From Ignavibacteriota bacterium (GTDB lineage: Bacteria > Bacteroidota > Ignavibacteria > UBA10030 > CAVZMI01), in contig CAVZMI010000023.1 of assembly GCA_963776275.1 (NCBI GenBank), positions 224,001-288,000 of the forward strand: a stretch of 64,000 bases of DNA, in the 5' to 3' direction. The notes under the pieces were generated by a model. That model searched no databases, was not told where the DNA came from, and was given only the letters and a program-made list of their open reading frames with translations. Made by a program: the position numbers and the translations under genes. Within the stretch, counting starts at the first letter, position 1. Each line of letters opens with the position of its first letter. Below, one piece after another: positions 1 through 64,000 of this stretch.

Positions 1-183
1 ATCGCACGAACGGTTGTTGCCAAAGAACTGGCGAAGATCACATATCACGTTCTACATCGAAAACAAGAATTTATAACATTTAAGGGCATAGAGATCGACA
101 AATTACGTGACTGGCCTTCCCGACCCTGTCGGGAGAAGCCCGTGCGCATAACAGGAGAAGAGGTATATTCTCCTCACGCTTGA
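1..183 (+). mobile_element. C-terminal end of a probable IS110-family transposase (truncated by window edge)
   Basis: Frame +1 reads IARTVVAKELAKITYHVLHRKQEF...HA*, resembling the IS110 C-terminal 'A.ARKLA.I.YHVL' helix; followed by ~375 bp of structured non-coding DNA. Confidence 0.6.
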
Positions 184-562
184 TTGGGATCCGGGAGTGT
201 CGCCGATGAAATATCCGGGATGTGTTGTTGATCCGTGTTGAAGCCAAAGCCCGTTAAACCTGTCCTGAGCTTGCCGAAGGAGTGTTTGGGACGCCGGTCC
301 TTGATCGTGTCTGATCCCTTACCCAGGGATATTTGCTCGGCGCTATGTCAATACTCAGACCTCTGTTGTCAATGAACAATATCAATCGTTGTTCTCACAA
401 CGATATAGGAATACTTTTTTCTCTTGTGAAGTTCCGACGTACTTTGTCGGAACGACATCCCGCCGTTCTCGTCTATCCTGAGCGAGTCCCGCCTTATGCG
501 GGACGAGTCGAAGGATGGCGGGGACTTTGCTTGCCCCGCGTTCTTTGCGGGGCCTTTTATAA
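184..562 (+). ncRNA. Probable IS110/IS1111 right non-coding end, candidate bridge-RNA region
   Basis: Hairpin-rich non-coding stretch after the transposase stop, ending ...GCCCCGCGTTCTTTGCGGGGCCTTTTATA right next to a cassette core site; inference from IS1111 organisation. Confidence 0.35.
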
Positions 563-565
563 AGT

Positions 566-581
566 AATATGCGGCGTGCCC
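566..581. repeat. Remnant core/terminal repeat of the most distal att site (cassette end)
   Basis: AATATGCGGCGTGCCC matches the reverse complement of GGGCATGCCGCATAAT (1410-1425) at 14/16. Confidence 0.65.
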
Positions 582-674
582 TGACCAGTATTCTCAAATG
601 AGCGAGTGCAGACCCAGCCCACGGGCGGTGCAGACATGAGGTCGAAGAAAGCTGGTCGCTCGAGTAATCAAAGA

Positions 675-1310
675 TCACGGTTCCAGTTCAAAGCGCTCGA
701 TGCAGACGCTGTCTCCTTTCATGAGATTCTTCGGATTTGTCACCTTGATCTTTGGGTTGAAGGCCTTGGCTATCGCATCTGAGGGAGCACACTCAATGGC
801 GTATCCAATGTCCGCAGCGTTCATCTCTCGATACAGCTTGGCGATGAGGCATTCGGTGTACTTTGCCTCGTAAGCCCGGTCGGACTTCTCAACCACTTCG
901 TATGTGACGGCCTTGTCATAAGGTGGCGTAGCCAAATAGCCCTGGATGAGATCACCAAGCGCTTTCGGATCTCTCGAAGTGTAGCTTTTGGCCATAGAGG
1001 AGATAGCTTCGGCCATGTTGTCATCCGAAGCCTTTTTTAGGAGTTCAAGGAATTTCTTGCTGCCGAGTTTCTTTTGGAGATTCTGGAACAGCGGAACACA
1101 GTATCCATAGGTAAAGCGAAACACCTCCTCGGTGGTCATGCCCGAGTTATCCGAGTATTTCGGTTTTTGGAGCGATGCTTGCTGACCGGCAAGAGCCAAT
1201 GTAGCGCCAAACATACTGTGACAACCGAGGCAGAGGAGCGCGCCAGCCGGGAAGTCTCTTGACAAGAACTTTCTCCGGCTCGATTGGAGAGACTGATTCT
1301 TGGTTGACAT
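675..1310 (-). CDS. Cassette gene: L-2-amino-thiazoline-4-carboxylic acid hydrolase-like protein with Tat-like signal
   Basis: SRRKFL twin-Arg motif; C-terminal ECLIAKLYRE...IGYAIEC..D...FNPKIK....LMKGDSVC pattern. Confidence 0.7.
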   Translation of the reverse strand: MSTKNQSLQSSRRKFLSRDFPAGALLCLGCHSMFGATLALAGQQASLQKPKYSDNSGMTTEEVFRFTYGYCVPLFQNLQKKLGSKKFLELLKKASDDNMAEAISSMAKSYTSRDPKALGDLIQGYLATPPYDKAVTYEVVEKSDRAYEAKYTECLIAKLYREMNAADIGYAIECAPSDAIAKAFNPKIKVTNPKNLMKGDSVCIERFELEP

Positions 1311-1418
1311 GATAACCTCCAAAGTTGTGATGAAGTTGATGATGTCTCCGAGGTGTCACCTCACCGCCCGTGCGATAGGTGACGAGCTTTTTCAAAATCT
1401 ATGATGGTGGGGCATGCC

Positions 1419-1565
1419 GCATAATGTCCGCAGTAGCAACGCAGTGTCGCCGCGAACTCTGAACAATTCATTTCTCTGTGAGCGGCGGCATTGAGTGATC
1501 CCGACGACCTGTACGCCATTTCTTTAGCGGGAGTCGGGAGAGCGTCGTTGCTGCCGTTATTAGCC
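1419..1565 (-). repeat. attC-like recombination site 1 (variant AAT/ATT core)
   Basis: GCATAAT+GTCCGCAGTAGCAACG ... CGTTGCTGCCGTT+ATTAGCC; 16/13 geometry; inner stem CAGTGTCGCCGC/GCGGCGGCATTG. Confidence 0.75.
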
Positions 1566-1598
1566 GCCGGCTTTCGTCCCTCCACCGTTGGCTGACAA

Positions 1599-2530
1599 TT
1601 ACTTTTTAAAACTCGTTTTCAGCGCTCCGGTCGGACAGCTCTCAACGCAACGCTGACAGAGGATGCAATCGCCTTTGCCAATGCGTGTGCCCATTCTCAC
1701 ACGCTCAGCCACGGGAATGTCCATCGGACAGACTTCCGTGCACGCCTCGCATTCGTTGCACGCCTCGGCCTGGGCGGAGACATGGAGAAGCGCCGGGCGG
1801 CTCGTCCAACGCAGAATGAATCCGGTGGGACAAAGGTATTTGCAGAACGCGCGTTGGTCGTGCAGAGCCAGTGCCAGCGCAATAGCTGCCGCATAGTAAA
1901 CGGCAACGCCGGCAGCGACGGGCCAGATGCTGTTGCCGCGCATGTGTCCGTGGGCTCCGCCGGGCTGGGAGTCTAACACCAGCGCGAACAGAACTGCGGC
2001 CGCAAAACTGACGGCCACACCGACAAGCGGCGTCCAAACCCAAACACCCTTGCGCCGGCCCGAGCCCTTGCCGACGGGAAGACGCTCGAGCACCATCGCA
2101 CGCCAACACCCCCATCCACACAGAATTCGGCCAAAGATGAGCGGCCCGATGACGGTGGTCACCATCGTGTGACCGATAGCCGGGCCTACTGTTCCCAGGA
2201 TCAGGAGCTCGAAGAAGCCATCTATGTCGAGGTTGACGGCATCGACCAATGAGAACATGAGAATTCCCAATCCACCGGTGGCCAGGACGAGCCACCGCCA
2301 CCACTGTTTGCGGTCAGCGCGGGCAAAGGCGTAGCCGGCGAGAAATGGACCTTGGGAGAGCCCCGAACCGAAGAGAGCAAATTGCGAAACCCAATGTGTT
2401 TCCCCGGAACAGTACTACTGCAGCCAACGGCCAAAAGACGAGAAGGGAGATAGCGCTGACGACGAGCAACGCACGACTGACTCTACGGGGGGTCGTGCAC
2501 TCCCCGGTCACGGGATCCTCCGAGGATACG
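1599..2530 (-). CDS. 4Fe-4S binding membrane protein (NapH/MauN-like), frameshift near 2350; 5' end uncertain
   Basis: GRILCGWGC, FCKYLCP, CNECEACTEVCP and CILCQRCVESCP motifs; N-terminal TM part is in ORF 2314-2637. Confidence 0.75.
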
Positions 2531-2539
2531 CATACATTC

Positions 2540-2830
2540 GGATTCTTCTTCACCTGTAGAAATTTTATAAACATATAAATATACTTTATTACAATTGTTA
2601 AAACAACGATGTCCAAAATAATAATCGAACCAATCAAAAAAGATCACACCAATGATGCCAGATAATAACTCTCCTACAAAAACAAAAGCAATCAAAAACG
2701 ATTTATGAATTTCAACGATCCAACTGAGTACTGTGTGCCCACCTTGGATTGCTGTTTTCATTATTAAAAAGATTACGAATAAGAATTCGATAAATAGTAC
2801 TATTAAAAACGATTCTTTCAGTTTTGCACA
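2540..2830 (-). pseudogene. AT-rich small membrane protein, frameshifted or truncated
   Basis: Hydrophobic stretches split over ORFs 2483-2761 and 2314-2637 at an A-run near 2637-2641; abrupt GC shift near 2550. Confidence 0.4.
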
Positions 2831-3062
2831 TATCTTAATATGGTTGCGCCCTAACTATTGTTTATATGGTTTCCGCGTAAGACCACTGTATGTTCCATCG
2901 CAGCATTACACGCCACAGTCAGAATTTCCAAAAGCGCTAAGCCCAAACAAGTTATCGCCGCTCAGCTCACTGACAAGAGTGTTATGCGGTTTCGGCATAA
3001 CATGGCACGCCTTTCGTTCCTTCGTGCCGCAAAACGCCTTAAGAAAATGAATCTTTGCTTGC

Positions 3063-3226
3063 ACATAACGTCCGGCATGCCCACGCAGTACCGCCACGCC
3101 ATTTTGCAAATGAACAATTTCATATTTGCAGCGTGGCGGTATTGAGGGAGCACAATTTATTTTGCTTAATGAGTTTTTATTATCGTCTGACTAGTTGTGC
3201 GACCGTCGTGGGCACGCCTGTTATGC
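3063..3226 (-). repeat. attC-like recombination site 2
   Basis: ACATAAC+GTCCGGCATGCCCACG ... T+CGTGGGCACGCCT+GTTATGC; inner stem TACCGCCACGC/GCGTGGCGGTA. Confidence 0.9.
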
Positions 3227-3293
3227 GACGCGCAGCCGAACCACCAATTCGATCTCTTCGTGTAGATAGAAAAGTTGTAATTTTCTGTTGTCG

Positions 3294-3950
3294 TCACTGA
3301 GCCAGAGTATCGACCGTGACTGAAACAACTTTGCTCTTTTGGAACAGCTTAGTTTCTCGTATGGAACGACGAATTCTCTCGTCAAACCAAGTATTTTTCT
3401 CAGATATCTGAACTAGCTTGCCTTTCACGAACTGATAGCCGCATTCTGTACCACAACACGCACCAGATTGTTCCATTGTAGTCAACGTCCGTGTGGAACT
3501 ATCGGGTGTTAGTTCACTAAGTTTACTTAGCTCGTCATGGTAGAAGAATTTTTTTGTTTTCGGACTGAAAAGCCAAACATACGACCAACTCCCACCACTT
3601 CCATAATCGTATTCCAGCATCAGATCTAGATATCCATCGAAATTGAGATCCTTGGCTATGAATGCCCCTTCCCCAAAAGGATGGTATGTTTTGAAGTTTT
3701 TGAGGATTTGAAAAATTCCCGGTTTGTCTGACCGCTTGATTTCGATTCGTGATACCGAATGCACTGCCCCCGTCTCACTTGTATCTTCGTTAACGATGAA
3801 ATGCAATGTATATGGGGGTAGTGTAGAATGTATGGTAATGGTGTATTTGTAGTCGATTTCGTTGGGTTGACCACTTGTCAACCTATAGAAGCCTACCAAC
3901 AGGAACGCAATTCCAAGGATCATGAGTAATTTCAGTTTAGGAGTATTCAT
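3294..3950 (-). CDS. Cassette gene: exported hypothetical protein (XAC2610-like, DxNFDGYxD loop)
   Basis: 218 aa, N-terminal TM/signal, DLNFDGYLD Ca-binding-type motif; bounded by att sites. Confidence 0.75.
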   Translation of the reverse strand: MNTPKLKLLMILGIAFLLVGFYRLTSGQPNEIDYKYTITIHSTLPPYTLHFIVNEDTSETGAVHSVSRIEIKRSDKPGIFQILKNFKTYHPFGEGAFIAKDLNFDGYLDLMLEYDYGSGGSWSYVWLFSPKTKKFFYHDELSKLSELTPDSSTRTLTTMEQSGACCGTECGYQFVKGKLVQISEKNTWFDERIRRSIRETKLFQKSKVVSVTVDTLAQ

Positions 3951-4021
3951 TTCAATGAAAACCTTGAAGTATAGTTATACTATACATTGAAACCACCAAA
4001 CCTTTGGTGAGGCTGCGTGGC

Positions 4022-4139
4022 GCATAACGTCCGGCACAAAAATGACGTTGGGGCGCGAACTAATAATGACTAATTATTCTGTGAGCGACCCAATGTTTAT
4101 TCGGATTTCAAACTGCCAACATTTTTGTGCCTGTTAAGT
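4022..4139 (-). repeat. attC-like recombination site 3 (belongs to ORF-less cassette copy 1)
   Basis: GCATAAC+GTCCGGCACAAAAATG ... CATTTTTGTGCCT+GTTAAGT; identical to 6395-6512. Confidence 0.9.
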
Positions 4140-4219
4140 GCACGTGACCGCGGCACTTCACTATACTTCAGGACTTCAACTCGCGCCACTTCAAAGACTG
4201 CTAACGCCGCGGGCATTGC

Positions 4220-4328
4220 ACTTAACGTGTGCGGGCACTACGCAGTCCCGCTTGCCACTAAGAACAATTCAATTTTCTGTGGCAAGCGGGATTGAGTGTT
4301 CTTCACGTCGTAGTGCCCGCTGTTATGT
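4220..4328 (-). repeat. attC-like recombination site 4
   Basis: ACTTAAC+GTGTGCGGGCACTACG ... T+CGTAGTGCCCGCT+GTTATGT; inner stem TCCCGCTTGCCAC/GTGGCAAGCGGGA. Confidence 0.9.
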
Positions 4329-4340
4329 GCAGTTGCCCGT

Positions 4341-5817
4341 TCATCGTAATAAAATAAGTTTCTTTGTCTCAACAAAACCACCAGCTTCGAGTCTATAATA
4401 ATACACACCGCTTACAATACCTAATGGATTCCATTCTGTTGTATAAGTACCGGCACTCAAATCTTGCGACAAAAGCTGTACGACTTCCTGTCCTAATGTG
4501 TTGTAGATTCTTAATGAGACATGTACTTCTTTGGGGAGTGAGAATCGTATCGTTGTGGTCGGGTTAAAGGGATTTGGATAATTTTGCCAAAGGTCGAATG
4601 CAGTCGGAATATCTCCTTCAGGTTTAATACCTTCCACCCCAACATTTCCGTCAACATCCGTCTTAATTAGATATATCTGTAGACTGTCCCCGAAAGACCA
4701 GGTTTCACCAGTTATTATATAGCCACCGTCAGTAGTCTGCTGAACGGAGTGACCATAACCCGACTCATAGGTTTTTGTCCACAATGTATCCCCAGAAGAA
4801 TTGGTTTTAAATAGGTAAACATCATAATCGAGGGCATCGTAGGAACTCTGTCCCGTGATGATGTATCCACCGTCTGTTGTCTGCTGTATGGAGTTACCAT
4901 AAGAGTAACGTCTACCCTCATAGGTCCCCCCATATGTCCTTGTCCAAACGGTGTCCCCATTGTCATTAGTCTTGATTAGATAGACTGCAGTTCCAGAGAA
5001 TAAGTCCATATCCCCAACAACGATGTAGCCGCCATCAGTAGTTTGCTGAACGGACCGACCCCTTGAATGTGATGAGCCCGCCCCCTCGTAGGTCACTTGT
5101 CCAAAGTGTATCCCCGATTGTATTAGTTTTTATAAGGTAAATATAATCTTTGTAGGTAGCAAAATTTCTGATATATCCCTCAACGATGTAGCCCCCATCC
5201 ATGGTCTGCTTGATTTCGTTTCCCTCATCAGTATAATAAGTGAGCGTTCCCCCGTAGGTCCTGGTTCACAGTGTGTCCCCGGAGGAATTGGTTTTTATCA
5301 GGTAAACTTTGTAAGAACCCTTAGCCCCTGCAACGATGTATCCGCCGTCTGTAGTTTGCTGGACGGAACTACCAAATTCGTCGCCCGACCCCCCATAGGT
5401 TTTTGTCCACAGTGTGTCTCCGGAGAAATTGGTTTTAATTAGGTAAACCTGTATGCCACTACCGAAAGAGCCGGTACTTCCCGCAACAATGTAACCACCA
5501 TCCGTAGTTTGCTGAACGGAGTGCCCCCCATCATCACCCGCTCCTCCGTAGGTATTTGTCCAAAGTATATCCCCATTGGCGTTGGTCTTTACGAGGCAGA
5601 CATCGTAATTTCCTGCACCGAAGGAATTGGTCCTGCCCGCTACGATGTAGCCCCCATCAGTAGTCTGCTGGACGGATTGACCGTATTCTCTTCTAGTCCC
5701 CCCGTAAGTCCTTTCCCACCGCTGTTGAGAAACCGCAGGTTCGGCTAAGGTGAGGATCAGCAGGAAGAACAGGAGGGTAGAAAAGGTGAGCAAGTGAAGT
5801 TTGAAACGTAACTTCAT
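4341..5817 (-). CDS. Cassette gene: secreted beta-repeat protein with T9SS C-terminal sorting domain (two frameshifts near 5266 and 5096)
   Basis: Signal peptide; about 7 repeats of SVQQTTDGGYI.AG...YLIKTN.SGDTLWTKTYGG; C-terminal QNYPNPFNPTTTI...SGVYYYRL...TKKLILLR. Confidence 0.85.
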
Positions 5818-5949
5818 GGAAACCTCCTTATAATGATACTATTTGATAATGTTTCATAATCCAAGTATAGCATTTCATAGTACACCTCCACTAATTTTGC
5901 ACTCCTTTTCTTCCTATCGTCTGTAGGCAGATCTTGAAAGGGCAATTGC

Positions 5950-6097
5950 ACATAACGTCTGGGCCAACTACGCACCCCGACCGACCAACATTTTGTCAAT
6001 TGACGGGCGGGGGGAACGAACTCTATTTGTCGCGCCGAACTAGGCACCAACGTTGCCTTACCAAATGAAGTGAGTGTCGTAGTTGGCGCTGTTATGC
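5950..6097 (-). repeat. attC-like recombination site 5
   Basis: ACATAAC+GTCTGGGCCAACTACG ... T+CGTAGTTGGCGCT+GTTATGC. Confidence 0.9.
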
Positions 6098-6340
6098 GCT
6101 GGCGGCCGCCCCGCACCTGCGAATTATGACCTGCCTTGCTTTTTGACGCCTGTATGATCCCTTGCCACGGTGGGTATCGCACAGTCCCGCCCAAAACCTT
6201 TCGTATGACATGGGATGTTCATGCTTGGACCGCCAGTGCGCGTCAATTCCATCCCACCCGTGCCCTTGAAAAACGTGATTGCACTCTGGACAAATCCGAG
6301 GGCCGGTCTTCGGTACCATTTTTTCGCAACATCTGCACAT
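6092..6340 (-). CDS. Cassette gene: small Cys/His-rich (Zn-finger-like) protein
   Basis: CRCC, CPEC, H...H, C..H; RBS-like GGAGG upstream; fills a 0.3-kb cassette; stop TAA lies in the core site. Confidence 0.65.
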   Translation of the reverse strand: MCRCCEKMVPKTGPRICPECNHVFQGHGWDGIDAHWRSKHEHPMSYERFWAGLCDTHRGKGSYRRQKARQVIIRRCGAAASA

Positions 6341-6394
6341 GTTATACTAACCTCCGTCTGTTTTGTCTGGTAATTATTCGGGGCGGCCGCTTGT

Positions 6395-6512
6395 GCATAA
6401 CGTCCGGCACAAAAATGACGTTGGGGCGCGAACTAATAATGACTAATTATTCTGTGAGCGACCCAATGTTTATTCGGATTTCAAACTGCCAACATTTTTG
6501 TGCCTGTTAAGT
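6395..6512 (-). repeat. attC-like recombination site 6 (ORF-less cassette copy 2)
   Basis: Identical to 4022-4139. Confidence 0.9.
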
Positions 6513-6592
6513 GCACGTGACCGCGGCACTTCACTATACTTCAGGACTTCAACTCGCGCCACTTCAAAGACTGCTAACGCCGCGGGCATTGC

Positions 6593-6726
6593 ACTTAACG
6601 TGTCGGCAAACACCGCCGTGCCGTTTGGCGTATATTAATGATTCAATTTTCCTCACGCCAAACGGCATGGAACGACCACCATAATCCTTCCCAATAAAGG
6701 GAGTGCCGGTGTTTGCCGTGTTAGGC
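6593..6726 (-). repeat. attC-like recombination site 7
   Basis: ACTTAAC+GTGTCGGCAAACACCG ... C+CGGTGTTTGCCGT+GTTAGGC; inner stem CCGTGCCGTTTGGCG/CGCCAAACGGCATGG. Confidence 0.9.
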
Positions 6727-6754
6727 GAAGTTGTTTTGCATTTGCGGAAAACGC

Positions 6755-7252
6755 TTAATGTTTCACAAGGGACTTACGAATGCGGTTATTGATCCCTTGC
6801 AGTGTATCTGTTTCAATTTGATGTTCCCAATAGCGAAGAACTTTCCATTTACACTTTCTCAGGATTCGAGTTTGTCGGACATCTCGCCTTCTGTTGTCGA
6901 GAATTTTTTCCTTCCACCAGAGCGTATGTGAGTTAGGAACCTTAAAATGAATGGGACAGCCGTGCCAAAAGCATCCATCAAGGAAGAGGCACACTTTATC
7001 CTTTGGAAACACAATATCCGCTTTTATCTTCAGCAGGGGCTCGGGTCTTACATTTGTACGAAATCTTAATCCAGCTTTTTTAAGGAAGATACGTAACCTT
7101 TGTTCCTGTTTGGTCTCGTGTCCTGTATTGCTTTGCATTACACGATGTACAAGGGGAGATGATGCACTAGGCGCACGAGATCGAATTGACTGTCTTGGCC
7201 GAGAGGCCTTTCTTCTATTGGTTGGTTTGGCTGTCCGTACTGACACTGTCAA
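6755..7252 (-). CDS. vsr: Very-short-patch repair endonuclease
   Basis: MQSN...TKQE, ADIVF, FLDGCFWHGCP, WKVLRYWEH motifs. Confidence 0.92.
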   Translation of the reverse strand: MTVSVRTAKPTNRRKASRPRQSIRSRAPSASSPLVHRVMQSNTGHETKQEQRLRIFLKKAGLRFRTNVRPEPLLKIKADIVFPKDKVCLFLDGCFWHGCPIHFKVPNSHTLWWKEKILDNRRRDVRQTRILRKCKWKVLRYWEHQIETDTLQGINNRIRKSLVKH

Positions 7253-8256
7253 ATTATTTTTGAGTCTGATGATCGTTTGTATTCTGCTTTTTCCTCACCG
7301 ACACTGATGTGAAAGGCATTTTCCGTCATACTAAAGCTAATTGGAGGTAATTCGTCGGGTGTCGCCTCAAGAGCCTGCTGCATCGGGGCTTTGACATATT
7401 TTTCCAAAAAGACGGTCATCACCTCACCAGCGGCTTTTTCGAGGTGCCGCCAAGCTTCATCTCCGACAAATGTAGTGCCACCAGCATCCTTGAATGCAGC
7501 AACCAATTCAGTGAGTTTCGGGTTTGGTGTTGGATCAAGAACGATGAGAACGGGTTTGTATCCACTTTGTTTGCAGTCTGTTGGAAAATCAACTTCTTCC
7601 TGCCAGCGACCTTGTCCCGATGCAGCGATGGTAACTCGAATCTTGATCTCGTATGCTAACTTATCTCGGATGCAATCAACTTGACGCCCTTTCGAGCCAT
7701 CATCGTGTCGTTTGATTGGACTTGCCTTAGCGCTAAAGGAAGCACCTCCGATTGCATTGGCGATTATTGGTTCGAAAAGGTAGCCAGTTTCTTGTCCAGC
7801 TCTATTGTCGATATCGAACAGCCACTTTCTCCATAGGAGGAACCCAGCTAGAGCTTGAGGGCTCATTTGCCCATACTGCAGGAGCGTCCGTGGACCTACT
7901 TGATCCATGGTTGGAACAGCTTGGTATTCAAGTATCCGAGCGTATTTCAGCCTGCTTTTTTGCAGGGTTGCCAAACAAGAGAAGTATGTATCAGCGTCCG
8001 GGATCAGTTTGAAAAGGCGTTCAATAAGCATGTAAAAGTCTAACTTAGTGAGTTCAAGCTTACGGGGATCGGCCTCGTCGAAGAATTCTGGAAAGCTTAT
8101 TTTAACCTCAGGAAACTTCTTAAGGATTTTCAAATCACGAACGATCGTTGCGACGAGGAAGGCACAAGCTTCATCTGAAAGGCCTGTGCCTAATTCACCG
8201 CCGCCAGCCGCCCTTGCCTTTTCAACGAGCGACTTCTGAGATTGTGTTATTGCCAT
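7249..8256 (-). CDS. Putative type II restriction endonuclease (PD-(D/E)XK-like)
   Basis: Lies between a C5-MTase and Vsr with overlapping stop/start codons; GYLFE...QVDC...YEIK catalytic-like pattern. Confidence 0.75.
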   Translation of the reverse strand: MAITQSQKSLVEKARAAGGGELGTGLSDEACAFLVATIVRDLKILKKFPEVKISFPEFFDEADPRKLELTKLDFYMLIERLFKLIPDADTYFSCLATLQKSRLKYARILEYQAVPTMDQVGPRTLLQYGQMSPQALAGFLLWRKWLFDIDNRAGQETGYLFEPIIANAIGGASFSAKASPIKRHDDGSKGRQVDCIRDKLAYEIKIRVTIAASGQGRWQEEVDFPTDCKQSGYKPVLIVLDPTPNPKLTELVAAFKDAGGTTFVGDEAWRHLEKAAGEVMTVFLEKYVKAPMQQALEATPDELPPISFSMTENAFHISVGEEKAEYKRSSDSKII

Positions 8257-9491
8257 AAAGCTATTTGCTCCAGTCCGATTTCTATGCGAGTAGTGGGAAA
8301 CCTACGTCTAATGCGGTATGTAATATCTTCAAGTACAGGACTCTTTCCGCTTGAGACTGTAGGAACAAAAGACAGTAATGCTCCATTCTTAAAAGACTGA
8401 ATGTTTGAAACTTTTTCAAGATCAAGTTGTAGATTGAGAGCAATTACTTCAGCAAGACGTGGTGGAACAGCATTCCCAATTTGTAGGATACATTCAGTGG
8501 TATTTCCAATAAAGATGAAGTCATCAGGGAAACTTTGAATGCGAGCACACTCGCGAAGTGTTAAGGTTCGATCATCAATAGGATGGATGAATTCTGATGT
8601 GGCACCACTCGTAATTGCCTTCGACGGTTGATCGTCTCTCAACCGTCTCAGTCCTGCGGGAGCTCCACCTCTTCGTTCTGTTGGGGTTCCGTCCATTACT
8701 CTTCTAAACGCTCTGCGTCGATAACTCTCATGCCATAACTCAGTAGGTAGGTCTTTCATCGTCTGACCTGGTTTCAGAAGGCGGACACGTTCAATGTCCT
8801 GCTCGGATAGTGGACGATAATAATGGCCATCTGGAAAACCGGGTGGCAACAGAGTAGGACGTGGTAAACCCCTAAGTGCATCGGCTAGCGTCGGACACGG
8901 AGGGAGATGCTTGAAGGCCTTTGATGCCCCAGGAGCTCCGTAAGCCGAATAAGTCGGTTCTGGGAACCGAGGAGACCATCCCAAGCCGCCAATTGCTATT
9001 ACTCGCTTGCGATGCTGAGGAACTCCGAAGTTTGCAGCGTTTATTTTTCGAAGATGGATCTGATAGCCTACGTCAACCAATGGTTCAAGTAGATCGAACA
9101 CTCTATTCCCATTATCTGCAGTTAGAAAACCCTCGACGTTCTCGAAGACAAATGCTTTTGGTTTGTGTTGGACAACTAGTTCTGAAAAAACTCTGACAAG
9201 TGTGTTTCTATGGTCATCTGAACGACGCATTCCCGCTGAGGAGAATCCCTGACAAGGTGGCCCTCCTATAATCACATCCGTGGATGGAATAATAGTTGAT
9301 TCGGTTATATTATCTGTCAGGATATGGTCTTCAAAGTTCCTTCTGTATGTCCTCGTTGCTGATTCATTGGAATCTATAGCAACAACGCAAGTAAATCCCG
9401 CCTTTTGAAAACCAAGCGAGAGCCCACCAGCACCGCAGAACAAGTCTGCGTAGGTCATATTGTTATTATGTCCTTGGTCTATTTCCAACAT
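8247..9491 (-). CDS. dcm: DNA (cytosine-5)-methyltransferase
   Basis: DLFCGAGG, GGPPCQGFS, ENV, PQHRKR, RECARIQSFPD, QIGNAVPP motifs. Confidence 0.96.
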   Translation of the reverse strand: MLEIDQGHNNNMTYADLFCGAGGLSLGFQKAGFTCVVAIDSNESATRTYRRNFEDHILTDNITESTIIPSTDVIIGGPPCQGFSSAGMRRSDDHRNTLVRVFSELVVQHKPKAFVFENVEGFLTADNGNRVFDLLEPLVDVGYQIHLRKINAANFGVPQHRKRVIAIGGLGWSPRFPEPTYSAYGAPGASKAFKHLPPCPTLADALRGLPRPTLLPPGFPDGHYYRPLSEQDIERVRLLKPGQTMKDLPTELWHESYRRRAFRRVMDGTPTERRGGAPAGLRRLRDDQPSKAITSGATSEFIHPIDDRTLTLRECARIQSFPDDFIFIGNTTECILQIGNAVPPRLAEVIALNLQLDLEKVSNIQSFKNGALLSFVPTVSSGKSPVLEDITYRIRRRFPTTRIEIGLEQIALWQ

Positions 9492-9568
9492 ATTGGTACT
9501 TCTTTACCCGTATTCGTTGCATGAAACATAATAAAAACTTATCAAAAGTCATAATGCAAAACAATTTC

Positions 9569-9701
9569 GCCTAACGTCTCGCCCAACAACGCAGCGCTTT
9601 TGCGAACTATAAATGGACCAATTCATTTGTGAAGCAAAAGCGTTGAGCGACAACAACTATACTCTATCAAAGATGGAGCGTCGTTGTTGGGCGTGTTATG
9701 C
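9569..9701 (-). repeat. attC-like recombination site 8
   Basis: GCCTAAC+GTCTCGCCCAACAACG ... T+CGTTGTTGGGCGT+GTTATGC; inner stem CAGCGCTTTTGC/GCAAAAGCGTTG. Confidence 0.9.
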
Positions 9702-9964
9702 GAAGCGCCCAAAGTCGCCTATTGGATACCACACGAAGCTAACGGTGTTACAAATAACGGGTGCCCCAACACAAGAATGCCGATCAAGAGTACAACATCA
9801 ATAATTTTATTACGTCCAGTTGATTTGCTGGATATACACATTTTACAAATTAATTTAGCTCCTTAGAGGTGTTAAAAATTTATTTTGTTATTATAACCCT
9901 TATTATTTTGGACAAATTATATTTGCATCTCTGCTTTGTTTATGTCATTCTTAAAAACTAAACT

Positions 9965-10390
9965 TTATGGACCTACATAACCACAACTGGAACAAATCTG
10001 TACCCCAGTAAGTCCAGCTTTTGGACCGTAGCCAGATGCACCGCAGCGCGGGCATTTTGGCCTAGAGGCAGTTACAATAGCCCAACAAGCTGGGCACACG
10101 GCCAAAAATGGTTTTCCATCTAATGTGGTATACGGTTCTGTCAATGCTGGGTGACCGATTTCGCCTTCAACTTGTCCACGATTAGAAGCGGGTACGAATG
10201 TGAATCGGCCAGTAGGTTTTCGACCACAAAAATTGCACGTATCATATTGAGGTTTAGAATTATTGTTCTTCGGATAATCTATCATATCTTCATGTTTCTT
10301 CTCTGATGCAAAGGTACCACGACCGCATCTAGGACATTTAATTAATCCATTTGGTACCTTCTCTCCACAGATGGCACATATTTTTTCCAT
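9965..10390 (-). CDS. Cassette gene: multi zinc-ribbon hypothetical protein
   Basis: Six CxxC motifs (CAIC, CPRC, CNFC, CPAC, CPRC, CSSC); likely start ATG at 10390. Confidence 0.7.
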   Translation of the reverse strand: MEKICAICGEKVPNGLIKCPRCGRGTFASEKKHEDMIDYPKNNNSKPQYDTCNFCGRKPTGRFTFVPASNRGQVEGEIGHPALTEPYTTLDGKPFLAVCPACWAIVTASRPKCPRCGASGYGPKAGLTGVQICSSCGYVGP

Positions 10391-10611
10391 ATGATTTATC
10401 GCCTTCTTAGTTTTTTTAGTATATACTTTGTATATATAAATATTGATTATATGGTTTCCATATAATACGCCTTCGCCATTGCCCTTCGGCATAACACGTC
10501 TCTGCTGTTTGCTCGTCAGGTTCCTTGTTTTTCCGGTTCTTGTATTAATAATAGTATAAATGGGTAACGATTCTATTGATATAGTCAGTCCTTTCTATCT
10601 TTGGGCGTTTC

Positions 10612-10728
10612 GCATAACGTACTGCGGCAACACGCCGTGCCGCCATTCCATGAAACATGAAATGACGGCGGCATGGAGCGAGCACCTTGAATATGAAACG
10701 GCGAGCGTCGTGTTGCCGCATGTTAGTT
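10612..10728 (-). repeat. attC-like recombination site 9
   Basis: GCATAAC+GTACTGCGGCAACACG ... T+CGTGTTGCCGCAT+GTTAGTT. Confidence 0.9.
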
Positions 10729-10994
10729 GCAGGCGCCGCTTCCACTGCCCTTTTCCCAAAGGGATCAATCCGGACAGTTGGCGCGCGTTCTCCATGGTGG
10801 CAGTGCCTTGCCAGTTCTCTTGCCAATCGTGGCATACTGCAGACGCTAAGGACACGTTGAACTTTCCGAACAATTGACTGCTTCCTCGTGACTGCCGCAC
10901 GCTTGGGATGACGACCCATGCGCAATATCATAGTCTCATCGTTCATTCCACCGCGGTTCCAAATATTTCGGCCGGTCATTTTCGTGAGATTTTT

Positions 10995-11369
10995 TCAGTC
11001 GGTGCATAGATTTATTGTCGGGAGCATAAATTGTCCTACAAAGAATTTATTGTCAATCGTTACAATCGCATTGTAGTATGAGCCGATCCCAAGGAATCCG
11101 CTATTGTAGGTCACCATCAGTTCGACGCTGTGGCCGCTATAAGTTCCAGTTGCATTGATCCCTTTCCAATCAAAAACAGGGACCGATTTAGTTATTACGG
11201 TTGAATCATTGACTATTACCTTGATAGCTGGATATAGTCCCGATTTCTCAACTCTGACCTGCCAAGTCTCACTAGTTGCACACGGCGATTGATATGTTGC
11301 GAACTTCGATGAGTAGCAGCCCGCGATTAGAAAACCGAATAGTAAAAAGAACGGTAACTTTCTCTTCAT
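10995..11369 (-). CDS. Cassette gene (first in array): hypothetical lipoprotein
   Basis: MKRK + hydrophobic segment + LIAGC lipobox. Confidence 0.75.
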   Translation of the reverse strand: MKRKLPFFLLFGFLIAGCYSSKFATYQSPCATSETWQVRVEKSGLYPAIKVIVNDSTVITKSVPVFDWKGINATGTYSGHSVELMVTYNSGFLGIGSYYNAIVTIDNKFFVGQFMLPTINLCTD

Positions 11370-11627
11370 ATTCTGCCTTTTTCTGTCTGATTTACTCCGA
11401 GACCGGAACTGCGGCTAAAGATGACCTTGACTGACACCTTTGGAACAGCTTGGTCATCGGCGCCATGGTAAGCAACGGTCGCCACGGAGATACCAACTCG
11501 TCTCTTCATTGATTGCCCTTGATAAAAATCCTCCACGAATTTATCAGGTCTCATGTTAAGTGTTCCAGCATTGCCGCGCGCCAACAAGTCGCAACCACTC
11601 TTTTAATAACTTTCTGGCGGCGCTTGC

Positions 11628-11662
11628 AACTAACATTTGCAACAACGCTATATAGCGTTGTT
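11628..11662 (-). other. attI-like primary recombination site overlapping the 3' end of the recombinase
   Basis: Lone core AACTAAC that completes the first cassette's terminal repeat, then 6 nt, then perfect 22-bp palindrome AACAACGCTATATAGCGTTGTT; no full attC partner arm. Confidence 0.7.
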
Positions 11663-12583
11663 CTCTTTTTTATCTGTGTCAGGAAGATAAATCTTTCTAT
11701 CTTTTTCTTCCTTCGGTAGCTCTTCTATCATTGAGTCGAGCGGACTTTTAATCTTCCCGATCGTACGAGTACTTATATGCGTGTAAATTTCTGTCGTTTT
11801 AATACTGCCATGCCCTAATAACTCTTGAATGTACCGTATATCCGTTCCATGTTCCAATAGAGCTGTCGCAAATGAATGCCGGAGTGTATGCATAGAAACC
11901 GTCTTGCGGATACTGGCTGATTTCACTGCACGTTCAATGACTTCCTGGATGCTCCGTTCTGATAAATGTCGTCCCGGTTTTGCACCGGGAAAAAGCCATC
12001 CGACTTCAGTAATCCTATATAATTGTACATAAGCATGGAGAGCACTCAGTACCGCTCTTGAAAGAATTGTGTATCGATCCTTTTTATGCTTTCCTTCTCG
12101 TACATGAATAACCATCCTTACCACATCAAGATCTTCGGTTCGCAAACGAACAACCTCGCCCACGCGTAATCCGCTTCCATAGGCGATCATCAACATTACT
12201 TTATGTTTTAGATTATCAATTTCTCTGAATATTCTTAGAACCTCTCCCTGATTCAGTACATCAGGGAGTCTTTTCTCCTTCATCGGCCGAGGTATTGAAT
12301 CGATCTTAAAAGGCATTCCATATAAATCGACATACAGTAATCGTAGAGCGTTAAAAACCTGGTTAATGCTCGATGCCTGGAATTGACGCTCCTCGATCAA
12401 GTAAAGCAGGTACGAGTGAATATCGTCCTCTGTCACATCGCGCGGGTGCCGCGGTCGAAAATAACTCACAAAGGAATGAAGCCAGCTAATATACGATTTG
12501 ATCGTCTTCGAACTATAGTTTTTCAGGCGCATCTCGCGCCGAACTGTCTCGAAAAACCCCGGCTTACTTTGTAACTTCTCCAT
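11648..12583 (-). CDS. Integron-integrase-like tyrosine recombinase lacking the IntI insertion
   Basis: N-terminal MRLKNYS.KTIKSY...RHP SAM-like domain; catalytic GLRVGE, GKHKKDR, HTLRHSFA, LGH, EIYTH; only ~20 aa between DRYTIL and WLFP. Confidence 0.92.
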   Translation of the reverse strand: MEKLQSKPGFFETVRREMRLKNYSSKTIKSYISWLHSFVSYFRPRHPRDVTEDDIHSYLLYLIEERQFQASSINQVFNALRLLYVDLYGMPFKIDSIPRPMKEKRLPDVLNQGEVLRIFREIDNLKHKVMLMIAYGSGLRVGEVVRLRTEDLDVVRMVIHVREGKHKKDRYTILSRAVLSALHAYVQLYRITEVGWLFPGAKPGRHLSERSIQEVIERAVKSASIRKTVSMHTLRHSFATALLEHGTDIRYIQELLGHGSIKTTEIYTHISTRTIGKIKSPLDSMIEELPKEEKDRKIYLPDTDKKENNAI

Positions 12584-12871
12584 CTTCTTTTCTCCAGAAT
12601 TGTTCCTCTACATTAAATAGAACGATTCTGGGTTACAGGTGGAGTTATCGTGCCATCTCTTCTCTAAATTAAAAAGTGGATGCGTCTATGAGTTTGTTCC
12701 AGTATAAGAGCCAAATATCACACCCTATCAGACAGGTTCGAAGGCGGCCCAATAAAAAATGTCGGGAGTATCTATGTCAAACGGAGTATAATAAACTGCG
12801 AATTAAAAAGCAATTATGTTGGAAATGCCTGAGTATTCTTGAAAACATAGAATCTACCGGCTGCCGATCGT

Positions 12872-13060
12872 TCACTCCAATATCTTTTGAAAAATATGCA
12901 CGTCTAAAAGTTTCCCAAATTGATAACTGACCTCTTTCAACGTACCGACATGAAAATAGCCGAAACTTTCACAGAGATGAAAGCTTTCGCTGCTCTCACC
13001 TGCCACGGGGGCGATAAGCGAATGATATCGCAAGCGATGTTAATCAGGTATCGTCTTATC
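12872..13060 (-). pseudogene. Degenerate duplicate of the 3' half of the GNAT gene at 13476
   Basis: 12872-12975 closely matches 13476-13575 (...LLDVHIFQKILE*). Confidence 0.7.
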
Positions 13061-13068
13061 CGCGACGT

Positions 13069-13431
13069 TCAGACTACCTGTTCAGCCGTGTAATATTCTA
13101 ATACCATCAAGGCAAATCTGCTGGAAACGCTTGCTCGTCATCCTCCCATTTCAATTCCAACCTCGATTGCTTCAATTATTTGTTCTCTTGTCGCTCCTCC
13201 TTTTAAGGCTTCATGTATATGCCATTCCATGCAGGGTTCACAGTTTTTAAAAATTGAAATTCCCAAACCTATAAGTTCCTTATATTTTTTCTCCAGATTA
13301 TTATCTTTATATGTAGTTAGATCCAACTTATTGAATATCCTGTACACTTCGGAGGATTTCATCAAATTGGCATGTCCGACCTTTCGATCTTCAATGATCT
13401 TTTCGATTTTTTCTTTGTCTGCTTTATCCAT
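13069..13431 (-). CDS. Carboxymuconolactone decarboxylase/AhpD-family protein with in-frame TGA at 13138
   Basis: KYKELIGL...CEPCMEWH...GAT.EQI.EAI; homology continues past the TGA (GG*RASVSSRFAL). Confidence 0.75.
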
Positions 13432-13475
13432 TTATGTTTTCTCCTGTAATATAAAATCTATCGTCCACTCTCCGT

Positions 13476-13976
13476 TCACTCCAATATCTTCTGAAAAATA
13501 TGCACGTCTAAAAGTTTTCCGAATTTTCGACCGACCTCTTTCATTGTGCCGACATGAACGAAACCGAAACTCTCGTTAATATGCAGACTTACATCGCTTT
13601 TACCCACAACTCGTGCGATGATTGTATGATAACTCAAACGCCGGGCTTCGTCGATGATCGCCTGTTTAAGCTTTCGTCCGATTCCCTGTCCGCGGTATTC
13701 CGATTTTACGTAGAACGATGTTTCTCCGGTGTCATCATACCCGCGGCGCTCAGACCATCTACTCAACGATGCCCAGCCGATTACCTTGCCGCCCATTACC
13801 GCAACAATAATCGGATGCCTCTCATCATGCAACTGAAACCACTCCCGCCGTTCGTCCGTACTCTTCGGTTCGGTATCGAAGGTTGCTGTCGTTGTGAGTA
13901 TTGCCTCGTTGTAGATTTCAGTGATCGCGTCGAGGTCCGTTAATTCGGCTCTTCTGATCGTGATGGAATTGTTCAT
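13476..13976 (-). CDS. GNAT N-acetyltransferase (phosphinothricin/YncA-like)
   Basis: IYNEAI.TTTATFD, YRGQGIG, EVGRKFG..LDV. Confidence 0.9.
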   Translation of the reverse strand: MNNSITIRRAELTDLDAITEIYNEAILTTTATFDTEPKSTDERREWFQLHDERHPIIVAVMGGKVIGWASLSRWSERRGYDDTGETSFYVKSEYRGQGIGRKLKQAIIDEARRLSYHTIIARVVGKSDVSLHINESFGFVHVGTMKEVGRKFGKLLDVHIFQKILE

Positions 13977-14199
13977 AGTCTATTAAGAAAAAAATAAACA
14001 CAGAGTTCTCAAAGTACTAATTAGAAAGCTAATGGAGAGGACACAGAGTTGAAATGGCTGTCTCATTTAGGCCGCACCTACGGTGCTACTGCTTTTGATT
14101 GTTGTTGATAGTACTACAAATAGGCCACCCCTACGGGGTGTCCTGAAATGGGAATTTGTTTTTTTAGGACTGTTTTTGTACTTAGATCTTAATAGTTGC

Positions 14200-15872
14200 T
14201 TACTCTTGCTTTACGGCATCAGGCTTCACATTTGCATCAAGCTCGATTGCTTTTTTTACATTTTTGAATTCGGGACCGATGAGACGGATTTTCGCCGATT
14301 TCTCTCCCGTGACTTTGAGGAACACATCGGATGCCGCAGGGTATATCCCGCCGTTGATCGTGATATTTCGGCTCTGGATGACGTTGATAACGGCTCCCGA
14401 TTGTGGAACGATCCTGCAGTTGTTCAGTTGTACACTGTCCGCATCGGCGATGTATGCGCCTCGTTTCGATGATATGGATACGTTATCGAGAACCATGTTC
14501 TTAATCGACATTTCGGGAAGTCCGTTGATGACAATCGCCCGGTCGGCTCCGTTGCAGACGATGTTCCTGACATGGAAATCCCTGAACTGCGGCGTCATGT
14601 CGTTCACAGGCTCCGCCTTCCGGATGGTCAGGTTCTTGGTGGCTTCCGCTTCGGGCGCACCGCCGGTGTAATACATATCAAAGAGAATGGCGTCGGTCTT
14701 ATCCCGCGCATTTGAATTCCGTCGATGAATACCTTCTCGACCAACCCGCCTCTTCCACGAGCCGATTTGAAACGAAGTCCTACATCCGTTCCGATGAAGA
14801 GACAATTACGGACCGAGACGTTACATACGCCGCCATAGCTCTCACTGCCGATGACAAATCCCCCGTGCGCTTTATAGACTATGCAGTCGGCAATTACGAT
14901 ATTCTGACATGACGGCCCCGGTGTCTGGCTCTCGGCAATGGTTGACGGCTTGAGGCAGATTCCATCGTCGCCCACGTTCACGGTGCAATTGTAGATCACA
15001 ACGTTGCGGCACGATCTTGAATCGATACCGTCGGTGTTTTGTCCGTACTCCGGTGCGAGCACCTTCACATTACGGATGATGACATTTTCACAATGGCTGG
15101 GATATATGTTGAACTTTGGCGAGTTCTCGAAGGTCGGACCGTCAAGTAATATGTCGTTGCACTGTTCGATATGCACGAGGTGCGGACGCAAATATTCCCG
15201 CGTTTTTCTAAAATCCGCTTCTGAGGGTTCCTTGTTCGACTTCGTACTTTCACTCAGATAGCGTTCTCCTTCCATTGCTTCCTTCGATGGCCACCACTGT
15301 TTACCATCGGGTGTCACAATGCCTCCGGATGCAACGAGGGTTTTCCATTGAGTATCCGTCATATCGATTTTTTTTACATAGCGCCACACTTCACCGGAGC
15401 CGTCAAAAACGCCGTCGCCGGTGACGGCAATATTTTTTGCTTTGTATGCGTAGATGGGCGGTGTGATTATATAGCGCCTGGATTTGCCGTCGAAACCCGC
15501 AATGAACGGAAAATCTTCGATGTTCCTGCTGAACTGAACGAGCGCTCCCTTCTCGACATGCAAGTTGATATTGCTTTCAATTTTGATCGGCCCGGTTATC
15601 CATGTCCCGGACGGGACGACAACTGTTCCACCGCCTGCTTTGGCACACGCTGCAATGGCGTCGTTAAATGCTCTGGTGTTTAATGTGCAGCCGTCGGCGA
15701 TAGCTCCGTAATCGACGATGCTAACGACGTGTTCGGGAAACTGCGGTTCCCTAATTTCCTGCATCGGGAAGGGGAGGTTGATTAGATAGTCCTTGAGTTG
15801 CTTCTGACCTCCTGCAACTGCACTGAGTGTAAGCACGAACAGGAAAGCGATTGAAGTATATTTGTATGACAT
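14200..15872 (-). CDS. Glycoside hydrolase family 28 (polygalacturonase-like), frameshift near 14700
   Basis: NTDGID, GDD, AHGG, GLRFKS.RGRGG motifs; C-terminus in ORF 14200-14805. Confidence 0.9.
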
Positions 15873-16062
15873 AAGGTTTTCTATTTCAATAATTGTACAT
15901 ACGTTATCAGTCGTTAAATCCTGATAAAAGGTTTTTTTATCTGGTTGCTATATTTTTAGACAGACTCCCTATACATCTAAATAGAGTTGCATACCTAATA
16001 CTTGCGTATCCATCGTTTTGGGTAACGAGACATACAACCGTATAATTGATGACGCAAATCTT

Positions 16063-17762
16063 TCATTCCCGGATATACATCTGATATTGATAAGTAACGG
16101 TCTGTTCTTCATCCGGTTTCAAGTCGATTCCCCAAGTGAGTATGTGCTTCGGGTTTACCTGTTTGAGTCCTTTGGCTGTTTTAATATCTTTCGATTTCGG
16201 CATACTCTCGAGGACTTCGCCGGATAACTCTTTGGTGATCTCGACATCGATCGCCTTATCGAGCTTATTCCTGATTTTTAATTCGCCGCGCACCTTCACA
16301 AGATCGTAATGATACCCATGGAATACGGCGGCCTCTCGCTTGCGCTCGACTTCGATCTCAGCCTGTTCTGCCAGCAGATTCAGCGCCTTATTGATCCGGA
16401 TTGTCGTTTCTGCTTTGGGCGCCGTATAGTAGCATACATCCTGTCCGGTAAATTCGTTGTTTGTCATGAACTCCGTTGCCGCAGTAGTCAACGGCATGCT
16501 GAGAGTATTGACTAAACGACAGGAATGCCATACCTCCTCGGCTGCCTTACGATCCTGCGTTTCGCTCTCGGGACGGTAACGATCGTCGTTGTCGATAAAA
16601 TCCTTGATCTTCCATGTATAGATATGTTTGTACGGCATCTCTGCTGTGAACAGCGGTATCCAGGCGGTTTCATTCTTCATTAGGGTGAAATTTTTCACCG
16701 GATAGAAAAAGAGATCCTCTGCGACCAATCCTTCCGCCGCTGTGGAATATCCGGGTACCAAAGCGGACGCATCTTCCTCATATCTTTCGGCCTGATTAAC
16801 GACCATGGCCTGCTGCATCATATACTGATTTCCTGAACGCCGGCCGCCGGATCCCGACAACGCACTGAGAAAATCTGCAAGGTTCTGACTTTTTGCAATG
16901 GGATTGAGAACATCTCCAAACTTGATATTCGGAAAACCGGTAGCAAGCTGCAACTTCACATTCTTAAAATCGGTCATTTCGTTCATGATTACCGCGTGGG
17001 CGCTAAATTTTGCAGTTTTCGGTCCGACAGATCGATGAGATAACTCGGGGACCATGTAACGCCGCGCGCAAGATAACTGACGGAGATTTTTTCACCACCG
17101 GCAGGTTTCTCAAGCTTCATCCGTATGCTTGGACGTTTCTGTGTAATGTATGTTGTATTAACAGGTTCACCATCTACAAACTCGGCACGATGAATTGAAT
17201 TGTCCTCCATTGCAATAATTCCTTGCGCGGTTTTTGCTATGAGTATTTTGCTCGAAGGGATCTCCGATATATTCCTGCCGTAGGGATCTTGTGACCGACG
17301 CGTACCCATAAAGTAGGGATTTTGAATTTCCGGGGGTTCTTTCGGTGTTGTCTCTGCCAGTACCGTGCATTCAACATCGCGGCCAGAGGTATACAATATC
17401 ACTTTGCGCCCCGTATTCAATCGCAGGAGTTCTCCGATGGATTGTACGGGGACTTTCTTTTCCTGATCTTCCATCGATGTGATAAGGCTTTGCAGTTTTA
17501 CATCCTTTGGATATCCCACCCAGAAAGTGCCAAAAGCCGGTACCGGAAGTTGTCCGATCCTTACAGATTGGGCGTCCTCCGGCAATGTTGCGTTTGATAT
17601 TATAAATCCGAGTCCGTTTTTGAAAAGTGTGAGTTTCTCGATTTCCAATTTTGCATTCTGTGGCGTATCATCTCCTGCTCGCACAGTTTGGATTTGGCAG
17701 AACAGACCGAACGCCATCCCGAATACTACGACGAATTTGATTACTCCGGAGGAATGTCTCAT
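16063..17762 (-). CDS. DUF4139-like exported protein, frameshift near 17030
   Basis: LFKNGLGF, SYLARGVTWSPSYLIDL, LTWGIDLKP.E patterns over two ORFs. Confidence 0.7.
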
Positions 17763-17773
17763 CTTTGTGTCTC

Positions 17774-17995
17774 CTATTTGGGGGAAGCGGCAAGTTTCTT
17801 TTTCCCCAGCATGAACGGAAAATATTTATTGATAATCAAGTTTGATAAAAAACCGGATAACACGAAAAACATAGGTAGTTGAAATGAATAGATGAAACTC
17901 TCGGCAGTTGCATTCTTAAGAGTAAAATGTCCCAGAATTACAAAATAGATGCCACTTGTTTTGGTATAATCGACCCAGTATTTCCTCTCTTTCAT
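17774..17995 (-). pseudogene. N-terminal fragment of acyltransferase-3 family protein
   Basis: WVDYTK..GIYFVILGH...IYSFQLPMFFVLSG, then truncated. Confidence 0.7.
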
Positions 17996-18092
17996 TATTA
18001 TCCTCTCCACAGAACCACAGACTCTATATCTACTTATGCCGGAGAGACCCGGATGGTAAGTATCAATCTGGTGACCGATACAATGTAATTTC

Positions 18093-18935
18093 TCAGGTAT
18101 GTTTTATTATCTTCCTAACAAATTCGACCAACTCTTGAGTTCCTTTCTCCACATTTATATCCGGCGGGATATTCGTACCGATCCATTTTACGTTGAAGAT
18201 TGATTTTTCCCGCGGTTTTAGAGTTTCATATTTCCCCTGTATTTCAATTTCAATATAATCCGCTGCCGGACTGATATAAAAGAGTACTTCTGCTTCTCCC
18301 GGGGCTTGCATTTCCGGTTTGATATCACGGAATCTCTTGATGAATAATTTGCCGTCGATTGCGTATGCCACCCAGCCTTCGGAACCGTCGGTGATGCTGA
18401 GCTTTTCGCTGGCCGGTCTTTCTTTTTCGTCTTTATACCAGGTAATACCGTTCATAATATCCGCACGGGCAAGCTCGAATTGCTTTTTCCCCATCGGCCG
18501 CTCTCCGATAGGGAAGAATAACAGTCCGCCTTTATGCACTCTAGAAATTTCCCACGGAGCGGTTTTCTTTATCTCATTGCTCTTGTTGACGATTGTGTAC
18601 GTTAAGTTCATTTCCGCCAGAGACCGATTCTTGCCGGCGGAGAATTCTTTTACAAATTGGAAACCGGTAATAGGATCTTTCTCGCTGGTAATTTTTATCG
18701 ATTTCTTTTTTTCCCAAACCGAATAAGGGTCGCTGTCCAGTACCGGCGGCGGCGGCCAGTTCCATAATGACTGAGGACTCGGCCAGAATGTTGAACCGTA
18801 ATTATCCGGGTGGATCTCTTTGCCGGTAAGGAATTCATAGTCATCCAATTTGTATGAGATTATCCTTCCTCCGGCTGCAGGGTCGATCGCCAAGCTCGTC
18901 ATCCCGGAGGTAATCGAATAATAACCGCTGTCCAT
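18093..18935 (-). CDS. DUF4380/aldose-epimerase-like protein
   Basis: IDPAAGGRI, NYGSTFWPSPQ, YIEIEIQG. Confidence 0.7.
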   Translation of the reverse strand: MDSGYYSITSGMTSLAIDPAAGGRIISYKLDDYEFLTGKEIHPDNYGSTFWPSPQSLWNWPPPPVLDSDPYSVWEKKKSIKITSEKDPITGFQFVKEFSAGKNRSLAEMNLTYTIVNKSNEIKKTAPWEISRVHKGGLLFFPIGERPMGKKQFELARADIMNGITWYKDEKERPASEKLSITDGSEGWVAYAIDGKLFIKRFRDIKPEMQAPGEAEVLFYISPAADYIEIEIQGKYETLKPREKSIFNVKWIGTNIPPDINVEKGTQELVEFVRKIIKHT

Positions 18936-18943
18936 TGCCGTCC

Positions 18944-19423
18944 TTATCTAATGTTTGATTGATGTGATTGAATTACTTTCCATTTATCGTTGAGTTTTTC
19001 ATAAACGAACGACCAGAAAAATTTTACCATAAAAGGATTGCCCGAACTGACATTTACTTTCGTATCTCCGGAGGCAGTCAATAGTGCAATATTTTTCGAA
19101 AGAACGGTTATTTTTTTACTTTTAATCGTAATGTGCTGATTGTTAACGCCCCGAGACCGCGTTTTGAAGTTATTCATTAATGAGTCAAATCGTTCAAAAT
19201 ATAATCCGTTGACAATGAAACCTGCATTGTATCTATCGTCGACGCCTTCAGTCAGTTTCTCCGTATCGAGGTTCTCGGCAGCCTTCACCTCAATAATAAA
19301 GACAGAATCGATCTCTTTTTCAATTTCAGCTTTCTGTTGATCTGATATGGTCTGGGCATTGGAAAAAAACATAAATCCCAACGTAAAAAGACATATTAAT
19401 GAAATTGTGACTATTTTTTTCAT
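18944..19423 (-). CDS. Exported NTF2-like (DUF4440/SnoaL) protein
   Basis: Signal peptide; C-terminal WKVIQSHQS. Confidence 0.75.
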   Translation of the reverse strand: MKKIVTISLICLFTLGFMFFSNAQTISDQQKAEIEKEIDSVFIIEVKAAENLDTEKLTEGVDDRYNAGFIVNGLYFERFDSLMNNFKTRSRGVNNQHITIKSKKITVLSKNIALLTASGDTKVNVSSGNPFMVKFFWSFVYEKLNDKWKVIQSHQSNIR

Positions 19424-19502
19424 GATAGTATGATGATTGTGGGAATGAGGATATAAAAGCCGGCGCGGAGCGCCGACTTTGTTTGGAAGACTCGTGATGA
19501 CG

Positions 19503-19922
19503 TTAATTCTTGACTTTTATATCAATGAGTTTCTTTACAATCTCGAGATCACTTGTAACGCGAACTTCGATATTGAACGATCTGCCTTCGGCATATGGCC
19601 GTGCGTCCCGGATTTTATTCATGATATTCGGAGGCAAAGAACTTTTTTCGGCTACTTCGACGGCGTTTTTGTCAAACACAAATAAAACCAGGAAATACCC
19701 CTTGCTGGGGTACAGGTAAAACATTGTATGCCCGTCGTATTTCATGCTCATTATCCAGCCGGATTTTTCCCCGTACGATTTCCATTCCTCGGTGATAGGG
19801 GAGAAGGATGCGCCGACATATTCACGTAATTCATCCCAGAATCGCCTTGATTTCCCGAGTGCTTCTGTAACGTCGAAATCGTTTGGCTGTCTCAGTTTGC
19901 TGTCGAAGATACTTACTGCCAT
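19503..19922 (-). CDS. DUF3788 family protein
   Basis: EWKSYGEKSGW, ARPYAEGR, DLEIVKKLIDIK. Confidence 0.75.
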   Translation of the reverse strand: MAVSIFDSKLRQPNDFDVTEALGKSRRFWDELREYVGASFSPITEEWKSYGEKSGWIMSMKYDGHTMFYLYPSKGYFLVLFVFDKNAVEVAEKSSLPPNIMNKIRDARPYAEGRSFNIEVRVTSDLEIVKKLIDIKVKN

Positions 19923-20123
19923 TTATTTATTCCATGGAATGGGTTTCGTGAGAAGGGGGAATTTCTTATCGTTTACAATAATACGTAATAATTACTCAAA
20001 ATGCAATAGTAGTTGTCTGCTAATGCTCTAAAATTGACTTTGTAATGGGTAGAATATTTTATTATTTGATTTTTAGAGATTACTGTAAGTATGACTTCCC
20101 GACTATACAAGAATTAGTAAATC

Positions 20124-20421
20124 GAGACCTCTGAATAACATATCCGGTCGGAGAAAAATGAATGCCAAATGGATGGCCACGACCTTCAGGTCGTGGATTT
20201 TTAAATTAAAAAAATCTTTACGGGCTTTAGCCCTACATCAATTTTATGTAGGGTTAAAACCCCTCATTTTTCTCCTCTTATTTCCCACGAGCTAACCCCA
20301 CTGGAAAGCGTGGGGCGTAAAAGCCCGAGCTCGTGGCAATTCAGAAAATACAGATTGTTTTTAGACCACTGGCTCTATTGTGTCCATAGAAAATATGTAA
20401 ACAGAGTTTTTCAGAACGTCC
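20124..20421. repeat. REP/MITE-like palindrome cluster
   Basis: Imperfect terminal IR GAGACCTCTGAATAAC / GTTTTTCAGAACGTCCC; inner palindromes CCACGACCTTCAGGTCGTGG, GGGCTTTAGCCC, CCACGAGCT...AGCTCGTGG. Confidence 0.55.
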
Positions 20422-20477
20422 CAAATCATAAATCTCAAATCATAACTTACATGTATCCTTATTTTTAAAACGGCCTT

Positions 20478-21767
20478 TCATGTTTCCGAAGGCATATCTG
20501 AAATAATTCCCATCCTGATGTAAATCGGATGGAGAATTTTCCGGATCTCGGGCAGGTCGCGCGCAAACAGTAGAGCGCCTGACAAACATAAGACTCCATC
20601 AAAAAACAACGTCCACTGCACACCGATGGTCGTGGCCAGGCTGCCGGCCAGGAAACTTCCGAACGGAGCTATTCCCATAAAAGCCATGACATAAAAACTC
20701 ATCACGCGCCCGCGTTTATCGTCATCCGAAATTGTCTGGAGAATCGTATTGCTCGATGCCATCTGAACCATCATCCCTAATCCGGTGAGATACATGCAGA
20801 CCTCGGCAAGCCAGAAAACATTTATTGCAGAGAGGGCAATAAGTCCGGCTCCGAAAGTGCCTGCTGCATATGCTATTCGTTTTCCCAATCCCGCAACACT
20901 TTTCCGGGATGCCAGATACACTGCACCGGTGAGCGCACCCAGTCCTAATGCCGCCATCAGGAAACCGAATGTGTGCGGTCCGCCGTGTAGGATATCCTTC
21001 ACAAATACGGGCATAAGTACCGGCTGGACTCCCATAAGGCTTATCAGCGCGAGCAATAACAATATCGATCGGATGGGCCGGAATCCCAAAACATAGAGAA
21101 AACCCTCATGCAATTTTTTGATGACATGGTGCTCCTCATGTGTATGTGCGCGTTCCACCACATTCATTTTCAGGAGCGCTATGATTACCGCAATGAAACT
21201 GAGGCCGTTGAGCAGAAAACAGATGCCTTCTCCGAAAGCTGCGACGATGATTCCGGCAATCGAAGGTCCGATCAGTCGCGCTGAATTGACCAGCGAAGAA
21301 TTCAGGGCGATCGCATTTGCCAGATCTTCCCTGTTTCCTATCATTTCGATCATGAACGATTGCCTGACCGGCATATCAATGGAGTTGACAATCCCGAGGA
21401 GAATTCCGAGAACTACGATATGCCACACTGCAATCGTATTTGTCAACGTCAGGAGCGCAAGAATGAGAGCCTGTATCATGGCGATGGATTGCTCGAAAAC
21501 CAGAAGCCGGCGGCGGTTCCATCGGTCGGCAAAAACCCCCGCGAAGGGGGAAATTATAAACACTGGCAGCTGCGCCGAGAATGCGACAACTCCCAGCAAA
21601 AACGCAGACCCTGTGATGCTGTAGACGAGCCATGTCATCGCGATCTGCTGCATCCAGGTGCCGATGAGCGAGATTCCCTGTCCGATAAAAAAGAGTCGGA
21701 AGTTTCTGTGCCGAAGCGAACGGAAGAGAAGATCCGTCCGTAGCTTGATAGTGTCGTAAGAAATCAT
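20478..21767 (-). CDS. MFS transporter (EntS/DHA3-like)
   Basis: SLRHRNFRLFFIGQGISLIGTWMQ, GVFADRWNRRR, DDKRGRVMS; start trimmed to ATG 21767. Confidence 0.92.
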   Translation of the reverse strand: MISYDTIKLRTDLLFRSLRHRNFRLFFIGQGISLIGTWMQQIAMTWLVYSITGSAFLLGVVAFSAQLPVFIISPFAGVFADRWNRRRLLVFEQSIAMIQALILALLTLTNTIAVWHIVVLGILLGIVNSIDMPVRQSFMIEMIGNREDLANAIALNSSLVNSARLIGPSIAGIIVAAFGEGICFLLNGLSFIAVIIALLKMNVVERAHTHEEHHVIKKLHEGFLYVLGFRPIRSILLLLALISLMGVQPVLMPVFVKDILHGGPHTFGFLMAALGLGALTGAVYLASRKSVAGLGKRIAYAAGTFGAGLIALSAINVFWLAEVCMYLTGLGMMVQMASSNTILQTISDDDKRGRVMSFYVMAFMGIAPFGSFLAGSLATTIGVQWTLFFDGVLCLSGALLFARDLPEIRKILHPIYIRMGIISDMPSET

Positions 21768-21867
21768 ATCAGTTGCAATCAAGTCTTTGGTTTTGTACCT
21801 TAATCTACGAATCTCGATTTCTGATAGCAAGGGAAATAAAGCGTATTTCGGAATATTTGGAGAATGA

Positions 21868-22434
21868 ATGATGGCACTCCTAGAATCTCTTGATATCCCT
21901 CTCGGCACATTGATGCCGGCGTTTGAGTTGAAGGATCCTTCCGGTGCTGTGTACTCAGGTGAGACACTGTGCGGAGCAAAAGGACTCCTTATCGTGTTCA
22001 CCTGCAACCATTGTCCGTATGCGAAAGCTGTCTGGCCGCGCGTTATACGCATCAGCCAGTATGCAAAGCCGCTCGGTATTAATACGATAGCAATTAATCC
22101 GAATGTTCACCCCGACTATCCGGAAGATGCCCCTGGCGAAATGAAGAAGAAGATTAAGGAATGGGGAATTCCATTTCCGTACCTTATCGATGAATCGCAG
22201 GATGTCGCCCGGGCCTTCAAAGCGCAATGTACACCCGATCCATATCAGTTTGATGCCTCGAAAAGGCTGGTGTATCACGGCCGTGTCGACGATAACTGGC
22301 AAGATGAATCGAAGGTGAAGGTACAGGATTTGAAAAATGCCGTCACAGCGCTTGCTGAGGGAAAACCCATCGCAGCAGAACAATTCCCGGCTATGGGGTG
22401 CTCCATAAAATGGAGAGATGTAAAGAGTTTCTAA
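21868..22434 (+). CDS. Thioredoxin-family (AhpC/TSA, PrxU-like) protein
   Basis: FTCNHCPY, AQCTPD, YHGRVDD, GCSIKW. Confidence 0.9.
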   Translation: MMALLESLDIPLGTLMPAFELKDPSGAVYSGETLCGAKGLLIVFTCNHCPYAKAVWPRVIRISQYAKPLGINTIAINPNVHPDYPEDAPGEMKKKIKEWGIPFPYLIDESQDVARAFKAQCTPDPYQFDASKRLVYHGRVDDNWQDESKVKVQDLKNAVTALAEGKPIAAEQFPAMGCSIKWRDVKSF

Positions 22435-22578
22435 TTAAAAATGAAATAGCCAGGTTGTCGGGTGTTCCGCGAAGCGGACGCCCTTCGACCCGCCTTCCGC
22501 CATAAAAACTTGCGGACAGGCCGGCGGGCTCAGAGCAAGTATCGAGAAAACATCATTGTTCTAACGAGAATAATATCA

Positions 22579-24423
22579 TTGAAGATAAATATATTTTTCT
22601 TCATACTTCTTTTCACTCCGGTTGTTCTTCCAGCCCAAAACGCATCGATCTTATCTGATGTTATGATCACAATGAGCGACAGTATTCAACTGGATGCGAC
22701 GATTACTCTGCCTGTGGGTTTTCCTCCTGTTGGTAATTCACCCGGTGTTGTGCTGGTTCATGGTTATGGTGGGAATAAAGGAGATATGTCGCCTTTATCA
22801 TCAATTCTCTCTTACAATGGATATGCATCAATAGCGTACAGTGTGCGCGGACAGGGAGGTTCGGGTGGCGAATCGACAACGATGGGCGAAAGGGAAAAAC
22901 AGGACCTCCAGGAAGTAATACAATACTTTCGCAGCACGGCGGGGATTGATAGCAACCGGATAGCCGTTGCAGGCGGCTCGCAGGGTGGGATTCATTCGTG
23001 GATGGCTGCTGTGTACAATATGCCCGGCGTGAAGGTCGTTGCGCCGTCGCTCGCGACTCCGCACTTTGCACTCGATCTTATTCCTGAAAATTGTGTTAAG
23101 CAGGGTCTCTATCGTGAGATGACACTCGGTTCTGTTCGTTATTCGACCGACCGTGATCGCGTAAAAAATTTTATCATTCAGGATCTTTATGACAGCGTAA
23201 AAGCATATGTCGATCAGCGTAATCTTGAGCGATGCATCGATAGCGTCCGGATTCCGGTGATACAGGGACTCGGCTGGACCGATATTCTCTTTCCGGTCAA
23301 TTCGGGAATCAGGGCGGCCGCAAATCTCTCACAGCGTCGTGTGCCGATCTGGTCATACTACGGGACGAACGGACACGGTTATGATGCAGATATCGATATT
23401 GTTGAAGCATTATTCTGGATATATGAAAATCTCTACTGGCTCAATCGCTGGCTGAAGGATGATACGCTTTCCGGAGATACTTTGCCGCGCGTATTCTATG
23501 CGGACGACAGGCCCGAATGGCCGCATCATATTACAGATAAATGGCCGCCTGATCCGGAGGGTATTCTTCGCCTCTATATAAATAGCGGCATGCTCAGTCC
23601 CGCCCCGCCGACAACAGAGAGTTCCGCATCTTTTTCATTAGTGTATGATTCCACATTTTCCTCCGATTCGGGTTGGATAGTCGGATACAGTGGACAGAGA
23701 TTTCTCAATGCATTTCAAAGCACACCTGCGCGATTTCTATCGGGACCCACGGTTGATACTATGGAGGTCACCGGTACTCCGGCAGTCAGTTTTCACGTGA
23801 GAAGCAACTCGACCCAATTTCAATCGCATATTCGTCTCTTCGATGTCGTTCAATCGGATACGGGAAATATATGGCAATTGATGACGAGGGGAACTTATGG
23901 AGTACGGGGATATAATCCGTCAGAGGTAATGGAAATAGGTTATGAATGTAATGCGCTGTCACATATTATTCCAGCAGGACACAGGATCGGTATCGAGATA
24001 ACATCGCTCGATATGGGCACGGCGGATATTGCATATACGATTCCATATTTCCGATCAACGTCGAGCACGGTTATCTCGTCGAATTTACAACCTTCGTACA
24101 TCAATCTGCCGCTTGTCGGGAGCGGGGCAGTGTCCTCGATACCACAATACAAAGAACCCTGCACTTTTTATTTATACCAGAATTATCCGAATCCATTCAA
24201 TTCGGCTACAAATATTTCGTTCACATTTCCCGCGCCATCGGAAGTAACACTCGAAGTATTTGATATTTTAGGTCGGCGAGTTGGGATTATTTATCATGGT
24301 CAGCTCAATGCCGGAAGCCATTCGATTCGATTTGATGGCAATGATTTACCGAGCGGCATCTATTTTTATAGGATGATAAGGGGCAAGGTAGTCGAAACCC
24401 GGAAGATGGTTCTTTTGAGGTGA
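22579..24423 (+). CDS. CocE/NonD (peptidase S15) alpha/beta hydrolase with T9SS C-terminal domain
   Basis: HGYGG, RGQGGSGG, GGSQGG nucleophile elbow, GHRIGIEI, QNYPNPFN tail; start uncertain. Confidence 0.85.
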   Translation: MKINIFFFILLFTPVVLPAQNASILSDVMITMSDSIQLDATITLPVGFPPVGNSPGVVLVHGYGGNKGDMSPLSSILSYNGYASIAYSVRGQGGSGGESTTMGEREKQDLQEVIQYFRSTAGIDSNRIAVAGGSQGGIHSWMAAVYNMPGVKVVAPSLATPHFALDLIPENCVKQGLYREMTLGSVRYSTDRDRVKNFIIQDLYDSVKAYVDQRNLERCIDSVRIPVIQGLGWTDILFPVNSGIRAAANLSQRRVPIWSYYGTNGHGYDADIDIVEALFWIYENLYWLNRWLKDDTLSGDTLPRVFYADDRPEWPHHITDKWPPDPEGILRLYINSGMLSPAPPTTESSASFSLVYDSTFSSDSGWIVGYSGQRFLNAFQSTPARFLSGPTVDTMEVTGTPAVSFHVRSNSTQFQSHIRLFDVVQSDTGNIWQLMTRGTYGVRGYNPSEVMEIGYECNALSHIIPAGHRIGIEITSLDMGTADIAYTIPYFRSTSSTVISSNLQPSYINLPLVGSGAVSSIPQYKEPCTFYLYQNYPNPFNSATNISFTFPAPSEVTLEVFDILGRRVGIIYHGQLNAGSHSIRFDGNDLPSGIYFYRMIRGKVVETRKMVLLR

Positions 24424-24568
24424 GAAAGCGATGATTTTCTTTCGCCCCCTACGGCCTACGGCTCGTAGGGGTCGTTGACCTCCGGGGCTTTAGTTTAATA
24501 TGGAAGCCTTTTCAATCTATTATCGAATCCCGAATTTCGGATTCAACATCCCAATACCATAACCCATG

Positions 24569-25175
24569 TTTATTGGAGCTAAGACCCGTAGGGTCGATAG
24601 ATTATAACCCACATCCATTCTCCGTATACTCTGTTGCCACGGATGTGGGGTTGGCCACCTCAATACATAGGAGAGCCCCCGCAGGGGGCGTAAGACCACA
24701 GATCTGTAACCTGTATTCGTTCTAATTATTAGAACTAAGACCCGTAGGGTCGATAGATCATAACCCACATCCATTCTCCGTATACTCTGTTGCCATGGAT
24801 GTGGGGTTGGCCACCTCAATACATAGCAGAGCCCCCGCAGGGGGCGTAAGACCACAGATCTGTAACCCGTATTCGTTCTAATTATTGGAGCTAAGACCCG
24901 TAGGGTCGATAGATTATAACCCACATCCATTCTCCGTATACTCTGTTGCCATGGATGTGGGGTTGGCCACCTCAATACATAGCAGAGCCCCTGCAGGGGG
25001 CGTAAGACCACAGATCTGTAACCTGTATTCGTTCTAATTATTAGAACTAAGACCCGTAGGGTCGATAGATCATAACCCACATCCATTCTCCGTATACTCT
25101 GTTGCCATGGATGTGGGGTTGGCCACCTCAATACATAGCAGAGCCCCTGCAGGGGGGCGTAAGACTACAGATCTG
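24569..25175. repeat. Four tandem 156-bp REP-like units
   Basis: AAGACCCGTAGGGTC at 24581, 24737, 24893, 25049. Confidence 0.95.
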
Positions 25176-25190
25176 GAGGATTGTAAGATT

Positions 25191-25644
25191 ATGAGTCATA
25201 CCTACATTCAATTATATTTACATTGTGTATTTGGAACAAAAAACCGTTTACCCTACCTGAAAGATAATCTAAGGCCTCAGAATATTCGCTTACATGGGAG
25301 GGATAGTACGCGAACTCGGTGGAATACCTATCAGGATTAATGGGTCAAGAGATCATGTCCATATGCTTATCACTCTTCCTGCGCGGATGTCGGTCTCTGA
25401 AATAATGCGTATTGTGAAAACAAATTCTTCGCGCTGGGCACATGAATTATCATCAGAGAATAGTGACTTTGAATGGCAAACGGGATATGGAGCTTTCAGT
25501 ATTAGTAAATCAAATCTTAATGCAGTCGCAGAATATATTGTTCGACAGGAGGAACATCATCGAAGAAAAGATTTTATAACTGAGTATATAGAATTACTAT
25601 CAATGCATGGGATTGAATTTGATGAGAGGTACCTCTGGGATTGA
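25191..25644 (+). mobile_element. tnpA: IS200/IS605-type Y1 HUH transposase (RAYT-like), frameshift near 25280
   Basis: MSHTY...HCVFGTKNR, DHVHML, KTNSSRW, WQTGYGAFS, YIVRQEEHH. Confidence 0.9.
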
Positions 25645-25883
25645 TATGATTTTCTTTCGCCCCTCCGGGGCTTTGGGCTAAAGATGCTTTATCAAGACCA
25701 TGACTCACGTCATGGTCAAAGGTCTGACGCCACTCCGTGGCTTGATTGGTTTTCTTTCGCCCCCTACGGCCTACGGCTCGTAGAGGTCGTTGACCTCCGG
25801 GGCTTTAGTTTAATATGGAAGCCTTTTCAATCTATTATCGAATCCCGAATTTCGGATTCAACATCCCAATACCATAACCCATG

Positions 25884-26325
25884 TTTATTGGAGCTAAGAC
25901 CCGTAGGGTCGATAGATTATAACCCACATCCATTCTCCGTATACTCTGTTGCCACGGATGTGGGGTTGGCCACCTCAATACATAGGAGAGCCCCCGCAGG
26001 GGGCGTAAGACCACAGATCTGTAACCTGTATTCGTTCTAATTATTAGAACTAAGACCCGTAGGGTCGATAGATCATAACCCACATCCATTCTCCGTATAC
26101 TCTGTTGCCATGGATGTGGGGTTGGCCACCTCAATACATAGCAGAGCCCCCGCAGGGGGCGTAAGACCACAGATCTGTAACCCGTATTCGTTCTAATTAT
26201 TGGAGCTAAGACCCGTAGGGTCGATAGATTATAACCCACATCCATTCTCCGTATACTCTGTTGCCATGGATGTGGGGGTTGCCATCTAAATATATAGCAG
26301 AGCCCCTGTAGGGGGCGTAAGACCA
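25884..26325. repeat. Three tandem 156-bp REP-like units
   Basis: AAGACCCGTAGGGTC at 25896, 26052, 26208. Confidence 0.95.
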
Positions 26326-26332
26326 ACTCGTC

Positions 26333-26722
26333 TCAGAAAAACCACCGGAAAGGCCATGGCCTCGGGATTGCCAGCAGCATGAGAGCGGCTCCGAGTAATG
26401 CCATGTTCTTCATGAAGTTGATCATCTCGCCCATCTTCATCTGCGGATCCTGAATCTTCCAGAAATTGTGCATCATGAATGAAACCGGAATAAGGAAAAG
26501 AGCGAGTGAAAGAACTCCCAGACGGACGTATGCTCCAAGAAGAATCGTTATCCCGCCGACCAGCAGCAATAAACCCGAGAGAGAAACCGCGGCTCCCGGA
26601 AGAGGAACCCCTTTCATTTTGGAGTATTCGGACATCATCTTCAACCGCCTGAAATGATTAATGCCGCTAAAAATGAAGTACCCGCCGAAGATAATTCTCC
26701 CGATGACAAATAAAATTTCCAT
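26333..26722 (-). CDS. DoxX family membrane protein
   Basis: IGRIIFGGYF..SGINH, MMHNFW, FMKNMALLGAAL. Confidence 0.9.
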   Translation of the reverse strand: MEILFVIGRIIFGGYFIFSGINHFRRLKMMSEYSKMKGVPLPGAAVSLSGLLLLVGGITILLGAYVRLGVLSLALFLIPVSFMMHNFWKIQDPQMKMGEMINFMKNMALLGAALMLLAIPRPWPFRWFF

Positions 26723-26861
26723 CAGTGCACTCCTTTCATTGGATAATGATTATGTATAGCAATTCTACAAAATTGACAAGTAAAATGCAATATGGTGGAT
26801 TTTCTCAAAAAACCTTATACTATGTATATAGAGCGCCCTCTAAAACCAGGAATAATATACT

Positions 26862-27995
26862 ATGCATCGACTAAAACAAATCATCGGTACAAGAAATAGA
26901 GTAGTAATTAAAATCGGCACAAATCTTCTTGCTGACAAGGTAAAAGGAGTCAATCCGGAAAAAATCGATGAGATTGCCTCAAGTGTTGCTTTCCTCAAAT
27001 CGCTTGGTAAGGAAGTAGCGATCGTGAGCTCGGGAGCAATCGGTGCCGGCATTGCCGCCTTAAAACTTCAAACGCGGCCAAGATCAATTCCGGAGAAACA
27101 GGCAACCGCAGCGGTCGGTCAGCCTTTGCTAATGGAAGCGTACGAAACCGCCTTCAGAAAACAGGGGATCGATATCGCTCAGATTCTGTTGACGAAGGAT
27201 GACTTCATAAACCGCGGGCGATATGTCAACGCAAAAAATACGTTCTCGGTCATTTTTGAAAAAGGCGTTGTGCCGGTGATTAATGAAAATGATTCTGTCG
27301 CTGTCGAAGAAATAAAGCTTGGTGACAACGACAATCTCTCGGCACTGGTGGCAAACCTCATCGAAGCGGATGTACTTGTGATTCTGACAGATATCGACGG
27401 ATTGTTTACCGATGATCCCTCAAGAAACATGAAAGCCGAATTGATTCCAGTCGTCGAAAAAATTACCGCTCAGGTTGAAAAACTTGCCAAGAAAAGCGGA
27501 AGCGATTTGAGTACCGGCGGCATGATTACAAAAATTCAGGCAGCCAAGCGATGCGTATCGGCAGGGATTGCCATGATCATTGCAAACGGCACAAATCCAG
27601 GGGCGATCGAAGAAATATTTTCCGGGAATTTTAGGGGAACACTGTTCTTGCCCAGAGAAACCAATCTAAATGTCCGTAAAAAATGGATCGGATTTATTTC
27701 GCACTCGAAAGGCTTCGTTATAGTGGATGATGGGGCGAAAGAAGCGCTGTTAAAAAAATATAAAAGCCTGCTTCCATCCGGAATTCTCGAGGTGCAGGGA
27801 GATTTCAGCGCAAATGATACCATCGCTGTGAAGGACGTCGAAAGAAACGAAATTGCGAAAGGTGTATCAGAATATTCTTCAGACGATCTCAAAAAAATCA
27901 AGGGAAAAAAGACGAGCGATATTGAAGAAATATTGCACTGTAAACAGTGCGACGAAGTCATTCATAAAGATAATCTTGTCATTACCGGAGAATAA
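26862..27995 (+). CDS. proB: Glutamate 5-kinase
   Basis: VIKIGT, VSSGAI, PVINEND, GDNDNL, TGGMITK, PUA domain. Confidence 0.97.
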   Translation: MHRLKQIIGTRNRVVIKIGTNLLADKVKGVNPEKIDEIASSVAFLKSLGKEVAIVSSGAIGAGIAALKLQTRPRSIPEKQATAAVGQPLLMEAYETAFRKQGIDIAQILLTKDDFINRGRYVNAKNTFSVIFEKGVVPVINENDSVAVEEIKLGDNDNLSALVANLIEADVLVILTDIDGLFTDDPSRNMKAELIPVVEKITAQVEKLAKKSGSDLSTGGMITKIQAAKRCVSAGIAMIIANGTNPGAIEEIFSGNFRGTLFLPRETNLNVRKKWIGFISHSKGFVIVDDGAKEALLKKYKSLLPSGILEVQGDFSANDTIAVKDVERNEIAKGVSEYSSDDLKKIKGKKTSDIEEILHCKQCDEVIHKDNLVITGE

Positions 27996-27997
27996 CC

Positions 27998-29251
27998 ATG
28001 ATCGCTGATGTCGTCATACGAAAGGCACGATCGGTCAAAGAGGCGAGTAGAGTATTGTACACTCTCTCGACGCAAAACAAAAACGAATTGCTTGGGAAAA
28101 TTATTATGTCTCTTCAGCGGGAAACACCCGCAATTCTCAAGGCAAACACGAAAGACTTAAATAACGCCGGGAAGATTAAACTGCCGAAGGTGTTGATCGA
28201 TAGACTGACGCTGGACGAGAAAAGAATCGGCCTGATGATCGGTGGAGTCGAAGACGTCATTGTGCTTCCGGATCCGGTCGGGCAGACCTTTGAGAAGAGT
28301 CAACGGCCGAACGGACTTATCGTCGAGAAAATGCGTGTGCCCCTCGGTGCCGTCGGTATAATCTATGAAGCACGTCCGAATGTGACGATCGATGCATCGG
28401 TGCTCTGCCTGAAATCAGGTAATGCCGTGCTGCTCCGGGGTGGCTCGGAGGCCATTCATACAAATAAGAAACTCGTTGAAATCATTAAATTCGCTTTGAA
28501 GGAAACGAAGCTTCCTGCGGGATGCGTGGAATTTATCGACACTACGGACAGGAGAGCAGTGAAGGTTATGCTTAAACAGGATGACTCACTCGACGTCATT
28601 ATTCCACGGGGAAGTCAACAGCTCATTCGATATATTCAGGAAAACTCGTCTGTACCGGTGATTGCACACGGTGAAGGGAATTGTCACGTCTATGTCGATG
28701 GTTCCGCCGATCTCGCACAGGCCTCGGAAATTGTATTTAACGCCAAAGTACAGCGGCCTTCTGTTTGTAATGCGGCAGAGAAATTACTGGTGCATGAGAA
28801 TATAGCGGCGGAATTTCTTCCGGTCATCGTGCAGAGGTTGCGCGGTGCGGGAGTGGAGGTTAAGGGTGATAAAAAAACCCGATTGATTATTAAGGATGTC
28901 ATACCTGCCGGCGAAACCGACTGGTATAAAGAATATCTCGATCTTATTATCGCGGTCAAAGTAGTAAAAAATCTGGATGACGCAATCAATCATATCAATC
29001 GATATGGTTCTCATCATTCCGATGCGATTGTTACCGGTGAAGAAGGGCACGGTGAGAGGTTTCTCCGCGAAGTCGATTCGGCGGCGGTCTACGTCAATGC
29101 CTCAACCCGGTTTACCGATGGATTCGAGTTCGGACTCGGTGCAGAAATCGGCATCAGCACGCAGAAGCTCCATGCACGCGGTCCGATGGGGCTCACCGAA
29201 CTCACCAGCACGAAATTTATCGTGCACGGCTGGGGGCAGGTGAGAAGATAA
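27998..29251 (+). CDS. proA: Gamma-glutamyl phosphate reductase
   Basis: IYEARPNVT, SVCNAAE, NASTRFTDG, GISTQKLHARGPMGL. Confidence 0.97.
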   Translation: MIADVVIRKARSVKEASRVLYTLSTQNKNELLGKIIMSLQRETPAILKANTKDLNNAGKIKLPKVLIDRLTLDEKRIGLMIGGVEDVIVLPDPVGQTFEKSQRPNGLIVEKMRVPLGAVGIIYEARPNVTIDASVLCLKSGNAVLLRGGSEAIHTNKKLVEIIKFALKETKLPAGCVEFIDTTDRRAVKVMLKQDDSLDVIIPRGSQQLIRYIQENSSVPVIAHGEGNCHVYVDGSADLAQASEIVFNAKVQRPSVCNAAEKLLVHENIAAEFLPVIVQRLRGAGVEVKGDKKTRLIIKDVIPAGETDWYKEYLDLIIAVKVVKNLDDAINHINRYGSHHSDAIVTGEEGHGERFLREVDSAAVYVNASTRFTDGFEFGLGAEIGISTQKLHARGPMGLTELTSTKFIVHGWGQVRR

Positions 29252-29437
29252 AAGTAGAAGTTAAAATGTATAAAGGAAATCCTTATAGAGTTGAGATGAA
29301 GAATTCTTGACTCTCGCATAAAAAATCTTAGATTATTATTATGTATTTCAAACCTGATCAGAGTTAACGATCAGGTTTGTATTTTAAAAAGGCCGGTTCC
29401 GGAATAAGGCGGTTCCAGTATTGATCGAGGAGGAGTA

Positions 29438-30872
29438 ATGGGTAGGGTAGCGGGTTTTCTTGAATATGAACGAATCAATCCCACGCAACGCCCGGTGGAA
29501 GAAAGGATTCACGATTATCGTGAATTTTTGCATCTTCCTCCCGAGGAAGAAATGAAACGCCAGGGAGCGCGCTGCATTGACTGCAGTGTTCCCTATTGTC
29601 ATTCTATCGGTTGTCCGCTCGGTAACATCATCCCGGATTGGAACGATCTTGTATATCAGGGAAAATGGAAGAAAGCATATGAACGTCTTGAACTAACAGA
29701 CAATTTTTCGGAAATCACCGGCAGAATTTGTCCTGCTCCCTGTGAAGCTGCCTGCACACTGGCTGCCAACGACAATGCGGTATCGATAAAAAACATCGAG
29801 CTCTCCATCATTGAAAGGGCTTTCAATGAAGGCTGGATTGTTCCGCATCCACCTACGTTCGAAACCGGAAAACGTGTCGCCGTGATCGGTTCCGGACCAG
29901 CAGGACTCGCCGCTGCACAGCAGCTGCGACGGGCCGGACATTCCGTCGTTCTTTATGAGAAATCCGACAGGATCGGTGGGATCCTTCGCTATGGCATCCC
30001 TGACTTTAAACTGGAAAAGACGGTTCTTGATAGACGGCTGGAGCAGATGAAACAGGAAGGAGTGCTCTTCGAAACAAATGTGAATGTCGGCAAAGACGTC
30101 TCTGCTGATGAATTGAAAAAAGACTTCGATGCTATCATCCTCACGCTCGGTGCGGGACAGCCGCGTGATTTGAAAGTACCCGGCAGGGAATTGCAGGGGA
30201 TTCACCTCGCGATGGATTATCTGACACAATCAAACTGCTTCGTCGCAGGGATGAAGAAAAAAGACGAAATCATCTGGGCTGAACAAAAAAATGTCCTTGT
30301 CATCGGCGGAGGTGATACCGGTTCCGACTGCGTCGGTACCGCTACCCGGCAGGGTGCGAAGAAAGTCTATCAATTCGAAATTCTTCCAAAACCGGATGAA
30401 TGGAGCGAATCGTATAATCCCGACTGGCCCGATTGGCCAAAATTCCTGAAAAGCTCATCGTCTCACGAAGAAGGCTGTGAACGTGAGTGGTCCCATCGGA
30501 ACCAGAAAGTTCACCGGCAAGGACGGGAAAGTTACATGCGGCTATTTCAATCGTGTGGAATGGAAAGAAAAGCCAGGGAAACAATTCGAGATGACCGATG
30601 TACCGGGCACGGAATTCACACAGGATGTCGATCTGGTTTTACTCGCCATGGGATTTTTGCACGTTGAGCATAATGATATTATTAAAAATTTGGGAATCGA
30701 ATTAGATCAGCGGGGTAACATCAGAACCGACGGGAATTATGCCACATCGGTGCAGGGAGTTTTTGCTGCAGGGGACGCGATGACCGGGGCTTCGCTGGTC
30801 GTTCGGGCAATCTGGCATGGAAGAGAGGCTGCAAAGTCCTGTAATAATTATTTGATGCGGCAAAAGAAGTGA
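29438..30872 (+). CDS. gltD: Glutamate synthase small subunit, frameshift near 30494
   Basis: RCIDCSVPYCH, TGRICPAPCE, GSGPAG, GGGDTGSDC; C-terminus VFAAGD..GASLVVRAI in ORF 30477. Confidence 0.93.
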
Positions 30873-30984
30873 ACTTTTTTTCCCGGGGAACTGTTTTTCA
30901 TTTCTGGAATCAATGAGTTCATTTATACTCAAGAGAATCTGAGTTTGATGCATACTGTTCTTTAATAATCTTGACAGTGATAGA

Positions 30985-31935
30985 ATGAAAATCGGTATTG
31001 TCGGTTCCGGAGTCGTTGGAGCCACCGCTGCATATGCCATGGTGATGCGCGGTGTAGGTCGTGAAATCGTGCTTGTGGATAAAAACACTCAACGGGCGCG
31101 CTCTGAAGCGGACGACATATCGCACGCAATTCCGTTTGCCTACCCGCTCCATGTTTATCCGGGTGAGTATTCCGATCTATCTGATGCACGGGTTGTGATA
31201 ATTGCCGCGGGCGTCAGTCAGAAACCGGACGAAACGCGTCTGCAATTGCTCGGACGAAATGCAGCGGTATTCCGGGAAGTAATTCCGAATGTTCTTGAAA
31301 ATGCGCGGGATGCGGTACTTGTCGTAGCAACAAATCCTGTCGATGTGATGACCCATCTTGCCGCGGATTTTGCCGCACCACTTGGCGTTCCATCAAGCCG
31401 CATCCTCGGATCGGGTACCACGCTCGATACTGCCCGTTTCCGGACGCTCCTCGGACGTCATCTCGGAGTCGATCCGCTTCATGTCCATGCCTATGTCCTC
31501 GGTGAACATGGAGATTCGGAGGTGCTTACATGGTCTCTTGCGACGGTCGGTGGAATGCCGCTTGAAGATTTTTGCCGAAAGCGAAACGTATTCTGTGATC
31601 ATGAAGTCCGGAAAAGGATCGACGAGCAGGTACGCCGTGCAGCTTATCATATCATCCAAGGAAAAGGATCTACCTATTACGGTGTCGGCAGTGCTCTCGC
31701 ACGGATTGTCGATATTATCCTCCATAACCAGCGCTCTATCCTTACGGTGTGCACGAGGGTGCCGGAAATCGTCGGTGTCGCGGATGTCACACTCTCCCTT
31801 CCGCATCTTATCGGAGGCGACGGTGTCCTGGCAGCATTCCCGCCGCCCCTTAGCGACGAAGAACTTGACCTTCTTCAGAAGAGTGCCAGAGTAATAAAGA
31901 CAGCTGTCGAAAGTCTGTATTCCCAAAAAGTTTGA
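30985..31935 (+). CDS. ldh: L-lactate dehydrogenase
   Basis: [44 protein letters not shown]. Confidence 0.95.
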
Positions 31936-31993
31936 AATTGGTTGTCCACGATGGAATAACCGCAGCGATTGAGAGGAAATAAGATCTTACTGT

Positions 31994-32780
31994 TTATTTT
32001 TCAATCTTCTCTAATTCCTTTTGTTTATCTCCGCTTAAATCTAGCTGAAAAAAATCGCTTTGCACCGGAAGGTCGAGGTTATATTTGTATGTGTAGTCCA
32101 GCGAGATTATTCCGCCGGTCATCTGGCACCCCAATAAATGCCCGCCCGATTTCTTATCTGCCGATATAAAATGCAGGTGATAACCCGTAGAGCTGATCCC
32201 TTTCATATATTCGGGAAGCCAGTAGCCGATGATCGTCCCTTTCAGATTTTCCAGTTCGAAAATCGATTGGTTTTTGACCACATCCGCGAGACGTGAGTAC
32301 GGTTTCGTCTGTTTGGGAACACTCCGGGTTTTTACATAACTGAAACCGCCGTCAATTCTTATCGCATAGAAAATATTCTTTGTGGGAAGAAGACTATCGA
32401 TGCGAGATAGTAATTCTTTTAAATCCACCGGATATTCGAGCCTGATCTGCATGTCCGGTTCAAAGAAGGTGATCATAGCGAATGGAGTATGTGTACTATT
32501 TACGGGTCGATATACTTTTCCGTCCGCTTTAATCTGATAAAAATATCCGTCGATTAAAACCATCTCCCCATCGAGTGTCCTGAAATGTGCCGATGCCGAA
32601 ATTTCCGAATTTGCCTAGAATTTGCAATGTGGCGTTTCCTTCAAAAACCCCTTCCTGTAATGCGTTGATTGTTGACGTTTGATAAATCGCATCTTTTTCC
32701 CTCTCTTGAGCGATGGATGAAGTAGTAAGAAGAAGGATAAAAACCGTCGAAAATAAGCACACCAGGGTATTTTTTATCAC
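31994..32780 (-). CDS. budA: Alpha-acetolactate decarboxylase, frameshift near 32570
   Basis: YQTSTINAL, GNFGIGTF, TPFA, TRSVPKQ, GYHLHFI, GGHLL. Confidence 0.9.
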
Positions 32781-32933
32781 TATGAGCTCCTCGTAGTTCT
32801 ATAACTTAATAAAAAATCTGTGATTAACAAAGCTGGCGACTATTTAAATAACCGCGGTTTTAAAAAAATCTTTTTGGAAATATATTTTTTTTATGTATGT
32901 TATAAAAGGAACATTCATATAAAAGGGGTCACA

Positions 32934-33386
32934 ATGATCAAGAAAGCCAGAATTAAGGACGGTCCTGAAATTCAAAAACTCATAAATGGACATGCAAAAG
33001 AAGGTAAGATGCTCCAGCGGTCGATTCTTGAGATCTATGAGCGGATACGGGATTACTTTGTATATAGAAAAAATGGACGGGTTGTCGGAGCCGCCGCATT
33101 AGCGATATGCTGGGAAGATCTGGCCGAAATTCGGTCGGTCGCAGTGAAGAATTCGGAATCCGGCAAAGGTATCGGCAAAAAACTCATCGAAGCATGCGAA
33201 GATGAAGCAAGACGGCTGGGAATAAAAAAGGTTTTTGTATTAACATATATACCGGAGTATTTTAGGAGGTTTGGGTACAAGACCGTAAATCGTTCCAAGC
33301 TGCCGCATAAAATCTGGAAAGACTGCATCAACTGTCCGAAATTCCCCGACTGCGGCGAAATACCGATGGTGAAGGAATTAAAATAG
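32934..33386 (+). CDS. Short ArgA-like amino-acid N-acetyltransferase
   Basis: WEDLAEIRSVAV, VFVLTY, LPHKIWKDCINCPKF. Confidence 0.88.
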   Translation: MIKKARIKDGPEIQKLINGHAKEGKMLQRSILEIYERIRDYFVYRKNGRVVGAAALAICWEDLAEIRSVAVKNSESGKGIGKKLIEACEDEARRLGIKKVFVLTYIPEYFRRFGYKTVNRSKLPHKIWKDCINCPKFPDCGEIPMVKELK

Positions 33387-33479
33387 GTGTAGGTGTCTTC
33401 CTCTCCCCACTTTACGTAAAGACCGCCATGCATGCGGTATTCATCGCTCGTCCCACCGGCGATATCATCCGGAAGGTTT

Positions 33480-33996
33480 CTATTTTTTTATAAATGATTT
33501 CGTTCTTCGATGTTTGAACGATTCGATCCGTTTTTCATCGGGAGTCTTCTGGATCACGCTCACAGTGCCGTCCGCCTCAATAACGGCGATCTTCACTTCT
33601 TCGATGCTTGCAATCCCGTGTTCACGGACTGCGCGCTCAAGCTCTTCTCTGGATATTTTTTCCGCATCGAGGTTTTTTTGTATGATTTTTCCGTTATGGA
33701 TAAGTAGAAGTGGATTGGGCTCAAAAAATTTTTCGGCAGGACGATAACGATACAATACCCATGTTAAAAGATAACTCATAATAAGTAATGTAATAGCGGC
33801 GATGATGCCGCCGATAAGAGAGGTGTCCGGAACCGACCATCGCGTTTTGAACTGCGTTGCTGATAAGTAGAATCAACACCAGGTCGATCAGCGAGAGCTG
33901 GGCAACGTGCCTCTTCCCAAGAATCCGGAGTCCGACCAGGATGACAATATAGATAACAGCAGTACGTCCGACGGTCTCAAGAATTGTCTCGATCAT
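33480..33996 (-). CDS. DUF421 (YetF) membrane protein, frameshift near 33830
   Basis: GKRHVAQLS..DLVLILLISNAVQNAM; REHG...EADGTVSV. Confidence 0.85.
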
Positions 33997-34008
33997 TGCA
34001 TCAACTCC

Positions 34009-35388
34009 TTACCCCGGTTCTGCATGAATAGTGATTCGCCGGAGCTGTTTGAATTTTTTATAGAGATGGGCTTCCATTTCTGTTAGTACTTCATGGACAT
34101 CCTCGACGGTTTTCGACTTTCCGACCGTACATACCAGGTTCACACGATATCGGGTTCCCTCCTGAAGCAGCGTCAGGTCTGTGCATGCGAGGAAGTTTTT
34201 ATTTTCCAGGATTGTCCGCCTGATCTCATCGCGCAATTTTTGCTCGATTTTTGTGACATCACTCAGAACGATCTCTGAAGGGGAATATTCCTCCATATGA
34301 ATGGTCACTTTTTCAATCGCGGGGATCTCGGCACGAATTTCCTCTTCAAGTTCCGAAGCGATGGTGTGTGCTTCAACGAATGCTTTTCCTTTTTGATATT
34401 CTATGGTAAAATTAACGAGGTATTTTCCGTTCGTGTAGTGGACTTCAAGGTTCCCGGCGGCTCGTAATCCTTTATTGGCAACGATCATCTGGATCCGGTC
34501 AACGATTGTTTCATCATCGCTCCGCAGCGGATCGGCATGAACTATAACATCGATCGACGTATCAATCGAATGGACTGCTCGTTCGATATGTTCCATAATC
34601 TTGTGCGCCTGTTCGAAAGGAATTGTGCGGCGGATGCCGACGGTGACGTCAATAAATACTCTCGCACCTGAAGGGCGTACACGAAGACTGATCAGCTTCT
34701 CGACTCCATTGACTGCTTTTATAGCAGCTTCGACTTTTTCGGATAGTCCGGCCGGAACACGATCCATTAAGGCGTCAACGGTGCGCCGGCCAAGACGATA
34801 ACTGACGAATAATACGATGAGAGCGACAATAATAGCAGCTATCGCATCGACAGTCGGGTAGCCGAGGGAAACGAATATTAATCCTCCGATCACTGTCAGT
34901 GACGACCAGACGTTGCTCGAGAAGTGCAATGCATCGGCTTCGAGGGCCTGACTATGATGTTTTTTCGCAACGCGGCTTAATGCACGCGAACGGCTGATGT
35001 CGATGATAATAGCAGTACCCATTATAAAGAAGCCCCAGAACGTTGCTTCAACATGAGTTGAACGAATAAATAACCGTTCGACGGCCTCCCAGAGGATCCA
35101 TCCGCAGGTGATGATAAGCAATATCGTCTCGCCCAAGGCCGAGATGTTTTCCATCTTTCCATGACCGTAATTGTGTTCTTCATCCGGAGGTTTATCGGCG
35201 ACGATGACGGCGAAAAAAGTCATCAACGCTGCAATGAGGTCAAGCGCCGAGTGAGCCGCTTCCGAGAGTATTCCAAGACTGTTGGTCTGTATTCCAATCA
35301 GAAGCTTAAATCCGGTCAGAAATATTGCCGCACCTACGGAACTGAGCGCAATTGCCCTTTTTTCTTGACTGGCCGAAAGAGATTTCAT
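34009..35388 (-). CDS. Cation diffusion facilitator transporter with extra dimerisation domains
   Basis: SEAAHSALD, HNYGHGKMEN, EADALHF, repeated ..H.EP domains. Confidence 0.92.
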   Translation of the reverse strand: MKSLSASQEKRAIALSSVGAAIFLTGFKLLIGIQTNSLGILSEAAHSALDLIAALMTFFAVIVADKPPDEEHNYGHGKMENISALGETILLIITCGWILWEAVERLFIRSTHVEATFWGFFIMGTAIIIDISRSRALSRVAKKHHSQALEADALHFSSNVWSSLTVIGGLIFVSLGYPTVDAIAAIIVALIVLFVSYRLGRRTVDALMDRVPAGLSEKVEAAIKAVNGVEKLISLRVRPSGARVFIDVTVGIRRTIPFEQAHKIMEHIERAVHSIDTSIDVIVHADPLRSDDETIVDRIQMIVANKGLRAAGNLEVHYTNGKYLVNFTIEYQKGKAFVEAHTIASELEEEIRAEIPAIEKVTIHMEEYSPSEIVLSDVTKIEQKLRDEIRRTILENKNFLACTDLTLLQEGTRYRVNLVCTVGKSKTVEDVHEVLTEMEAHLYKKFKQLRRITIHAEPG

Positions 35389-35510
35389 AGAATATCTGTG
35401 TGAATACGAAAAACGATTACCGTAATGTAATGAGGATTAGATTAGTATTCAATTCCGTGCAACCGCGTAAGAATTTTTGTACATTAAAAAAACCTATAGT
35501 AGATAACCAT

Positions 35511-38009
35511 ATGAAGGAAATCAAACGAACATATCCCATTGACAGTGTCTTACCGGGGTTATTGAAGGTGTTTCAACGAACGAACAATGTCGTTCTTTCT
35601 GCGCCGCCGGGTGCCGGGAAAACCACCCGGGTTCCCGTTGCACTTCTTGCCTCTGAATGGATGGAAGAAAAAAAGCTTGTGATGCTTGAACCGCGTCGTC
35701 TCGCTGCGCGCCGTGCGGCAGAATTTATGGCGGCTCAGCTTGGCGAATCGGTCGGCCAGACCGTGGGGTATCGAATTCGTGGTGAGACGGTCATCAGCAC
35801 GAACACGCGTATCGAAGTGGTGACGGAAGGAATCCTCACCAGAATGCTTCAACATGACTCTGCACTGCCGAACGTTGCGCTGGTAATCTTCGACGAATTT
35901 CACGAGCGCAGCATTCACGCTGATCTCGGACTTGCACTTACAATAGATGTGCAGGAACACTTGCGTAATGATTTGCATATTCTTGTTATGTCTGCCACAC
36001 TCGATGGTATAACGGTTGCACGTCTGCTCGGTAGTACACAAATAATTGAAAGCAAAGGAGAGAGTTTTCCGGTTGTTACGCAGTACGCGCGTTTCACTTC
36101 GGACAAACCGATTGAAGTCCGTGTCGCTGAGACTGTTGTACGGGCACTTGATAAACAGGAAGGCGATGTGCTGGTATTTCTTCCAGGACGTCGCGAGATT
36201 CGCCGGATGGAAAATCTTCTTTGGGAAAAACGGTTGGCGGAAGAAGTGCTTGTTCATTCTCTCTATGGAGATGCATCGTATCAACAACAAGCAGCGGCAT
36301 TGTCTCCGGCTTGCTCCGGGAAACGCAAGGTAATTCTCTCTACCAGCATTGCGGAAACCAGTCTGACAATTGACGGTGTACGCACGGTCATCGATTCCGG
36401 ATTAGCACGCACTGCCCGTTTTGATGTACGGCGAGGGATGTCGGGCCTGGTGACGATACCCGTTTCAAAAGCTGTTGCCGATCAACGACGCGGACGTGCC
36501 GGACGCCAGCAACCGGGTGTGTGCTATCGTCTTTGGACTGAAGCGGAACACGAAATGCTTCCCGATTATCCTCAGCCGGAAATTAAAACTGCCGATCTTG
36601 CGCCGTTTGCACTGGATCTCGCGCAATGGGGAGCGCCAACCGGTGAAGGATTACGGTTCCTCGATCCGCCGCCTGCTGCGCATCTTTCACAGGCACAGAT
36701 GCTTCTTGCGGATATCGGTGGAGTGGATTCTCTGGGCAAAATCACTACCCATGGACGTGCCATGGCAGAGTTACCTCTCCATCCGCGACTATCGCATATG
36801 GTTTTACGTGGTAGAGAATTGGATCTCGGTAAAATTGCCTGTGACATCGCTGCACTCCTCGAAGAGCGCGACCTCTTTGCGGGAAAAGAAGATACCGACG
36901 TTGACCTTGCATCCCGTTTGCATATGCTGTATGAGACACAAACTGTGGACGAAGGAATTCGTGAACGCATACTATCTCAGTCAAAGAGATTAAGGCGGCT
37001 TGCCGGTATTCATAGTGAATCGAAGGGGAGAGAAGAACACGCACAGGGAATTCTTCTTGCTCTTGTCTACCCTGAGAGGATTGCCCGGCGGCGTGAAAAT
37101 AAAGGCCTCTGTTTTCAAATGGCAAACGGAATGACAGCCGTACTGCCTCGTGGAAGTCTTCTCGCGCGGGAAGAGTTTCTTGCTGTTGGTGAAGTTGACG
37201 GGCTTGGCGCTGAAGTTCGGATTTATCTCGCCGCACCGGTTGCCAAAGAAGACCTGCGGCAGGTTTTTAAAGATACTATAATCGAGGAAGATGATATCCA
37301 CTGGAGTCCTGATGACGAAGCGGTGATCGCGCGGCATGTTCTACGTCATGGCGCGGTTGTTATATCAGCACAGCACATCAGGCCGCAAGGAGAGAAAGTG
37401 ATCTCGGAAATGGTCGACGGAGTAAGAGAGATGGGCTTAGATTGTCTTCCATGGAGTAAGGATTCGCGCTCAATTCAAGAAAGAAGCGAGTGGCTTCGGA
37501 ATTATATTGCGCGCAACGATTGGCCTGATCTCAGCAATGCCACCCTTTTAGAAACGATCGGAGCATGGCTCGCACCGTTTCTCAATAACGTTTGGCGTCG
37601 CGATCAACTTCATAAGATATCTATGGTTGAAATTCTTCGCTCCCGGTTCACGCATAAACAATGGCAGGAACTCGAACGATCCGCACCCTCACATCTCAAA
37701 CTGCCGAGCGGTTCCCGCGTTGCAATCGATTATGCCTCCGGTGAACAGCCCGTTCTCGCCGTGAAGCTGCAGGAATTATTCGGACAGACAGAGACGCCGC
37801 GCATTGTCAATGGTCAGGTTGGAATTGTTTTACATTTGCTCTCCCCGGCATCCCGTCCGCTTGCCGTTACACAAGATCTCCGACGTTTCTGGCAGACGGT
37901 GTATCCGGAGATTCGCGTACAAATGCGCTCCCGCTATCCCAAGCACTTCTGGCCTGACGATCCAATGACTGCAAGACCGACGAACAAACCGGTGAAGCGG
38001 AAAAAATAA
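35511..38009 (+). CDS. hrpB: ATP-dependent helicase HrpB
   Basis: GAGKTT, DEFHER, MSAT, QRRGRAGR, LLSPASRPLAVTQDL. Confidence 0.96.
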   Translation: MKEIKRTYPIDSVLPGLLKVFQRTNNVVLSAPPGAGKTTRVPVALLASEWMEEKKLVMLEPRRLAARRAAEFMAAQLGESVGQTVGYRIRGETVISTNTRIEVVTEGILTRMLQHDSALPNVALVIFDEFHERSIHADLGLALTIDVQEHLRNDLHILVMSATLDGITVARLLGSTQIIESKGESFPVVTQYARFTSDKPIEVRVAETVVRALDKQEGDVLVFLPGRREIRRMENLLWEKRLAEEVLVHSLYGDASYQQQAAALSPACSGKRKVILSTSIAETSLTIDGVRTVIDSGLARTARFDVRRGMSGLVTIPVSKAVADQRRGRAGRQQPGVCYRLWTEAEHEMLPDYPQPEIKTADLAPFALDLAQWGAPTGEGLRFLDPPPAAHLSQAQMLLADIGGVDSLGKITTHGRAMAELPLHPRLSHMVLRGRELDLGKIACDIAALLEERDLFAGKEDTDVDLASRLHMLYETQTVDEGIRERILSQSKRLRRLAGIHSESKGREEHAQGILLALVYPERIARRRENKGLCFQMANGMTAVLPRGSLLAREEFLAVGEVDGLGAEVRIYLAAPVAKEDLRQVFKDTIIEEDDIHWSPDDEAVIARHVLRHGAVVISAQHIRPQGEKVISEMVDGVREMGLDCLPWSKDSRSIQERSEWLRNYIARNDWPDLSNATLLETIGAWLAPFLNNVWRRDQLHKISMVEILRSRFTHKQWQELERSAPSHLKLPSGSRVAIDYASGEQPVLAVKLQELFGQTETPRIVNGQVGIVLHLLSPASRPLAVTQDLRRFWQTVYPEIRVQMRSRYPKHFWPDDPMTARPTNKPVKRKK

Positions 38010-38043
38010 TAATCGATCCATCCGAAGATATGTTCGTTGCACA

Positions 38044-38708
38044 TTATCGTTGACGGGAAGCGATCGAACCGATAGGTTTTCGAATACCGTATGGTTCTCT
38101 TAGCGCTATAAGCTTTTGCACCTGTTCATCATTCAAGGTGGTTACTTTTCCAAGGTTCCGTGCTATAAATATGATATGGGCATAATGCTCAAGTATCTCC
38201 ATTTTGTAATATGCACTGAAAACGTCGGAACCAACAGTTAAAGCTCCATGGTTAGCAAGGAGGAAGGCATCGTATTCCTGTAAGAGGGGGAGAAGTGGTT
38301 TATAGAACTCTTCCGTTCCCGTCGTGCCGTACGGAACCAAAGGAATTGTCCCGAGTGTGATAATGACTTCCGGAAGAACGTACTGATCGAGCGGAATGCC
38401 GGCTACTGCAAAACCCGTTGCGTACGGTGGATGGGCATGACAGATACTGTTAACGTCTGGTCTTTCTTTATAAACGTGAAGATGCATAAAGATTTCCGAT
38501 GATGGTTTCTTCTTGCCATTGACAACCTTGCCGTTCATATCGACGGTAATCAGGTCGCTTGGCTTCATAAAACCCTTGCTAACGCCTGTCGGCGTAATAA
38601 GAATGTGTTTCCGGTCAGCCGTGCACTGATATTTCCATCGTTCGATGCAACATATCCGCGCATGTACGTTCTCCTGCCCACCTCAAGAATATCTTTTTTT
38701 AAAGACAT
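38044..38708 (-). CDS. Class II aldolase/adducin family protein, frameshift near 38615
   Basis: SNDGNISAR, TPTGVSKG, PSSE..MH, HAHPP, LANHG. Confidence 0.88.
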
Positions 38709-38870
38709 CGGATTTTGTTTCATTGATTATTTTCTTTCTCTCCATTTTCAAAAAAGTTTGCTTGGAGTATTGTAACGGCCTGCGTAATATCCGATTCGTT
38801 AATGACTGTGTACTATTTTCTTTATGATACGCACCCGGAATTCAAAATGCAATTCCCTTACCATTCCGCT

Positions 38871-38912
38871 CAACCTTAACTTTAACCTTTACCTTTACCT
38901 TAACCTTTACCT
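38871..38912. repeat. Hexamer tandem repeat (AACCTT/TACCTT)
   Basis: aacctt aacttt aacctt tacctt tacctt aacctt tacctc. Confidence 0.7.
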
Positions 38913-38918
38913 CTCTCC

Positions 38919-40343
<1,425 letters not shown>

Positions 40344-40347
40344 TTAT

Positions 40348-40386
40348 AAAAAAACCTCTTCCGGAAGAAACGGGAAGAGGTTTTTT
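40348..40386 (-). terminator. Riboswitch-associated intrinsic terminator
   Basis: AAAAAACCTCTTCC...GGAAGAGGTTTTTT hairpin just downstream of the aptamer. Confidence 0.8.
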
Positions 40387-40400
40387 AGGATATTCCTCTT

Positions 40401-40614
40401 CTCTCATCTTCCCTCGGCTTTGATAGTTTAAATCAAAGTCTTAGCAGGAGTTAGCACCTGGACGTCTCGGGCTTTTATCGGATGAGTGCCCCTCGATCCC
40501 TCCGTCCCGACTTTCAATCAGAACGGGGTCGGATTCGGGACAATCCCTCGTGGAGCTCGGGATCGGTTGCTAAGGTGTCATCGGGCCTGTTCCCTCGACC
40601 TTTCTTGATAAGAG
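40401..40614 (-). ncRNA. SAM-I riboswitch with long P3 insertion
   Basis: Minus strand CTCTTATCAAGAAAGGTCGAGGGAACAGGCCCGATGACACCTTAGCAACC...GGTGCTAACTCC...GGGAAGATGAGAG upstream of metY. Confidence 0.92.
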
Positions 40615-40653
40615 AATTGCTGTCTTACGTTACTGTGCTTCTATCACAAAAAT

Positions 40654-40688
40654 AAAAAAGCCCTTCGAGTATTCTCATGAAGGGCCTT
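40654..40688 (-). terminator. Attenuator terminator downstream of leader peptide
   Basis: AAGGCCCTTC-ATGAGAATACTC-GAAGGGCTTTTTT. Confidence 0.75.
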
Positions 40689-40712
40689 GTAATATATAAA
40701 ATTCCTAAACGG

Positions 40713-40784
40713 TCAAAACCCTCCGTATGAACAACCCATGTCCATGGTCATATCCATTGCGATATTTTGCCGGAGTATTTTCAT
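40713..40784 (-). CDS. Met-rich leader peptide MKILRQNIAMDMTMDMGCSYGGF
   Basis: 23-codon ORF with MDMTMDM cluster, upstream of terminator and metY. Confidence 0.7.
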   Translation of the reverse strand: MKILRQNIAMDMTMDMGCSYGGF

Positions 40785-40791
40785 TATATTA

Positions 40792-40820
40792 AATATACAA
40801 TATCGACATACATTTGTCAA
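40792..40820 (-). promoter_or_regulatory. Sigma70-type promoter
   Basis: TTGACA-17 nt-TATATT (extended TG), 7 nt before the leader ATG. Confidence 0.7.
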
Positions 40821-40828
40821 GAAAAATT

Positions 40829-43351
40829 TTAAAATTCTATTGTAACTCCACCAACGGGGAAGAATGAATACTGATACACATTTTCCGTTGTGCCGTCGCT
40901 TCGATAGCCGATCGCCAGTACATTCCCCCGGTTATAGAGATTCTGAATAAGTATGAATACTTCGATATTCCATCCGCTCAAATGATATCGACTGATCCAC
41001 TGGAAGTCGAGCCGGTGATAATCGGGATATCGTGCCGAATTGATTTGATCGCCGTCGATCCAGGCTCCCCTGAACCATAACGCGCCTCCGATGCGATACT
41101 GCCTGTCCGTCACGAATACTTTCGGTGTGTACGGACGCCCGGTTTGGTAATGGAATCTGAAGCTGATTTCCATATCGTCGGAAAGAGGGAGAATCATTGT
41201 TGGATATTTAATGAAGAACGGCATATCGTCCAGTGCCGTACGGGTTCCCTTGATGATCTTCCCCATGATGAGCGTGAAGAGATGCGGGTAGTCGTATGTG
41301 AACGGATACCAATCGACCTGCTGTGGGATTCGCGGATCTTGTTCCATTGTTTTCGAATAAGTATAACTGAGCGTGCCGTAATAATCATTGACCTGCTTCT
41401 GCTGGATAAATAGTTCGATCCCGTATGATTTCCGTTTCCCTATGTTGAGGATTTTATCCGACCGAAACGTGTTATCGGCGTCGTAATAAATAAATGACTC
41501 TTCAACAGGGAGTCTATCATAATTTTTGTAATACCCTTCGAGACTCAGTCTTAAGCCTTCATCGAGAATATGCTCGAATCCAATTATATAATGTCGTGAA
41601 TGACTGTTGTCAAGGTTTCGATTATATCCCAGGTTGCGATTGTCTGAATAGAGTGGAAGTGATTGTGTCTGATAGTAATCGCCGTATGCCAGGTTGATTC
41701 GCGTCGTCATCGGTATTAACTCGTACGATAGACTGACCCGTGGACTGAAATTTCCCTTTTCAGAGTAACTAAAATAGTCGTATCGACCGCCAAGAGTCAG
41801 CGTGAATGATGAGTAAATATGAATTTTATCGCTCACATATGCGTACCATTTAGAGTGATCGCCGAATCCATAATTGGTTTCCACGGACCCGGCAGGGAAA
41901 GTTATCGGTCCGGATTCGAATTTACCGTCATGGTTAAGATCGTATCTCATGGTATCAGGAATCCAGTTCACAAGATCATTGAACTTAAATGTGGTCAGAT
42001 ATTGCGCCCCAGCTGAAATTTCATGGGCGGGATGTGGTTGATAGAAAATTTCATACTTCACACCTGTTGCCACTTCAATGGCGTTCATTCTGAACGTTTC
42101 GCGTGAATTTAATATCCGATACTGTGCCACTTCGCCGGATGGGTCAAAGGTTCGGATTACATAATCGTCATTTGTGTTCACGAGATACTGATTCCCAATG
42201 CCGGAAACTGTCAGGACGGAATATCCCTTTGTTCCCCAGAGCCTCTTAAGCGAGAGGCCGAGTGCATACTGCTTGCTGGCAAAATCGAATGATTCGATGG
42301 CTGATGAGTCGGTTTTTCCCGCTTTGGTTACGTCTGATTCTGTCGGTTTCCCTTTCTCTCCGATTTTATCGTCGCCATAAATACCGCTGAAGATAAGCTG
42401 CTGCGAACTGGAGAGATCGTAAACGGCTTTTGCCTGAGCGTCCCAGTACCGCGGGATAGCCGTCAACCCGATCGATGAGATTCCAACAACGTCGTCAAGC
42501 GCTTCGAGAAAACTCTTTCGCGCCGACAGGATCCAGGAGCCTTTACCACCATTGATCCCGCCTTCCATCACGGTACCGAAACCGGCCATATTGAATCCCG
42601 TATTCGAGGCGAACGATCTGTTCCGGTCGCCTTCACGCATTGTGACATTCATGACCGACGACATTTTATCGCCGTAGTTTGCCGGAAATCCGCCGCTTGA
42701 AAACTGGATGTCCTGTATAAGATCGACGTTGACCATGTTGATCGGTCCGCCGGAATTGAACTGGTTCGGATAGTGGTTGGTGGAAGGAATCTCGATGTAA
42801 TCCATGATCGTGAGATTCTCGTTCGGCGATCCGCCGCGGACAATCAGCTCGTTCTGCTGGTCGTTCGAGTTTGCTATACCGGGCAGGTTAGCCACGATGC
42901 GCTGCATATCCTGAATTGATCCGGGAGATCGTTTTACTTCAGCGCCGTCGAGGCCGATCGTGCTTATGGGACTGATCGCACCGGCTCTTCCGAAATAGTC
43001 AGCCTGGACGTTCACACCGGCAAGTGTGAGTGCGTCCTCTTCGAGTTTTATGCTTACTTTGGCACTTCGACCTGTCGAAACGACCACATTCGTAATAACA
43101 GCTGGTTTATAGCCGATCAGTGATATTTTAAGGCTGTATTCTCCGACTTCAATGTTCTTGATGTTGAAATGGCCGCTTGTGTCCGTTGCAGCTCCGAAAG
43201 ATGGTTTTTCAATGACAATAACGTTTACGCCTGAAAGCGGTTCTAGCGTATTACCATCGTGTACCTGACCCGAGATTTCACCCCTTCTTTCCTGAGCGAA
43301 TATTGATGAAAAAAGACATAGTAAGAGAATAAAAAGTTGTAAGTATCGCAT
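40829..43351 (-). CDS. TonB-dependent receptor with carboxypeptidase-regulatory-like N-domain
   Basis: Signal peptide, IVRGGSPNEN, GGFPANYGDKMSS plug, terminal F. Confidence 0.92.
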   Translation of the reverse strand: MRYLQLFILLLCLFSSIFAQERRGEISGQVHDGNTLEPLSGVNVIVIEKPSFGAATDTSGHFNIKNIEVGEYSLKISLIGYKPAVITNVVVSTGRSAKVSIKLEEDALTLAGVNVQADYFGRAGAISPISTIGLDGAEVKRSPGSIQDMQRIVANLPGIANSNDQQNELIVRGGSPNENLTIMDYIEIPSTNHYPNQFNSGGPINMVNVDLIQDIQFSSGGFPANYGDKMSSVMNVTMREGDRNRSFASNTGFNMAGFGTVMEGGINGGKGSWILSARKSFLEALDDVVGISSIGLTAIPRYWDAQAKAVYDLSSSQQLIFSGIYGDDKIGEKGKPTESDVTKAGKTDSSAIESFDFASKQYALGLSLKRLWGTKGYSVLTVSGIGNQYLVNTNDDYVIRTFDPSGEVAQYRILNSRETFRMNAIEVATGVKYEIFYQPHPAHEISAGAQYLTTFKFNDLVNWIPDTMRYDLNHDGKFESGPITFPAGSVETNYGFGDHSKWYAYVSDKIHIYSSFTLTLGGRYDYFSYSEKGNFSPRVSLSYELIPMTTRINLAYGDYYQTQSLPLYSDNRNLGYNRNLDNSHSRHYIIGFEHILDEGLRLSLEGYYKNYDRLPVEESFIYYDADNTFRSDKILNIGKRKSYGIELFIQQKQVNDYYGTLSYTYSKTMEQDPRIPQQVDWYPFTYDYPHLFTLIMGKIIKGTRTALDDMPFFIKYPTMILPLSDDMEISFRFHYQTGRPYTPKVFVTDRQYRIGGALWFRGAWIDGDQINSARYPDYHRLDFQWISRYHLSGWNIEVFILIQNLYNRGNVLAIGYRSDGTTENVYQYSFFPVGGVTIEF

Positions 43352-43945
43352 AGTCTTTGAGAATGTGAATGAGAAGAACTACGGTTAATTGATGGAAATC
43401 ATTAAACTTAATATACGAATAACTTTCGGGAGAAAAAACAATTCACGAATACAATACGTAGAATTAAAATTTAAGTTACATTGAAAATGGATGAAAATAA
43501 AAGACTAGATTGCTTCCCCTCGATGCAGCTAAGTTCCTTTTAATTCTGTCTCGTAAAGAAGGATGATGGGTAGGTTTCCAGGAAAAGAAAAAGAGTTATA
43601 ACCAGACAGGGAAAAGTCTCCGGGGTGATGGTCTCTATTTTTTAAAATGCATTATACATAGCCATTCTCCGTGGCGAAGCTAAGAAGATTTTGACGTAAT
43701 AAATGAGTTTCAACTGGTTGAGCCTTTTTTGGGGGATGTATATCTTGATCTAAGGACTCCGATTTTATGATCACGCTTTGAAATACTGCCAGAAAAACGA
43801 GCTCTCCATAACTCGAGTTTATCATCGATAGTTTATGCGCCCTAATAAGACTCATTAATTTTTTCATTATATCACGCGATTTGTCTGACAAGTAACAAAT
43901 ACCCCTTGCCTTCTGAATCGTTCCTTTGTATATTTTAGAATAATT

Positions 43946-44390
43946 GCGGGAGTAATTTCCCGCCAGTCCCACGGGGAAACGTGGGACGTAAATCTCACTG
44001 GAGATCGTGAGACGGAAAAAACCGAAACACGAGAACGGCGGGACAGGTAGTTCCCGCGCCGACGTTGATTGGTTCAACGCGAGCTTCCCAAGTCCCGCTC
44101 CGACCACACTTGCGAAGCAAGTGTGTAGTCGGAGCGAGGATCCTCGATTCGGCCACCACTCGTCCAACTTCGTTGAACTCGTGGGCCGAATCGGAACTTG
44201 AAAAACGGGTTGACTTGATACTGGGTGAAAATCAGGTATATTAATAGGGTTAATGCGGGAGTAATTCAGTCGTGCCCCAACATAGTTGGGGCACGGAATG
44301 TCAGTCCCGTTCCGGTCGGACTTGCGAAGCAAGTCCGTAGCCGGAACGAGGATCCCGTCCTGACTTCGTCAGGGCGGGACTTCCCGCTAC
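43946..44390 (+). pseudogene. Fragmented tRNA-Gly-like copies interrupted by palindromic insertions
   Basis: GCGGGAGTAATT at 43946 and 44255; 44064-44092 plus 44197-44211 match the adjacent tRNA-Gly exactly when the insert is removed. Confidence 0.7.
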
Positions 44391-44403
44391 CTGATAATGG
44401 TAT

Positions 44404-44474
44404 GCGGGGTTAGTTGATTGGTTCAACGCGAGCTTCCCAAGCTTGAAAAACGGGTTCGATTCCCGTACCCCGCT
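44404..44474 (+). tRNA. tRNA-Gly(CCC)
   Basis: Acceptor GCGGGGT/ACCCCGC, anticodon arm CGAGC-TTCCCAA-GCTTG, T-loop GTTCGATTC; D-arm slightly atypical. Confidence 0.85.
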
Positions 44475-44613
44475 CTTGTCAATGATGAATTACGCCTACG
44501 GCCCGTAGGGTATATTGACTTGTTCGCCAGATCCCGACCCCAACAAAGTCGGGGGGAGTAGGCGGAAGCGAAGCGTAGGCGGAATAGTGAATGTGCGGCG
44601 GAAGCCAGATAAG

Positions 44614-44642
44614 AAAAGCTCACAGGAATCCTGTGAGCTTTT
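44614..44642. terminator. Bidirectional intrinsic terminator
   Basis: AAAAGCTCACAGGAATCCTGTGAGCTTTT between convergent genes. Confidence 0.8.
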
Positions 44643-44672
44643 CTGTTCTTTACCACCATGATGAGCTAAAAA

Positions 44673-45308
44673 TTATTTCAACAGCGACATCTTCTTTGTT
44701 TGGGTGAAATTCCCGGCCTGTATTCTGTATAAATAGATTCCGCTCGGCATATTTGTTGCCTCAAAAATTATTTCATGGTGGCCTGCGGTTTCTTCTCCAT
44801 TCACCAACGTTATTATTTCTCTACCGATGATGTTGAATACTTTTACGGTAACTAGACTTTTTTGCGGGAGATCGTATCGTATTCTCGTAGATGGATTAAA
44901 TGGATTCGGGTAATTTTGTTCCACGGTAAATCGATCGGGTCGATCGGCATTATCTTTGATGCCCGTTGCAGAATTTATTACATGTATGATGCCCGACATT
45001 CCTACGCCTCCGGGAGCGCCGTGTATGACACAGTAGTATCGAAAATCCCCGACGGATGTGAATACTCTGTCATACGTCCATGTCGAGGATTAAGCTGGTC
45101 CATTTGTAAAACTCCCGTCATCTGCCATAACATTATGGAATCCGCTCTGATTTTCCCATCGTACTGTATCTCCCACATTGATCGTCAGATTGGCAGGAGT
45201 AAACGTCATACCTGAGGCGACGACGATGTGGAGTGTCTGTGTAAGAACTGTGGCTGGAGCCACGACGGACAAAATTATTACTGCAATCATTGAAAGCGTA
45301 AGTCGCAT
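44673..45308 (-). CDS. Plastocyanin/azurin-like cupredoxin with T9SS C-terminal domain, frameshift near 45085
   Basis: FTPANLTINVGDTVRW...HNV; YYCVIHG...GMSG; QNYPNPFNP tail. Confidence 0.85.
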
Positions 45309-46502
45309 CGTATACCTCCTTATAAAAATTATTAATTGTAGTGGAATCCTATATGTGTGTAACAATCAAAACCGATAAACCGTTTCTTTTGAGAAATACT
45401 GATGAGGGATAATGGTCGAATACCAGGCTGTTTTGGGTAACTGTTAATACGGGATATCGGAGATCGCTCCCCTTTACATGTTCGGCTTGGGCCCCATCGT
45501 AAAGACGATTGTCCCCCCATTCTTCACTTCATCATACGAAAGGTATGCATTCTCCCGCAGTTTTCTATTCAATCGGACTGATTGAATAAAGATCCCTGTC
45601 GGAGTCGGGACCAATCTGGATCATCCCGAATGGTGCAACAGCGGCTGGATAGATATCCCCTCACCCTGCGTTCCCACAAAAGGACGGATATAATCAACCG
45701 GTGAATGTTTATCGTTAAAATTCTTTTCTGTATTTTCATCAGCTTAATTAAACCCAAAGGGAGGTGTCGTTGTCAAAACCAGAAGAGACTTTGGAAAGAT
45801 ATCTCATCGCCAATTGTCCATCAGAAATCTCCTTCTTTTACGAAACAGGTAAGACTTTTTCATGAGTGACATTGGTAGAAGTATTATCAGATTATAGCGT
45901 CATTGAAGGTGGTGGAAGATAGTGAAATTTCATGTGGCGTTAAAGATGTGATGTGGCCAGCCTTTCATTGTGGCAATTTGATGAATTCCGTGGGAGTTCC
46001 TTCCGCGGACTTGCTTTTCGGAATAATTTCATTTATCTTTTCTCGCACTCATAGAAAGAGGATGGAGCTATACATTTGCGATAGGGGGTGGTTTCCCTCC
46101 CATGGAACTTGCATTCTGTCAGCTCGAGATAATTTGGGAAAATAGGCGGGCAAATTTGGAATACAGTGCTCGATCGAAACAATACCCGAAGAACATACAA
46201 ATCTCAATTTTCCCCGAGATGAGGTTAACCGGTTTTTCGATGGAGAGTTCAACCGTTGCCGAGACGTTGTAGAATGAAAGTGTCTCTGCAATAAAAACCT
46301 TTGCCCGGAACCATCCTGTTCGAAATGGGCTTCAATCTGTGGAGTGTTATTAAAGTGGGGCACTTCTTTACGGGTTTATTTGTTATAATTTTTAGTTCCC
46401 GGAAGTGTTTACATGAATGGCTGACAAAGTCCTCTTCTATGATTCAGTAACCAATATGCGAAAAACATTAAACCATCAATACAGATAGGAAGTCTAATTT
46501 CT

Positions 46503-46811
46503 ATGCAGTACAACCGTTATTATAGTAATCCGCGGGGAAGACGCGAAGGAAACACTGCACCAAAGCATGTACGGCGGTACACCGCAACAGTGGGTGAAAC
46601 TTCATTTGTCCGCAATTCGCCTAACGTATACACTCACGTTGTCGTCGGACGAAAGGGAATAACACCGCTTGAAGTGCTTAAATGGTGTAACTCTGGAACT
46701 CAGGCCAACTCCGAAGCAGATATCCGCATCAAAGCCGGTTATGCCAACGTCCAGGTCGTCGAAGTCGTCGCTTCGGCGTATAAGAAAGAGTTCTTCCCGG
46801 ATAAAAAGTAA
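46503..46811 (+). CDS. Hypothetical protein
   Basis: 102-aa ORF with ATG start in otherwise non-coding region. Confidence 0.6.
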   Translation: MQYNRYYSNPRGRREGNTAPKHVRRYTATVGETSFVRNSPNVYTHVVVGRKGITPLEVLKWCNSGTQANSEADIRIKAGYANVQVVEVVASAYKKEFFPDKK

Positions 46812-47003
46812 GTTTTTGCTTTTTAACTTCGATGGAACATCCTGACGAGAAGGGCATCAGGAATGTTCTGGGAAGGAACAGCATATCCAAAGTAATCTCG
46901 CCGGCCGAGTGAGACTTCCAGGAGGTGTAACTTTCTCGTTTCTCTTCCGTAGAATTCATTATTAAACCTCCGATTATCCATTTATTATTAAAGAGTACGG
47001 GAA

Positions 47004-47963
47004 TTGAAAACATTCTATCTGATCTGTGTATTTTCCCTTTTTGTGAATATTATAAGCGCACAAACTTCGCTGCAGGACGGCATCAAGCTTCTCGAGAAAA
47101 AGGAGTATGATCAGGCACGAAGTGTTTTTGAGACCATTCTGAAAAGTGACAATAACAATGCCGAAGCACATATACTTCTCGGCCGGTTGCTCATGGGATA
47201 CTATAGGAATTTCGATGATGCCGAAGAACATCTTGAAAAGGCAGTTGAGCTGGACGGTGGAAATGCCGAGTATCACTGGTATCTTGGAAATGTCTATGGT
47301 GCACAAGCGCAGGTGGCAGGTTTTTTTTCAAAGATATCGTATGCAAAAAAGTTGAAAACCGAATTTATCAAGGCGGTAGAGTTAAATCCTGACGATATCC
47401 GTTTCAGGGAATCACTAATGGTATACTACCTGAGGGCGCCAGGAATTATTGGTGGGAGTGTTGAGAAAGCGAAGGAACAGGCGAAGGAAATGATGCGAAT
47501 AAATGCCTGCTCCGGACATTTTGCCTATGCGCAGATTGCAATCTATGAGAAGAATTCCGGATGGGCTGAACAGGAATTAAAGCAGGCAATACAGGCCGAA
47601 CCTAATAATTGGAGACCATATCACCGCCTCGGTTATCTCTACGTTGAACAAAAACGGTACGATGAGGCAATTGCACAATTCCAACGGTATGTGACTCTCG
47701 CTCCGGACGATGCCAACAGCTATGATAGTCTGGGAGAAGGATATTTCTATAAGGGGGATTTCAGCGCTGCCATCCCACAGTTTCAGAAAGCTCTTTCTGT
47801 AAATCCGAAATTCGGATCTTCACTCTATAACCTCGGCCGGTCCTTTGAGAAAAATAATAACAAAAATGAAGCACTGAAGAACTACAGGAAATATCTTGAG
47901 GTCGAGCCTGAAGGTCAATATGCCGATGAAGTAGAGAAAAAAGTTAAAGAACTCTCGGAATGA
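47004..47963 (+). CDS. Tetratricopeptide repeat protein
   Basis: Signal peptide and multiple TPR consensus repeats. Confidence 0.9.
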   Translation: MKTFYLICVFSLFVNIISAQTSLQDGIKLLEKKEYDQARSVFETILKSDNNNAEAHILLGRLLMGYYRNFDDAEEHLEKAVELDGGNAEYHWYLGNVYGAQAQVAGFFSKISYAKKLKTEFIKAVELNPDDIRFRESLMVYYLRAPGIIGGSVEKAKEQAKEMMRINACSGHFAYAQIAIYEKNSGWAEQELKQAIQAEPNNWRPYHRLGYLYVEQKRYDEAIAQFQRYVTLAPDDANSYDSLGEGYFYKGDFSAAIPQFQKALSVNPKFGSSLYNLGRSFEKNNNKNEALKNYRKYLEVEPEGQYADEVEKKVKELSE

Positions 47964-47988
47964 TTATACGAACGATCGGATAGATACA

Positions 47989-48348
47989 CTATTTTATCTC
48001 CTGATACTCTGCAGGGATATGAAGGTTCTTGATAATTTGCATAACTTCACGGACAAATGCACATTCGCATTTGGTGGGACAGCTGTGAAGGTTGGACTCG
48101 TGGAGGCAATACCCGGGACAGTCAGAATCTCCGGTTTTGCGGTTCGTGAATATGGGACCGTGATACAGATCGAAAAATTTGCCGGCTTTAACGGCAAGTG
48201 TCGTTCTGCAGGAATGATTGAAGAGAAATAATCCCACTCGCAGGTGATTGAAATTCACCTGATACCCGATAAGCGTGAGCGACGGATCAGCGAGAAATTT
48301 ACTACGCGTTTCCCATGTTGTTTTACATAATGGACAGGTCTTAAACAA
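47989..48348 (-). CDS. Cys-rich hypothetical protein
   Basis: CPLC...W..R..FL.DP, LFLFNHSC, CPGYC, CPTKCEC. Confidence 0.75.
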   Translation of the reverse strand: MFKTCPLCKTTWETRSKFLADPSLTLIGYQVNFNHLRVGLFLFNHSCRTTLAVKAGKFFDLYHGPIFTNRKTGDSDCPGYCLHESNLHSCPTKCECAFVREVMQIIKNLHIPAEYQEIK

Positions 48349-48501
48349 TGTGCTATGCCCCGTGAAGTAACTTCTTCTTTATTCTCACAACGGAATATTT
48401 AGCAGGGAAGTTCCTGCCCCCGAGCTCATATCTGCCCATCTCCGTTTATTATATATTGTGAAATATCGCCGAAATATTGTAAATCTGAAACTCGAACTGG
48501 G

Positions 48502-49008
48502 CTATGGCAACTCAATTTCCTTTGGATCGTCCGGATATTCGGTGATTTTCCATTCTTCCTGATCGGTGTTAAAGCCCGTTTGGGCCAGATTGACTTTTAA
48601 ATATTTTCCGGATCCTTCGGCCGCCACCGTTCCGTCTTTAAGCAAGATTTTTCCTTCACCTTCGAATAATCGTCCACGGTCATTGGTAATCTGTCCGACG
48701 ACTCGTATTGGTTGATCGATAGGGATGTTTTTCTTGAAGCGAACTGTAATCTCGGCAGTAAATCCCCAGTAGTCTTTATGTTCTCTTATCATGATGGCGC
48801 GTCCGATCGTCTCGTCGAGAAGTGCGGAGGCGATACCTCCATGCAGTATATTCGGATAGCCCTGATGTTCCGGCAATGCTTTGAAGATGCCTACGAGCTG
48901 GCCGTTTTCAAGCTCGTAAAACCCGCCATGGAGACCCACGGGATTTTTCAAACCGCAGACAATACACATTTTCGAGTTGTGGTGTTTTGCTATTACTCTG
49001 TACTTCAT
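48502..49008 (-). CDS. PaaI family thioesterase
   Basis: CIVCGLKNP, HQGYP..LHGGI..ALLDE. Confidence 0.9.
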   Translation of the reverse strand: MKYRVIAKHHNSKMCIVCGLKNPVGLHGGFYELENGQLVGIFKALPEHQGYPNILHGGIASALLDETIGRAIMIREHKDYWGFTAEITVRFKKNIPIDQPIRVVGQITNDRGRLFEGEGKILLKDGTVAAEGSGKYLKVNLAQTGFNTDQEEWKITEYPDDPKEIELP

Positions 49009-49072
49009 CGGTTGATTCTCTCCTTTTTACTCAGTGCAGTTTTACTCAGTGCAGTAATATTTTCTTATGATA

Positions 49073-49402
49073 TCAGTCAACAATAAATAACCTCGCTCCA
49101 ATTTCCGTCGATGACCGGTGTGGATAGATATCGTCGGAGACCTGATAGCTTGTACCGGGAGCGAGTACGAACTCTCTTCCGTCGGCAAGCTCGGTTACTA
49201 ATTCACCTTCCAGCACTAGAAGCACATGACCGCGGGTGCACCAGTGGTCTGCGATGTACCCCGGCGTGTACTCAACCATACGCACACGGATATTCCCCAT
49301 CTCGAAGGTTCGCCAACGTGCCTCGCCCCGTAATCCCATGTGTGTTGTGGGTGTGATTGTATTCCAGTCGATTGTGCAAAATGGAACATCCTGGATTTGC
49401 AT
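49073..49402 (-). CDS. DHCW-motif cupin-fold protein
   Basis: RMVEYTPGYIADHWCTRGH, LFIVD. Confidence 0.92.
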   Translation of the reverse strand: MQIQDVPFCTIDWNTITPTTHMGLRGEARWRTFEMGNIRVRMVEYTPGYIADHWCTRGHVLLVLEGELVTELADGREFVLAPGTSYQVSDDIYPHRSSTEIGARLFIVD

Positions 49403-49540
49403 AGTGCACCTCTTCGTACCATTAAAGCTTAACGGAAATAGTTGCTGTAAAGTAAAATAACGATAAAAAACGTATTCTATTGATACTGTTCAATCATGTA
49501 ATTGGATGTGTAACCGTATGCACGTACCCCGTCTCTGTTT

Positions 49541-50146
49541 TTACAATACTCCCAGGGCAGCAAGTCCATCCCTCATAAAAAGAAGGGCAAAAAACAACAA
49601 AAATAATCCAAGAATCCTGATGCTATATATGTAGAAAGTACTCTTAAGAAAAGCTTTCGATTTATCAGCGACGATAGCCACTATCACTTTTGAGCCAACT
49701 AAACAGATATAGAATCCAACGACGAAACAAATTGCAGATAAAACATTATTATTATAGGCATTCAAGACAGTCGGAGCGCCAACCGCGAACCAGAATATAT
49801 AAGGATGTGGACTCAGGATGTTTGTCATCACCCCTTTCCGAAGAGAATGCGGCTGAATCGCTTGAACATTCTGTGTCGGTGGCTTAGCCGTGAAGTTTTC
49901 ATATGCCAAATATCCGAGAAACAACGCGCCAAAGATTGAAATGATCCCTGCAACCAGATGAATGCCGGATATTGTGGTAAAAAGAAAAATTGTTATAAAC
50001 ACGATCGGTATATCTGTAATCAGGGGTGCAAACGCTATTGTGATTCCCGCTTTTCTATTATGATGGAGAGTCTCTGAAATTAACAGGGTCAGCAGAGGTC
50101 CGGGAGACAGACCGGCGGTCAATCCGAACACAATTCCAGAAATCAT
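49541..50146 (-). CDS. LysE family translocator
   Basis: GLTAGLSPGP, NILSPHPYIFW; start uncertain. Confidence 0.9.
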   Translation of the reverse strand: MISGIVFGLTAGLSPGPLLTLLISETLHHNRKAGITIAFAPLITDIPIVFITIFLFTTISGIHLVAGIISIFGALFLGYLAYENFTAKPPTQNVQAIQPHSLRKGVMTNILSPHPYIFWFAVGAPTVLNAYNNNVLSAICFVVGFYICLVGSKVIVAIVADKSKAFLKSTFYIYSIRILGLFLLFFALLFMRDGLAALGVL

Positions 50147-50633
50147 AAAGTGGATCAAGTATGCTTTATGCCTCCTACTCTTTCTGCAAAAAATATCCTT
50201 AATCAACGAAATTGCAGTTTCAAATGCAATACAGTCGTATCGAACGGATTATTCAATGAGGGAACAGAATTGGAATCATGATCGCTTGCTGGAAGCTCTG
50301 AAGTTCTGTCCACCGAGTAATCTCGTACTCACGCTCCCTGATGTATAGGCGATGTCGACATTGAGACGGAAGTGCTGCACGTTCATCCTGATATGACATC
50401 ACCTCTTATATATTTCGATACGCCTTAGGCGTACTCAGGACAAGTATCGATATGACTTTTGGGGATTGAGTTTAAAATGTAATAATTATTTTCTTTTTGG
50501 ATAGTCCCAGTCGCAGGTACAGTCTCATCCATGAAAATATTTTAATTCGATATTTGTAAAAATAGATTGACAGCCGCAGAATATTTATGTATATTTATTT
50601 CGATAAATGTCGAAACATAATGGATAAAAATTT

Positions 50634-51593
50634 ATGGATTTCAAAGAGCGGATTAGTATTTTAAAAGCCCTTTCCGACGGTACCCGGTTAATGCTGGTGA
50701 ATGCATTACTTGAAAAGCCGCATTGTGTGGAGGATCTAGCCCAACGGCTGCGACGGGCGCCATCGACCATTTCTTTCCACCTGCGGAAACTGGAAGAAGC
50801 CGGACTAGTATCCAAAACAAAAACGCAATACTATTTGATGTATGAGTTGCGATTGGATCTTCTCCAGATGAATCTCAGGGATTTTATTGCCATTCCGGTA
50901 GATGGAGAGAGTCCGGAACAAAAGCGCATGCAGCGATACCGGGAAAAAGTTGCGCGCACTTTTATCCGGAATCAGGCGCTGATCAAAATTCCAAAACAAT
51001 GGAAAAAACGGAGGATTATCCTCGAAGAATTCCTGAAAAAGTTTGAATCCGATAAGGAATATCGGGAAAATGAAGTCAATGAGAGAATCATGACCCTGTA
51101 TCCGGACTACTGCACAATCCGACGGATGTTAATTGATGAGGGATACATGAGCCGGCAGGGACAAATATACAGAGTTGAAAAAAAGGAAGAGGTAAAGGAA
51201 AAGATGAAGGAGAAAATAATGTCAAAACGCGCAGATATAAAAAGGGAATACAAACAAATCCCGCGGCAAGCCGGGATTTATCAAATCAAGAATACTGTCA
51301 ATGGAAAGGTGTTTCTTGGCAGCAGCACAAACCTCCACGGTCCGTTAAATAGAGATAAATTTATGCTTTCGACCGGAATGCATAAAAATGAACAGCTCCA
51401 GAAAGATTGGAAGGAATTCGGTCCCGACGCATTTTCATTCGATATTCTCGAGATTGTTCAACAAAAAGACGATCCAAATTTTTCACTTGAAGATGAGTTG
51501 ACACTTCTAGAACAAATCTGGATTGAAAAGCTTCAACCTTTTGGAGAGCATGGGTATAATAAGATAGCAAAAATCCGTGAGGCATATATGTAA
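50634..51593 (+). CDS. ArsR-HTH + DUF2087 + GIY-YIG-like fusion protein
   Basis: KALSDGTRL...STISFHLRKLEEAGLV; YPDYCTIRRMLID; GIYQIKN..NGKVFLGSS...LQKDW. Confidence 0.85.
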   Translation: MDFKERISILKALSDGTRLMLVNALLEKPHCVEDLAQRLRRAPSTISFHLRKLEEAGLVSKTKTQYYLMYELRLDLLQMNLRDFIAIPVDGESPEQKRMQRYREKVARTFIRNQALIKIPKQWKKRRIILEEFLKKFESDKEYRENEVNERIMTLYPDYCTIRRMLIDEGYMSRQGQIYRVEKKEEVKEKMKEKIMSKRADIKREYKQIPRQAGIYQIKNTVNGKVFLGSSTNLHGPLNRDKFMLSTGMHKNEQLQKDWKEFGPDAFSFDILEIVQQKDDPNFSLEDELTLLEQIWIEKLQPFGEHGYNKIAKIREAYM

Positions 51594-51768
51594 TGATGAC
51601 TTGCAAATTGTGATATCGTTTCGTAATTTGATGATGGAACATGGCAGTTTGTATGGGGCGGTTAGTCCCATCCCGACATACTTTACCGAAGATAAAGTAT
51701 AGGTCGGGAGGCGGATCCCGCTCCGCTCTTGGGAGCGGGACTCAGTAAAACGCTAAGATTCTTTCCTC

Positions 51769-51843
51769 GGGCGGTTAGCTCAGCTGGTTCAGAGCGCCTG
51801 CCTTACAAGCAGGAGGTCACTGGTTCGATCCCAGTACTGCCCA
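51769..51843 (+). tRNA. tRNA-Val(TAC)
   Basis: GGGCGGTTAGCTCAG...CCTGC-CTTACAA-GCAGG...GGTTCGATCCC...ACTGCCCA. Confidence 0.95.
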
Positions 51844-52285
51844 CGACGAAAAAGAACTATCAGATGGCTTTTGGTAAGGAAAAATTAGAAATTAAAAAGT
51901 AAAAAGGGGAGCAGGCGGCAGAACTTTAGTTCTGCAGTACTAACCTTCCGAAGGAAGGCTATGTATTCGAACCCCGCCCGCTTCGCCGAGCGTCCGCCTC
52001 GCTCCGCGAGGCGGAGCGGGTCGAGCCTCGGCGAGACGGGAAGCGAGGCGAGCACCGCCCACATGTCAATAGTGAATTACGAATTGTGACCTGTCCGCTG
52101 GAACGAAGTGAAGGCGGAATGGTGAATATTTGAAAGGCAGGATAATGTAAGTTATCCAGTACTTTAGTGCAGGAGGTCACTGGCCTGAGGGCTTCTGCTC
52201 TAGAGTGCTTTTATATAATGCAACGGCACCACAGTAATTCGAAGTAAGGTACCGAAACAGCCCACAACAACTCTCTGGTCACCGG

Positions 52286-53209
52286 ATGGATAGAACCCTA
52301 ACCCTCATAATTTTCAATCTTTTTGTCATTGGGATGCTGGCACTTGATTTACGGGTCTTCCATCGTAAAGCTCATGCTGTGACGATGCGAGAGGCACTTG
52401 TCTGGAGTATTTTCTGGGTAGCCATTTCGCTTCTCTTCTGTTTTATGCTCTTCATCTGGGATAAACACACAACTGCATTGGAATTTCTTACCGGTTATTT
52501 AATAGAAAAGGCTCTTTCAGTCGATAATCTTTTTGTCTTCATCGTTATTTTCTCGTTTTTCAAGGTACTGCCTCATCTCCAACACCGGGTCCTTTTTTTC
52601 GGAATTCTCGGTGCTCTTTTCATGCGAGCTGCTTTTATCATTGCAGGTGCCATACTCATCTCGATGTTCCATTGGGTAATGTATATTTTTGGTTTAATCC
52701 TGCTCTTCACCGGATGGAAGATGCTTTTCGGGGCAGACGTGGAGGTCGATCCCGGCAAGAATATTATCATCAAGTTCTTTCGAAAGTTTTTTCCTGTTAC
52801 TGCAGACTATGAAGGTCAAAGATTTATCGTCCGCCGTGATAAAAGTTACTTCATAACCCCCTTGTTTCTGGTGCTCATCACGATCGAAACAAGCGATATC
52901 GTTTTTGCCGTTGATTCTATTCCCGCCATTTTTGCTATTACACAGGATCCGTTTATTGTCTATACATCGAATATCTTTGCAATACTCGGTTTACGGGCGC
53001 TATATTTTCTTCTGGCCGGGTTTATTAAGAAATTTGAGTATCTCAAAATCGGCCTTTCTTTAGTTTTACTCTATGTAGCAATCAAGATGCTTCTTGTGGA
53101 TGTGGTAAGGATTCCCATTGCTGTTTCTCTCGCAGGAGTGTTATTGATATTGACTGTCTCTGTTGTGGCATCAATCAGGAAAAAAGGCAGGAATAAATTC
53201 TCTTCATGA
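52286..53209 (+). CDS. TerC/Alx family membrane protein
   Basis: GYLIEKALSVDNLFVF, DIVFAVDSIPA, SNIFAILGLRALYF. Confidence 0.93.
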   Translation: MDRTLTLIIFNLFVIGMLALDLRVFHRKAHAVTMREALVWSIFWVAISLLFCFMLFIWDKHTTALEFLTGYLIEKALSVDNLFVFIVIFSFFKVLPHLQHRVLFFGILGALFMRAAFIIAGAILISMFHWVMYIFGLILLFTGWKMLFGADVEVDPGKNIIIKFFRKFFPVTADYEGQRFIVRRDKSYFITPLFLVLITIETSDIVFAVDSIPAIFAITQDPFIVYTSNIFAILGLRALYFLLAGFIKKFEYLKIGLSLVLLYVAIKMLLVDVVRIPIAVSLAGVLLILTVSVVASIRKKGRNKFSS

Positions 53210-53372
53210 TCCATTGATATTGAGCCATTGATTTTTTCGATTGAAGGAACTGAATCCCTGAATCGGAAATTCCGACTGAATCTGGCCTGAAAAAACAACT
53301 TCTCAACTCGGCAATCATATATCATAAAATAGAAAGATCTCGATATTCTCGTCTTTCTTTTTTGGAGTGCTT

Positions 53373-54515
53373 ATGACGGATTCTCTTCCGCGACGTTTTA
53401 TCTTTGTCGATCTTCTGCGCGGACTCGCCGTCTTCGTCATGATCGAAGTGCATGTGGTCAATGCGATCCTTCTACCTTCTCTCCGGACAGGCGATTTTTT
53501 TAGCGTGTTGAATTTTATTAACGGACTTGTTGCCCCATCGTTTATTTTCATAGCGGGCTTCGCATTTGCTATTTCAGCACGAAGGAAATGGAACGACTAC
53601 ACAAGACCCAGCCGGCCTCTTTTCATTCAGATACGCCGGCTCGGTATTATTATTCTCATCGGATATTTGCTCCACCTGCCGGTATTTTCATTCCAAAAAT
53701 TGTTGTTTGAATCCACTCCGCAGATGTGGGAAAAATTTTTCCAATCGGATGTACTTCATTGCATAGGAGTGTCATTGATATTCCTGCAGATTCTGGTCTT
53801 TCTTATCAAACGTGAAAAATGGGTCTACACGACGGCTGGCATAGTTGGTCTGATTTTTATTTTTGGAGCCCCATTGGCATGGATGAAAGATTATTCCGGA
53901 ATTATTTCACAACCGCTTGCTGCGTATATCAATAATTTTAATTATTCGCTCTTCCCACTTTTTCCATGGTTCGGGTATCTTATGGCAGGAGCTGTCATAT
54001 CGTATTTCTTTGTACGGATGAACGAATCGGGTCAGTCGGTGCGATTCATGAGATATGCGTCGACTATTTCTGGAATAATGATAGCTGGTGGGGTCATTTT
54101 CGAAATTCTGCCATTTTCCATTTATCCCGTGGCCGATTTCTGGCGGACAAGTCCGCAGTTCTTTTTCATCAGGCTCGGTATCGTGATTCTCCTTCTGGTC
54201 GGGCTTTGGTGTGGAGAGCAAAAACTTCATTATGGCGGTTCATTCCTGACGCGATTCGGTCAGGAATCGCTGATCGTCTATGTGTCGCATCTGACGATTA
54301 TCTTCGGTTCCATCTTCGGGGATCGGAGTATCGCGACGATCATAGGAAAAACACAGGGATATGAAACATCGTTTTTGGTGACGGCTGTACTGATTGTGGC
54401 GATGATCGGACTTGCCTATCTCTGGCACTGGTTAAAACGCGATCACAAAACAAAAGTCCACATCATCCAATGGGGAGGAGTAATACTCTTTTTCGGATTG
54501 TTTTTATGGAGGTAG
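53373..54515 (+). CDS. DUF1624/HGSNAT-like membrane acyltransferase
   Basis: DLLRGLAVFVMIEVH, DVLHCIG, FPLFPW. Confidence 0.85.
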   Translation: MTDSLPRRFIFVDLLRGLAVFVMIEVHVVNAILLPSLRTGDFFSVLNFINGLVAPSFIFIAGFAFAISARRKWNDYTRPSRPLFIQIRRLGIIILIGYLLHLPVFSFQKLLFESTPQMWEKFFQSDVLHCIGVSLIFLQILVFLIKREKWVYTTAGIVGLIFIFGAPLAWMKDYSGIISQPLAAYINNFNYSLFPLFPWFGYLMAGAVISYFFVRMNESGQSVRFMRYASTISGIMIAGGVIFEILPFSIYPVADFWRTSPQFFFIRLGIVILLLVGLWCGEQKLHYGGSFLTRFGQESLIVYVSHLTIIFGSIFGDRSIATIIGKTQGYETSFLVTAVLIVAMIGLAYLWHWLKRDHKTKVHIIQWGGVILFFGLFLWR

Positions 54516-54546
54516 TAAAAAAGCCTTAAAAATCAAGGCCTATAAG

Positions 54547-54620
54547 TACGCCCGTAGGGATTCGAACCCCAAACCTTCTGATCCGTAGTCAGATGCTCTA
54601 TCCAATTGAGCTACGGGCGC
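54547..54620 (-). tRNA. tRNA-Arg(ACG)
   Basis: Reverse complement GCGCCCGTAGCTCAATTGGATAGAGC...TCTGA-CTACGGA-TCAGA...GTTCGAATCC. Confidence 0.95.
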
Positions 54621-54743
54621 AAACCTAATATGACGAAAATACAAAAAAAAAATCCATGATGCAAATATCATATTCCCGGTTGCAAAAGCTCATATTCATG
54701 TTTATATTATATTTTCTTATTAGAGAACTGGAAGCCATATCGC

Positions 54744-55454
54744 ATGTCCGCTGAGAAGTCACAACAAAATGAAAATCCAAAAACGATCATCGTTGTCGAA
54801 GACGATCCGATGCAGCAATTGATTCTGAGTAAGACTCTCGGTACTCATGGATATGAAGTAACAATAACAGATGATGGCCGGTCTGGACTGGAAAAAGCCC
54901 GCGTGGTAAAACCTAATGTTCTTATCACAGACTGGATGATGCCTGAAATGGATGGTGGAGAACTCTGCCGTCGAATTAAAGAAGATCCCGAACTTCGTTT
55001 TACTTATGTTATAATTCTCACTGCAAAAGAAGGAAGTGATGCAAAAATCCAGGGATTGGACAGTGGTGCCGATGACTATCTGGTAAAACCGTTTCAATTT
55101 GAAGAACTGCTTGCACGTGTGCGGGTCGGTTTCCGTATTCGCGCGTTACAACAAGAATTAGCATTCTTACAACATCAGCTTGCTATTGTCGAGCTTGCTC
55201 GGACTATGGGACATGAGATCAACAACCCGTTGGCAATTTTGAAGGGCTATATAGAACTTGCCGAGATTTACCTGAAGAAGCATCCGGATGAAACGCTGCA
55301 ACGACAGCTTTCACTGATACGATCTGCGGCAGAAAAAATACAGTTGGTCGTCGGACGATTGCAACAACTGAGAAATCCGACGCAGACAGAATATATTCGT
55401 GGAATGAATATGGTAGATTTGTGGGATATTGGAAAGAAAGATACACCGTTGTAG
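54744..55454 (+). CDS. Response regulator with HisKA-like dimerisation domain
   Basis: VVEDD, DWMMPEMDG, GADDYLVKPF, HEINNPL; no HATPase domain. Confidence 0.9.
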   Translation: MSAEKSQQNENPKTIIVVEDDPMQQLILSKTLGTHGYEVTITDDGRSGLEKARVVKPNVLITDWMMPEMDGGELCRRIKEDPELRFTYVIILTAKEGSDAKIQGLDSGADDYLVKPFQFEELLARVRVGFRIRALQQELAFLQHQLAIVELARTMGHEINNPLAILKGYIELAEIYLKKHPDETLQRQLSLIRSAAEKIQLVVGRLQQLRNPTQTEYIRGMNMVDLWDIGKKDTPL

Positions 55455-55523
55455 CCTTAACGGGAATCGAACCCGTATTTGAGCCTTGAGAGGGCTCCGT
55501 CCTGACCGTTAGACGATAAGGCC
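55452..55523 (-). tRNA. tRNA-Glu(CTC)
   Basis: Reverse complement GGCCTTATCGTCTAACGG...GAGCC-CTCTCAA-GGCTC...GTTCGATTCC. Confidence 0.92.
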
Positions 55524-55747
55524 TTGTAAATAGTGAATTGCGAATAGTGAGTTGTGAGTGTTTATTAAAGACTGTTCTTTAGCTAGTGAAGGGATGGCTG
55601 TGGAGCTTTTCTTTTTTCGGGTTTCAGCTCTCAAGCCGGACAACGAAAAATGAGTTGCTGGATATGAATGAAAAAGTAAAGGCTTATCGAAAAGAATCAG
55701 CCATCGAAACACTCACAATTCACAACTCAATATTCACAATTTACAAG

Positions 55748-55820
55748 CTGCCCCGCTAGGGCTCGAACCTAGACTTTCCTGATCCAGAGTCAGGCGTGTT
55801 GCCAATTACACCACGGGGCA
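55748..55820 (-). tRNA. tRNA-Gln(CTG)
   Basis: Reverse complement TGCCCCGTGGTGTAATTGG...CCTGA-CTCTGGA-TCAGG...GTTCGAGCC. Confidence 0.95.
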
Positions 55821-55996
55821 AAATTGTTTTAAATGTTAGTGAAAACTGACCTGAAAATCAAGCCTTTTTCCCTTTCTCTGCTTTACGGGCGAGGGAAATC
55901 ATTTCCTTGACTTTCCTTTCAGATTTTATTATTTTTGCACACTAAATTCGTTAAGATGTCGGATTTCCCCCTCTTCTCTACCCAAAGGAGTCTCCG

Positions 55997-56716
55997 GTGC
56001 CAAAACAGGAAAAGAAGGAACTGTATTTCGACGGGAGAAGTAAGCGGCTGTATCGCATTGAGAAATCCGATAGTGCACTTTTAGAGTTTAAGGACGAAAC
56101 AGAGTTACGTAATAAACAGAAAGTAAGGATTAAGGACCGAGGGTCGTTCAATAACGAGATTTCCGCATATCTTTTTGAATATCTTGAGGGATTTCATATA
56201 CCGACGTATTTTGTGAAAAAGATCTCTCCGACGGAATCCGTTGTTAAATCTCTTGATCTATTTCCTCTTGAGGTAGTGATTCGCAATGTGGCGGGTTCGG
56301 CATTTGCAAAGCGTTACGGAGTGAAAGAAGGAACCGACTTACCATATCCGGTTATTGAGCATTATTATGTGAACGAAGAGCTTCACAGTCCGTTTGTGAA
56401 CGAGTATCATGTGTACGTCCTATTGATCGCTTCACCCGAAGAGTTACGTATTATGAATCGTATGGCATCGAAGACCAACGCGGTACTCCGGTCGCTGTGC
56501 GATCGCCGGCGATTGAAGCTTGTCGATTGTACACTTCGTTTCGGCCGGCATAAAGGGCAGATTCTGTTGGGAGATGAAATCACTCCGGAAACATGTCAGT
56601 TCTGGGATGTTACGGGTCGCCGCATCGATAAAGAGCGGTTCCGCGTCGACGGCTCCGAATCACGCGAGGTTTATGAAGAAATTCGCAATCGCATTGTCAA
56701 GGGTATCAGTACTTGA
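55997..56716 (+). CDS. purC: SAICAR synthetase
   Basis: GRSKRLY, PLEVVIRNVA, LVD...FG, GDEITPETC, DKERFR. Confidence 0.88.
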   Translation: MPKQEKKELYFDGRSKRLYRIEKSDSALLEFKDETELRNKQKVRIKDRGSFNNEISAYLFEYLEGFHIPTYFVKKISPTESVVKSLDLFPLEVVIRNVAGSAFAKRYGVKEGTDLPYPVIEHYYVNEELHSPFVNEYHVYVLLIASPEELRIMNRMASKTNAVLRSLCDRRRLKLVDCTLRFGRHKGQILLGDEITPETCQFWDVTGRRIDKERFRVDGSESREVYEEIRNRIVKGIST

Positions 56717-56739
56717 TGATGAATGAGGGTGTGATGGGA

Positions 56740-57387
56740 ATGACGAGGTATGGCACCGATACGCTGCTGACAATCGGTATTGCGTGCCTTGTGATTATTC
56801 TTGCGGCTCTGTTTCTTATCAATCATACCACAGTTAAAGCTATTATCATTATTTTATCTGTGGTGTTTTTAGGCTTTTCGTTGAATTTTTTTAGAGATCC
56901 GCACCGTAATCCCCCACATAACGACAACGCAATTCTCTCTCCAGCCGACGGTACCGTCGTGCTGATTAAGGATGTCGATGAACGGGAATTTCTAAACGCG
57001 CCTGCAGTTCAGGTGAGTATTTTTATGTCTCCGCTTGATGTTCATGTAAATCGCTTCCCAATCAGCGGAACAGTGGTTTTTTTTCGTTATATTACTGGTG
57101 ACTATGTTGTGGCAATGGATGATAAATCGTCCGAACGGAATGAACGAACGCATATCGGAATTGAAAACGAACGATTCAGGGTGTTGATAAAACAAATCGC
57201 AGGATTTATTGCGCGAAGGATAGTATGCGATCTTCATGTCGGTGATCGTGCCGTTGCGGGTGAGCGATTCGGCATGATTAAATTCGGTTCCCGAGTCGAT
57301 GTGATTATGCCCGTTGGAACGGCGGTGAATGTCTCGCTGAATCAGCATGTCACCGCAGGTGAGACGGTTATCGGGATGATGAGGTAA
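56740..57387 (+). CDS. psd: Phosphatidylserine decarboxylase
   Basis: FFRDP, SPADG, IFMSPLDVHVNR, GMIKFGSRVD. Confidence 0.95.
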   Translation: MTRYGTDTLLTIGIACLVIILAALFLINHTTVKAIIIILSVVFLGFSLNFFRDPHRNPPHNDNAILSPADGTVVLIKDVDEREFLNAPAVQVSIFMSPLDVHVNRFPISGTVVFFRYITGDYVVAMDDKSSERNERTHIGIENERFRVLIKQIAGFIARRIVCDLHVGDRAVAGERFGMIKFGSRVDVIMPVGTAVNVSLNQHVTAGETVIGMMR

Positions 57388-57398
57388 AAGCATAGAAT

Positions 57399-57492
57399 GT
57401 TTCAGGTTTAAGGTTTTAAAGTTTCATGTTAAAATGCAGGGACCTGAAACCTGAAACCTGAAACCTGAAACCTGAAACTTTAAACTTGAAAC
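57399..57492. repeat. Inverted heptamer arrays (GTTTCAG / CTGAAAC)
   Basis: (CCTGAAA) x5 at 57443 facing GTTTCAG/GTTTAAG/GTTTCAT copies. Confidence 0.75.
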
Positions 57493-57528
57493 TCGTTGGT
57501 ACGGCGGTATCTTTTACGGGGATCTTTT

Positions 57529-58296
57529 ATGAGGATTACACGGGCGGTTGTACCGAGCTTGTTCACTGTGTTGAACATGTTCTGCGGTTTCAATGCAATC
57601 GTGAGTACTACCAACGGCGATTACGTCGTAGCAATCTGGTTTGTCGTCCTTGCAGGAGTGTTCGATTCTGTCGATGGAGTGATGGCACGACTCACCAAAT
57701 CGACGAGTCAGTTCGGCGTTGAGATCGATTCTCTGTCCGATATTGTATCCTTTGGTGTCGCGCCGTCGTTTATTGTGTATCACGTGTACCTGAAGGAACT
57801 CAACGGGCTCGGCATATTAATCAGTTCATTACTGATGATTTTCGGAGGGATTCGTCTGGCCCGGTTTAATGTCCAACTCGTCGGTTTTAATAAATCATTT
57901 TTCACCGGATTACCGATTCCTGCATCGGCAGTCACCGTCTGTTCATTTATCCTGCAGACGTACGATAACACGTTCGGATTGAATACCTTGGGCCGTGCGG
58001 TGCTTCCGTATCTTGTAATTGCGATATCACTGCTCATGGTCAGTCGTGTGAAGTACGATACGTTCCCCAAGTTTTCGAAGAAGGGAATAAAGAAGGAGCC
58101 GATAAAATTTTTCCTCTTTGTGGTTGGAGCTATCATCGTCATGGTTACGAAAGGGCAGGCGTTATTCGGTGTTTCATTGCTCTTCGTTATGTTAGGAGTG
58201 GTTCGATACGCGATCGGCTTTGGGAAACACCTACTCCACCCGTCATCGAAAGCCGCTGAAGAGGAAGAGACTGAAATAGGCAGCGTAGATTTTTAA
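57529..58296 (+). CDS. pssA: CDP-diacylglycerol--serine O-phosphatidyltransferase
   Basis: DSVDGVMARL...FGVEIDSLSDIVSFGVAP, RLARFN, FTGLPIP. Confidence 0.95.
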   Translation: MRITRAVVPSLFTVLNMFCGFNAIVSTTNGDYVVAIWFVVLAGVFDSVDGVMARLTKSTSQFGVEIDSLSDIVSFGVAPSFIVYHVYLKELNGLGILISSLLMIFGGIRLARFNVQLVGFNKSFFTGLPIPASAVTVCSFILQTYDNTFGLNTLGRAVLPYLVIAISLLMVSRVKYDTFPKFSKKGIKKEPIKFFLFVVGAIIVMVTKGQALFGVSLLFVMLGVVRYAIGFGKHLLHPSSKAAEEEETEIGSVDF

Positions 58297-58328
58297 TGAT
58301 TGTATGGTGTAAAAGAAAAGGACCGTGC

Positions 58329-58580
58329 GTGTTTATAGCAAAAATTACCGTCACTCTTCGGAAATCAATTCTTGATCCTCAAGGGAAAGCAGTCCTGCAC
58401 GGTGCCCATTCCTTGGGGTATACGGCTATCAATGATATACGGATAGGAAAGTTTATCGAAATGAAAATCAATGCCCCGACGGAAGCTGAAGCGCGTAGGG
58501 TCACAGAAGAAATATGCCAGAAACTACTGGCAAATCCAGTAATGGAAGATTATCTATATACAATGGAACAAAGCATATGA
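58329..58580 (+). CDS. purS: FGAM synthase subunit PurS
   Basis: [25 protein letters not shown]. Confidence 0.95.
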
Positions 58581-59311
58581 ATTCAGAGATTAAATTCGGA
58601 GTCGTTGTTTTCCCGGGATCAAATTGTGACCATGACGCATATCATGTCGCGAAACATATCATGGGTCAGGATGCACGGTTTATCTGGCACAAGGAAAGAT
58701 CGGTCGGCGATGTCGACGTAGTTGTTCTTCCCGGAGGATTCTCCTATGGCGATTATCTGCGATGTGGTGCAATTGCACGTTTCTCGCCGGTAATGAAAGA
58801 TGTGGTCCGCTTTGCACACGAAGGCGGGACAGTCATCGGTATCTGCAACGGATTTCAGGTACTGTGCGAGGCAGGATTACTGCCCGGCGTGTTGCTGCGG
58901 AATCAATCGTTAAAATTCGAATGCCGCGTTGTCCGACTGAGAGTCGAAAACGCGCTGACACGATTTACACAAAAATATACGCGTGGGAATGTGATCTCGA
59001 TTCCGATCGCTCACGGCGACGGGAATTATTTTGCCGAACCTGACGTGATTCAGCAATTACTCGATCATCAGAGGATTGTATTCCGCTATTGTGATGCGAA
59101 TGGTGAAATTACGCCGGAATCGAATCCGAATGGATCGATATTGAATATCGCCGGAATTATCAATGAACGTGGAAATGTCCTGGGTATGATGCCGCATCCG
59201 GAACGCGCATCGGAAGTGCTGCTGGGAATGAACGACGGACGGAAAATTTTCGAGTCTATTATAGAGAGTGTTATGAATCAATGTTCAACAATCGCCGAAA
59301 GGGTGGGATGA
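58577..59311 (+). CDS. purQ: FGAM synthase subunit PurQ
   Basis: [33 protein letters not shown]. Confidence 0.97.
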
Positions 59312-59314
59312 GGA

Positions 59315-59512
59315 ATGAATCTGGGAGCACCGGAAATAATATTAATCATTCTTGTCATTGTCATTTTCTTTGGTGCCAAGAAAATCCCGGAACTTGCCCA
59401 GGGCCTGGGAAAAGGAATCAGAGAATTCCGTAAAGCTGCCCGCGAGATCGAAGAAGATGTCCAGCAAGAGCCGAAAAAACTCGACGAGAAACCATCGGAG
59501 GAGAAGAAGTAA
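59315..59512 (+). CDS. tatA: Twin-arginine translocase TatA/E
   Basis: FGAKKIPELAQGLGKGIREFRKA. Confidence 0.95.
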   Translation: MNLGAPEIILIILVIVIFFGAKKIPELAQGLGKGIREFRKAAREIEEDVQQEPKKLDEKPSEEKK

Positions 59513-59563
59513 TCTTGCAGAAATATTTCGGGCAAGAGCGGGTACACATGGGGAGATGGAATC

Positions 59564-59746
59564 ATGTTTGAAAACCTTGGTTTTGGAGAAATCCTTTTAA
59601 TTGCAGTTGTCATGCTGATTTTCTTTGGTCCGAAAAAACTACCGGAGATCGGGAAGAGCTTCGGCAAAGGATTATCGGAATTTAAGCGGGTAATGCGCGA
59701 TGTGCAGGATAGCATTACATCAGAAATCGACAAAGAAAAAAAATAG
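59564..59746 (+). CDS. tatA: Second TatA/TatB-family subunit
   Basis: FGPKKLPEIGKSFGKGLSEFK. Confidence 0.9.
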   Translation: MFENLGFGEILLIAVVMLIFFGPKKLPEIGKSFGKGLSEFKRVMRDVQDSITSEIDKEKK

Positions 59747-59832
59747 AGTGATCAGCAGCAATCCGACAGACCATCACTTACACCGAAGAAACGGATTATT
59801 TCCTTCTCTGACTATTTCAGGAGTGTTGAAGA

Positions 59833-61257
59833 GTGTCGATTCCTAAAGACTACGGAACACTACGCCGCATTCTTTTTGAACGCCGCATGAGTTGCCGTGG
59901 GGTGACCGAACACTATCTTGCAGCAATTGACAAGAAAAAACATCTCAACGCATTTCTCTCGGTTGATTCTGAGAATGTACTTCACCAGGCTGACGATGTC
60001 GATGCAAAGCTCGCTAATGGTACGGCCGGGCAGCTTGCGGGGATGGTAGTTGCTATAAAAGATAATATCTGCATCCGGGGCGGTTCTGCCTCATGTGCCT
60101 CAAAGATTCTTGAAAGTTTTCGATCATTGTATGATGCGACGGTAATTCAAAAACTTCGCAACGCCGACGCGATTCTGATAGGGAAAACCAATCTTGATGA
60201 ATTTGCTATGGGTTCTTCAACCGAAAATTCCGCTTTTGGTCCCGTAAAAAACCCCGTGGATGAATCAAGAGTACCCGGCGGCTCCAGCGGCGGTTCATGT
60301 GTTGCGGTGGCCGCTGAAATGGCAATGACCGCTCTCGGCTCCGATACGGGCGGGTCAATTCGTCAACCGGCGGCATTCTGCGGTATTGTCGGACTCAAAC
60401 CAACCTATGGTCGGGTGTCGCGGTACGGACTTGTCGCACTCTCATCATCGTTTGATCAGATCGGACGCTTCGCTCACAACGTCCGCGACGCCGCAAGCGT
60501 CCTGAGTGTGATCGCAGGACATGATCCCAATGACTCTACTTCGGCGAATATCCCCGTCCCGGATTATAACGATTTTCTCACACGGGAGATCAAGGGACTC
60601 CGCATTGGAATTGCACGTGAAGCATTCGGCGAAGGACTCCAGCAAGACACCAGAAAAGCGATCGAGCGAGTTCTCGATCTTCTCCGTTCCCTGGGTGCGA
60701 TTGTCGAAGAAATTTCGCTGCCCCATTCGGAATATACAACGGCGACATATTACATTCTGATGACGGCCGAAGCATCATCGAATCTCGCTCGCTACGACGG
60801 GGCACGATATGGATACCGGGCTTCACATCCGCATGATCTGGCTGAAATGTACACAAAATCAAGGAGTGAAGGATTCGGTCCAGAAGTGAAACGGCGAATC
60901 ATGCTCGGGATCTATGTCCTTTCAGCCGGATACTATGATGCATATTACCGAAAGGCTCAGAAAGTCCGCCGACTCATCCAGGAAGACTTCTTCACGGCTT
61001 TTAATAAGGTTGATTGTATTATTTCACCGGTATCGCCCACAACGGCATTTAAATGCGGTGAGAAAACCGCAGATCCGCTCCAGATGTATCTTTCGGATAT
61101 CTATACCGTCTCGGCAAATCTTGCCGGCATACCGGCTATCAGCATTCCCTGTGGGAAAGACCGTGATGGTTTGCCGATCGGTCTCCAGATCTCCGGGAAG
61201 CAATTTGACGAGACGACAATTCTTCGCTGTGCCGATACAATTGAATCACTCACATAA
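59833..61257 (+). CDS. gatA: Asp/Glu-tRNA amidotransferase subunit A
   Basis: [49 protein letters not shown]. Confidence 0.97.
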
Positions 61258-61267
61258 TGACTGAACA

Positions 61268-62467
61268 ATGAATATTCCGGTCAGACTTGTAATAATTTTG
61301 TCGATCCTGATGGAGAGTACAATCGCCCAGCAAAAAGTGTTGACCGGAATTGATATACTCGAAAAAAATCATTATGCGCCGCTGGTCGGCAAACGGGTCG
61401 GATTGATCACAAACCAGACCGGCATTGATGTCAATGGAAAGAGTACAATTGAACTTCTGGCGCATGCTCCCGGAGTGAAACTCAGAGCACTGTTTGCTGC
61501 CGAGCATGGAATTACCGGTAATGAAGACCGCGAAGGTATCGCTGATACCATTGAATCAAAAACCGGTGTGAAAGTCTATTCTCTCTACGGTACGACACGC
61601 CGCCCGGCAGCAAAGATGCTGGCAAATATCGACATTCTTGTTTATGACATTCAGGATGTCGGAGCAAGGTATTACACCTACATCACGACGCTCGGATATG
61701 CCCTGGAAGAAGCGGCAAAATACAAAAAGAAATTTGTCGTGCTCGATCGGCCGGTGATGATTCGGGGCGATATTGTCGAAGGAGATGTTCTGCCGGATTC
61801 GGTCAGAAGTTTTATCGGCTATTATCCGATTTGTGTGCGGTATGGCATGACTCCCGGAGAGATAGCAACTATGTATCGGTCGATAGGGAAACTCGATGTC
61901 GATCTCGAGGTCATTAAGTGTGAAGGATGGAATCGGTCGATGTGGTTTGACGAGACAGGTTTGCTGTGGCGAAATCCGTCGCCCAATATTCGGAATTGCA
62001 GCGCAGCCATTCTGTATTCGGGGCTCGGTGCTCTTGAAGCCACAAACCTCTCGGTCGGCCGCGGTACCGACACGCCGTTCGAGGTGTATGGAGCTCCATT
62101 CCTCGATGCAAAGAAATTGGCGGACATGATGAATGCAATATATGTCGCAGGAGTACGCTTCCATCCTGTAGATTTTACACCAACATCGAGTACATTCAAA
62201 GGTGAACTCTGTCATGGTGTCCGCATAGAGATTATAGACCGGAACGCCATACGCACGTCGATACTCATGATTAAACTTGCTAATGAGATTCGGAAACAAT
62301 CACATCTATGGGATTATCATAAGGATGGCTTCAGGACGATGGTGGGTACGAACGACATGATTTCGATGTTTGATGCGGATGAATGCACATGTCACATTAC
62401 CTCGACATTTAGTTCGAAGGCGGCGCAATTCGAGCACTACCGGTTGCCGTATTTGCTTTATAAATAG
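61268..62467 (+). CDS. DUF1343/NamZ exo-beta-N-acetylmuramidase family protein
   Basis: VGLITNQTG, AEHG, DIQDVGARYYTY, SVGRGT..PF. Confidence 0.92.
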   Translation: MNIPVRLVIILSILMESTIAQQKVLTGIDILEKNHYAPLVGKRVGLITNQTGIDVNGKSTIELLAHAPGVKLRALFAAEHGITGNEDREGIADTIESKTGVKVYSLYGTTRRPAAKMLANIDILVYDIQDVGARYYTYITTLGYALEEAAKYKKKFVVLDRPVMIRGDIVEGDVLPDSVRSFIGYYPICVRYGMTPGEIATMYRSIGKLDVDLEVIKCEGWNRSMWFDETGLLWRNPSPNIRNCSAAILYSGLGALEATNLSVGRGTDTPFEVYGAPFLDAKKLADMMNAIYVAGVRFHPVDFTPTSSTFKGELCHGVRIEIIDRNAIRTSILMIKLANEIRKQSHLWDYHKDGFRTMVGTNDMISMFDADECTCHITSTFSSKAAQFEHYRLPYLLYK

Positions 62468-62523
62468 TCGAGAGATTTTTGATATATGTCTTGAATCACA
62501 AAAGGACTTTATTAAGATAGTGT

Positions 62524-63528
62524 ATGAGTATTCTCGTAGATAGAACCACACGACTTGTGGTTCAGGGTATTACAGGTGCAGAAGGAACATTTCATACACA
62601 GCAAATGATTGCCTACGGTACGAATGTTGTCGCTGGTGTCACCCCCGGCAAAGGGGGGATGATTTACAGAGGAGATGAAGCGAATATTTTTTCGAAGGAG
62701 ATACCGGTATTTAATACAGTAAGAGACGCTGTTGAAAAAATGAGGGCAAATTCCTCTGTGATCTTTGTTCCACAGGCTTTCGCTGCGGATGCGATCATGG
62801 AGGCGGCCGACGCAGGAATCCGTCTTGTTGTATGTATTACTGAAGGAATTCCGGTCAGCGATATGGTTCGCGTGAAAGAATATCTTCAAATGAAAACGAC
62901 ACGATTGATCGGGCCAAATTGTCCCGGTGTGATTACACCCGGCGCCGCAAAGATTGGCATCATGCCAGGATTTATCCATACAAAGGGGTCGGTTGGAGTT
63001 ATTTCTCGGAGCGGAACGCTGACCTACGAGGCCGTCTGGCAGCTCACACAATTAGGGTATGGACAATCAACCTGTATTGGTATTGGCGGTGATCCGATTA
63101 TCGGCACGAAATTTATAGATGCATTGAAATTGTTTAAGGATGATCTGCAGACTGAGGCAGTGGTCATGATCGGCGAAATCGGCGGGACTGCAGAAGAAGA
63201 AGCCGCGGCATACATTCGGAAAGAATTTCCAAAACCTGTCATCGGTTTCGTTGCCGGCCGGACAGCTCCGCCGGGACGAAGAATGGGACATGCGGGCGCT
63301 ATCATCTCCGGTGGAAAGGGAACCGCGGCCGAAAAAATAGCAGTAATGAAGAGAGCAGGAATCCACGTGGTCGAGAGTCCAGCCCGAATAGGTGCAACAC
63401 TGGCCGAAGTCCTTGAAAAAAGTAAAAAGAAAAATGCGGAACAAAAAAAGAAAATTAAGAAAGGAACGATAACAAAAACAATCCGTAAAGTTAAAAAGAA
63501 CAGAAGAACAAAGAAAATCAAACGTTAA
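62524..63528 (+). CDS. sucD: Succinyl-CoA synthetase alpha subunit with Lys-rich C-terminal tail
   Basis: [29 protein letters not shown]. Confidence 0.97.
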
Positions 63529-63545
63529 CATTTAGGAGAAATCAA

Positions 63546-63974
63546 TTGATAGAACGTACGCTTGCAATTTTAAAACCTGATTGTGTTTCAAAGAAACTTT
63601 TAGGCGAGGTGATCGCGCGCATAGAGAGAGCAGGATTTACTCTTGTTGCAATGAAAACGGTACGATTGACAAAAGAAACGGCGGAAGGATTTTATGCCGT
63701 CCATCGCAGCCAGCCATTTTTTGGGCCTCTTCTCGAATACATGAGTTCCGGAAAGTGCATCCCGATCGTGCTTGAAAAGGAGAATGCCGTCGCCGACTTC
63801 CGCACACTGATCGGTGCGACCGATCCGAAGGAGGCGGCGCCCGGGACGATCCGCAAGAAATTTGCCGAGAGCACGGTTAAAAATATAGTCCATGGTTCCG
63901 ATTCGGTAGAAAACGGCCGAATTGAAATAACGTATTTCTTTTCACAACGAGAATTGGTTTCACTTACGAAGTGA
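63546..63974 (+). CDS. ndk: Nucleoside diphosphate kinase
   Basis: [22 protein letters not shown]. Confidence 0.97.
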
Positions 63975-64000
63975 TTCATAAAGAAATTAGGTTCTTGATT

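Follow-up and report, generated by a model that had tools for sequence, protein, structure and literature searches.

Cassette array with hairpin sites headed by an IntI-related tyrosine recombinase without the additional domain in an Ignavibacteriota genome

The window analysed here, i.e., the whole stretch of 64,000 nucleotides of an Ignavibacteriota contig, carries near its left end a tyrosine recombinase gene followed directly downstream by an array of reading frames and hairpin-forming sites. As an earlier note on this DNA had described, the gene points into the array, and the cargo is co-oriented and mutually unrelated. All of it lies on the minus strand (Dcm methylase, ApaLI-like nuclease, Vsr, T9SS-tailed repeat protein, zinc-ribbon proteins, 4Fe-4S protein and ATC hydrolase). 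The features are the following:

11648..12583, minus: tyrosine recombinase of 311 aa; N- and C-terminal parts IntI-like, IntI additional domain absent
11632..11660, minus: attI-like junction; 18-nt palindrome (11643-11660) overlapping the stop codon, 8-nt spacer, then crossover core GTTAG with its G at 11634
10612..10728, minus: site S1 (100 bits with the covariance model), closes cassette 1 (10618-11633; ORFs 11366-11587 and 10995-11369)
9569..9701, minus: site S2, closes cassette 2 (9575-10617; double zinc-ribbon protein 9965-10492)
6593..6726, minus: site S3, closes cassette 3 (6599-9574), whose ends match at 19/20; this one cassette holds Dcm methylase (8247-9491), ApaLI-like nuclease (7249-8256) and Vsr (6755-7252)
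6395..6512, minus: site S4, closes the ORF-less mini-cassette 4 (6401-6598)
5950..6097, minus: site S5, closes cassette 5 (5956-6400; 82-aa ORF 6092-6340)
4220..4328, minus: site S6, closes cassette 6 (4226-5955), with a repeat protein bearing a T9SS sorting tail, split in ORFs 5266-5817 and 4341-5096
4022..4139, minus: site S7, closes cassette 7 (4028-4225), a second copy of cassette 4 (duplication of 233 nt, 96%)
3063..3226, minus: site S8, closes cassette 8 (3069-4027; ORF 3294-3950)
1419..1565, minus: site S9, 3′ core ATTATGC, closes the irregular cassette 9 (1425-3068; 4Fe-4S protein 1599-2270)
564..1424, minus: cassette 10, ATC-hydrolase family ORF 675-1322; ends in a degenerate 5′ core (564-580) with no hairpin beyond

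Initially, the sites were thought to be bounded by RYYYAAC/GTTRRRY-like cores. Inverse cores are present, but their actual form is YTAAC/GTTAR, and a strict search for the former pattern gave few matches, mostly in unrelated places, so it was replaced by a covariance model trained on 8 of the window's own sites. This model found the nine sites that had been claimed, all on the minus strand between 1419 and 10728 (E 1e-19 to 1e-27), and a sequence-blind architecture scanner gave 8 matches on both strands of the whole window, 8/8 of them sites of this array. Compensatory changes were found by RNAalifold in 19/22 pairs of the window sites, and no Rfam family reached its gathering score in the array. 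The array continues past 566, its first proposed end, since three further sites lie beyond the left edge of the window (contig positions 220528-222935), and the source genome, which is 96% complete, holds 38 sites.

The IntI additional domain, about 35 residues near patch III (the I2 helix), is specific to IntI; both the definition of integron integrases and the computational detection of integrons use it, and it underlies the structural explanation of attC recognition. The window recombinase is most like integron integrases, yet it lacks about 40 residues of this domain. The R-K-HxxR-H-Y residues, which had been read as intact (R140, K165, H232, R235, H258 and Y267), are invariant in an alignment of 60 sequences. 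Between the motifs DRYTIL and WLFP, for which a distance of only ~20 aa had been given, there are exactly 21 residues and no full I2 insertion; the alignment with VchIntIA (PDB 2a3v) is broken there, query residues 184-204 standing opposite chain residues 179-239 (21 versus 61), so that about 40 residues are absent. Compared with 20 canonical IntI proteins of the same order, the columns of two IntI-specific insertions (~29 and ~10) are empty, and in the structure model (pLDDT 87) residues 188 to 209 contain no additional helix. The best matches are nevertheless IntI, both by profile (TIGR02249, 237.7 bits) and in PDB (2a3v, 156 bits), and 2a3v is also the best fold match in Foldseek (E 1e-16); Pfam PF00589 and PF13495 both match.

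The TIGR02249 score remains below the cut-off of 265 and its match is split in two stretches, which bears out the expectation that an IntI profile could miss this protein. The Xer profiles that the earlier note had suggested for comparison gave 178.8 against a cut-off of 335 (XerC) and 178.1 against 330 (XerD), while the XerA-type model NF040815 gave 219.8 against 220. The protein thus shares with XerC, XerD and XerA its length class and the absence of the additional domain, but differs in its XerC/XerD scores, in its patchy distribution (15/401 genomes in the phylum sample) and in its association with arrays instead of one dif-like site. In the source genome the gene is present in two copies, the second of which is disrupted, alongside separate Xer-like genes. 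The phylogeny, also proposed earlier, places the window recombinase in its own clade (SH-aLRT 97), apart from canonical IntI (99), in a tree whose base has no resolved branching and whose outgroup consists only of two Xer-like proteins of the same genome.

The sites share a fold composed of the YTAAC/GTTAR stem, an asymmetric spacer (1 nt versus 4 nt) and a 12-bp stem with a variable top. Among 115 sites, the 5′ spacer consists of one A and the 3′ spacer of 4 nt, each in 114; the R′-L′ arm is 3 nt longer in 90 and shorter in none, and in the 12-bp stem 106 sites have the full 12 nt on the 5′ side and 98 on the 3′ side. On the R″-L″ arm of these 115 sites no extrahelical bases were met and no extra base is conserved. 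At the conserved position 11, the bottom strand has a G.T pair and the top strand an A.C mismatch. When 113 distinct sites from other genomes (21 loci) were compared, pairing was found in 94.6% of cells versus 64.5% after shuffling, the covariation score was 0.70 versus 0.17 (and at most 0.10 with partners slid), and double changes occurred in 21/25 pairs; the structure is conserved and the sequence little. The YTAAC and GTTAR cores are an exception to the latter, being conserved in 111-112/113 of these sites with the TAAC/GTTA pairs retained in 104-112/113, while the outer three positions vary and are often off the strict consensus. As GC-rich hairpins behind ORFs, the sites would also be expected to act as terminators.

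The two ends of each cassette had been said to match each other rather than the adjacent site. In 65 cassettes from the window and related arrays, the 20 nt at the start are complementary to the 20 nt at the end of the same cassette at a median of 17/20 positions, versus 10/20 for the adjacent site (n=76) and 10/20 for random pairs; the statement holds in general, but not for cassette 9, where only 8/20 positions agree. The first cassette's own-end complementarity (17/18) begins exactly at G 11634, inside the interval 11628-11634 that had been named as the insertion point. The layout of a conserved palindrome, ~9 nt and GTTA recurs 17-140 nt past the stop codon in 22/32 loci examined, this GTTA being the start of the first cassette, and in 4/21 loci inspected the contig itself ends at the GTTA core or at most 20 nt from it.

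Duplicated cassettes indicate which unit moves. One genome contains a 205-nt cassette in three copies that are 100% identical, and another an 849-nt cassette in three copies over two arrays; the downstream site is 100% identical in all copies, whereas the upstream sites are only 57-75% identical. The mobile unit is therefore cargo plus following site, exchanged at G/TT as in integrons, and these sequences place the crossover at G/TT of the R′ core, each cassette carrying its own downstream site. The reverse polarity (5′-core crossover, plus strand as top) was ruled out by the same sharing of downstream and not upstream sites. Recombination is what we infer from these comparisons.

The locus is probably an integron-like gene-capture platform that works or did so until recently, with an integrase from an IntI-related clade that does without the I2 helix. 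Its layout comprises the gene, the same-strand attI-like site (palindrome, ~9 nt, G/TTA) and then an array in which each cassette consists of cargo and its own downstream hairpin. The recombinase would recognise the folded strand of each site, and strand exchange at G/TT of the 3′ core would release cassettes as circles and insert them at the junction. In canonical IntI the additional domain is held necessary for activity (work cited in PMC4889954 and in 10.1101/2022.02.06.479319), hence activity without it would need another mode of recognition. Strand and site polarity may be set by the 3-nt bulge beside the cleavage point, in place of the extrahelical bases read by the I2 helix, and position 11 may offer a second cue, since it would present a G.T pair on the bottom strand versus an A.C mismatch on the top strand.

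An integrase gene, an attI-type site and a cassette array with attC-type sites are all present, so that as a system the locus has the make-up of an integron; co-orientation by itself is already known. As in classical integrons, the tyrosine recombinase is closest to IntI, the insertion site lies beside its gene, the array consists of promoterless, unrelated, co-oriented cassettes, and a hairpin site with YAAC/GTT cores, conserved in structure and not in sequence, closes every cassette; exchange at G/TT of the 3′ core, cassette duplications and restriction-modification defence cargo are shared as well. Unlike in classical integrons, the recombinase lacks both IntI-specific insertions (~29 and ~10 residues) and stays below the IntI cut-off, and the sites have spacers of 1 nt and 4 nt with an unpaired excess of 3 nt on the R′-L′ arm. 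Canonical attC carries its extrahelical bases on the R″-L″ arm and shows own-end complementarity over 9-11 nt, as described in PMC2727003, versus ~20 nt in the window-type sites. Since the adjoining gene fails the IntI-specific profile, standard tools would probably label the array a CALIN (cluster of attC sites lacking an integron integrase), provided that their attC model recognises the sites; unlike CALINs, window-type arrays are headed by a specific recombinase clade. No description of such arrays with a recombinase lacking the additional domain was found in the literature, and among recombinases without intI_Cterm near attC sites, Cury et al. (2016; PMC4889954) found only four in an intermediate position, each with fewer than 3 sites, and judged such proteins not to be IntI.

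One may ask if these are ordinary CALIN arrays, served in trans by canonical IntI, while the adjoining recombinase has another role such as Xer-like resolution or array maintenance. Canonical IntI is indeed common in the order (above cut-off in 60/151 genomes), several genomes hold both recombinase kinds, and the model also finds matches in canonical-only genomes (about 15/32, a rough tally among the matches listed, with at most 21 candidates scored per genome), therefore trans action is possible in those genomes. As an account of the arrays this reading is improbable. No canonical IntI was found in the source genome at E<=1e-30 despite its 38 sites. Co-oriented sites lie downstream in 27/28 clade loci with at least 1.5 kb of downstream sequence, compared with 0 matches at E<=0.01 in 21 canonical IntI loci of the same order (353,678 bases), although the model comes from the window's sites and the test therefore favours closely related site families. 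No clade locus examined has upstream or opposite-strand sites. The recombinase invariably heads the array in the same orientation, and the GTTA of its conserved junction marks the boundary of the first cassette. Sites are missing from the 1.7 kb that follow the gene in one clade locus and from 10 kb in L096 and L112, both weaker or broken relatives, and in 12 further clade loci the contig ends at most 250 nt past the gene. The co-occurrence that had been put forward as a check is thereby borne out, and the clade, linkage and profile tests together support the idea of a distinct gene-capture system.

The canonical integrons of the same order (e.g., L068) share the host lineage, sometimes the genome, and also possess hairpin arrays with CTAAC/GTTAG cores. 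They differ in a full-length integrase (TIGR02249 380-487 bits) and in arrays located upstream, with divergent ORFs and ~152-nt sites of another family that are invisible to the window-derived model. A hairpin scan revealed such arrays in L066 and L068, while a generic inverted-repeat search gave no clear array in L076. These ~152-nt sites are branched, so the canonical extrahelical-base polarity is taken from the literature only; the window-type sites have no extra bases on R″-L″, the arm where PMC2727003 places them in canonical attC, which also speaks against service by canonical IntI.

Still less probable is that the recombinase is a decayed IntI, its additional domain lost, beside a fossil immobile array. 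Its closeness to IntI in sequence and fold would suit such an origin, as would the broken second copy in the genome and the degeneracy of cassette 9 and of the end of cassette 10. However, intact copies of the short form occur in dozens of loci from different families, and the form constitutes its own clade and is under purifying selection, with dN/dS of 0.05 over 291 codons in one close pair; in other pairs pN is ~0.2 and synonymous sites are saturated. Identical cassettes found at more than one array position and shared by two arrays within a genome, as well as contigs that break at the junction core, also disagree with a fossil. That the repeats are merely intergenic palindromes (terminators, REP-like) piling up in an island next to an unrelated recombinase is very unlikely, for although GC-rich hairpins after ORFs would act as terminators, their polarity and position are strict with no other-strand or upstream match, cassette ends complement each other and not the neighbouring site, duplicated units are bounded exactly at G/TT, and the cores are nearly invariant.

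Beyond the window's clade, similar arrays stand behind relatives in Bacillota, Nitrospirae and Spirochaetia. In the whole family without the additional domain, the strict scanner found a site in 15/80 loci, and in 11/27 of those with at least 5 kb downstream. Some relatives of ~40% identity adjoin IS91 transposases; in Clostridium plasmids the match falls on annotated features named 'site-specific integrase' and 'IS91 family transposase', whereas among 14 ORFs scanned in the window's array no transposase family of Pfam was matched. No sites were found at the match on a Persicobacter megaplasmid. The wider family is thus not uniformly array-linked, and generalisation to all of it was rejected; the claim is restricted to the window's clade and the named examples.

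Since the pairing of recombinase and array recurs in many genomes, it seems to represent a second type of integron that has gone unnoticed. A bolder proposal, to which we give slightly less credence than to its denial, is that of a second, ancient class from the radiation that gave canonical IntI, whose integrases never had or dispense with the I2 domain, with polarity set by the 3-nt bulge on the cleaved arm; it would span phyla, among them Bacillota, which are considered almost devoid of integrons, and explain part of the unexplained CALINs. If cassette arrays are indeed built by a conserved system without the additional domain, surveys systematically overlook an integron class and label its arrays orphan clusters, cassette capture reaches lineages believed to be without it, and living candidates exist for the Xer-to-IntI gap in integron evolution. 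There would also be a second route to folded-site recognition, in which the roles of extrahelical bases and bulge are directly testable. In some lineages the sites are short, 62-76 nt, and together with the recombinase they could provide a new recombination tool.

The observation of the earlier note, namely a non-canonical, integron-like cassette array headed by a tyrosine recombinase that lacks the IntI insertion, was confirmed, and the reading of the locus as a gene-capture system is supported, with catalysis by the recombinase and a single-strand mechanism as its putative elements. The window covers 224001-288000 of contig C23 in a genome of 3.7 Mb (96% complete), and the recombinase is encoded at the head of the array:

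11648-12583, minus strand: ORF of a tyrosine recombinase, 311 aa, Pfam domains PF13495 and PF00589

The proposed scoring against integron integrase and Xer profiles placed this protein below every cut-off. The top NCBIfam model was TIGR02249 (integron integrase), with 237.7 bits in two stretches against a cut-off of 265, followed by a XerA-type model (219.8, cut-off 220) and by XerC and XerD (~178, cut-offs 330-335). The closest solved relative is VchIntIA (PDB 2a3v; 156 bits), and the alignment to it is interrupted between query residues 183 and 205, where 21 residues of the recombinase face 61 of the chain. When 21 relatives were aligned with 20 full-length IntI proteins of the same order, two blocks of ~29 and ~10 columns were missing from the relatives, and this region has a Xer-like look. 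The AlphaFold model (pLDDT 87.1) has no extra helix where the additional domain of IntI would be, and its top fold match is again 2a3v (E 1e-16, TM 0.66), with XerA behind. The six catalytic residues do not vary among 60 homologues, so that the description of an intact catalytic set without the IntI insertion stands. Close homologues in public records belong to Ignavibacteriales or Bacteroidota; dN/dS is 0.05 for one close pair, and for distant pairs synonymous sites are saturated and pN is ~0.2.

On the minus strand every intergenic gap 3′ of the gene shows one order of elements: YTAAC core, first half of a 12-bp stem, variable inner part (with a second hairpin being common), other half of the stem, GTTAR core. 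Compensatory changes were found by RNAalifold in 19 of 22 pairs among eight sites of the window, and from these eight the covariance model R1 was built. In the 64-kb window R1 recovered nine sites, all on the minus strand and at 90-123 bits, and nothing else. An architecture scanner that requires TAAC, 1 nt, an 11-nt stem, its partner, 3-5 nt and GTTR, with no other sequence knowledge, gave eight matches on the two strands of the window, all among the nine sites, while Rfam gave no match at the sites. The earlier note had ended the array at position 566; it continues, with three further sites 1.1-3.5 kb past the left edge of the window. Genome-wide R1 finds 38 matches in several clusters.

To check the structure, 115 sites, of which 113 are distinct, were taken from 21 loci in other genomes and aligned to R1. 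Standard pairs occupy 94.6% of cells in the 113 distinct sites versus 64.5% in shuffled controls; the covariation score of 0.70 compares with 0.17 shuffled and at most 0.10 with partners slid, and two-sided changes occur in 21 of 25 pairs. Fitting the alignment to R1 biases these values in its favour; the slid controls retain that bias and yet fail.

How the cassettes are joined can be read from their ends. The first 20 nt of a cassette are complementary to its own last 20 nt at a median of 17 positions (65 cassettes), versus 10 of 20 both for the two ends of one site and for random pairs, in line with the earlier statement that the ends of a cassette match each other rather than the adjacent site. 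By itself this complementarity is silent on which core is cut, and it is the duplicated cassettes that decide. Two ORF-less copies in the window are alike from the GTTAAG core through the next hairpin, and only ~60% alike upstream of the core. In a related genome a 205-nt cassette is present in three 100%-identical copies, each followed by a 100%-identical site and preceded by sites of 66-75% identity; a second genome has three copies of an 849-nt cassette, distributed over two arrays, with following sites 100% identical and preceding ones 57-67%. Since duplicates keep the downstream but not the upstream site, the unit would be the cargo plus its following site, and the boundaries of the duplicates would set the joint, like that of integrons, at G|TT of the 3′ core, which the earlier note had proposed. 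Judged from sequence comparison, identical cassettes in different neighbourhoods argue for recent cassette movement.

A junction similar to attI was sought by mapping the complement of the flank of the first site onto the sequence that separates this site from the gene. The complement falls, with 13-17 of 18 matches, on a GTTA located 17-140 nt 3′ of the stop codon in 22 of 32 loci, and four other loci map to a GTTA with the apparent end of an undetected site just before it; there were also four poor matches, one 12/18 match, one match shifted by an insertion and one unreadable locus. The layout is a palindrome of the type ACGCAAT/ATTGCGT, then ~9 nt, often TTACAGAT, then GTTA. In the window it reads:

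11643-11660, minus strand: palindrome of the junction, overlapping the stop codon
11634, minus strand: G of the predicted crossover, by complement mapping

The sites may be compared with classical attC, for which Bouvier et al. (2009; PMC2727003) give extrahelical bases on the R''-L'' arm, exchange in the R' box, a bottom-strand base after AAC that is usually G, and a self-pairing extent of 9-11 nt. Own-end pairing of the present sites, in contrast, extends over ~20 nt. In the other-genome set a single A follows the 5′ core as spacer, and a 4-nt spacer (RNAC) precedes the 3′ core, each in 114 of 115 sites, and therefore the R'-L' arm is 3 nt longer; this holds in 90 of the 115, and the arm is shorter in none. 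The 12-bp stem is usually regular. On the bottom strand AAC is followed by G, and a 3-nt bulge adjoins the predicted cleavage point. Position 11 repeatedly breaks the own-end pairing: A in the cassette start is set against G in the complement of its end, so that the bottom strand would have a G.T pair at this place and the top strand an A.C mismatch. It may be that the bulge and the asymmetry at position 11 replace the extrahelical bases, and such a replacement would accompany the loss or lack of the helix by which those bases are read.

Whether sites and recombinase occur together, as the earlier note had suggested checking, was examined in 151 sampled genomes of the order, 91 of which have R1 matches; 60 have full-length TIGR02249 matches above cut-off, and this model also gave many split, short-type matches. 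The clade of the window was defined by a phmmer score to its protein of at least 240 bits, and the loci scored were short-type ones among the matches listed, with apparent downstream room, plus loci obtained in other searches. With at least 1500 nt downstream, co-oriented sites (up to 12) follow the gene in 27 of 28 clade loci, the sole exception having just 1.7 kb of downstream sequence. This compares with 0 of 21 full-length IntI loci (353,678 bases) at E≤0.01, where three weak R1 matches appear at E≤1. With less than 1500 nt downstream a site is present in 8 of 23 clade loci, in 12 of which the contig ends within 250 nt 3′ of the gene; in 4 of 21 loci inspected the contig ends at, or within 20 nt of, the GTTA core of the junction. 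No locus has sites upstream of the gene or on the opposite strand, the upstream sequence covered amounting to ~51 kb for the window plus a few kb from six further loci. Among relatives that are weaker or broken (150-240 bits) the picture is mixed, and two lack a site in 10 kb. In the genome of the window no full-length IntI is found at E≤1e-30. The canonical integrons of this order have their arrays upstream of intI, with divergent ORFs; two such loci (L066, and L068 at 16-9539 of contig C5 of genome G440) carry their own arrays, whose highly uniform, branched hairpins of ~152 nt have CCTAAC/GTTAGG cores.

The suggested phylogeny, a quick maximum-likelihood tree of 80 rows with two Xer-like proteins of the window's genome as outgroup, separates the clade of the window (SH-aLRT 97) from full-length IntI (99, long stem). 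Both lie inside an unresolved radiation of relatives that lack the additional domain, of which many are extended by ~100 residues at the N-terminus. When an alignment of the extended relatives was used to query a set with a single genome for each species, 80 loci from many phyla, including archaea, were returned. R1 was applied to 62 of these and, apart from the known Ignavibacteriota locus, yielded six weak matches, all downstream and co-oriented; across all 80 the architecture scanner found 39 matches downstream and co-oriented, in 300 kb, and 10 elsewhere. The downstream matches fall in 15 of the 80 loci, and in 11 of the 27 that offer 5 kb or more of downstream sequence. In Desulfitobacterium sp. 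Sab5 there are eight sites, of which seven measure 74-78 nt; its 13 downstream ORFs of at least 70 codons are co-oriented with the recombinase save two short ones on the opposite strand, the junction reads ACGGTA|GTTA, and the position-11 pattern is that of the window's clade. The same site grammar was found in one Nitrospirae, one Bacillota and one Spirochaetia MAG. At most of the 80 loci the strict scanner found no sites, and some plasmid relatives adjoin IS91 transposases; the wider family is therefore not uniformly linked to arrays.

On a plasmid of Chryseobacterium sp. SNU WT5 (NZ_CP041688.1, 8764-18750) a relative annotated as 'site-specific tyrosine recombinase/integron integrase' is followed 3′ by small co-oriented genes, a run broken by two genes of the opposite strand, one for an IS110-family transposase and one for a group II intron maturase; a relaxed scan gave just two weak sites. 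IS110-family elements and group II introns are both invaders of attC sites.

In a literature search outside subscription journals and supplementary files, no account was found of cassette arrays led by an IntI relative that lacks the additional domain. Cury et al. (2016; PMC4889954) examined recombinases without the IntI profile near attC and judged them not to be IntI; Nemergut (2008) and Ghaly (2022) selected IntI via the additional domain; and the IntegronFinder 2.0 paper reports that Ignavibacteriae have complete integrons and Firmicutes a few CALINs (attC clusters lacking an integron integrase).

The cassette ORFs of the window are all on the minus strand and mutually unrelated, which agrees with the co-oriented, unrelated cargo first noticed. 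They encode a lipoprotein-like product, a double zinc-ribbon protein, a 4Fe-4S membrane protein and an ATC-hydrolase family protein, in addition to the following features:

6599-9574, minus strand: restriction-modification cassette of 2.98 kb (Dcm methylase, ApaLI-like nuclease and Vsr), the whole module being a single cassette
5266-5817 and 4341-5096 (within 4341-5817), minus strand: repeat protein with a T9SS sorting tail (cassette 6), split in two ORFs
4022-4254 and 6395-6627, minus strand: two ORF-less mini-cassettes, mutual copies with 96% identity
2985-3005: minimal palindrome GTTATGC-7 nt-GCATAAC inside the irregular cassette 9

Since the T9SS-tailed protein is in two ORFs, it may be frameshifted or broken, and the palindrome may be the remnant of a lost site. 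End sequences near-identical to those of the restriction-modification cassette flank different cargo in two related genomes. ORF-less mini-cassettes consist of 80-200 nt of content plus a site and are duplicated inside arrays; at one related locus (L059, 6130-8036) such a cassette is present in three 100%-identical copies. At another (L054, 2585-10448, on contig C1 of genome G409) three adjacent cassettes of 2.3-2.8 kb each carry a three-gene module, the middle protein of which has what we take to be an RHS-core-like motif, and this suggests toxin-immunity cassettes. A SAM riboswitch and five tRNA genes, at 40401-40614 and 44404-55820 of the window, have no relation to the array.

A second copy of the recombinase gene, 98% identical, is present on contig C22 of the same genome and is followed 3′ by co-oriented sites. 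In coordinates of that locus:

9512-10735: second recombinase copy, interrupted by ~290 bp inserted directly after the catalytic-tyrosine codon

The inserted ORF reads in frame into the recombinase's own C-terminal tail, and its start presumably corresponds to a small GIY-YIG domain. At 11035-12349 of this locus the lipoprotein-like gene of the first cassette is truncated by a 333-aa ORF that, by eye, is similar to an IS transposase.

Follow-up and report, generated by a model that had tools for sequence, protein, structure and literature searches.

The locus studied here raises the question of whether a set of palindromic repeats lying beside a gene for a short tyrosine recombinase are the recombination sites of an integron, and whether that recombinase could be the enzyme acting on them. 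The recombinase is missing a domain regarded as indispensable in integron integrases, and the bulged bases recognized by this domain are absent from the sites. We analysed the whole stretch of 64,000 nucleotides in which the locus lies (the window, in whose positions all coordinates are given), together with related loci from other genomes. The nine repeats very probably take the place of attC sites in an integron-like element on the chromosome of an Ignavibacteriales bacterium, and we propose that the I2-less recombinase acts on them.

Geometry and fold of the nine sites

A geometry scan of the + strand of the window found nine sites, all of which fit the consensus RYYYAAC, 4 nt and a 12-bp helix (H1), closed on the other side by the second strand of the helix, a T and GTTRRRY. 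In every site the left arm consists of AAC (AAT in site 1), GTNN and a 12-nt arm, and the right arm of the complementary 12-nt arm, one base and GTT. This single base is a T in eight of the nine sites, and in site 1 it is a C in the GTT register and a T in the ATT register. H1 is fully paired (12/12) in six sites and pairs at 11/12 positions in the other three. The invariant geometry described in an earlier note on this DNA is therefore confirmed, as 4 nt, a 12-bp H1 and 1 nt are found in all nine sites. The palindrome ends RYYYAAC...GTTRRRY, which are conserved in attC sites, are likewise conserved here, with AAC/GTT in 8/9 sites.

The sites were scored with a covariance model (R1) made from 31 seed sites, of which the window contributed only 2 and other genomes most. 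On the + strand the nine sites reached 75.9-134.4 bits (E 3e-16 to 4e-30), and matches on the - strand of the window stayed at or below 21.8 bits. All on the + strand, they are site 1, the most distal in the window (1423..1561, AAC..GTT at 1423-1558/1561; 85.8 bits), site 2 (3067..3222; 93.6 bits), which reads AAC GTCC followed by an H1 with 11/12 pairs, site 3 (4026..4135; 82.8 bits), which is part of a short duplicated cassette, site 4 (4224..4324; 104.9 bits), site 5 (5954..6093; 75.9 bits), site 6 (6399..6508; 79.8 bits), sites 7 (6597..6722; 119.2 bits) and 8 (9573..9697; 134.4 bits), which are the two window sites in the 31-site seed of the model, and site 9 (10616..10724; 90.7 bits), the attC of the first cassette past attI. 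Sites 3 and 6, which start at 4026 and 6399, are identical and belong to a duplicated 213-bp stretch, so the nine sites represent eight distinct ones. Site 1 has a degraded H1, with 9 Watson-Crick pairs, 2 G·T pairs and 1 mismatch, and its AAT...ATT core stands in register in the model alignment. The double change from AAC/GTT to AAT/ATT that had been noticed in this site is thus present, yet it is one lone case: a scan free of any triplet requirement found 107 AAC/GTT sites among its 126 matches (some of the remaining 19 are chance matches at other places in the genome), 7 sites with one triplet changed, and no AAT/ATT site besides site 1.

The sites fold as a three-way junction, made of the 12-bp H1, a 12-bp hairpin (H2) and a third helix (H3) with tandem G·A pairs. 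In the R box, TAACG pairs with TGTTA, one G·T pair included, and the AAC arm carries a 3-nt bulge, TCY or TGY; unpaired bases near the core are found on the AAC arm only. RNAalifold, run on 31 sites, independently predicts the R box and the three helices. The earlier note had claimed covarying twelve-bp stems, a claim that a structural alignment without covariation would speak against, and the alignment of the 31 sites bears it out. Both partners have changed in 27 of the 33 pairs, and 94.8% of the paired cells are observed as paired, as compared with 69.0% in shuffled alignments, none of which (0/500) matched the observed value. When the partners were slid by 1-3 columns, at most 54% of the cells were paired. 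H1 is a continuous helix of 12 bp with 96.8% of its cells paired and no register shift; among 61 candidate sites, 52 have at least 11 of the 12 H1 pairs in register and 54 start H2 at offset 0 after H1, as the note had said of the second hairpin. The "variable unpaired segment" that it placed after this hairpin turned out to be closed by the covarying helix H3 with its tandem G·A pairs. The (4,1) geometry gathers around 54 sites over 21 sources that hold arrays, each of them counted again as (1,4) on the opposite strand, and one mononucleotide shuffle of the same 21 sources produced 28 matches over all 81 geometries. All nine repeats are genuine sites with strong covariation.

The fold also has a preferred strand. 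Helices contain 64 G·T cells versus 8 A·C cells, and in H3 the G·A pair is found at 29/31 sites and the A·G pair at 18/31. The bottom strand is the more stable one in 46 of 57 sites, with a mean difference of -1.52 kcal/mol. As in attC sites, the better fold belongs to the bottom strand, here the + strand, the cassette genes lying on the other.

The cassette array and its recombinase

The array is laid out on the - strand, with the recombinase gene (11648-12583), an attI-like site and a minimum of ten cassettes with one site at the end of each, and it runs on past the left edge of the window. The attI-like site (11621..11662, + strand; 12.2 bits) reads TTGCAACTAAC, which is complementary to GTTAGTTGCA, the sequence flanking site 9 on the right. 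After it come ATTT and a 22-bp palindrome, and this palindrome and the stop codon of the recombinase gene overlap. The same layout was seen, within the sequence examined, in about half of the loci of 21 relatives; in several others the contig edge was reached or no palindrome was found beside the stop codon. All on the - strand, the cassette genes include the ORF of cassette 1 (10995..11369; 124 aa), with no family match, and that of cassette 2 (9965..10492; 175 aa), which matches the DZR double zinc-ribbon family at 30.6 bits, barely above the Pfam cut-off of 27.3, three other ribbon families scoring under their Pfam cut-offs. A three-gene cassette (6755..9491) holds a C5 cytosine methyltransferase, an ApaLI-like endonuclease and a Vsr-like endonuclease, of which the methyltransferase match is solid and the ApaLI-like match weak and sub-threshold. 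The ORF distal to site 1 (675..1322) belongs to the ATC_hydrolase family.

The cassette bodies are flanked by chimeric R boxes of around 10 bp. At seven of the eight junctions, 7-10 nt of the right flank of one site recur as their reverse complement in the left flank of the next, and at the remaining junction the match is GTTAT only. The attI-like site matches the flank of site 9 in the same way as neighbouring sites match each other. The unit that was duplicated comprises a site and the cassette body to the right of it, one cassette is present in two contexts, and a second contig (C22) has the recombinase gene and first cassette in common with the window and diverges from it exactly at TAAC. 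Where two sites have the same H1 and inner part and different left flanks, the 4 nt are common to 18/22 pairs; where they have the same left flank and a different H1, to 26/142 pairs (0.21 being expected by chance). From these comparisons the crossover maps to the AAC region. The 4 nt fail to travel with their attC in four pairs, and two sites carry the attI-type 4 nt, cases which one fixed crossover does not explain. The locus thus has what is expected of a whole integron, a cassette array with chimeric sites, a crossover at the conserved triplet, and attI adjoining the gene of the recombinase.

The recombinase P0001 (11648..12583, - strand; 311 aa) is IntI-like and co-directional with the cassettes. 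On the integron integrase profile TIGR02249 it scored 237.7 bits in two pieces, under the cut-off of 265, with profile positions around 181-230 missing from the alignment, whereas full-length IntI proteins of the same order score 409-486 bits. It is also below the cut-offs of the XerC (178.8 versus 335 bits) and XerD (178.1 versus 330) models. Its best solved relative is VchIntIA (2a3v, E 1.5e-44): residues 10-183 and 205-283 of P0001 align to chain residues 5-178 and 240-318, and residues 184-204 face chain residues 179-239. Between anchors, the short forms have 21-23 residues (23 in P0001), two Xer proteins 28-30 and six canonical IntI 62. With around 22 residues in place of 62, P0001 therefore misses the I2 insertion, the helix of the additional domain specific to IntI. 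The catalytic motifs are residue for residue those of VchIntIA (GLRVGE, GKHKKDR, HTLRHSFAT, LGH...EIYTH), with the R, K, H-x-x-R, H/W and Y of tyrosine recombinases all present, and the protein is predicted to be catalytically intact. In the tree, a clade with an SH-aLRT of 100 unites the 21 canonical IntI, and all 55 short forms fall outside it, P0001 included; a single clade of all the short forms was not rejected (p-AU 0.78).

An enzyme without I2, as Xer is, could also be taken to exchange two strands on duplex DNA, in the manner of Xer/dif or Acinetobacter pdif, the hairpins being a by-product of inverted binding sites. The arms of the R box reach 10-11 bp, as Xer arms do, the four discordant pairs and the two attI-type 4 nt resemble exchange on the far side of the central region, and IntI1 is still capable of second-strand exchange on duplex attI (PMC4792948). 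Such a mode of exchange is nevertheless very unlikely: covariation extends over 33 pairs, three helices and 100-150 nt, far past any binding site, the one-strand bias in G·T and tandem G·A pairs would be meaningless in duplex DNA, and the R boxes are chimeric within an array site, pairing over TAACG/TGTTA only.

Site type and recombinase type across genomes

Among loci of at least 4 kb with a short recombinase, R1 found matches in 12/12, with a total of 68 sites, all of them on the strand opposite the recombinase gene. Twelve loci with a canonical IntI (167 kb) gave no R1 match at E <=0.001 and one at E 0.04. Six attC sites lie in these canonical loci, a small comparison set from four genomes. 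They read YCTAAC GGACT (6 bp)...G(6 bp) TG GTTAGGC and have one G that is extrahelical. In 288 kb of short-type loci, none of six candidates was an attC of this canonical type. At the level of the single locus, each type of recombinase is accompanied by its own type of site.

Across the order, R1 sites were found in 41 of 61 genomes. They are present in 22 of the 24 genomes with a short recombinase (307 matches), the exceptions being G013 and G051, with no R1 site at E <=1e-6; the other 37 genomes account for 87 matches, and 19 of these 37, in which a short recombinase was not detected, still have R1 sites. Genomes of one order are kin, so these counts overstate independence. Genome G000 carries about 40 R1 sites, and 14 of its 39 R1 matches are decayed or hybrid, indicating that part of the family is dead.

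Nine of the 19 genomes with R1 sites and no detected short recombinase are among the 13 in which canonical IntI alone was detected, so canonical IntI may act on these sites in trans. Taken further, the window sites could be ordinary attC within the known diversity, served in trans by an I2-bearing canonical IntI, and the short recombinase an unrelated Xer-type enzyme. The AAC/GTT core, the bottom-strand bias and the crossover position are canonical, and complete integrons have been reported in Ignavibacteriae in the IntegronFinder literature (PMC9024848). We regard this explanation as very unlikely, as no full-length IntI was found in G000 (completeness 96.4%) for its many sites, the loci with a short recombinase all carry sites in a fixed orientation, the sites directly follow the attI-like site overlapping the stop codon in about half of the 21 loci, and the 167 kb near canonical IntI hold the other attC type. 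As for the unrelated Xer-type enzyme, the genome has separate Xer-like genes (34-36% identity). REP/MITE-like elements, terminators or structured RNA, which would suit intergenic, palindromic repeats at about 40 per genome, are hardly credible, given one site per gene unit in a fixed orientation downstream of the recombinase, chimeric flanks between neighbouring units and the same unit in different contexts, a favoured fold antisense to the cassette genes, and no Rfam family matching the region.

Comparison with known systems

Canonical attC sites have a spacer of 5-6 nt per arm and extrahelical bases at 16, 20 and 23/24 (Nivina 2016, PMC5027507), bases that are bound by the I2 of canonical integrases (PMC4792948, PMC7790495). 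The window sites, by comparison with this published description, have no extrahelical bases opposite the AAC arm and a spacer of 4/1 nt, which becomes a 3-nt bulge if the G·T pair is counted, so the difference in spacers from the canonical 5/6 nt that had been pointed out earlier is real; moreover, their H1 is fixed at 12 bp. The same note took canonical attC to be largely unbranched hairpins, which holds for mobile integrons only, since chromosomal attC "can form complex branched structures" (PMC5027507). Branching alone is therefore no new code, but the three-way junction that terminates the sites is conserved here, whereas the terminal structure of canonical sites varies. The likeness to VchIntIA/VCR and IntI1/attCaadA7 lies in the array with one palindromic site per cassette, the AAC/GTT triplets, the chimeric R boxes, the AAC crossover on the bottom strand, the bottom-strand folding bias with G·T pairs, the attI adjoining the recombinase gene, and a recombinase closest to VchIntIA among solved structures, although around 40 residues shorter between anchors (22 versus 62) for want of I2.

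Canonical integrons occur in the same order, and both types coexist in G002, G003, G010, G031, G037, G046 and G051. As in the window sites, the AAC arm on the bottom strand of the canonical sites has more unpaired bases (GGACT/TG versus GTCY/T), whereas the extrahelical G six bp in, the 5/2 spacer and the conserved GCGGCT/AGCCGC box set them apart, and R1 does not match them. The idea of a different structural code thus stands in part: the sites differ from published and same-order attC, and the recombinase is without the IntI insertion, yet the core, the bottom-strand folding, the direction of the spacer asymmetry, the R boxes and the crossover are all canonical. In the one canonical locus that was oriented (L129, G057), IntI and the array point away from each other; the recombinase gene of the window runs in the same direction as its cassettes, as intI does in Treponema-type integrons. 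The Treponema IntI presumably has the additional domain, because IntegronFinder calls those integrons complete.

P0001 would fall in the "integron-like" subgroup of simple tyrosine recombinases of Smyshlyaev et al. 2021, which has members without the insertion; the available text of that study does not describe sites or arrays for them. An I2-less, Xer-type recombination on a folded single strand is known from the CTX phage, whose attP(+) is used by XerCD (IMEX) and folds into a mimic of a duplex site whose central region is imperfect, a single strand being exchanged (PMC7790495). That system differs in that it involves a phage genome and the host XerCD at dif, with no array, dedicated recombinase or three-way junction.

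From the fold and the locus architecture, we infer how the recombinase could read this structure. One monomer would bind the R box and one the proximal H1, across the bulge; the enzyme, if active, would cleave the bottom strand at AA|C, a single strand would be exchanged with attI or another attC, and replication would resolve the junction as in canonical integrons. The bulge and the G·T and G·A pairs, which arise in the bottom strand alone, would ensure strand choice and block exchange of the second strand, two roles which in canonical integrons belong to the extrahelical bases and I2.

More tentatively, the short recombinases and their arrays might be a sister lineage of integrons, spread across phyla and kept in a pre-I2 state, in which case folded attC and arrays would predate I2 and extrahelical bases. 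If so, the "chicken-egg paradox" of Escudero et al. 2016 would be answered, and I2 would not be needed for single-strand attC recombination. The short forms can form one clade beside the single long-branched IntI clade, and the Xer outgroups are likewise without the insertion. Short relatives in Bacillota, Spirochaetota, Bacteroidota, Chloroflexota and candidate phyla adjoin AAC...GTT hairpin arrays.

Layout, fold and folding strand of the sites

Nine attC-like sites were found on the + strand within 1419-10728 by a geometry scan of the window, all with a single fixed layout: RYYYAAC and four bases (the 4-nt) come first, then two complementary 12-nt arms on either side of an inner part of 60-115 nt, and finally a single base before GTTRRRY. 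The 4-nt reads GTCC, GTCT, GTGT or GTAC, and the base before GTT is T in eight of the nine sites; site 1 has C there if aligned on GTT, and T if aligned on ATT. H1, the helix of the two arms, is fully paired (12/12) in six sites and lacks one pair (11/12) in the other three. A duplicated 213-bp stretch makes sites 4026-4135 and 6399-6508 identical, so that there are eight distinct sites among the nine. The same geometry (4,1) was detected in about 54 sites over 21 array-bearing sources, and one shuffle of the same 21 sources gave 28 matches across all 81 geometries; the layout is far from chance. No Rfam family matched the site region. The fixed geometry that the earlier note had described for the nine sites was thus confirmed, both by the scan and by the scores of R1, a covariance model of the sites, and it extends to other genomes. 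A selected compensatory change at site 1 was rejected: the change is seen once only, in a distal site undergoing decay, and its distal neighbours changed one-sidedly.

The fold was predicted with RNAalifold, without hints, on the seed alignment of R1 (A2), whose 31 sites (119-131 nt) comprise 2 of the window, 5 on other contigs of its genome (G000) and 24 from nine related genomes. Four elements were obtained: a 5-bp R box formed by the TAACG/TGTTA ends (T-A, A-T, A-T, C-G and G·T), H1 with 11-12 bp, a 12-bp hairpin (H2) beginning immediately after H1, and a third helix (H3). The G of the GT after AAC pairs with the T before GTT, leaving a 3-nt bulge on the AAC arm. H3 closes, with a tandem G·A, the segment first described as variable and unpaired, in such a way that this part of the description has to be abandoned; the motif shows G·A in 29/31 sites and A·G in 18/31. 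The three-way branching proposed at the same time was recovered, two branches above H1 being the commonest minimum-energy outcome (36/61 candidate sites), and H2 starts at offset 0 after H1 in 54 of the 61. The covariation suggested as a check is also present in A2, with both-side changes in 27 of 33 pairs (253 cells). Standard pairs occupy 94.8% of 1023 cells versus 69.0% in shuffles, none of 500 shuffles reaching the observed value, and sliding the partners by 1-3 columns left at most 54% paired. The tandem G·A of H3 reads GCGA...GAGC (A2 columns 101-106/131-136), and in many sites H2 carries a similar GCGAAC...GTGAGC pair distally (columns 40-46/75-80), judged by eye only; this could be a repeated recognition element.

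The helices contain 64 G·T cells versus 8 A·C cells and, since an A·C cell would be G·T on the opposite strand, this count speaks to which strand folds. The + strand was more stable in 46/57 sites, with a mean difference of 1.52 kcal/mol, and R1 gave the nine window sites 75.9-134.4 bits on the + strand, never exceeding 21.8 bits on the - strand. As the cassette genes are all on the - strand, the + folding strand is the 'bottom' strand, like in canonical integrons, for which a bottom-strand folding bias is known (PMC5027507).

Array signature, attI-like region and exchange point

Reverse-complementing the right flank of a site gives the left flank of the site that follows, over 7-10 nt in seven of the eight junctions and over no more than GTTAT in the other; within one site, only the TAACG/TGTTA ends pair. 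Integron arrays are marked by chimeric sites of this kind. Just past the stop codon of the recombinase gene (11648-12583, - strand), TTGCAACTAAC at 11621-11634 matches the right flank of site 9 (GTTAGTTGCA). The attI-like region there consists of AAC, then ATTT, and then a 22-bp palindrome (11641-11662) overlapping the stop codon. The order stop codon, short palindrome, NCANAT and GTTRRRY was found, within the sequence printed, in about half of 21 relatives' loci; in several others of the 21 the contig edge was reached or there was no palindrome by the stop codon.

The position of the crossover was analyzed with 126 unique sites from G000 and its relatives, comparing pairs for a shared 4-nt. 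It was shared by 18/22 pairs that have H1 and inner part in common and differ in the left flank, versus 26/142 pairs with a common left flank and different H1 (chance 0.21); the pairs are mutually dependent, and the contrast is nonetheless large. These data support that the 4-nt travels with its own site, and therefore that the exchange point is at or left of the C in AAC, fitting the canonical cleavage position AA|C (PMC4792948). A crossover beyond the 4-nt, considered because both copies of a duplicated cassette are followed by GTGT, was rejected by this larger test. Two discordant sites (G000:C32:10052-10148 and, at locus L032 in G002:C2, 10075-10213) carry ATTT or ATCT, the type seen at attI sites, instead of the usual GTNN, a hint that exchange may now and then occur beyond the 4-nt.

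A recombinase without the I2 insertion and its matching sites

The recombinase of the array, P0001, is a protein of 311 aa with Phage_integrase and SAM-like domains. Its best NCBIfam model was TIGR02249 (integron integrase), matched in two pieces with 237.7 bits, short of its 265-bit cut-off; the models of XerC and XerD gave 179 and 178 bits. Its nearest solved relative is VchIntIA (2a3v), with the catalytic motifs conserved, and the alignment between both shows a gap at query 183/205 versus chain 178/240. Between fixed anchors, 21-23 residues were counted in seven short forms (IntI relatives without the I2 insertion), 62 in six canonical IntI and 28-30 in two Xer proteins. From anchor spacing and gap it follows that P0001 has no I2 (additional) domain, and the alignments settle the absence of this insertion from the predicted protein. 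In canonical integrons, the extrahelical bases of attC lodge in this domain, which also prevents second-strand exchange (PMC4792948, PMC7790495).

Within 61 Ignavibacteriales genomes, full-length IntI was detected in 21 (TIGR02249 positions 1-315, 409-486 bits) and the short form in 24, with both types in seven. An exact 7-mer stem scan near canonical IntI found almost nothing, and fold-based scans were required, yielding six attC beside full-length IntI in four genomes. Their bottom strand reads YCTAAC GGACT [6 bp][4-6 bp] ... [..] G [6 bp] TG GTTAGGC, with a 5/2 spacer and, opposite the AAC arm, an extrahelical G, matching the literature. The window sites have their spacer asymmetry in the same direction as these canonical attC of the order, but are one base shorter per arm and have no extrahelical base. 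An inverted asymmetry, with the extra bases on the 'wrong' arm, was rejected, since the canonical sites lean the same way, with GGACT on the AAC arm versus TG.

R1 gave 68 matches in 12/12 short-recombinase loci with 4 kb or more, each of the 68 on the other strand from the recombinase gene, and no match in four shorter ones ending at contig edges. In 12 canonical loci (167 kb) there were none at E ≤0.001 and one at E 0.04, and a crude canonical-motif scan over 288 kb of short-type loci produced six candidates, none with the canonical layout. At the genome level, R1 sites are present in 41/61 genomes, comprising 22 of the 24 short-recombinase genomes (307 matches) and 19 of the other 37 (87 matches), nine of these 19 belonging to the 13 with canonical IntI only. 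The sites without a short recombinase may be arrays without integrase or reflect assembly gaps, and canonical IntI may cross-use them.

Relatives of P0001 with 41-49% identity were found in Bacillota (including Paenibacillus), Spirochaetota, Bacteroidota, Chloroflexota, Gemmatimonadota, candidate phyla and one archaeon, and in the five genomes tested TIGR02249 was matched in the same two pieces. AAC...stem...GTT sites come after many of these relatives, with lineage-specific loop sizes. In two loci from candidate phyla (L106 and L126), site-like matches share the strand of the short recombinase and are found upstream of it, a divergent layout, whereas that of Ignavibacteriales is co-directional, as known for intI and cassettes from Treponema (PMC3607928). 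In a quick IQ-TREE analysis of 79 proteins, the 21 canonical IntI formed one clade on a long branch (SH-aLRT 100) and the Ignavibacteriales short forms another (96), with no short form nested within the IntI clade. The backbone was not resolved, and a tree in which all 55 short forms stand as one group was not rejected (p-AU 0.78). Rooting with Xer, a single gain of I2 is the most parsimonious history, the outgroup being three long-branched proteins from one genome that do not fix the polarity.

Judged from sequence, the system appears integron-like in its working, and two features that define integrons, the I2 domain and the extrahelical bases, are missing from it. The sites are a variant attC code, co-varying with the loss or absence of I2 in an otherwise integron-like system, and would presumably function as one. 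The reading of a different code tied to an insertion-less recombinase, as proposed in the earlier note, is partly right; the branching does not set the sites apart, as complex branched ends are already described for chromosomal attC (PMC5027507). Smyshlyaev et al. note incomplete conservation of the insertion within their integron-like subgroup, and the accessible part of their paper gives no sites for insertion-less members (PMC8138268). In the accessible text of open-access papers and bioRxiv, we found no arrays tied to insertion-less IntI relatives and no attC naturally without extrahelical bases; the IntegronFinder attC model and element lists might already call these sites.

In the view of the field, the I2 insertion enables IntI to recombine folded single-stranded attC, and I2 deletion kills IntI1; according to the accessible text of the same paper, direct proof of I2 causality and an ancestor sequence are absent (PMC7790495). 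I2 and the extrahelical bases have been presented as a co-evolution with a chicken-egg problem (PMC4792948). Here both are jointly missing from a natural and abundant system with the remaining integron logic intact, and its coexistence with canonical integrons in Ignavibacteriales, at times in the same genome, provides matched enzymes and sites to address strand choice without I2, the block of second-strand exchange without I2, and the order of origin. Integron surveys defined by the IntI-specific domain would leave these elements out as complete integrons, so cassette reservoirs may be under-reported in Ignavibacteriales and, probably, in other phyla too.

Extent of the array, decayed sites and cassettes

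R1 gave 40 matches in G000 at E ≤0.01, and the array of the window runs on leftward along its contig, with sites at C23:220524, 221928 and 222827. Full conformity was found in 25 of 39 matches examined; the remaining ones keep the spacing, with decayed triplets (GAT, AGC, CAC) or non-complementary H1 halves. Those with non-complementary halves (G000:C12:60152-60291, C32:6820-6964, C8:7736-7877, C18:202222-202361 and C12:49953-50063) look like hybrids of two sites or decayed remnants. At 420-560 of the window, GC-rich nested inverted repeats without an R1 match separate the distal cassette ORF from a partial ORF at the window's start.

The duplicated unit is, on the + strand, a site plus the body to its right and, on the gene strand, a body and then its site. 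A cassette of about 200 bp without a long ORF, to which no function was assigned, is present in two copies (4018-4228 and 6391-6601), with a diverged third copy in G000:C22 at about 12941-13157; a 39-aa ORF within it (4097-4216, - strand) runs into its own site. Contig C22 also holds a second copy of the recombinase (9512-10753; loci L002, L005 and L008), which keeps 98% identity across residues 1-268 and is broken after them, with the same first cassette as the window and different later ones, the divergence being exactly at TAAC. This copy could correspond to strain heterogeneity in the assembly (contamination 5.3%) or to a second locus.

A three-gene cassette of 2.85 kb (6755-9491, - strand) encodes a C5 cytosine methyltransferase with a solid match (228 bits), an ApaLI-like restriction endonuclease with a weak one (21.3 bits versus a Pfam cut-off of 25) and a Vsr-like mismatch endonuclease; if the ApaLI match holds, it would be a restriction-modification unit as a single cassette. 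Between sites 4 and 5, the cassette 4341-5817 (- strand) has two adjacent ORFs (4341-5096 and 5266-5817), the first ending in a T9SS sorting domain (Por_Secre_tail), and the two may be one gene broken by frameshifts; internal repetition of its DNA was noticed by eye. Outside the array, a SAM riboswitch (40401-40614, - strand) is placed upstream of the gene for a Cys/Met PLP enzyme (38919-40340), and five tRNA genes start at or near 44404, 51769, 54547, 55452 and 55748; riboswitch and tRNA genes alike are ordinary and fall outside the finding.

Follow-up and report, generated by a model that had tools for sequence, protein, structure and literature searches.

Gene cassettes with long private attC stems downstream of an IntI-like recombinase without the I2 insert in an Ignavibacteriota bacterium

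The DNA analysed, a stretch of 64,000 nucleotides from an Ignavibacteriota bacterium (GCA_963776275.1, CAVZMI010000023.1:224001-288000; hereafter the window), carries a tyrosine recombinase gene and, downstream of its 3' end, an array of attC-type cassettes (Table 1). The recombinase is co-oriented with the cassette ORFs, which all share one strand (minus) and are each followed by their own attC site, and 14 bp separate its stop codon from the first cassette junction. The attC boxes, repeated as an array, have the form RYYYAAC...GTTRRRY with paired L boxes. Eight clear sites and one degenerate site were counted in the window. The search used our own seed-and-extend finder, which requires exact AAC/GTT and a perfect L stem of 8-9 bases and misses known sites, among them the weak attC-like site at 1419-1562 that adjoins the arms of the degenerate distal unit and was read by eye. 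All site finding rests on this finder, because a cross-phylum covariance model was dropped when, in a MAFFT alignment of 55 sites, the 3' arms of different phyla came out of register. Comparison of window positions 1-13000 with Rfam gave no family at gathering score.

Table 1. Features of the recombinase gene and of the downstream cassette array (positions in the window).
Feature	Position	Strand	attC site	Terminal arms	Arm pairing	Cargo or remark
Tyrosine recombinase, 311 aa	11648..12583	-				IntI-like, without the IntI-specific insert (I2 region)
Perfect palindrome, 22 bp	11641..11662	.				overlaps the stop codon of the recombinase gene; first cassette junction 7 bp away
Cassette 1	10618..11633	-	10612-10728	10722-10739 + 11617-11634	18 bp, G·T at position 11	
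Cassette 2	9575..10617	-	9569-9701	9695-9714 + 10599-10618	20 bp, G·T at position 11	zinc-ribbon-like ORF 9965-10492 (-)
Cassette 3	6599..9574	-	6593-6726	6720-6742 + 9553-9575	23 bp, G·T at position 11	Dcm methylase 8247-9491; 335-aa ORF 7249-8256; Vsr 6755-7252 (all -)
Cassette 4	6401..6598	-	6395-6512	start 6506, end 6599	10 bp, internal loop, more pairs beyond (fold)	198 bp; exact copy of cassette 7
Cassette 5	5956..6400	-	5950-6097	6091-6113 + 6379-6401	23 bp, G·T at positions 8 and 11	ORF 6092-6340
Cassette 6	4226..5955	-	4220-4328	4322-4343 + 5935-5956	22 bp, G·T at position 11	4341-5817 (-), frame-broken repeat protein with T9SS sorting tail
Cassette 7	4028..4225	-	4022-4139			198 bp; twin of cassette 4
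Cassette 8	3069..4027	-	3063-3226	3220-3243 + 4005-4028	18-24 bp, G·T at position 11	XAC2610-related ORF 3294-3950
Degenerate distal unit	564..1562	-		566-580 + 1411-1425	mutated cores	ORF 675-1322, PF14196 match

The recombinase matched PF00589 and PF13495 in Pfam, and TIGR02249 in two stretches with 237.7 bits, below the cut-off of 265. When it was aligned with VchIntIA (2a3v), residues 178-240 of the solved chain faced residues 183-205 here, about 40 residues being missing; it thus lacks the additional domain specific to IntI (I2, the insert of patch III). In alignment A1, both insert blocks were lacking in all 14 rows of the short family and present in all six IntI rows. Trees grouped the short-recombinase family with IntI, apart from five Xer rows (100*). 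Since the scores against XerC (178.8 bits) and XerD (178.1 bits) were far below cut-offs exceeding 329 and the trees gave this placement, identity as a XerC/XerD resolvase was rejected. No match above the IntI cut-off was found in this genome (G000); such matches occurred in 13 of 41 related genomes.

The crossover position was fixed by a duplicated unit and by the sharing of cassette 1 between two recombinase-proximal contexts. A run of 209 bp is identical at 4022-4230 and 6395-6603, and this duplicated unit holds its attC on the low-coordinate side. On contig C22, cassette 1 also follows a second copy of the recombinase, and identity begins at the GTT box. A cassette is thus an ORF followed by its own attC, with crossover at G|TT of R'.

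A first-pass annotation had reported private terminal inverted repeats extending beyond the 7-bp core of each cassette. The pairs 4322/5956 (16 of 17 bases matching), 6091/6401 (20 of 23), 6720/9575 (22 of 23), 9695/10618 (19 of 20) and 10722/11634 (17 of 18) were all recovered with these coordinates and match counts. The pair 566/1425 is also present, but 13 of 15 matches were read by eye instead of the 14 of 16 claimed, and its cores are degenerate, with AAT where AAC is expected. Further pairs were found at 3220-3243/4005-4028 (24 nt, 83%) and, twice, at the ends of the 198-bp cassette (4133/4226 and 6506/6599), where 10 bp are followed by an interrupted continuation. In every case the arm starts precisely at the GTT/AAC core of one of the attC R boxes.

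The specificity of the arms was evaluated by 200,000 random re-pairings of the ends of the seven distinct window cassettes, only positions 8-20, beyond the core, being scored. Own ends matched at 9, 5, 11, 10, 12, 12 and 10 of the 13 positions, and the 42 non-own pairs gave a mean of 4.4 and a maximum of 8. The best total was that of the own-end pairing, which 49 permutations tied, roughly as often as the identity permutation itself is drawn (1/5040). The remark that mismatches are mostly G·T pairs on the + strand was borne out: eight G·T on the + strand, none on the minus strand and three other mismatches were counted in the window stems.

Upon circularization in silico, every cassette folded into one long hairpin with the private repeat at its base, in support of the extended hairpin that had been proposed for the excised circle. 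The circle fold was 6-18 kcal/mol more stable than the attC in its array context, where the two R boxes of one attC pair across only 4-10 bases; on the + strand, circle hairpins averaged -54.2 kcal/mol against -39.7 in the array (a gain of about 14.5), and on the minus strand -48.5. The + strand was the more stable in all seven circularized cassettes, as expected from the strand-specific fold that had been suggested.

We consider it probable that the private repeats form the outer part of an attC hairpin stem of unusual length, one half each, and are rejoined in the excised circle. With the crossover within the R box, between AA and C on the + strand and hence between G and TT on the coding strand, the outer 3' arm would be made of the first bases of the cassette and the outer 5' arm would lie just before its own attC. 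The arms, 0.1-2.9 kb apart in the array, would abut in the excised circle, and the R-box duplex would reach 17-23 bp instead of 7 bp. Since a cassette takes both of its arms along, the two can co-vary, and hence are private. The semi-conserved bases 8-11 probably complete the recombinase-binding arm, and from base 12 to about 18-23 the sequence would be free and complementarity kept. In this scheme, the long stem may stabilise the folded non-coding (bottom) strand once the cassette is free, favouring re-insertion, and the fixed G·T at position 11, paired only on the bottom strand, may help to mark the recombined strand. The strand-polar wobbles and the stabler + strand lend indirect support to recombination of the folded bottom strand. 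The acting recombinase would be the adjacent IntI-like enzyme without I2 insert; a passage of PMC7790495, according to which deletion of the I2 insert abolishes IntI1 activity, counts against this explanation.

The arms were then followed in 39 distinct cassettes from 12 loci in four phyla. These derive from 56 adjacent pairs, of which three duplicates were left out together with 14 pairs whose core match was below 6 of 7 bases, a deficit ascribed to finder limits. The median stem length was 18. Positions 12-18 were Watson-Crick paired in 27-33 of the 39 cassettes, with all four bases in use, and from position 19 pairing moved toward chance (9-18 of 39 at positions 19-25). At position 11, the base on the AAC side was T in every cassette, and the pair was G·T on the + (non-coding) strand in 33 and Watson-Crick in a single one. 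The long stem is not obligatory, since by a strict measure pairing extends no further than 7-10 bases in the two short cassettes and in some of those from Bacillota. Among the loci compared, no orthologous cassettes were found for scoring compensatory changes.

A passage of PMC2727003 states that canonical cassettes pair 'beyond the 7 nt R' and R''... to a total of 9-11'. In our canonical controls (n = 20, three sources) own ends paired over 6-17 nt with a median of 11.5. Pairing covered 12 nt in four of five class 1 cassettes and 8-17 nt in the arrays of relatives that have a bona fide IntI, and the proteobacterial sample, taken at class level, gave 13 adjacent pairs from 19 scanned regions, six of them with a matching core. 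The difference from the present median of 18 was significant (Mann-Whitney p = 3.7e-5), the rows not being independent. Thus, of the contention that canonical cassettes lack equally long end complementarity, only the length stood: as they also pair beyond the core, the principle of own-end pairing was already known, but their stems are shorter than the 17-23 bp found here. The fixed position-11 G·T is absent from class 1 cassettes and from L032/L033.

In other respects the sites resemble those of canonical integrons, sharing the R boxes, the paired L boxes and variable loop, the unit structure, the crossover in the R box, the stabler fold of the non-coding strand and, past the L stem, a conserved T left unpaired in the 3' arm. 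In canonical attC sites the R''-L'' arm carries extrahelical bases, and each arm has an unpaired central spacer of 5-6 nt (PMC5027507). Neither was found in our folds, where the R'-L' arm has a 3-nt bulge and the L stem runs uninterrupted for 12 bp without extrahelical G. Because these unpaired features differ, the analogy with an IntI substrate may not carry over. The recombinase also departs from canonical integrons, in which a divergent intI is separated from the array by attI and Pc: it lacks the insert and lies upstream of the array, co-oriented with it.

The arms could also act within the array, own ends pairing across the cassette body on the single-stranded bottom strand; the body would be looped out and the two crossover points brought side by side, so that whole units would be excised. 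MFE folds of the + strand over whole cassettes with both flanking attC sites agree with this: in four of five, 19-20 of 20 arm bases paired with their own far arm and none with its local attC partner, and the shortness of the local R-box pairing (4-10 bases) points the same way. However, such folding describes equilibrium only and local hairpins form faster, both single-strand-binding protein and the loop lengths of 0.3-2.9 kb speak against the structure, and in the shortest cassette none of 20 arm bases was so folded. We regard pairing in the array as unlikely, while noting that it is compatible with a role in the circle and that both could hold. It is improbable that the complementarity is a relic of cassette birth, left without selection by a longer palindromic element or by templated copying. 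The inner parts of attC are 78-82% identical over about 130 bases between cassettes whose bodies are unrelated and without matches, so that ends and bodies have separate histories, and the origin of cassettes is called unknown in a passage of PMC4889954, which was counted in favour of a relic. Decay, however, should bring mismatches of every kind, and the Watson-Crick pairing of positions 12-18 is kept across four phyla, the sole recurrent exception being one fixed position with one polarity; moreover, a palindrome inserted behind a gene would not supply the arm downstream of the crossover.

A double-stranded Xer-type site, in the manner of dif modules, would require no hairpin, the arms then being two copies of the recombinase-binding arm. 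This would suit a recombinase without the domain tied to single-strand recognition and the semi-conservation of bases 8-11, as in a binding arm, and a crossover at the arm/spacer boundary gives identical cassette limits in both models. Such a site, however, needs no complementarity between attC halves or cassette ends, and co-variation is seen, the 12-bp L stems and the private positions 12-18 differing between sites; with mismatches strand-polar (eight G·T against none) and the + strand stabler in seven of seven cassettes, we hold this explanation to be very improbable. Finally, inverted repeats of 17-23 bp flanking each coding segment recall the ends of small transposable elements unrelated to attC. 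This we rejected as scarcely credible: every repeat starts at the GTT/AAC core of an R box, the duplicated unit contains an attC and does not stop at the repeats, and no transposase-family match was found among the cassette ORFs scanned.

Among known systems, the 'inverted integrase' integrons of the Treponema type have bona fide IntI integrases with the insert, which is absent here. As a precedent for the recombination of hairpins by an enzyme without I2, CTX-phi (IMEX), likened by description only, comes nearest; for it, a passage of PMC7790495 describes a Xer-type enzyme without I2, a hairpin mimicking a double-stranded site and the exchange of one strand. In that system, one phage genome enters dif by means of the host XerCD, and there is no array, cassettes or dedicated recombinase. 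Since the gene beside it does not pass the IntI-specific test, the present array would, under the published definition, probably be classed among the CALINs, attC clusters without an integron integrase. CALINs have been proposed to be degraded integrons, according to a passage of PMC9024848; unlike them, the conserved recombinase, the likewise conserved junction palindrome and the array recur together here in several phyla.

Same-type arrays were found downstream of the short recombinase at L038, L039, L040, L046 and L048 and also in Spirochaetota, Bacillota and Bacteroidota loci, and arrays of 5-8 attC-type cassettes adjoin I2-less IntI relatives in at least four phyla. Over 80 loci, hairpins of the right polarity numbered 2.42 per 10 kb downstream of the recombinase, against 0.44-0.56 in three controls. 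Of 43 loci that have the short recombinase and 2 kb or more of sequence downstream of it, only 9 showed at least two hairpins with the crude finder; many members of the family may be unconnected with cassettes.

In the literature, older work cited by PMC2727003 aside, no description was found of long private stems, of a fixed wobble or of I2-less recombinases with arrays. The prevailing view, as given in a passage of PMC7790495, is that the I2 insert enables hairpin use and that IntI is not linked to Xer-type enzymes by any known intermediate. We propose, as a tentative and still somewhat doubtful reading, that a widespread IntI-like clade, never with I2, may use folded single strands for an integron-like cassette system of its own, the extrahelical bases and I2 of classical integrons being replaced by the long private stem and by a Xer-style R arm of 11 bp with a strand-marking G·T. 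If so, integrons would have their missing relatives without I2 in these systems, which occur in phyla such as Bacillota, from which integrons are reported to be nearly absent. Own-end pairing, hitherto a footnote, has become a dominant feature in this lineage, together with an almost invariant wobble, and stem and wobble offer a mutable handle on the folding of the free cassette and on strand choice. Should the short enzymes act on the arrays, hairpin cassette recombination would not require I2, and surveys demanding the insert would have filed cassette platforms as decayed remnants or missed them.

The palindrome at the array junction, listed as terminator-like, is a candidate attI-side binding site or terminator. 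Similar palindromes occupy the equivalent place in L042, L048 and L095.

The integron-type cassette array occupies positions 1-11634 of the window. All its open reading frames (ORFs) lie on the minus strand. Between them are imperfect palindromes 109-164 bases long, whose plus-strand boundaries are RYYYAAC (left) and GTTRRRY (right); their 12-bp inner stem varies in sequence from site to site. The array ends 14 bp from the stop codon of a 311-residue tyrosine recombinase. A 209-bp run is identical at 4022-4230 and 6395-6603 between unrelated flanks, contains the attC at its low-coordinate side and stops at the next AAC. The first cassette also adjoins a second recombinase copy (98.5% identical) on contig C22 of the same assembly, where it matches the window from the GTT box onwards, next to a different recombinase-proximal sequence. 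From the duplication and the two contexts of the first cassette, it follows that a cassette consists of an ORF and then its downstream attC, as in integrons. The crossover is located between AA and C on the plus strand, which is the non-coding ('bottom') strand of the cassettes.

Coordinates of the attC sites and main genes of the array in the window
Feature	Position	Strand	Remark
attC, degenerate	1419-1562
attC	3063-3226
attC	4022-4139
attC	4220-4328
attC	5950-6097
attC	6395-6512
attC	6593-6726
Vsr	6755-7252
335-aa ORF	7249-8256		weak, sub-threshold ApaLI-like match
Dcm methylase	8247-9491
attC	9569-9701
attC	10612-10728
Perfect palindrome, 22 bp	11641-11662		overlaps recombinase stop
Tyrosine recombinase, 311 aa	11648-12583	-

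The first-pass annotation had described terminal inverted repeats of 16-23 bp, private to each cassette, between 4322 and 11634. Five of the six repeat pairs that it quoted were recovered with the same coordinates and match counts; the sixth (566/1425, quoted as 14 of 16) is present but matches at 13 of 15 positions by eye. Additional pairs were found at 3220/4028 and within a 198-bp cassette present twice.

Folds of the seven distinct cassettes were computed with DNA parameters for both strands, either circularised or in the array context. Upon circularisation in silico, every cassette gave one long hairpin with the private repeat at its base, so that the repeats had rightly been read as an extension of the circle's hairpin. 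At the outside of this hairpin lies the private stem, followed inwards by the R box and by a bulge of 3 nt on the 5' arm. The 12-bp L stem comes next, without interruption, and beyond it the 3' arm has a conserved T that stays unpaired, ahead of the inner stems and loop. Mean energies were -54.2 kcal/mol for the plus strand and -48.5 kcal/mol for the minus strand of the circles, and -39.7 and -37.3 kcal/mol, respectively, in the array; circularisation gained 6.4-18.1 kcal/mol, and the plus-strand fold was the more stable in 7/7 circles. The claim that mismatches are mostly G·T pairs on the plus strand held as well: the window stems contain 8 G·T on the plus strand, none on the minus strand, and 3 other mismatches.

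The privacy of the arms was evaluated on the same seven cassettes, using only positions 8-20 of the stem, counted from the R-box core (positions 1-7). Own ends matched at 9, 5, 11, 10, 12, 12 and 10 of 13 positions, versus a mean of 4.4 and a maximum of 8 for the 42 non-own combinations. Among 200,000 random re-pairings, 49 reached the observed total, about as many as the identity permutation alone should contribute. The two boxes of a single attC in the array context pair across only 4-10 bases; the complementarity is thus a property of the cassette and not of the site as placed in the array.

Homologous recombinases are followed downstream by the same architecture in genomes from this order (loci L038, L039, L040, L046 and L048) and on contigs of Spirochaetota (L095/L097), Bacillota (L058, L067, L113) and Bacteroidota (L071). 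Removal of 3 duplicates and of 14 pairs with unmatched 7-base cores, most of which probably reflect a missed intermediate site, reduced 56 adjacent site pairs to 39 distinct cassettes. In these, positions 1-9 are Watson-Crick paired in 35-39 cassettes and position 10 in 28. Position 11 is a plus-strand G·T in 33, a Watson-Crick pair in 1 and another mismatch in 5, and its AAC-side base is T in 39/39. Beyond this wobble the two arms co-vary, positions 12-18 being Watson-Crick paired in 27-33 cassettes with all four bases occurring; at positions 19-25 pairing drops towards chance (9-18/39). With wobble allowed, the median stem was 20 in Ignavibacteriales-type loci (n=22), 18 in Spirochaetota (n=6) and 16 in Bacillota (n=10), compared with 9 for non-own pairs with matching cores (n=133).

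Own-end pairing past the 7-nt core is a known property of canonical cassettes, for which a total of 9-11 nt has been published (PMC2727003). Among class 1 cassettes, we counted exactly 12 paired bases in aacA4, blaOXA-101, aadB and aadA2, and 8 in arr-3; nine cassettes beside bona fide IntI genes of relatives (L032, L033) gave 8-17, and six cassettes sampled at class level from other genomes gave 6-11, 7 of the 13 pairs in that sample having been dropped because their cores did not match. Counting Watson-Crick pairs only, with a penalty of 2 per mismatch, the median stem was 11.5 for canonical cassettes (n=20, a small sample) and 18 for the arrays studied here (n=39; Mann-Whitney p = 3.7e-5, rows of one array not being independent). 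Canonical ends therefore do pair past the core, but they are not equally long. Moreover, unlike the cassettes described here, those of the L032/L033 arrays do not display the position-11 wobble. In quantity, the private stems go well beyond what was known of this property, and they come with a position-specific wobble missing from the controls; their novelty is partial, since pairing over 9-11 nt was already known.

The IntI genes of these two same-order loci (L032:110-2824, L033:113-5887) are accompanied by a different attC type, with long conserved arms outside the inner AAC/GTT pair. One related genome, G002, carries both array types.

The best model for the 311-residue recombinase was the integron integrase, yet the match was below the cut-off and in two pieces. 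Its closest solved relative is VchIntIA, whose residues 178-240 (solved chain) face only residues 183-205 of the recombinase. In an alignment, both insert blocks are missing in 14/14 proteins of this short family, which lacks the IntI-specific insert I2, and present in 6/6 bona fide IntI. The 146 distinct homologues collected comprised 94 of the short type, 47 with 38-42 extra residues and 5 Xer-like proteins. Databases name the short family XerD, tyrosine recombinase or 'site-specific tyrosine recombinase/integron integrase'. The window's own genome contains no match above the IntI cut-off, versus 13 of 41 related genomes with such a match; arrays of the present type without bona fide IntI were found in G028, G011 and G033.

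In quick maximum-likelihood trees rooted on the 5 Xer rows, a thin outgroup, IntI formed a single clade (100* and 99*), outside which the short family was placed, as a grade when the insert columns were kept and as the sister clade, at 83, after 42 insert columns were dropped. In both trees, then, the family is no subset of IntI that shed its insert inside the sampled IntI diversity. In the best 80 genome loci, right-polarity hairpins occurred downstream of the recombinase at 2.42 per 10 kb, versus 0.44-0.56 in three controls; at least two hairpins were present in only 9 of the 43 loci having at least 2 kb downstream. Arrays are probably under-counted, because about 25 contigs of these loci (L055-L134) end 32-400 bases downstream of the recombinase, as expected if repeated attC break assemblies.

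Most likely, the bottom strand of the excised cassette would form the long-stem hairpin, and the long stem may make correct folding and re-insertion more probable. With bases 8-11 included, the arm offered to a Xer-like enzyme would be complete at about 11 bp. With the position-11 wobble, the cleaved arm of the bottom strand retains a T and the top strand is left with a mismatch (C·A); the wobble could thereby mark the strand, a task fulfilled in classical integrons by extrahelical bases and I2 (PMC2727003, PMC5027507). As a second possibility, when the array DNA is single-stranded, the arms could pair with each other over the cassette body and unite the two crossover points of the unit; such pairing is favoured at equilibrium in 4/5 cassettes.

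Cury et al. reported a few insert-less recombinases near attC, always with fewer than 3 sites and judged to be non-IntI, and found no complete integron in Firmicutes (PMC4889954). Escudero et al. consider I2 necessary and intermediates lacking (PMC7790495). Our literature search, supplements and older subscription papers aside, revealed no long private stems, fixed wobble or I2-less recombinases with arrays. Owing to its fixed wobble and I2-less partner, this locus is worth an experiment.

The C22 recombinase copy (C22:9512-11215; L020:1471-3177; 98.5% identity over 267 residues) is interrupted directly after the catalytic Tyr by an insert of about 300 bp, with 9-base inverted repeats on both sides. 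The insert encodes a GIY-YIG protein (PF01541, 53.2 bits), whose frame continues without a shift into the tail of the recombinase. After this copy comes the first cassette known from the window, before the sequences diverge mid-ORF. The copy may represent either a second locus or a variant strain within the assembly (contamination 5.3%).

The cassette contents are ordinary for arrays of this kind, with a zinc-ribbon protein, an XAC2610-related protein and several small unknown ORFs. A whole restriction-modification set, made up of the Dcm methylase, the 335-aa ORF and Vsr, is carried by a single 2976-bp cassette (6599-9574). Within cassette 6, the gene of a delta-60-repeat protein carrying a T9SS sorting tail (4341-5817) is split over two or more frames (ORFs 5266-5817 and 4341-5096) and is likely a pseudogene. 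The distal array (1562-3068) is decayed: fragments of NapH-like ferredoxin occupy overlapping frames at 1599-2304, and a very small GTT...AAC palindrome lies at 2981-3001; no clean attC could be defined between 1562 and 3063. Seven hairpin-containing repeat copies spaced by 156 bases at 24602-26284, caught by the attC seed finder, are unrelated to the array. The 198-bp cassettes (4028-4225 and 6401-6598) are exact twins, in which an ATG at cassette position 11 of the coding strand starts a 40-codon frame extending into attC; their CGTG/ATG internal loop also occurs in short cassettes of L039.
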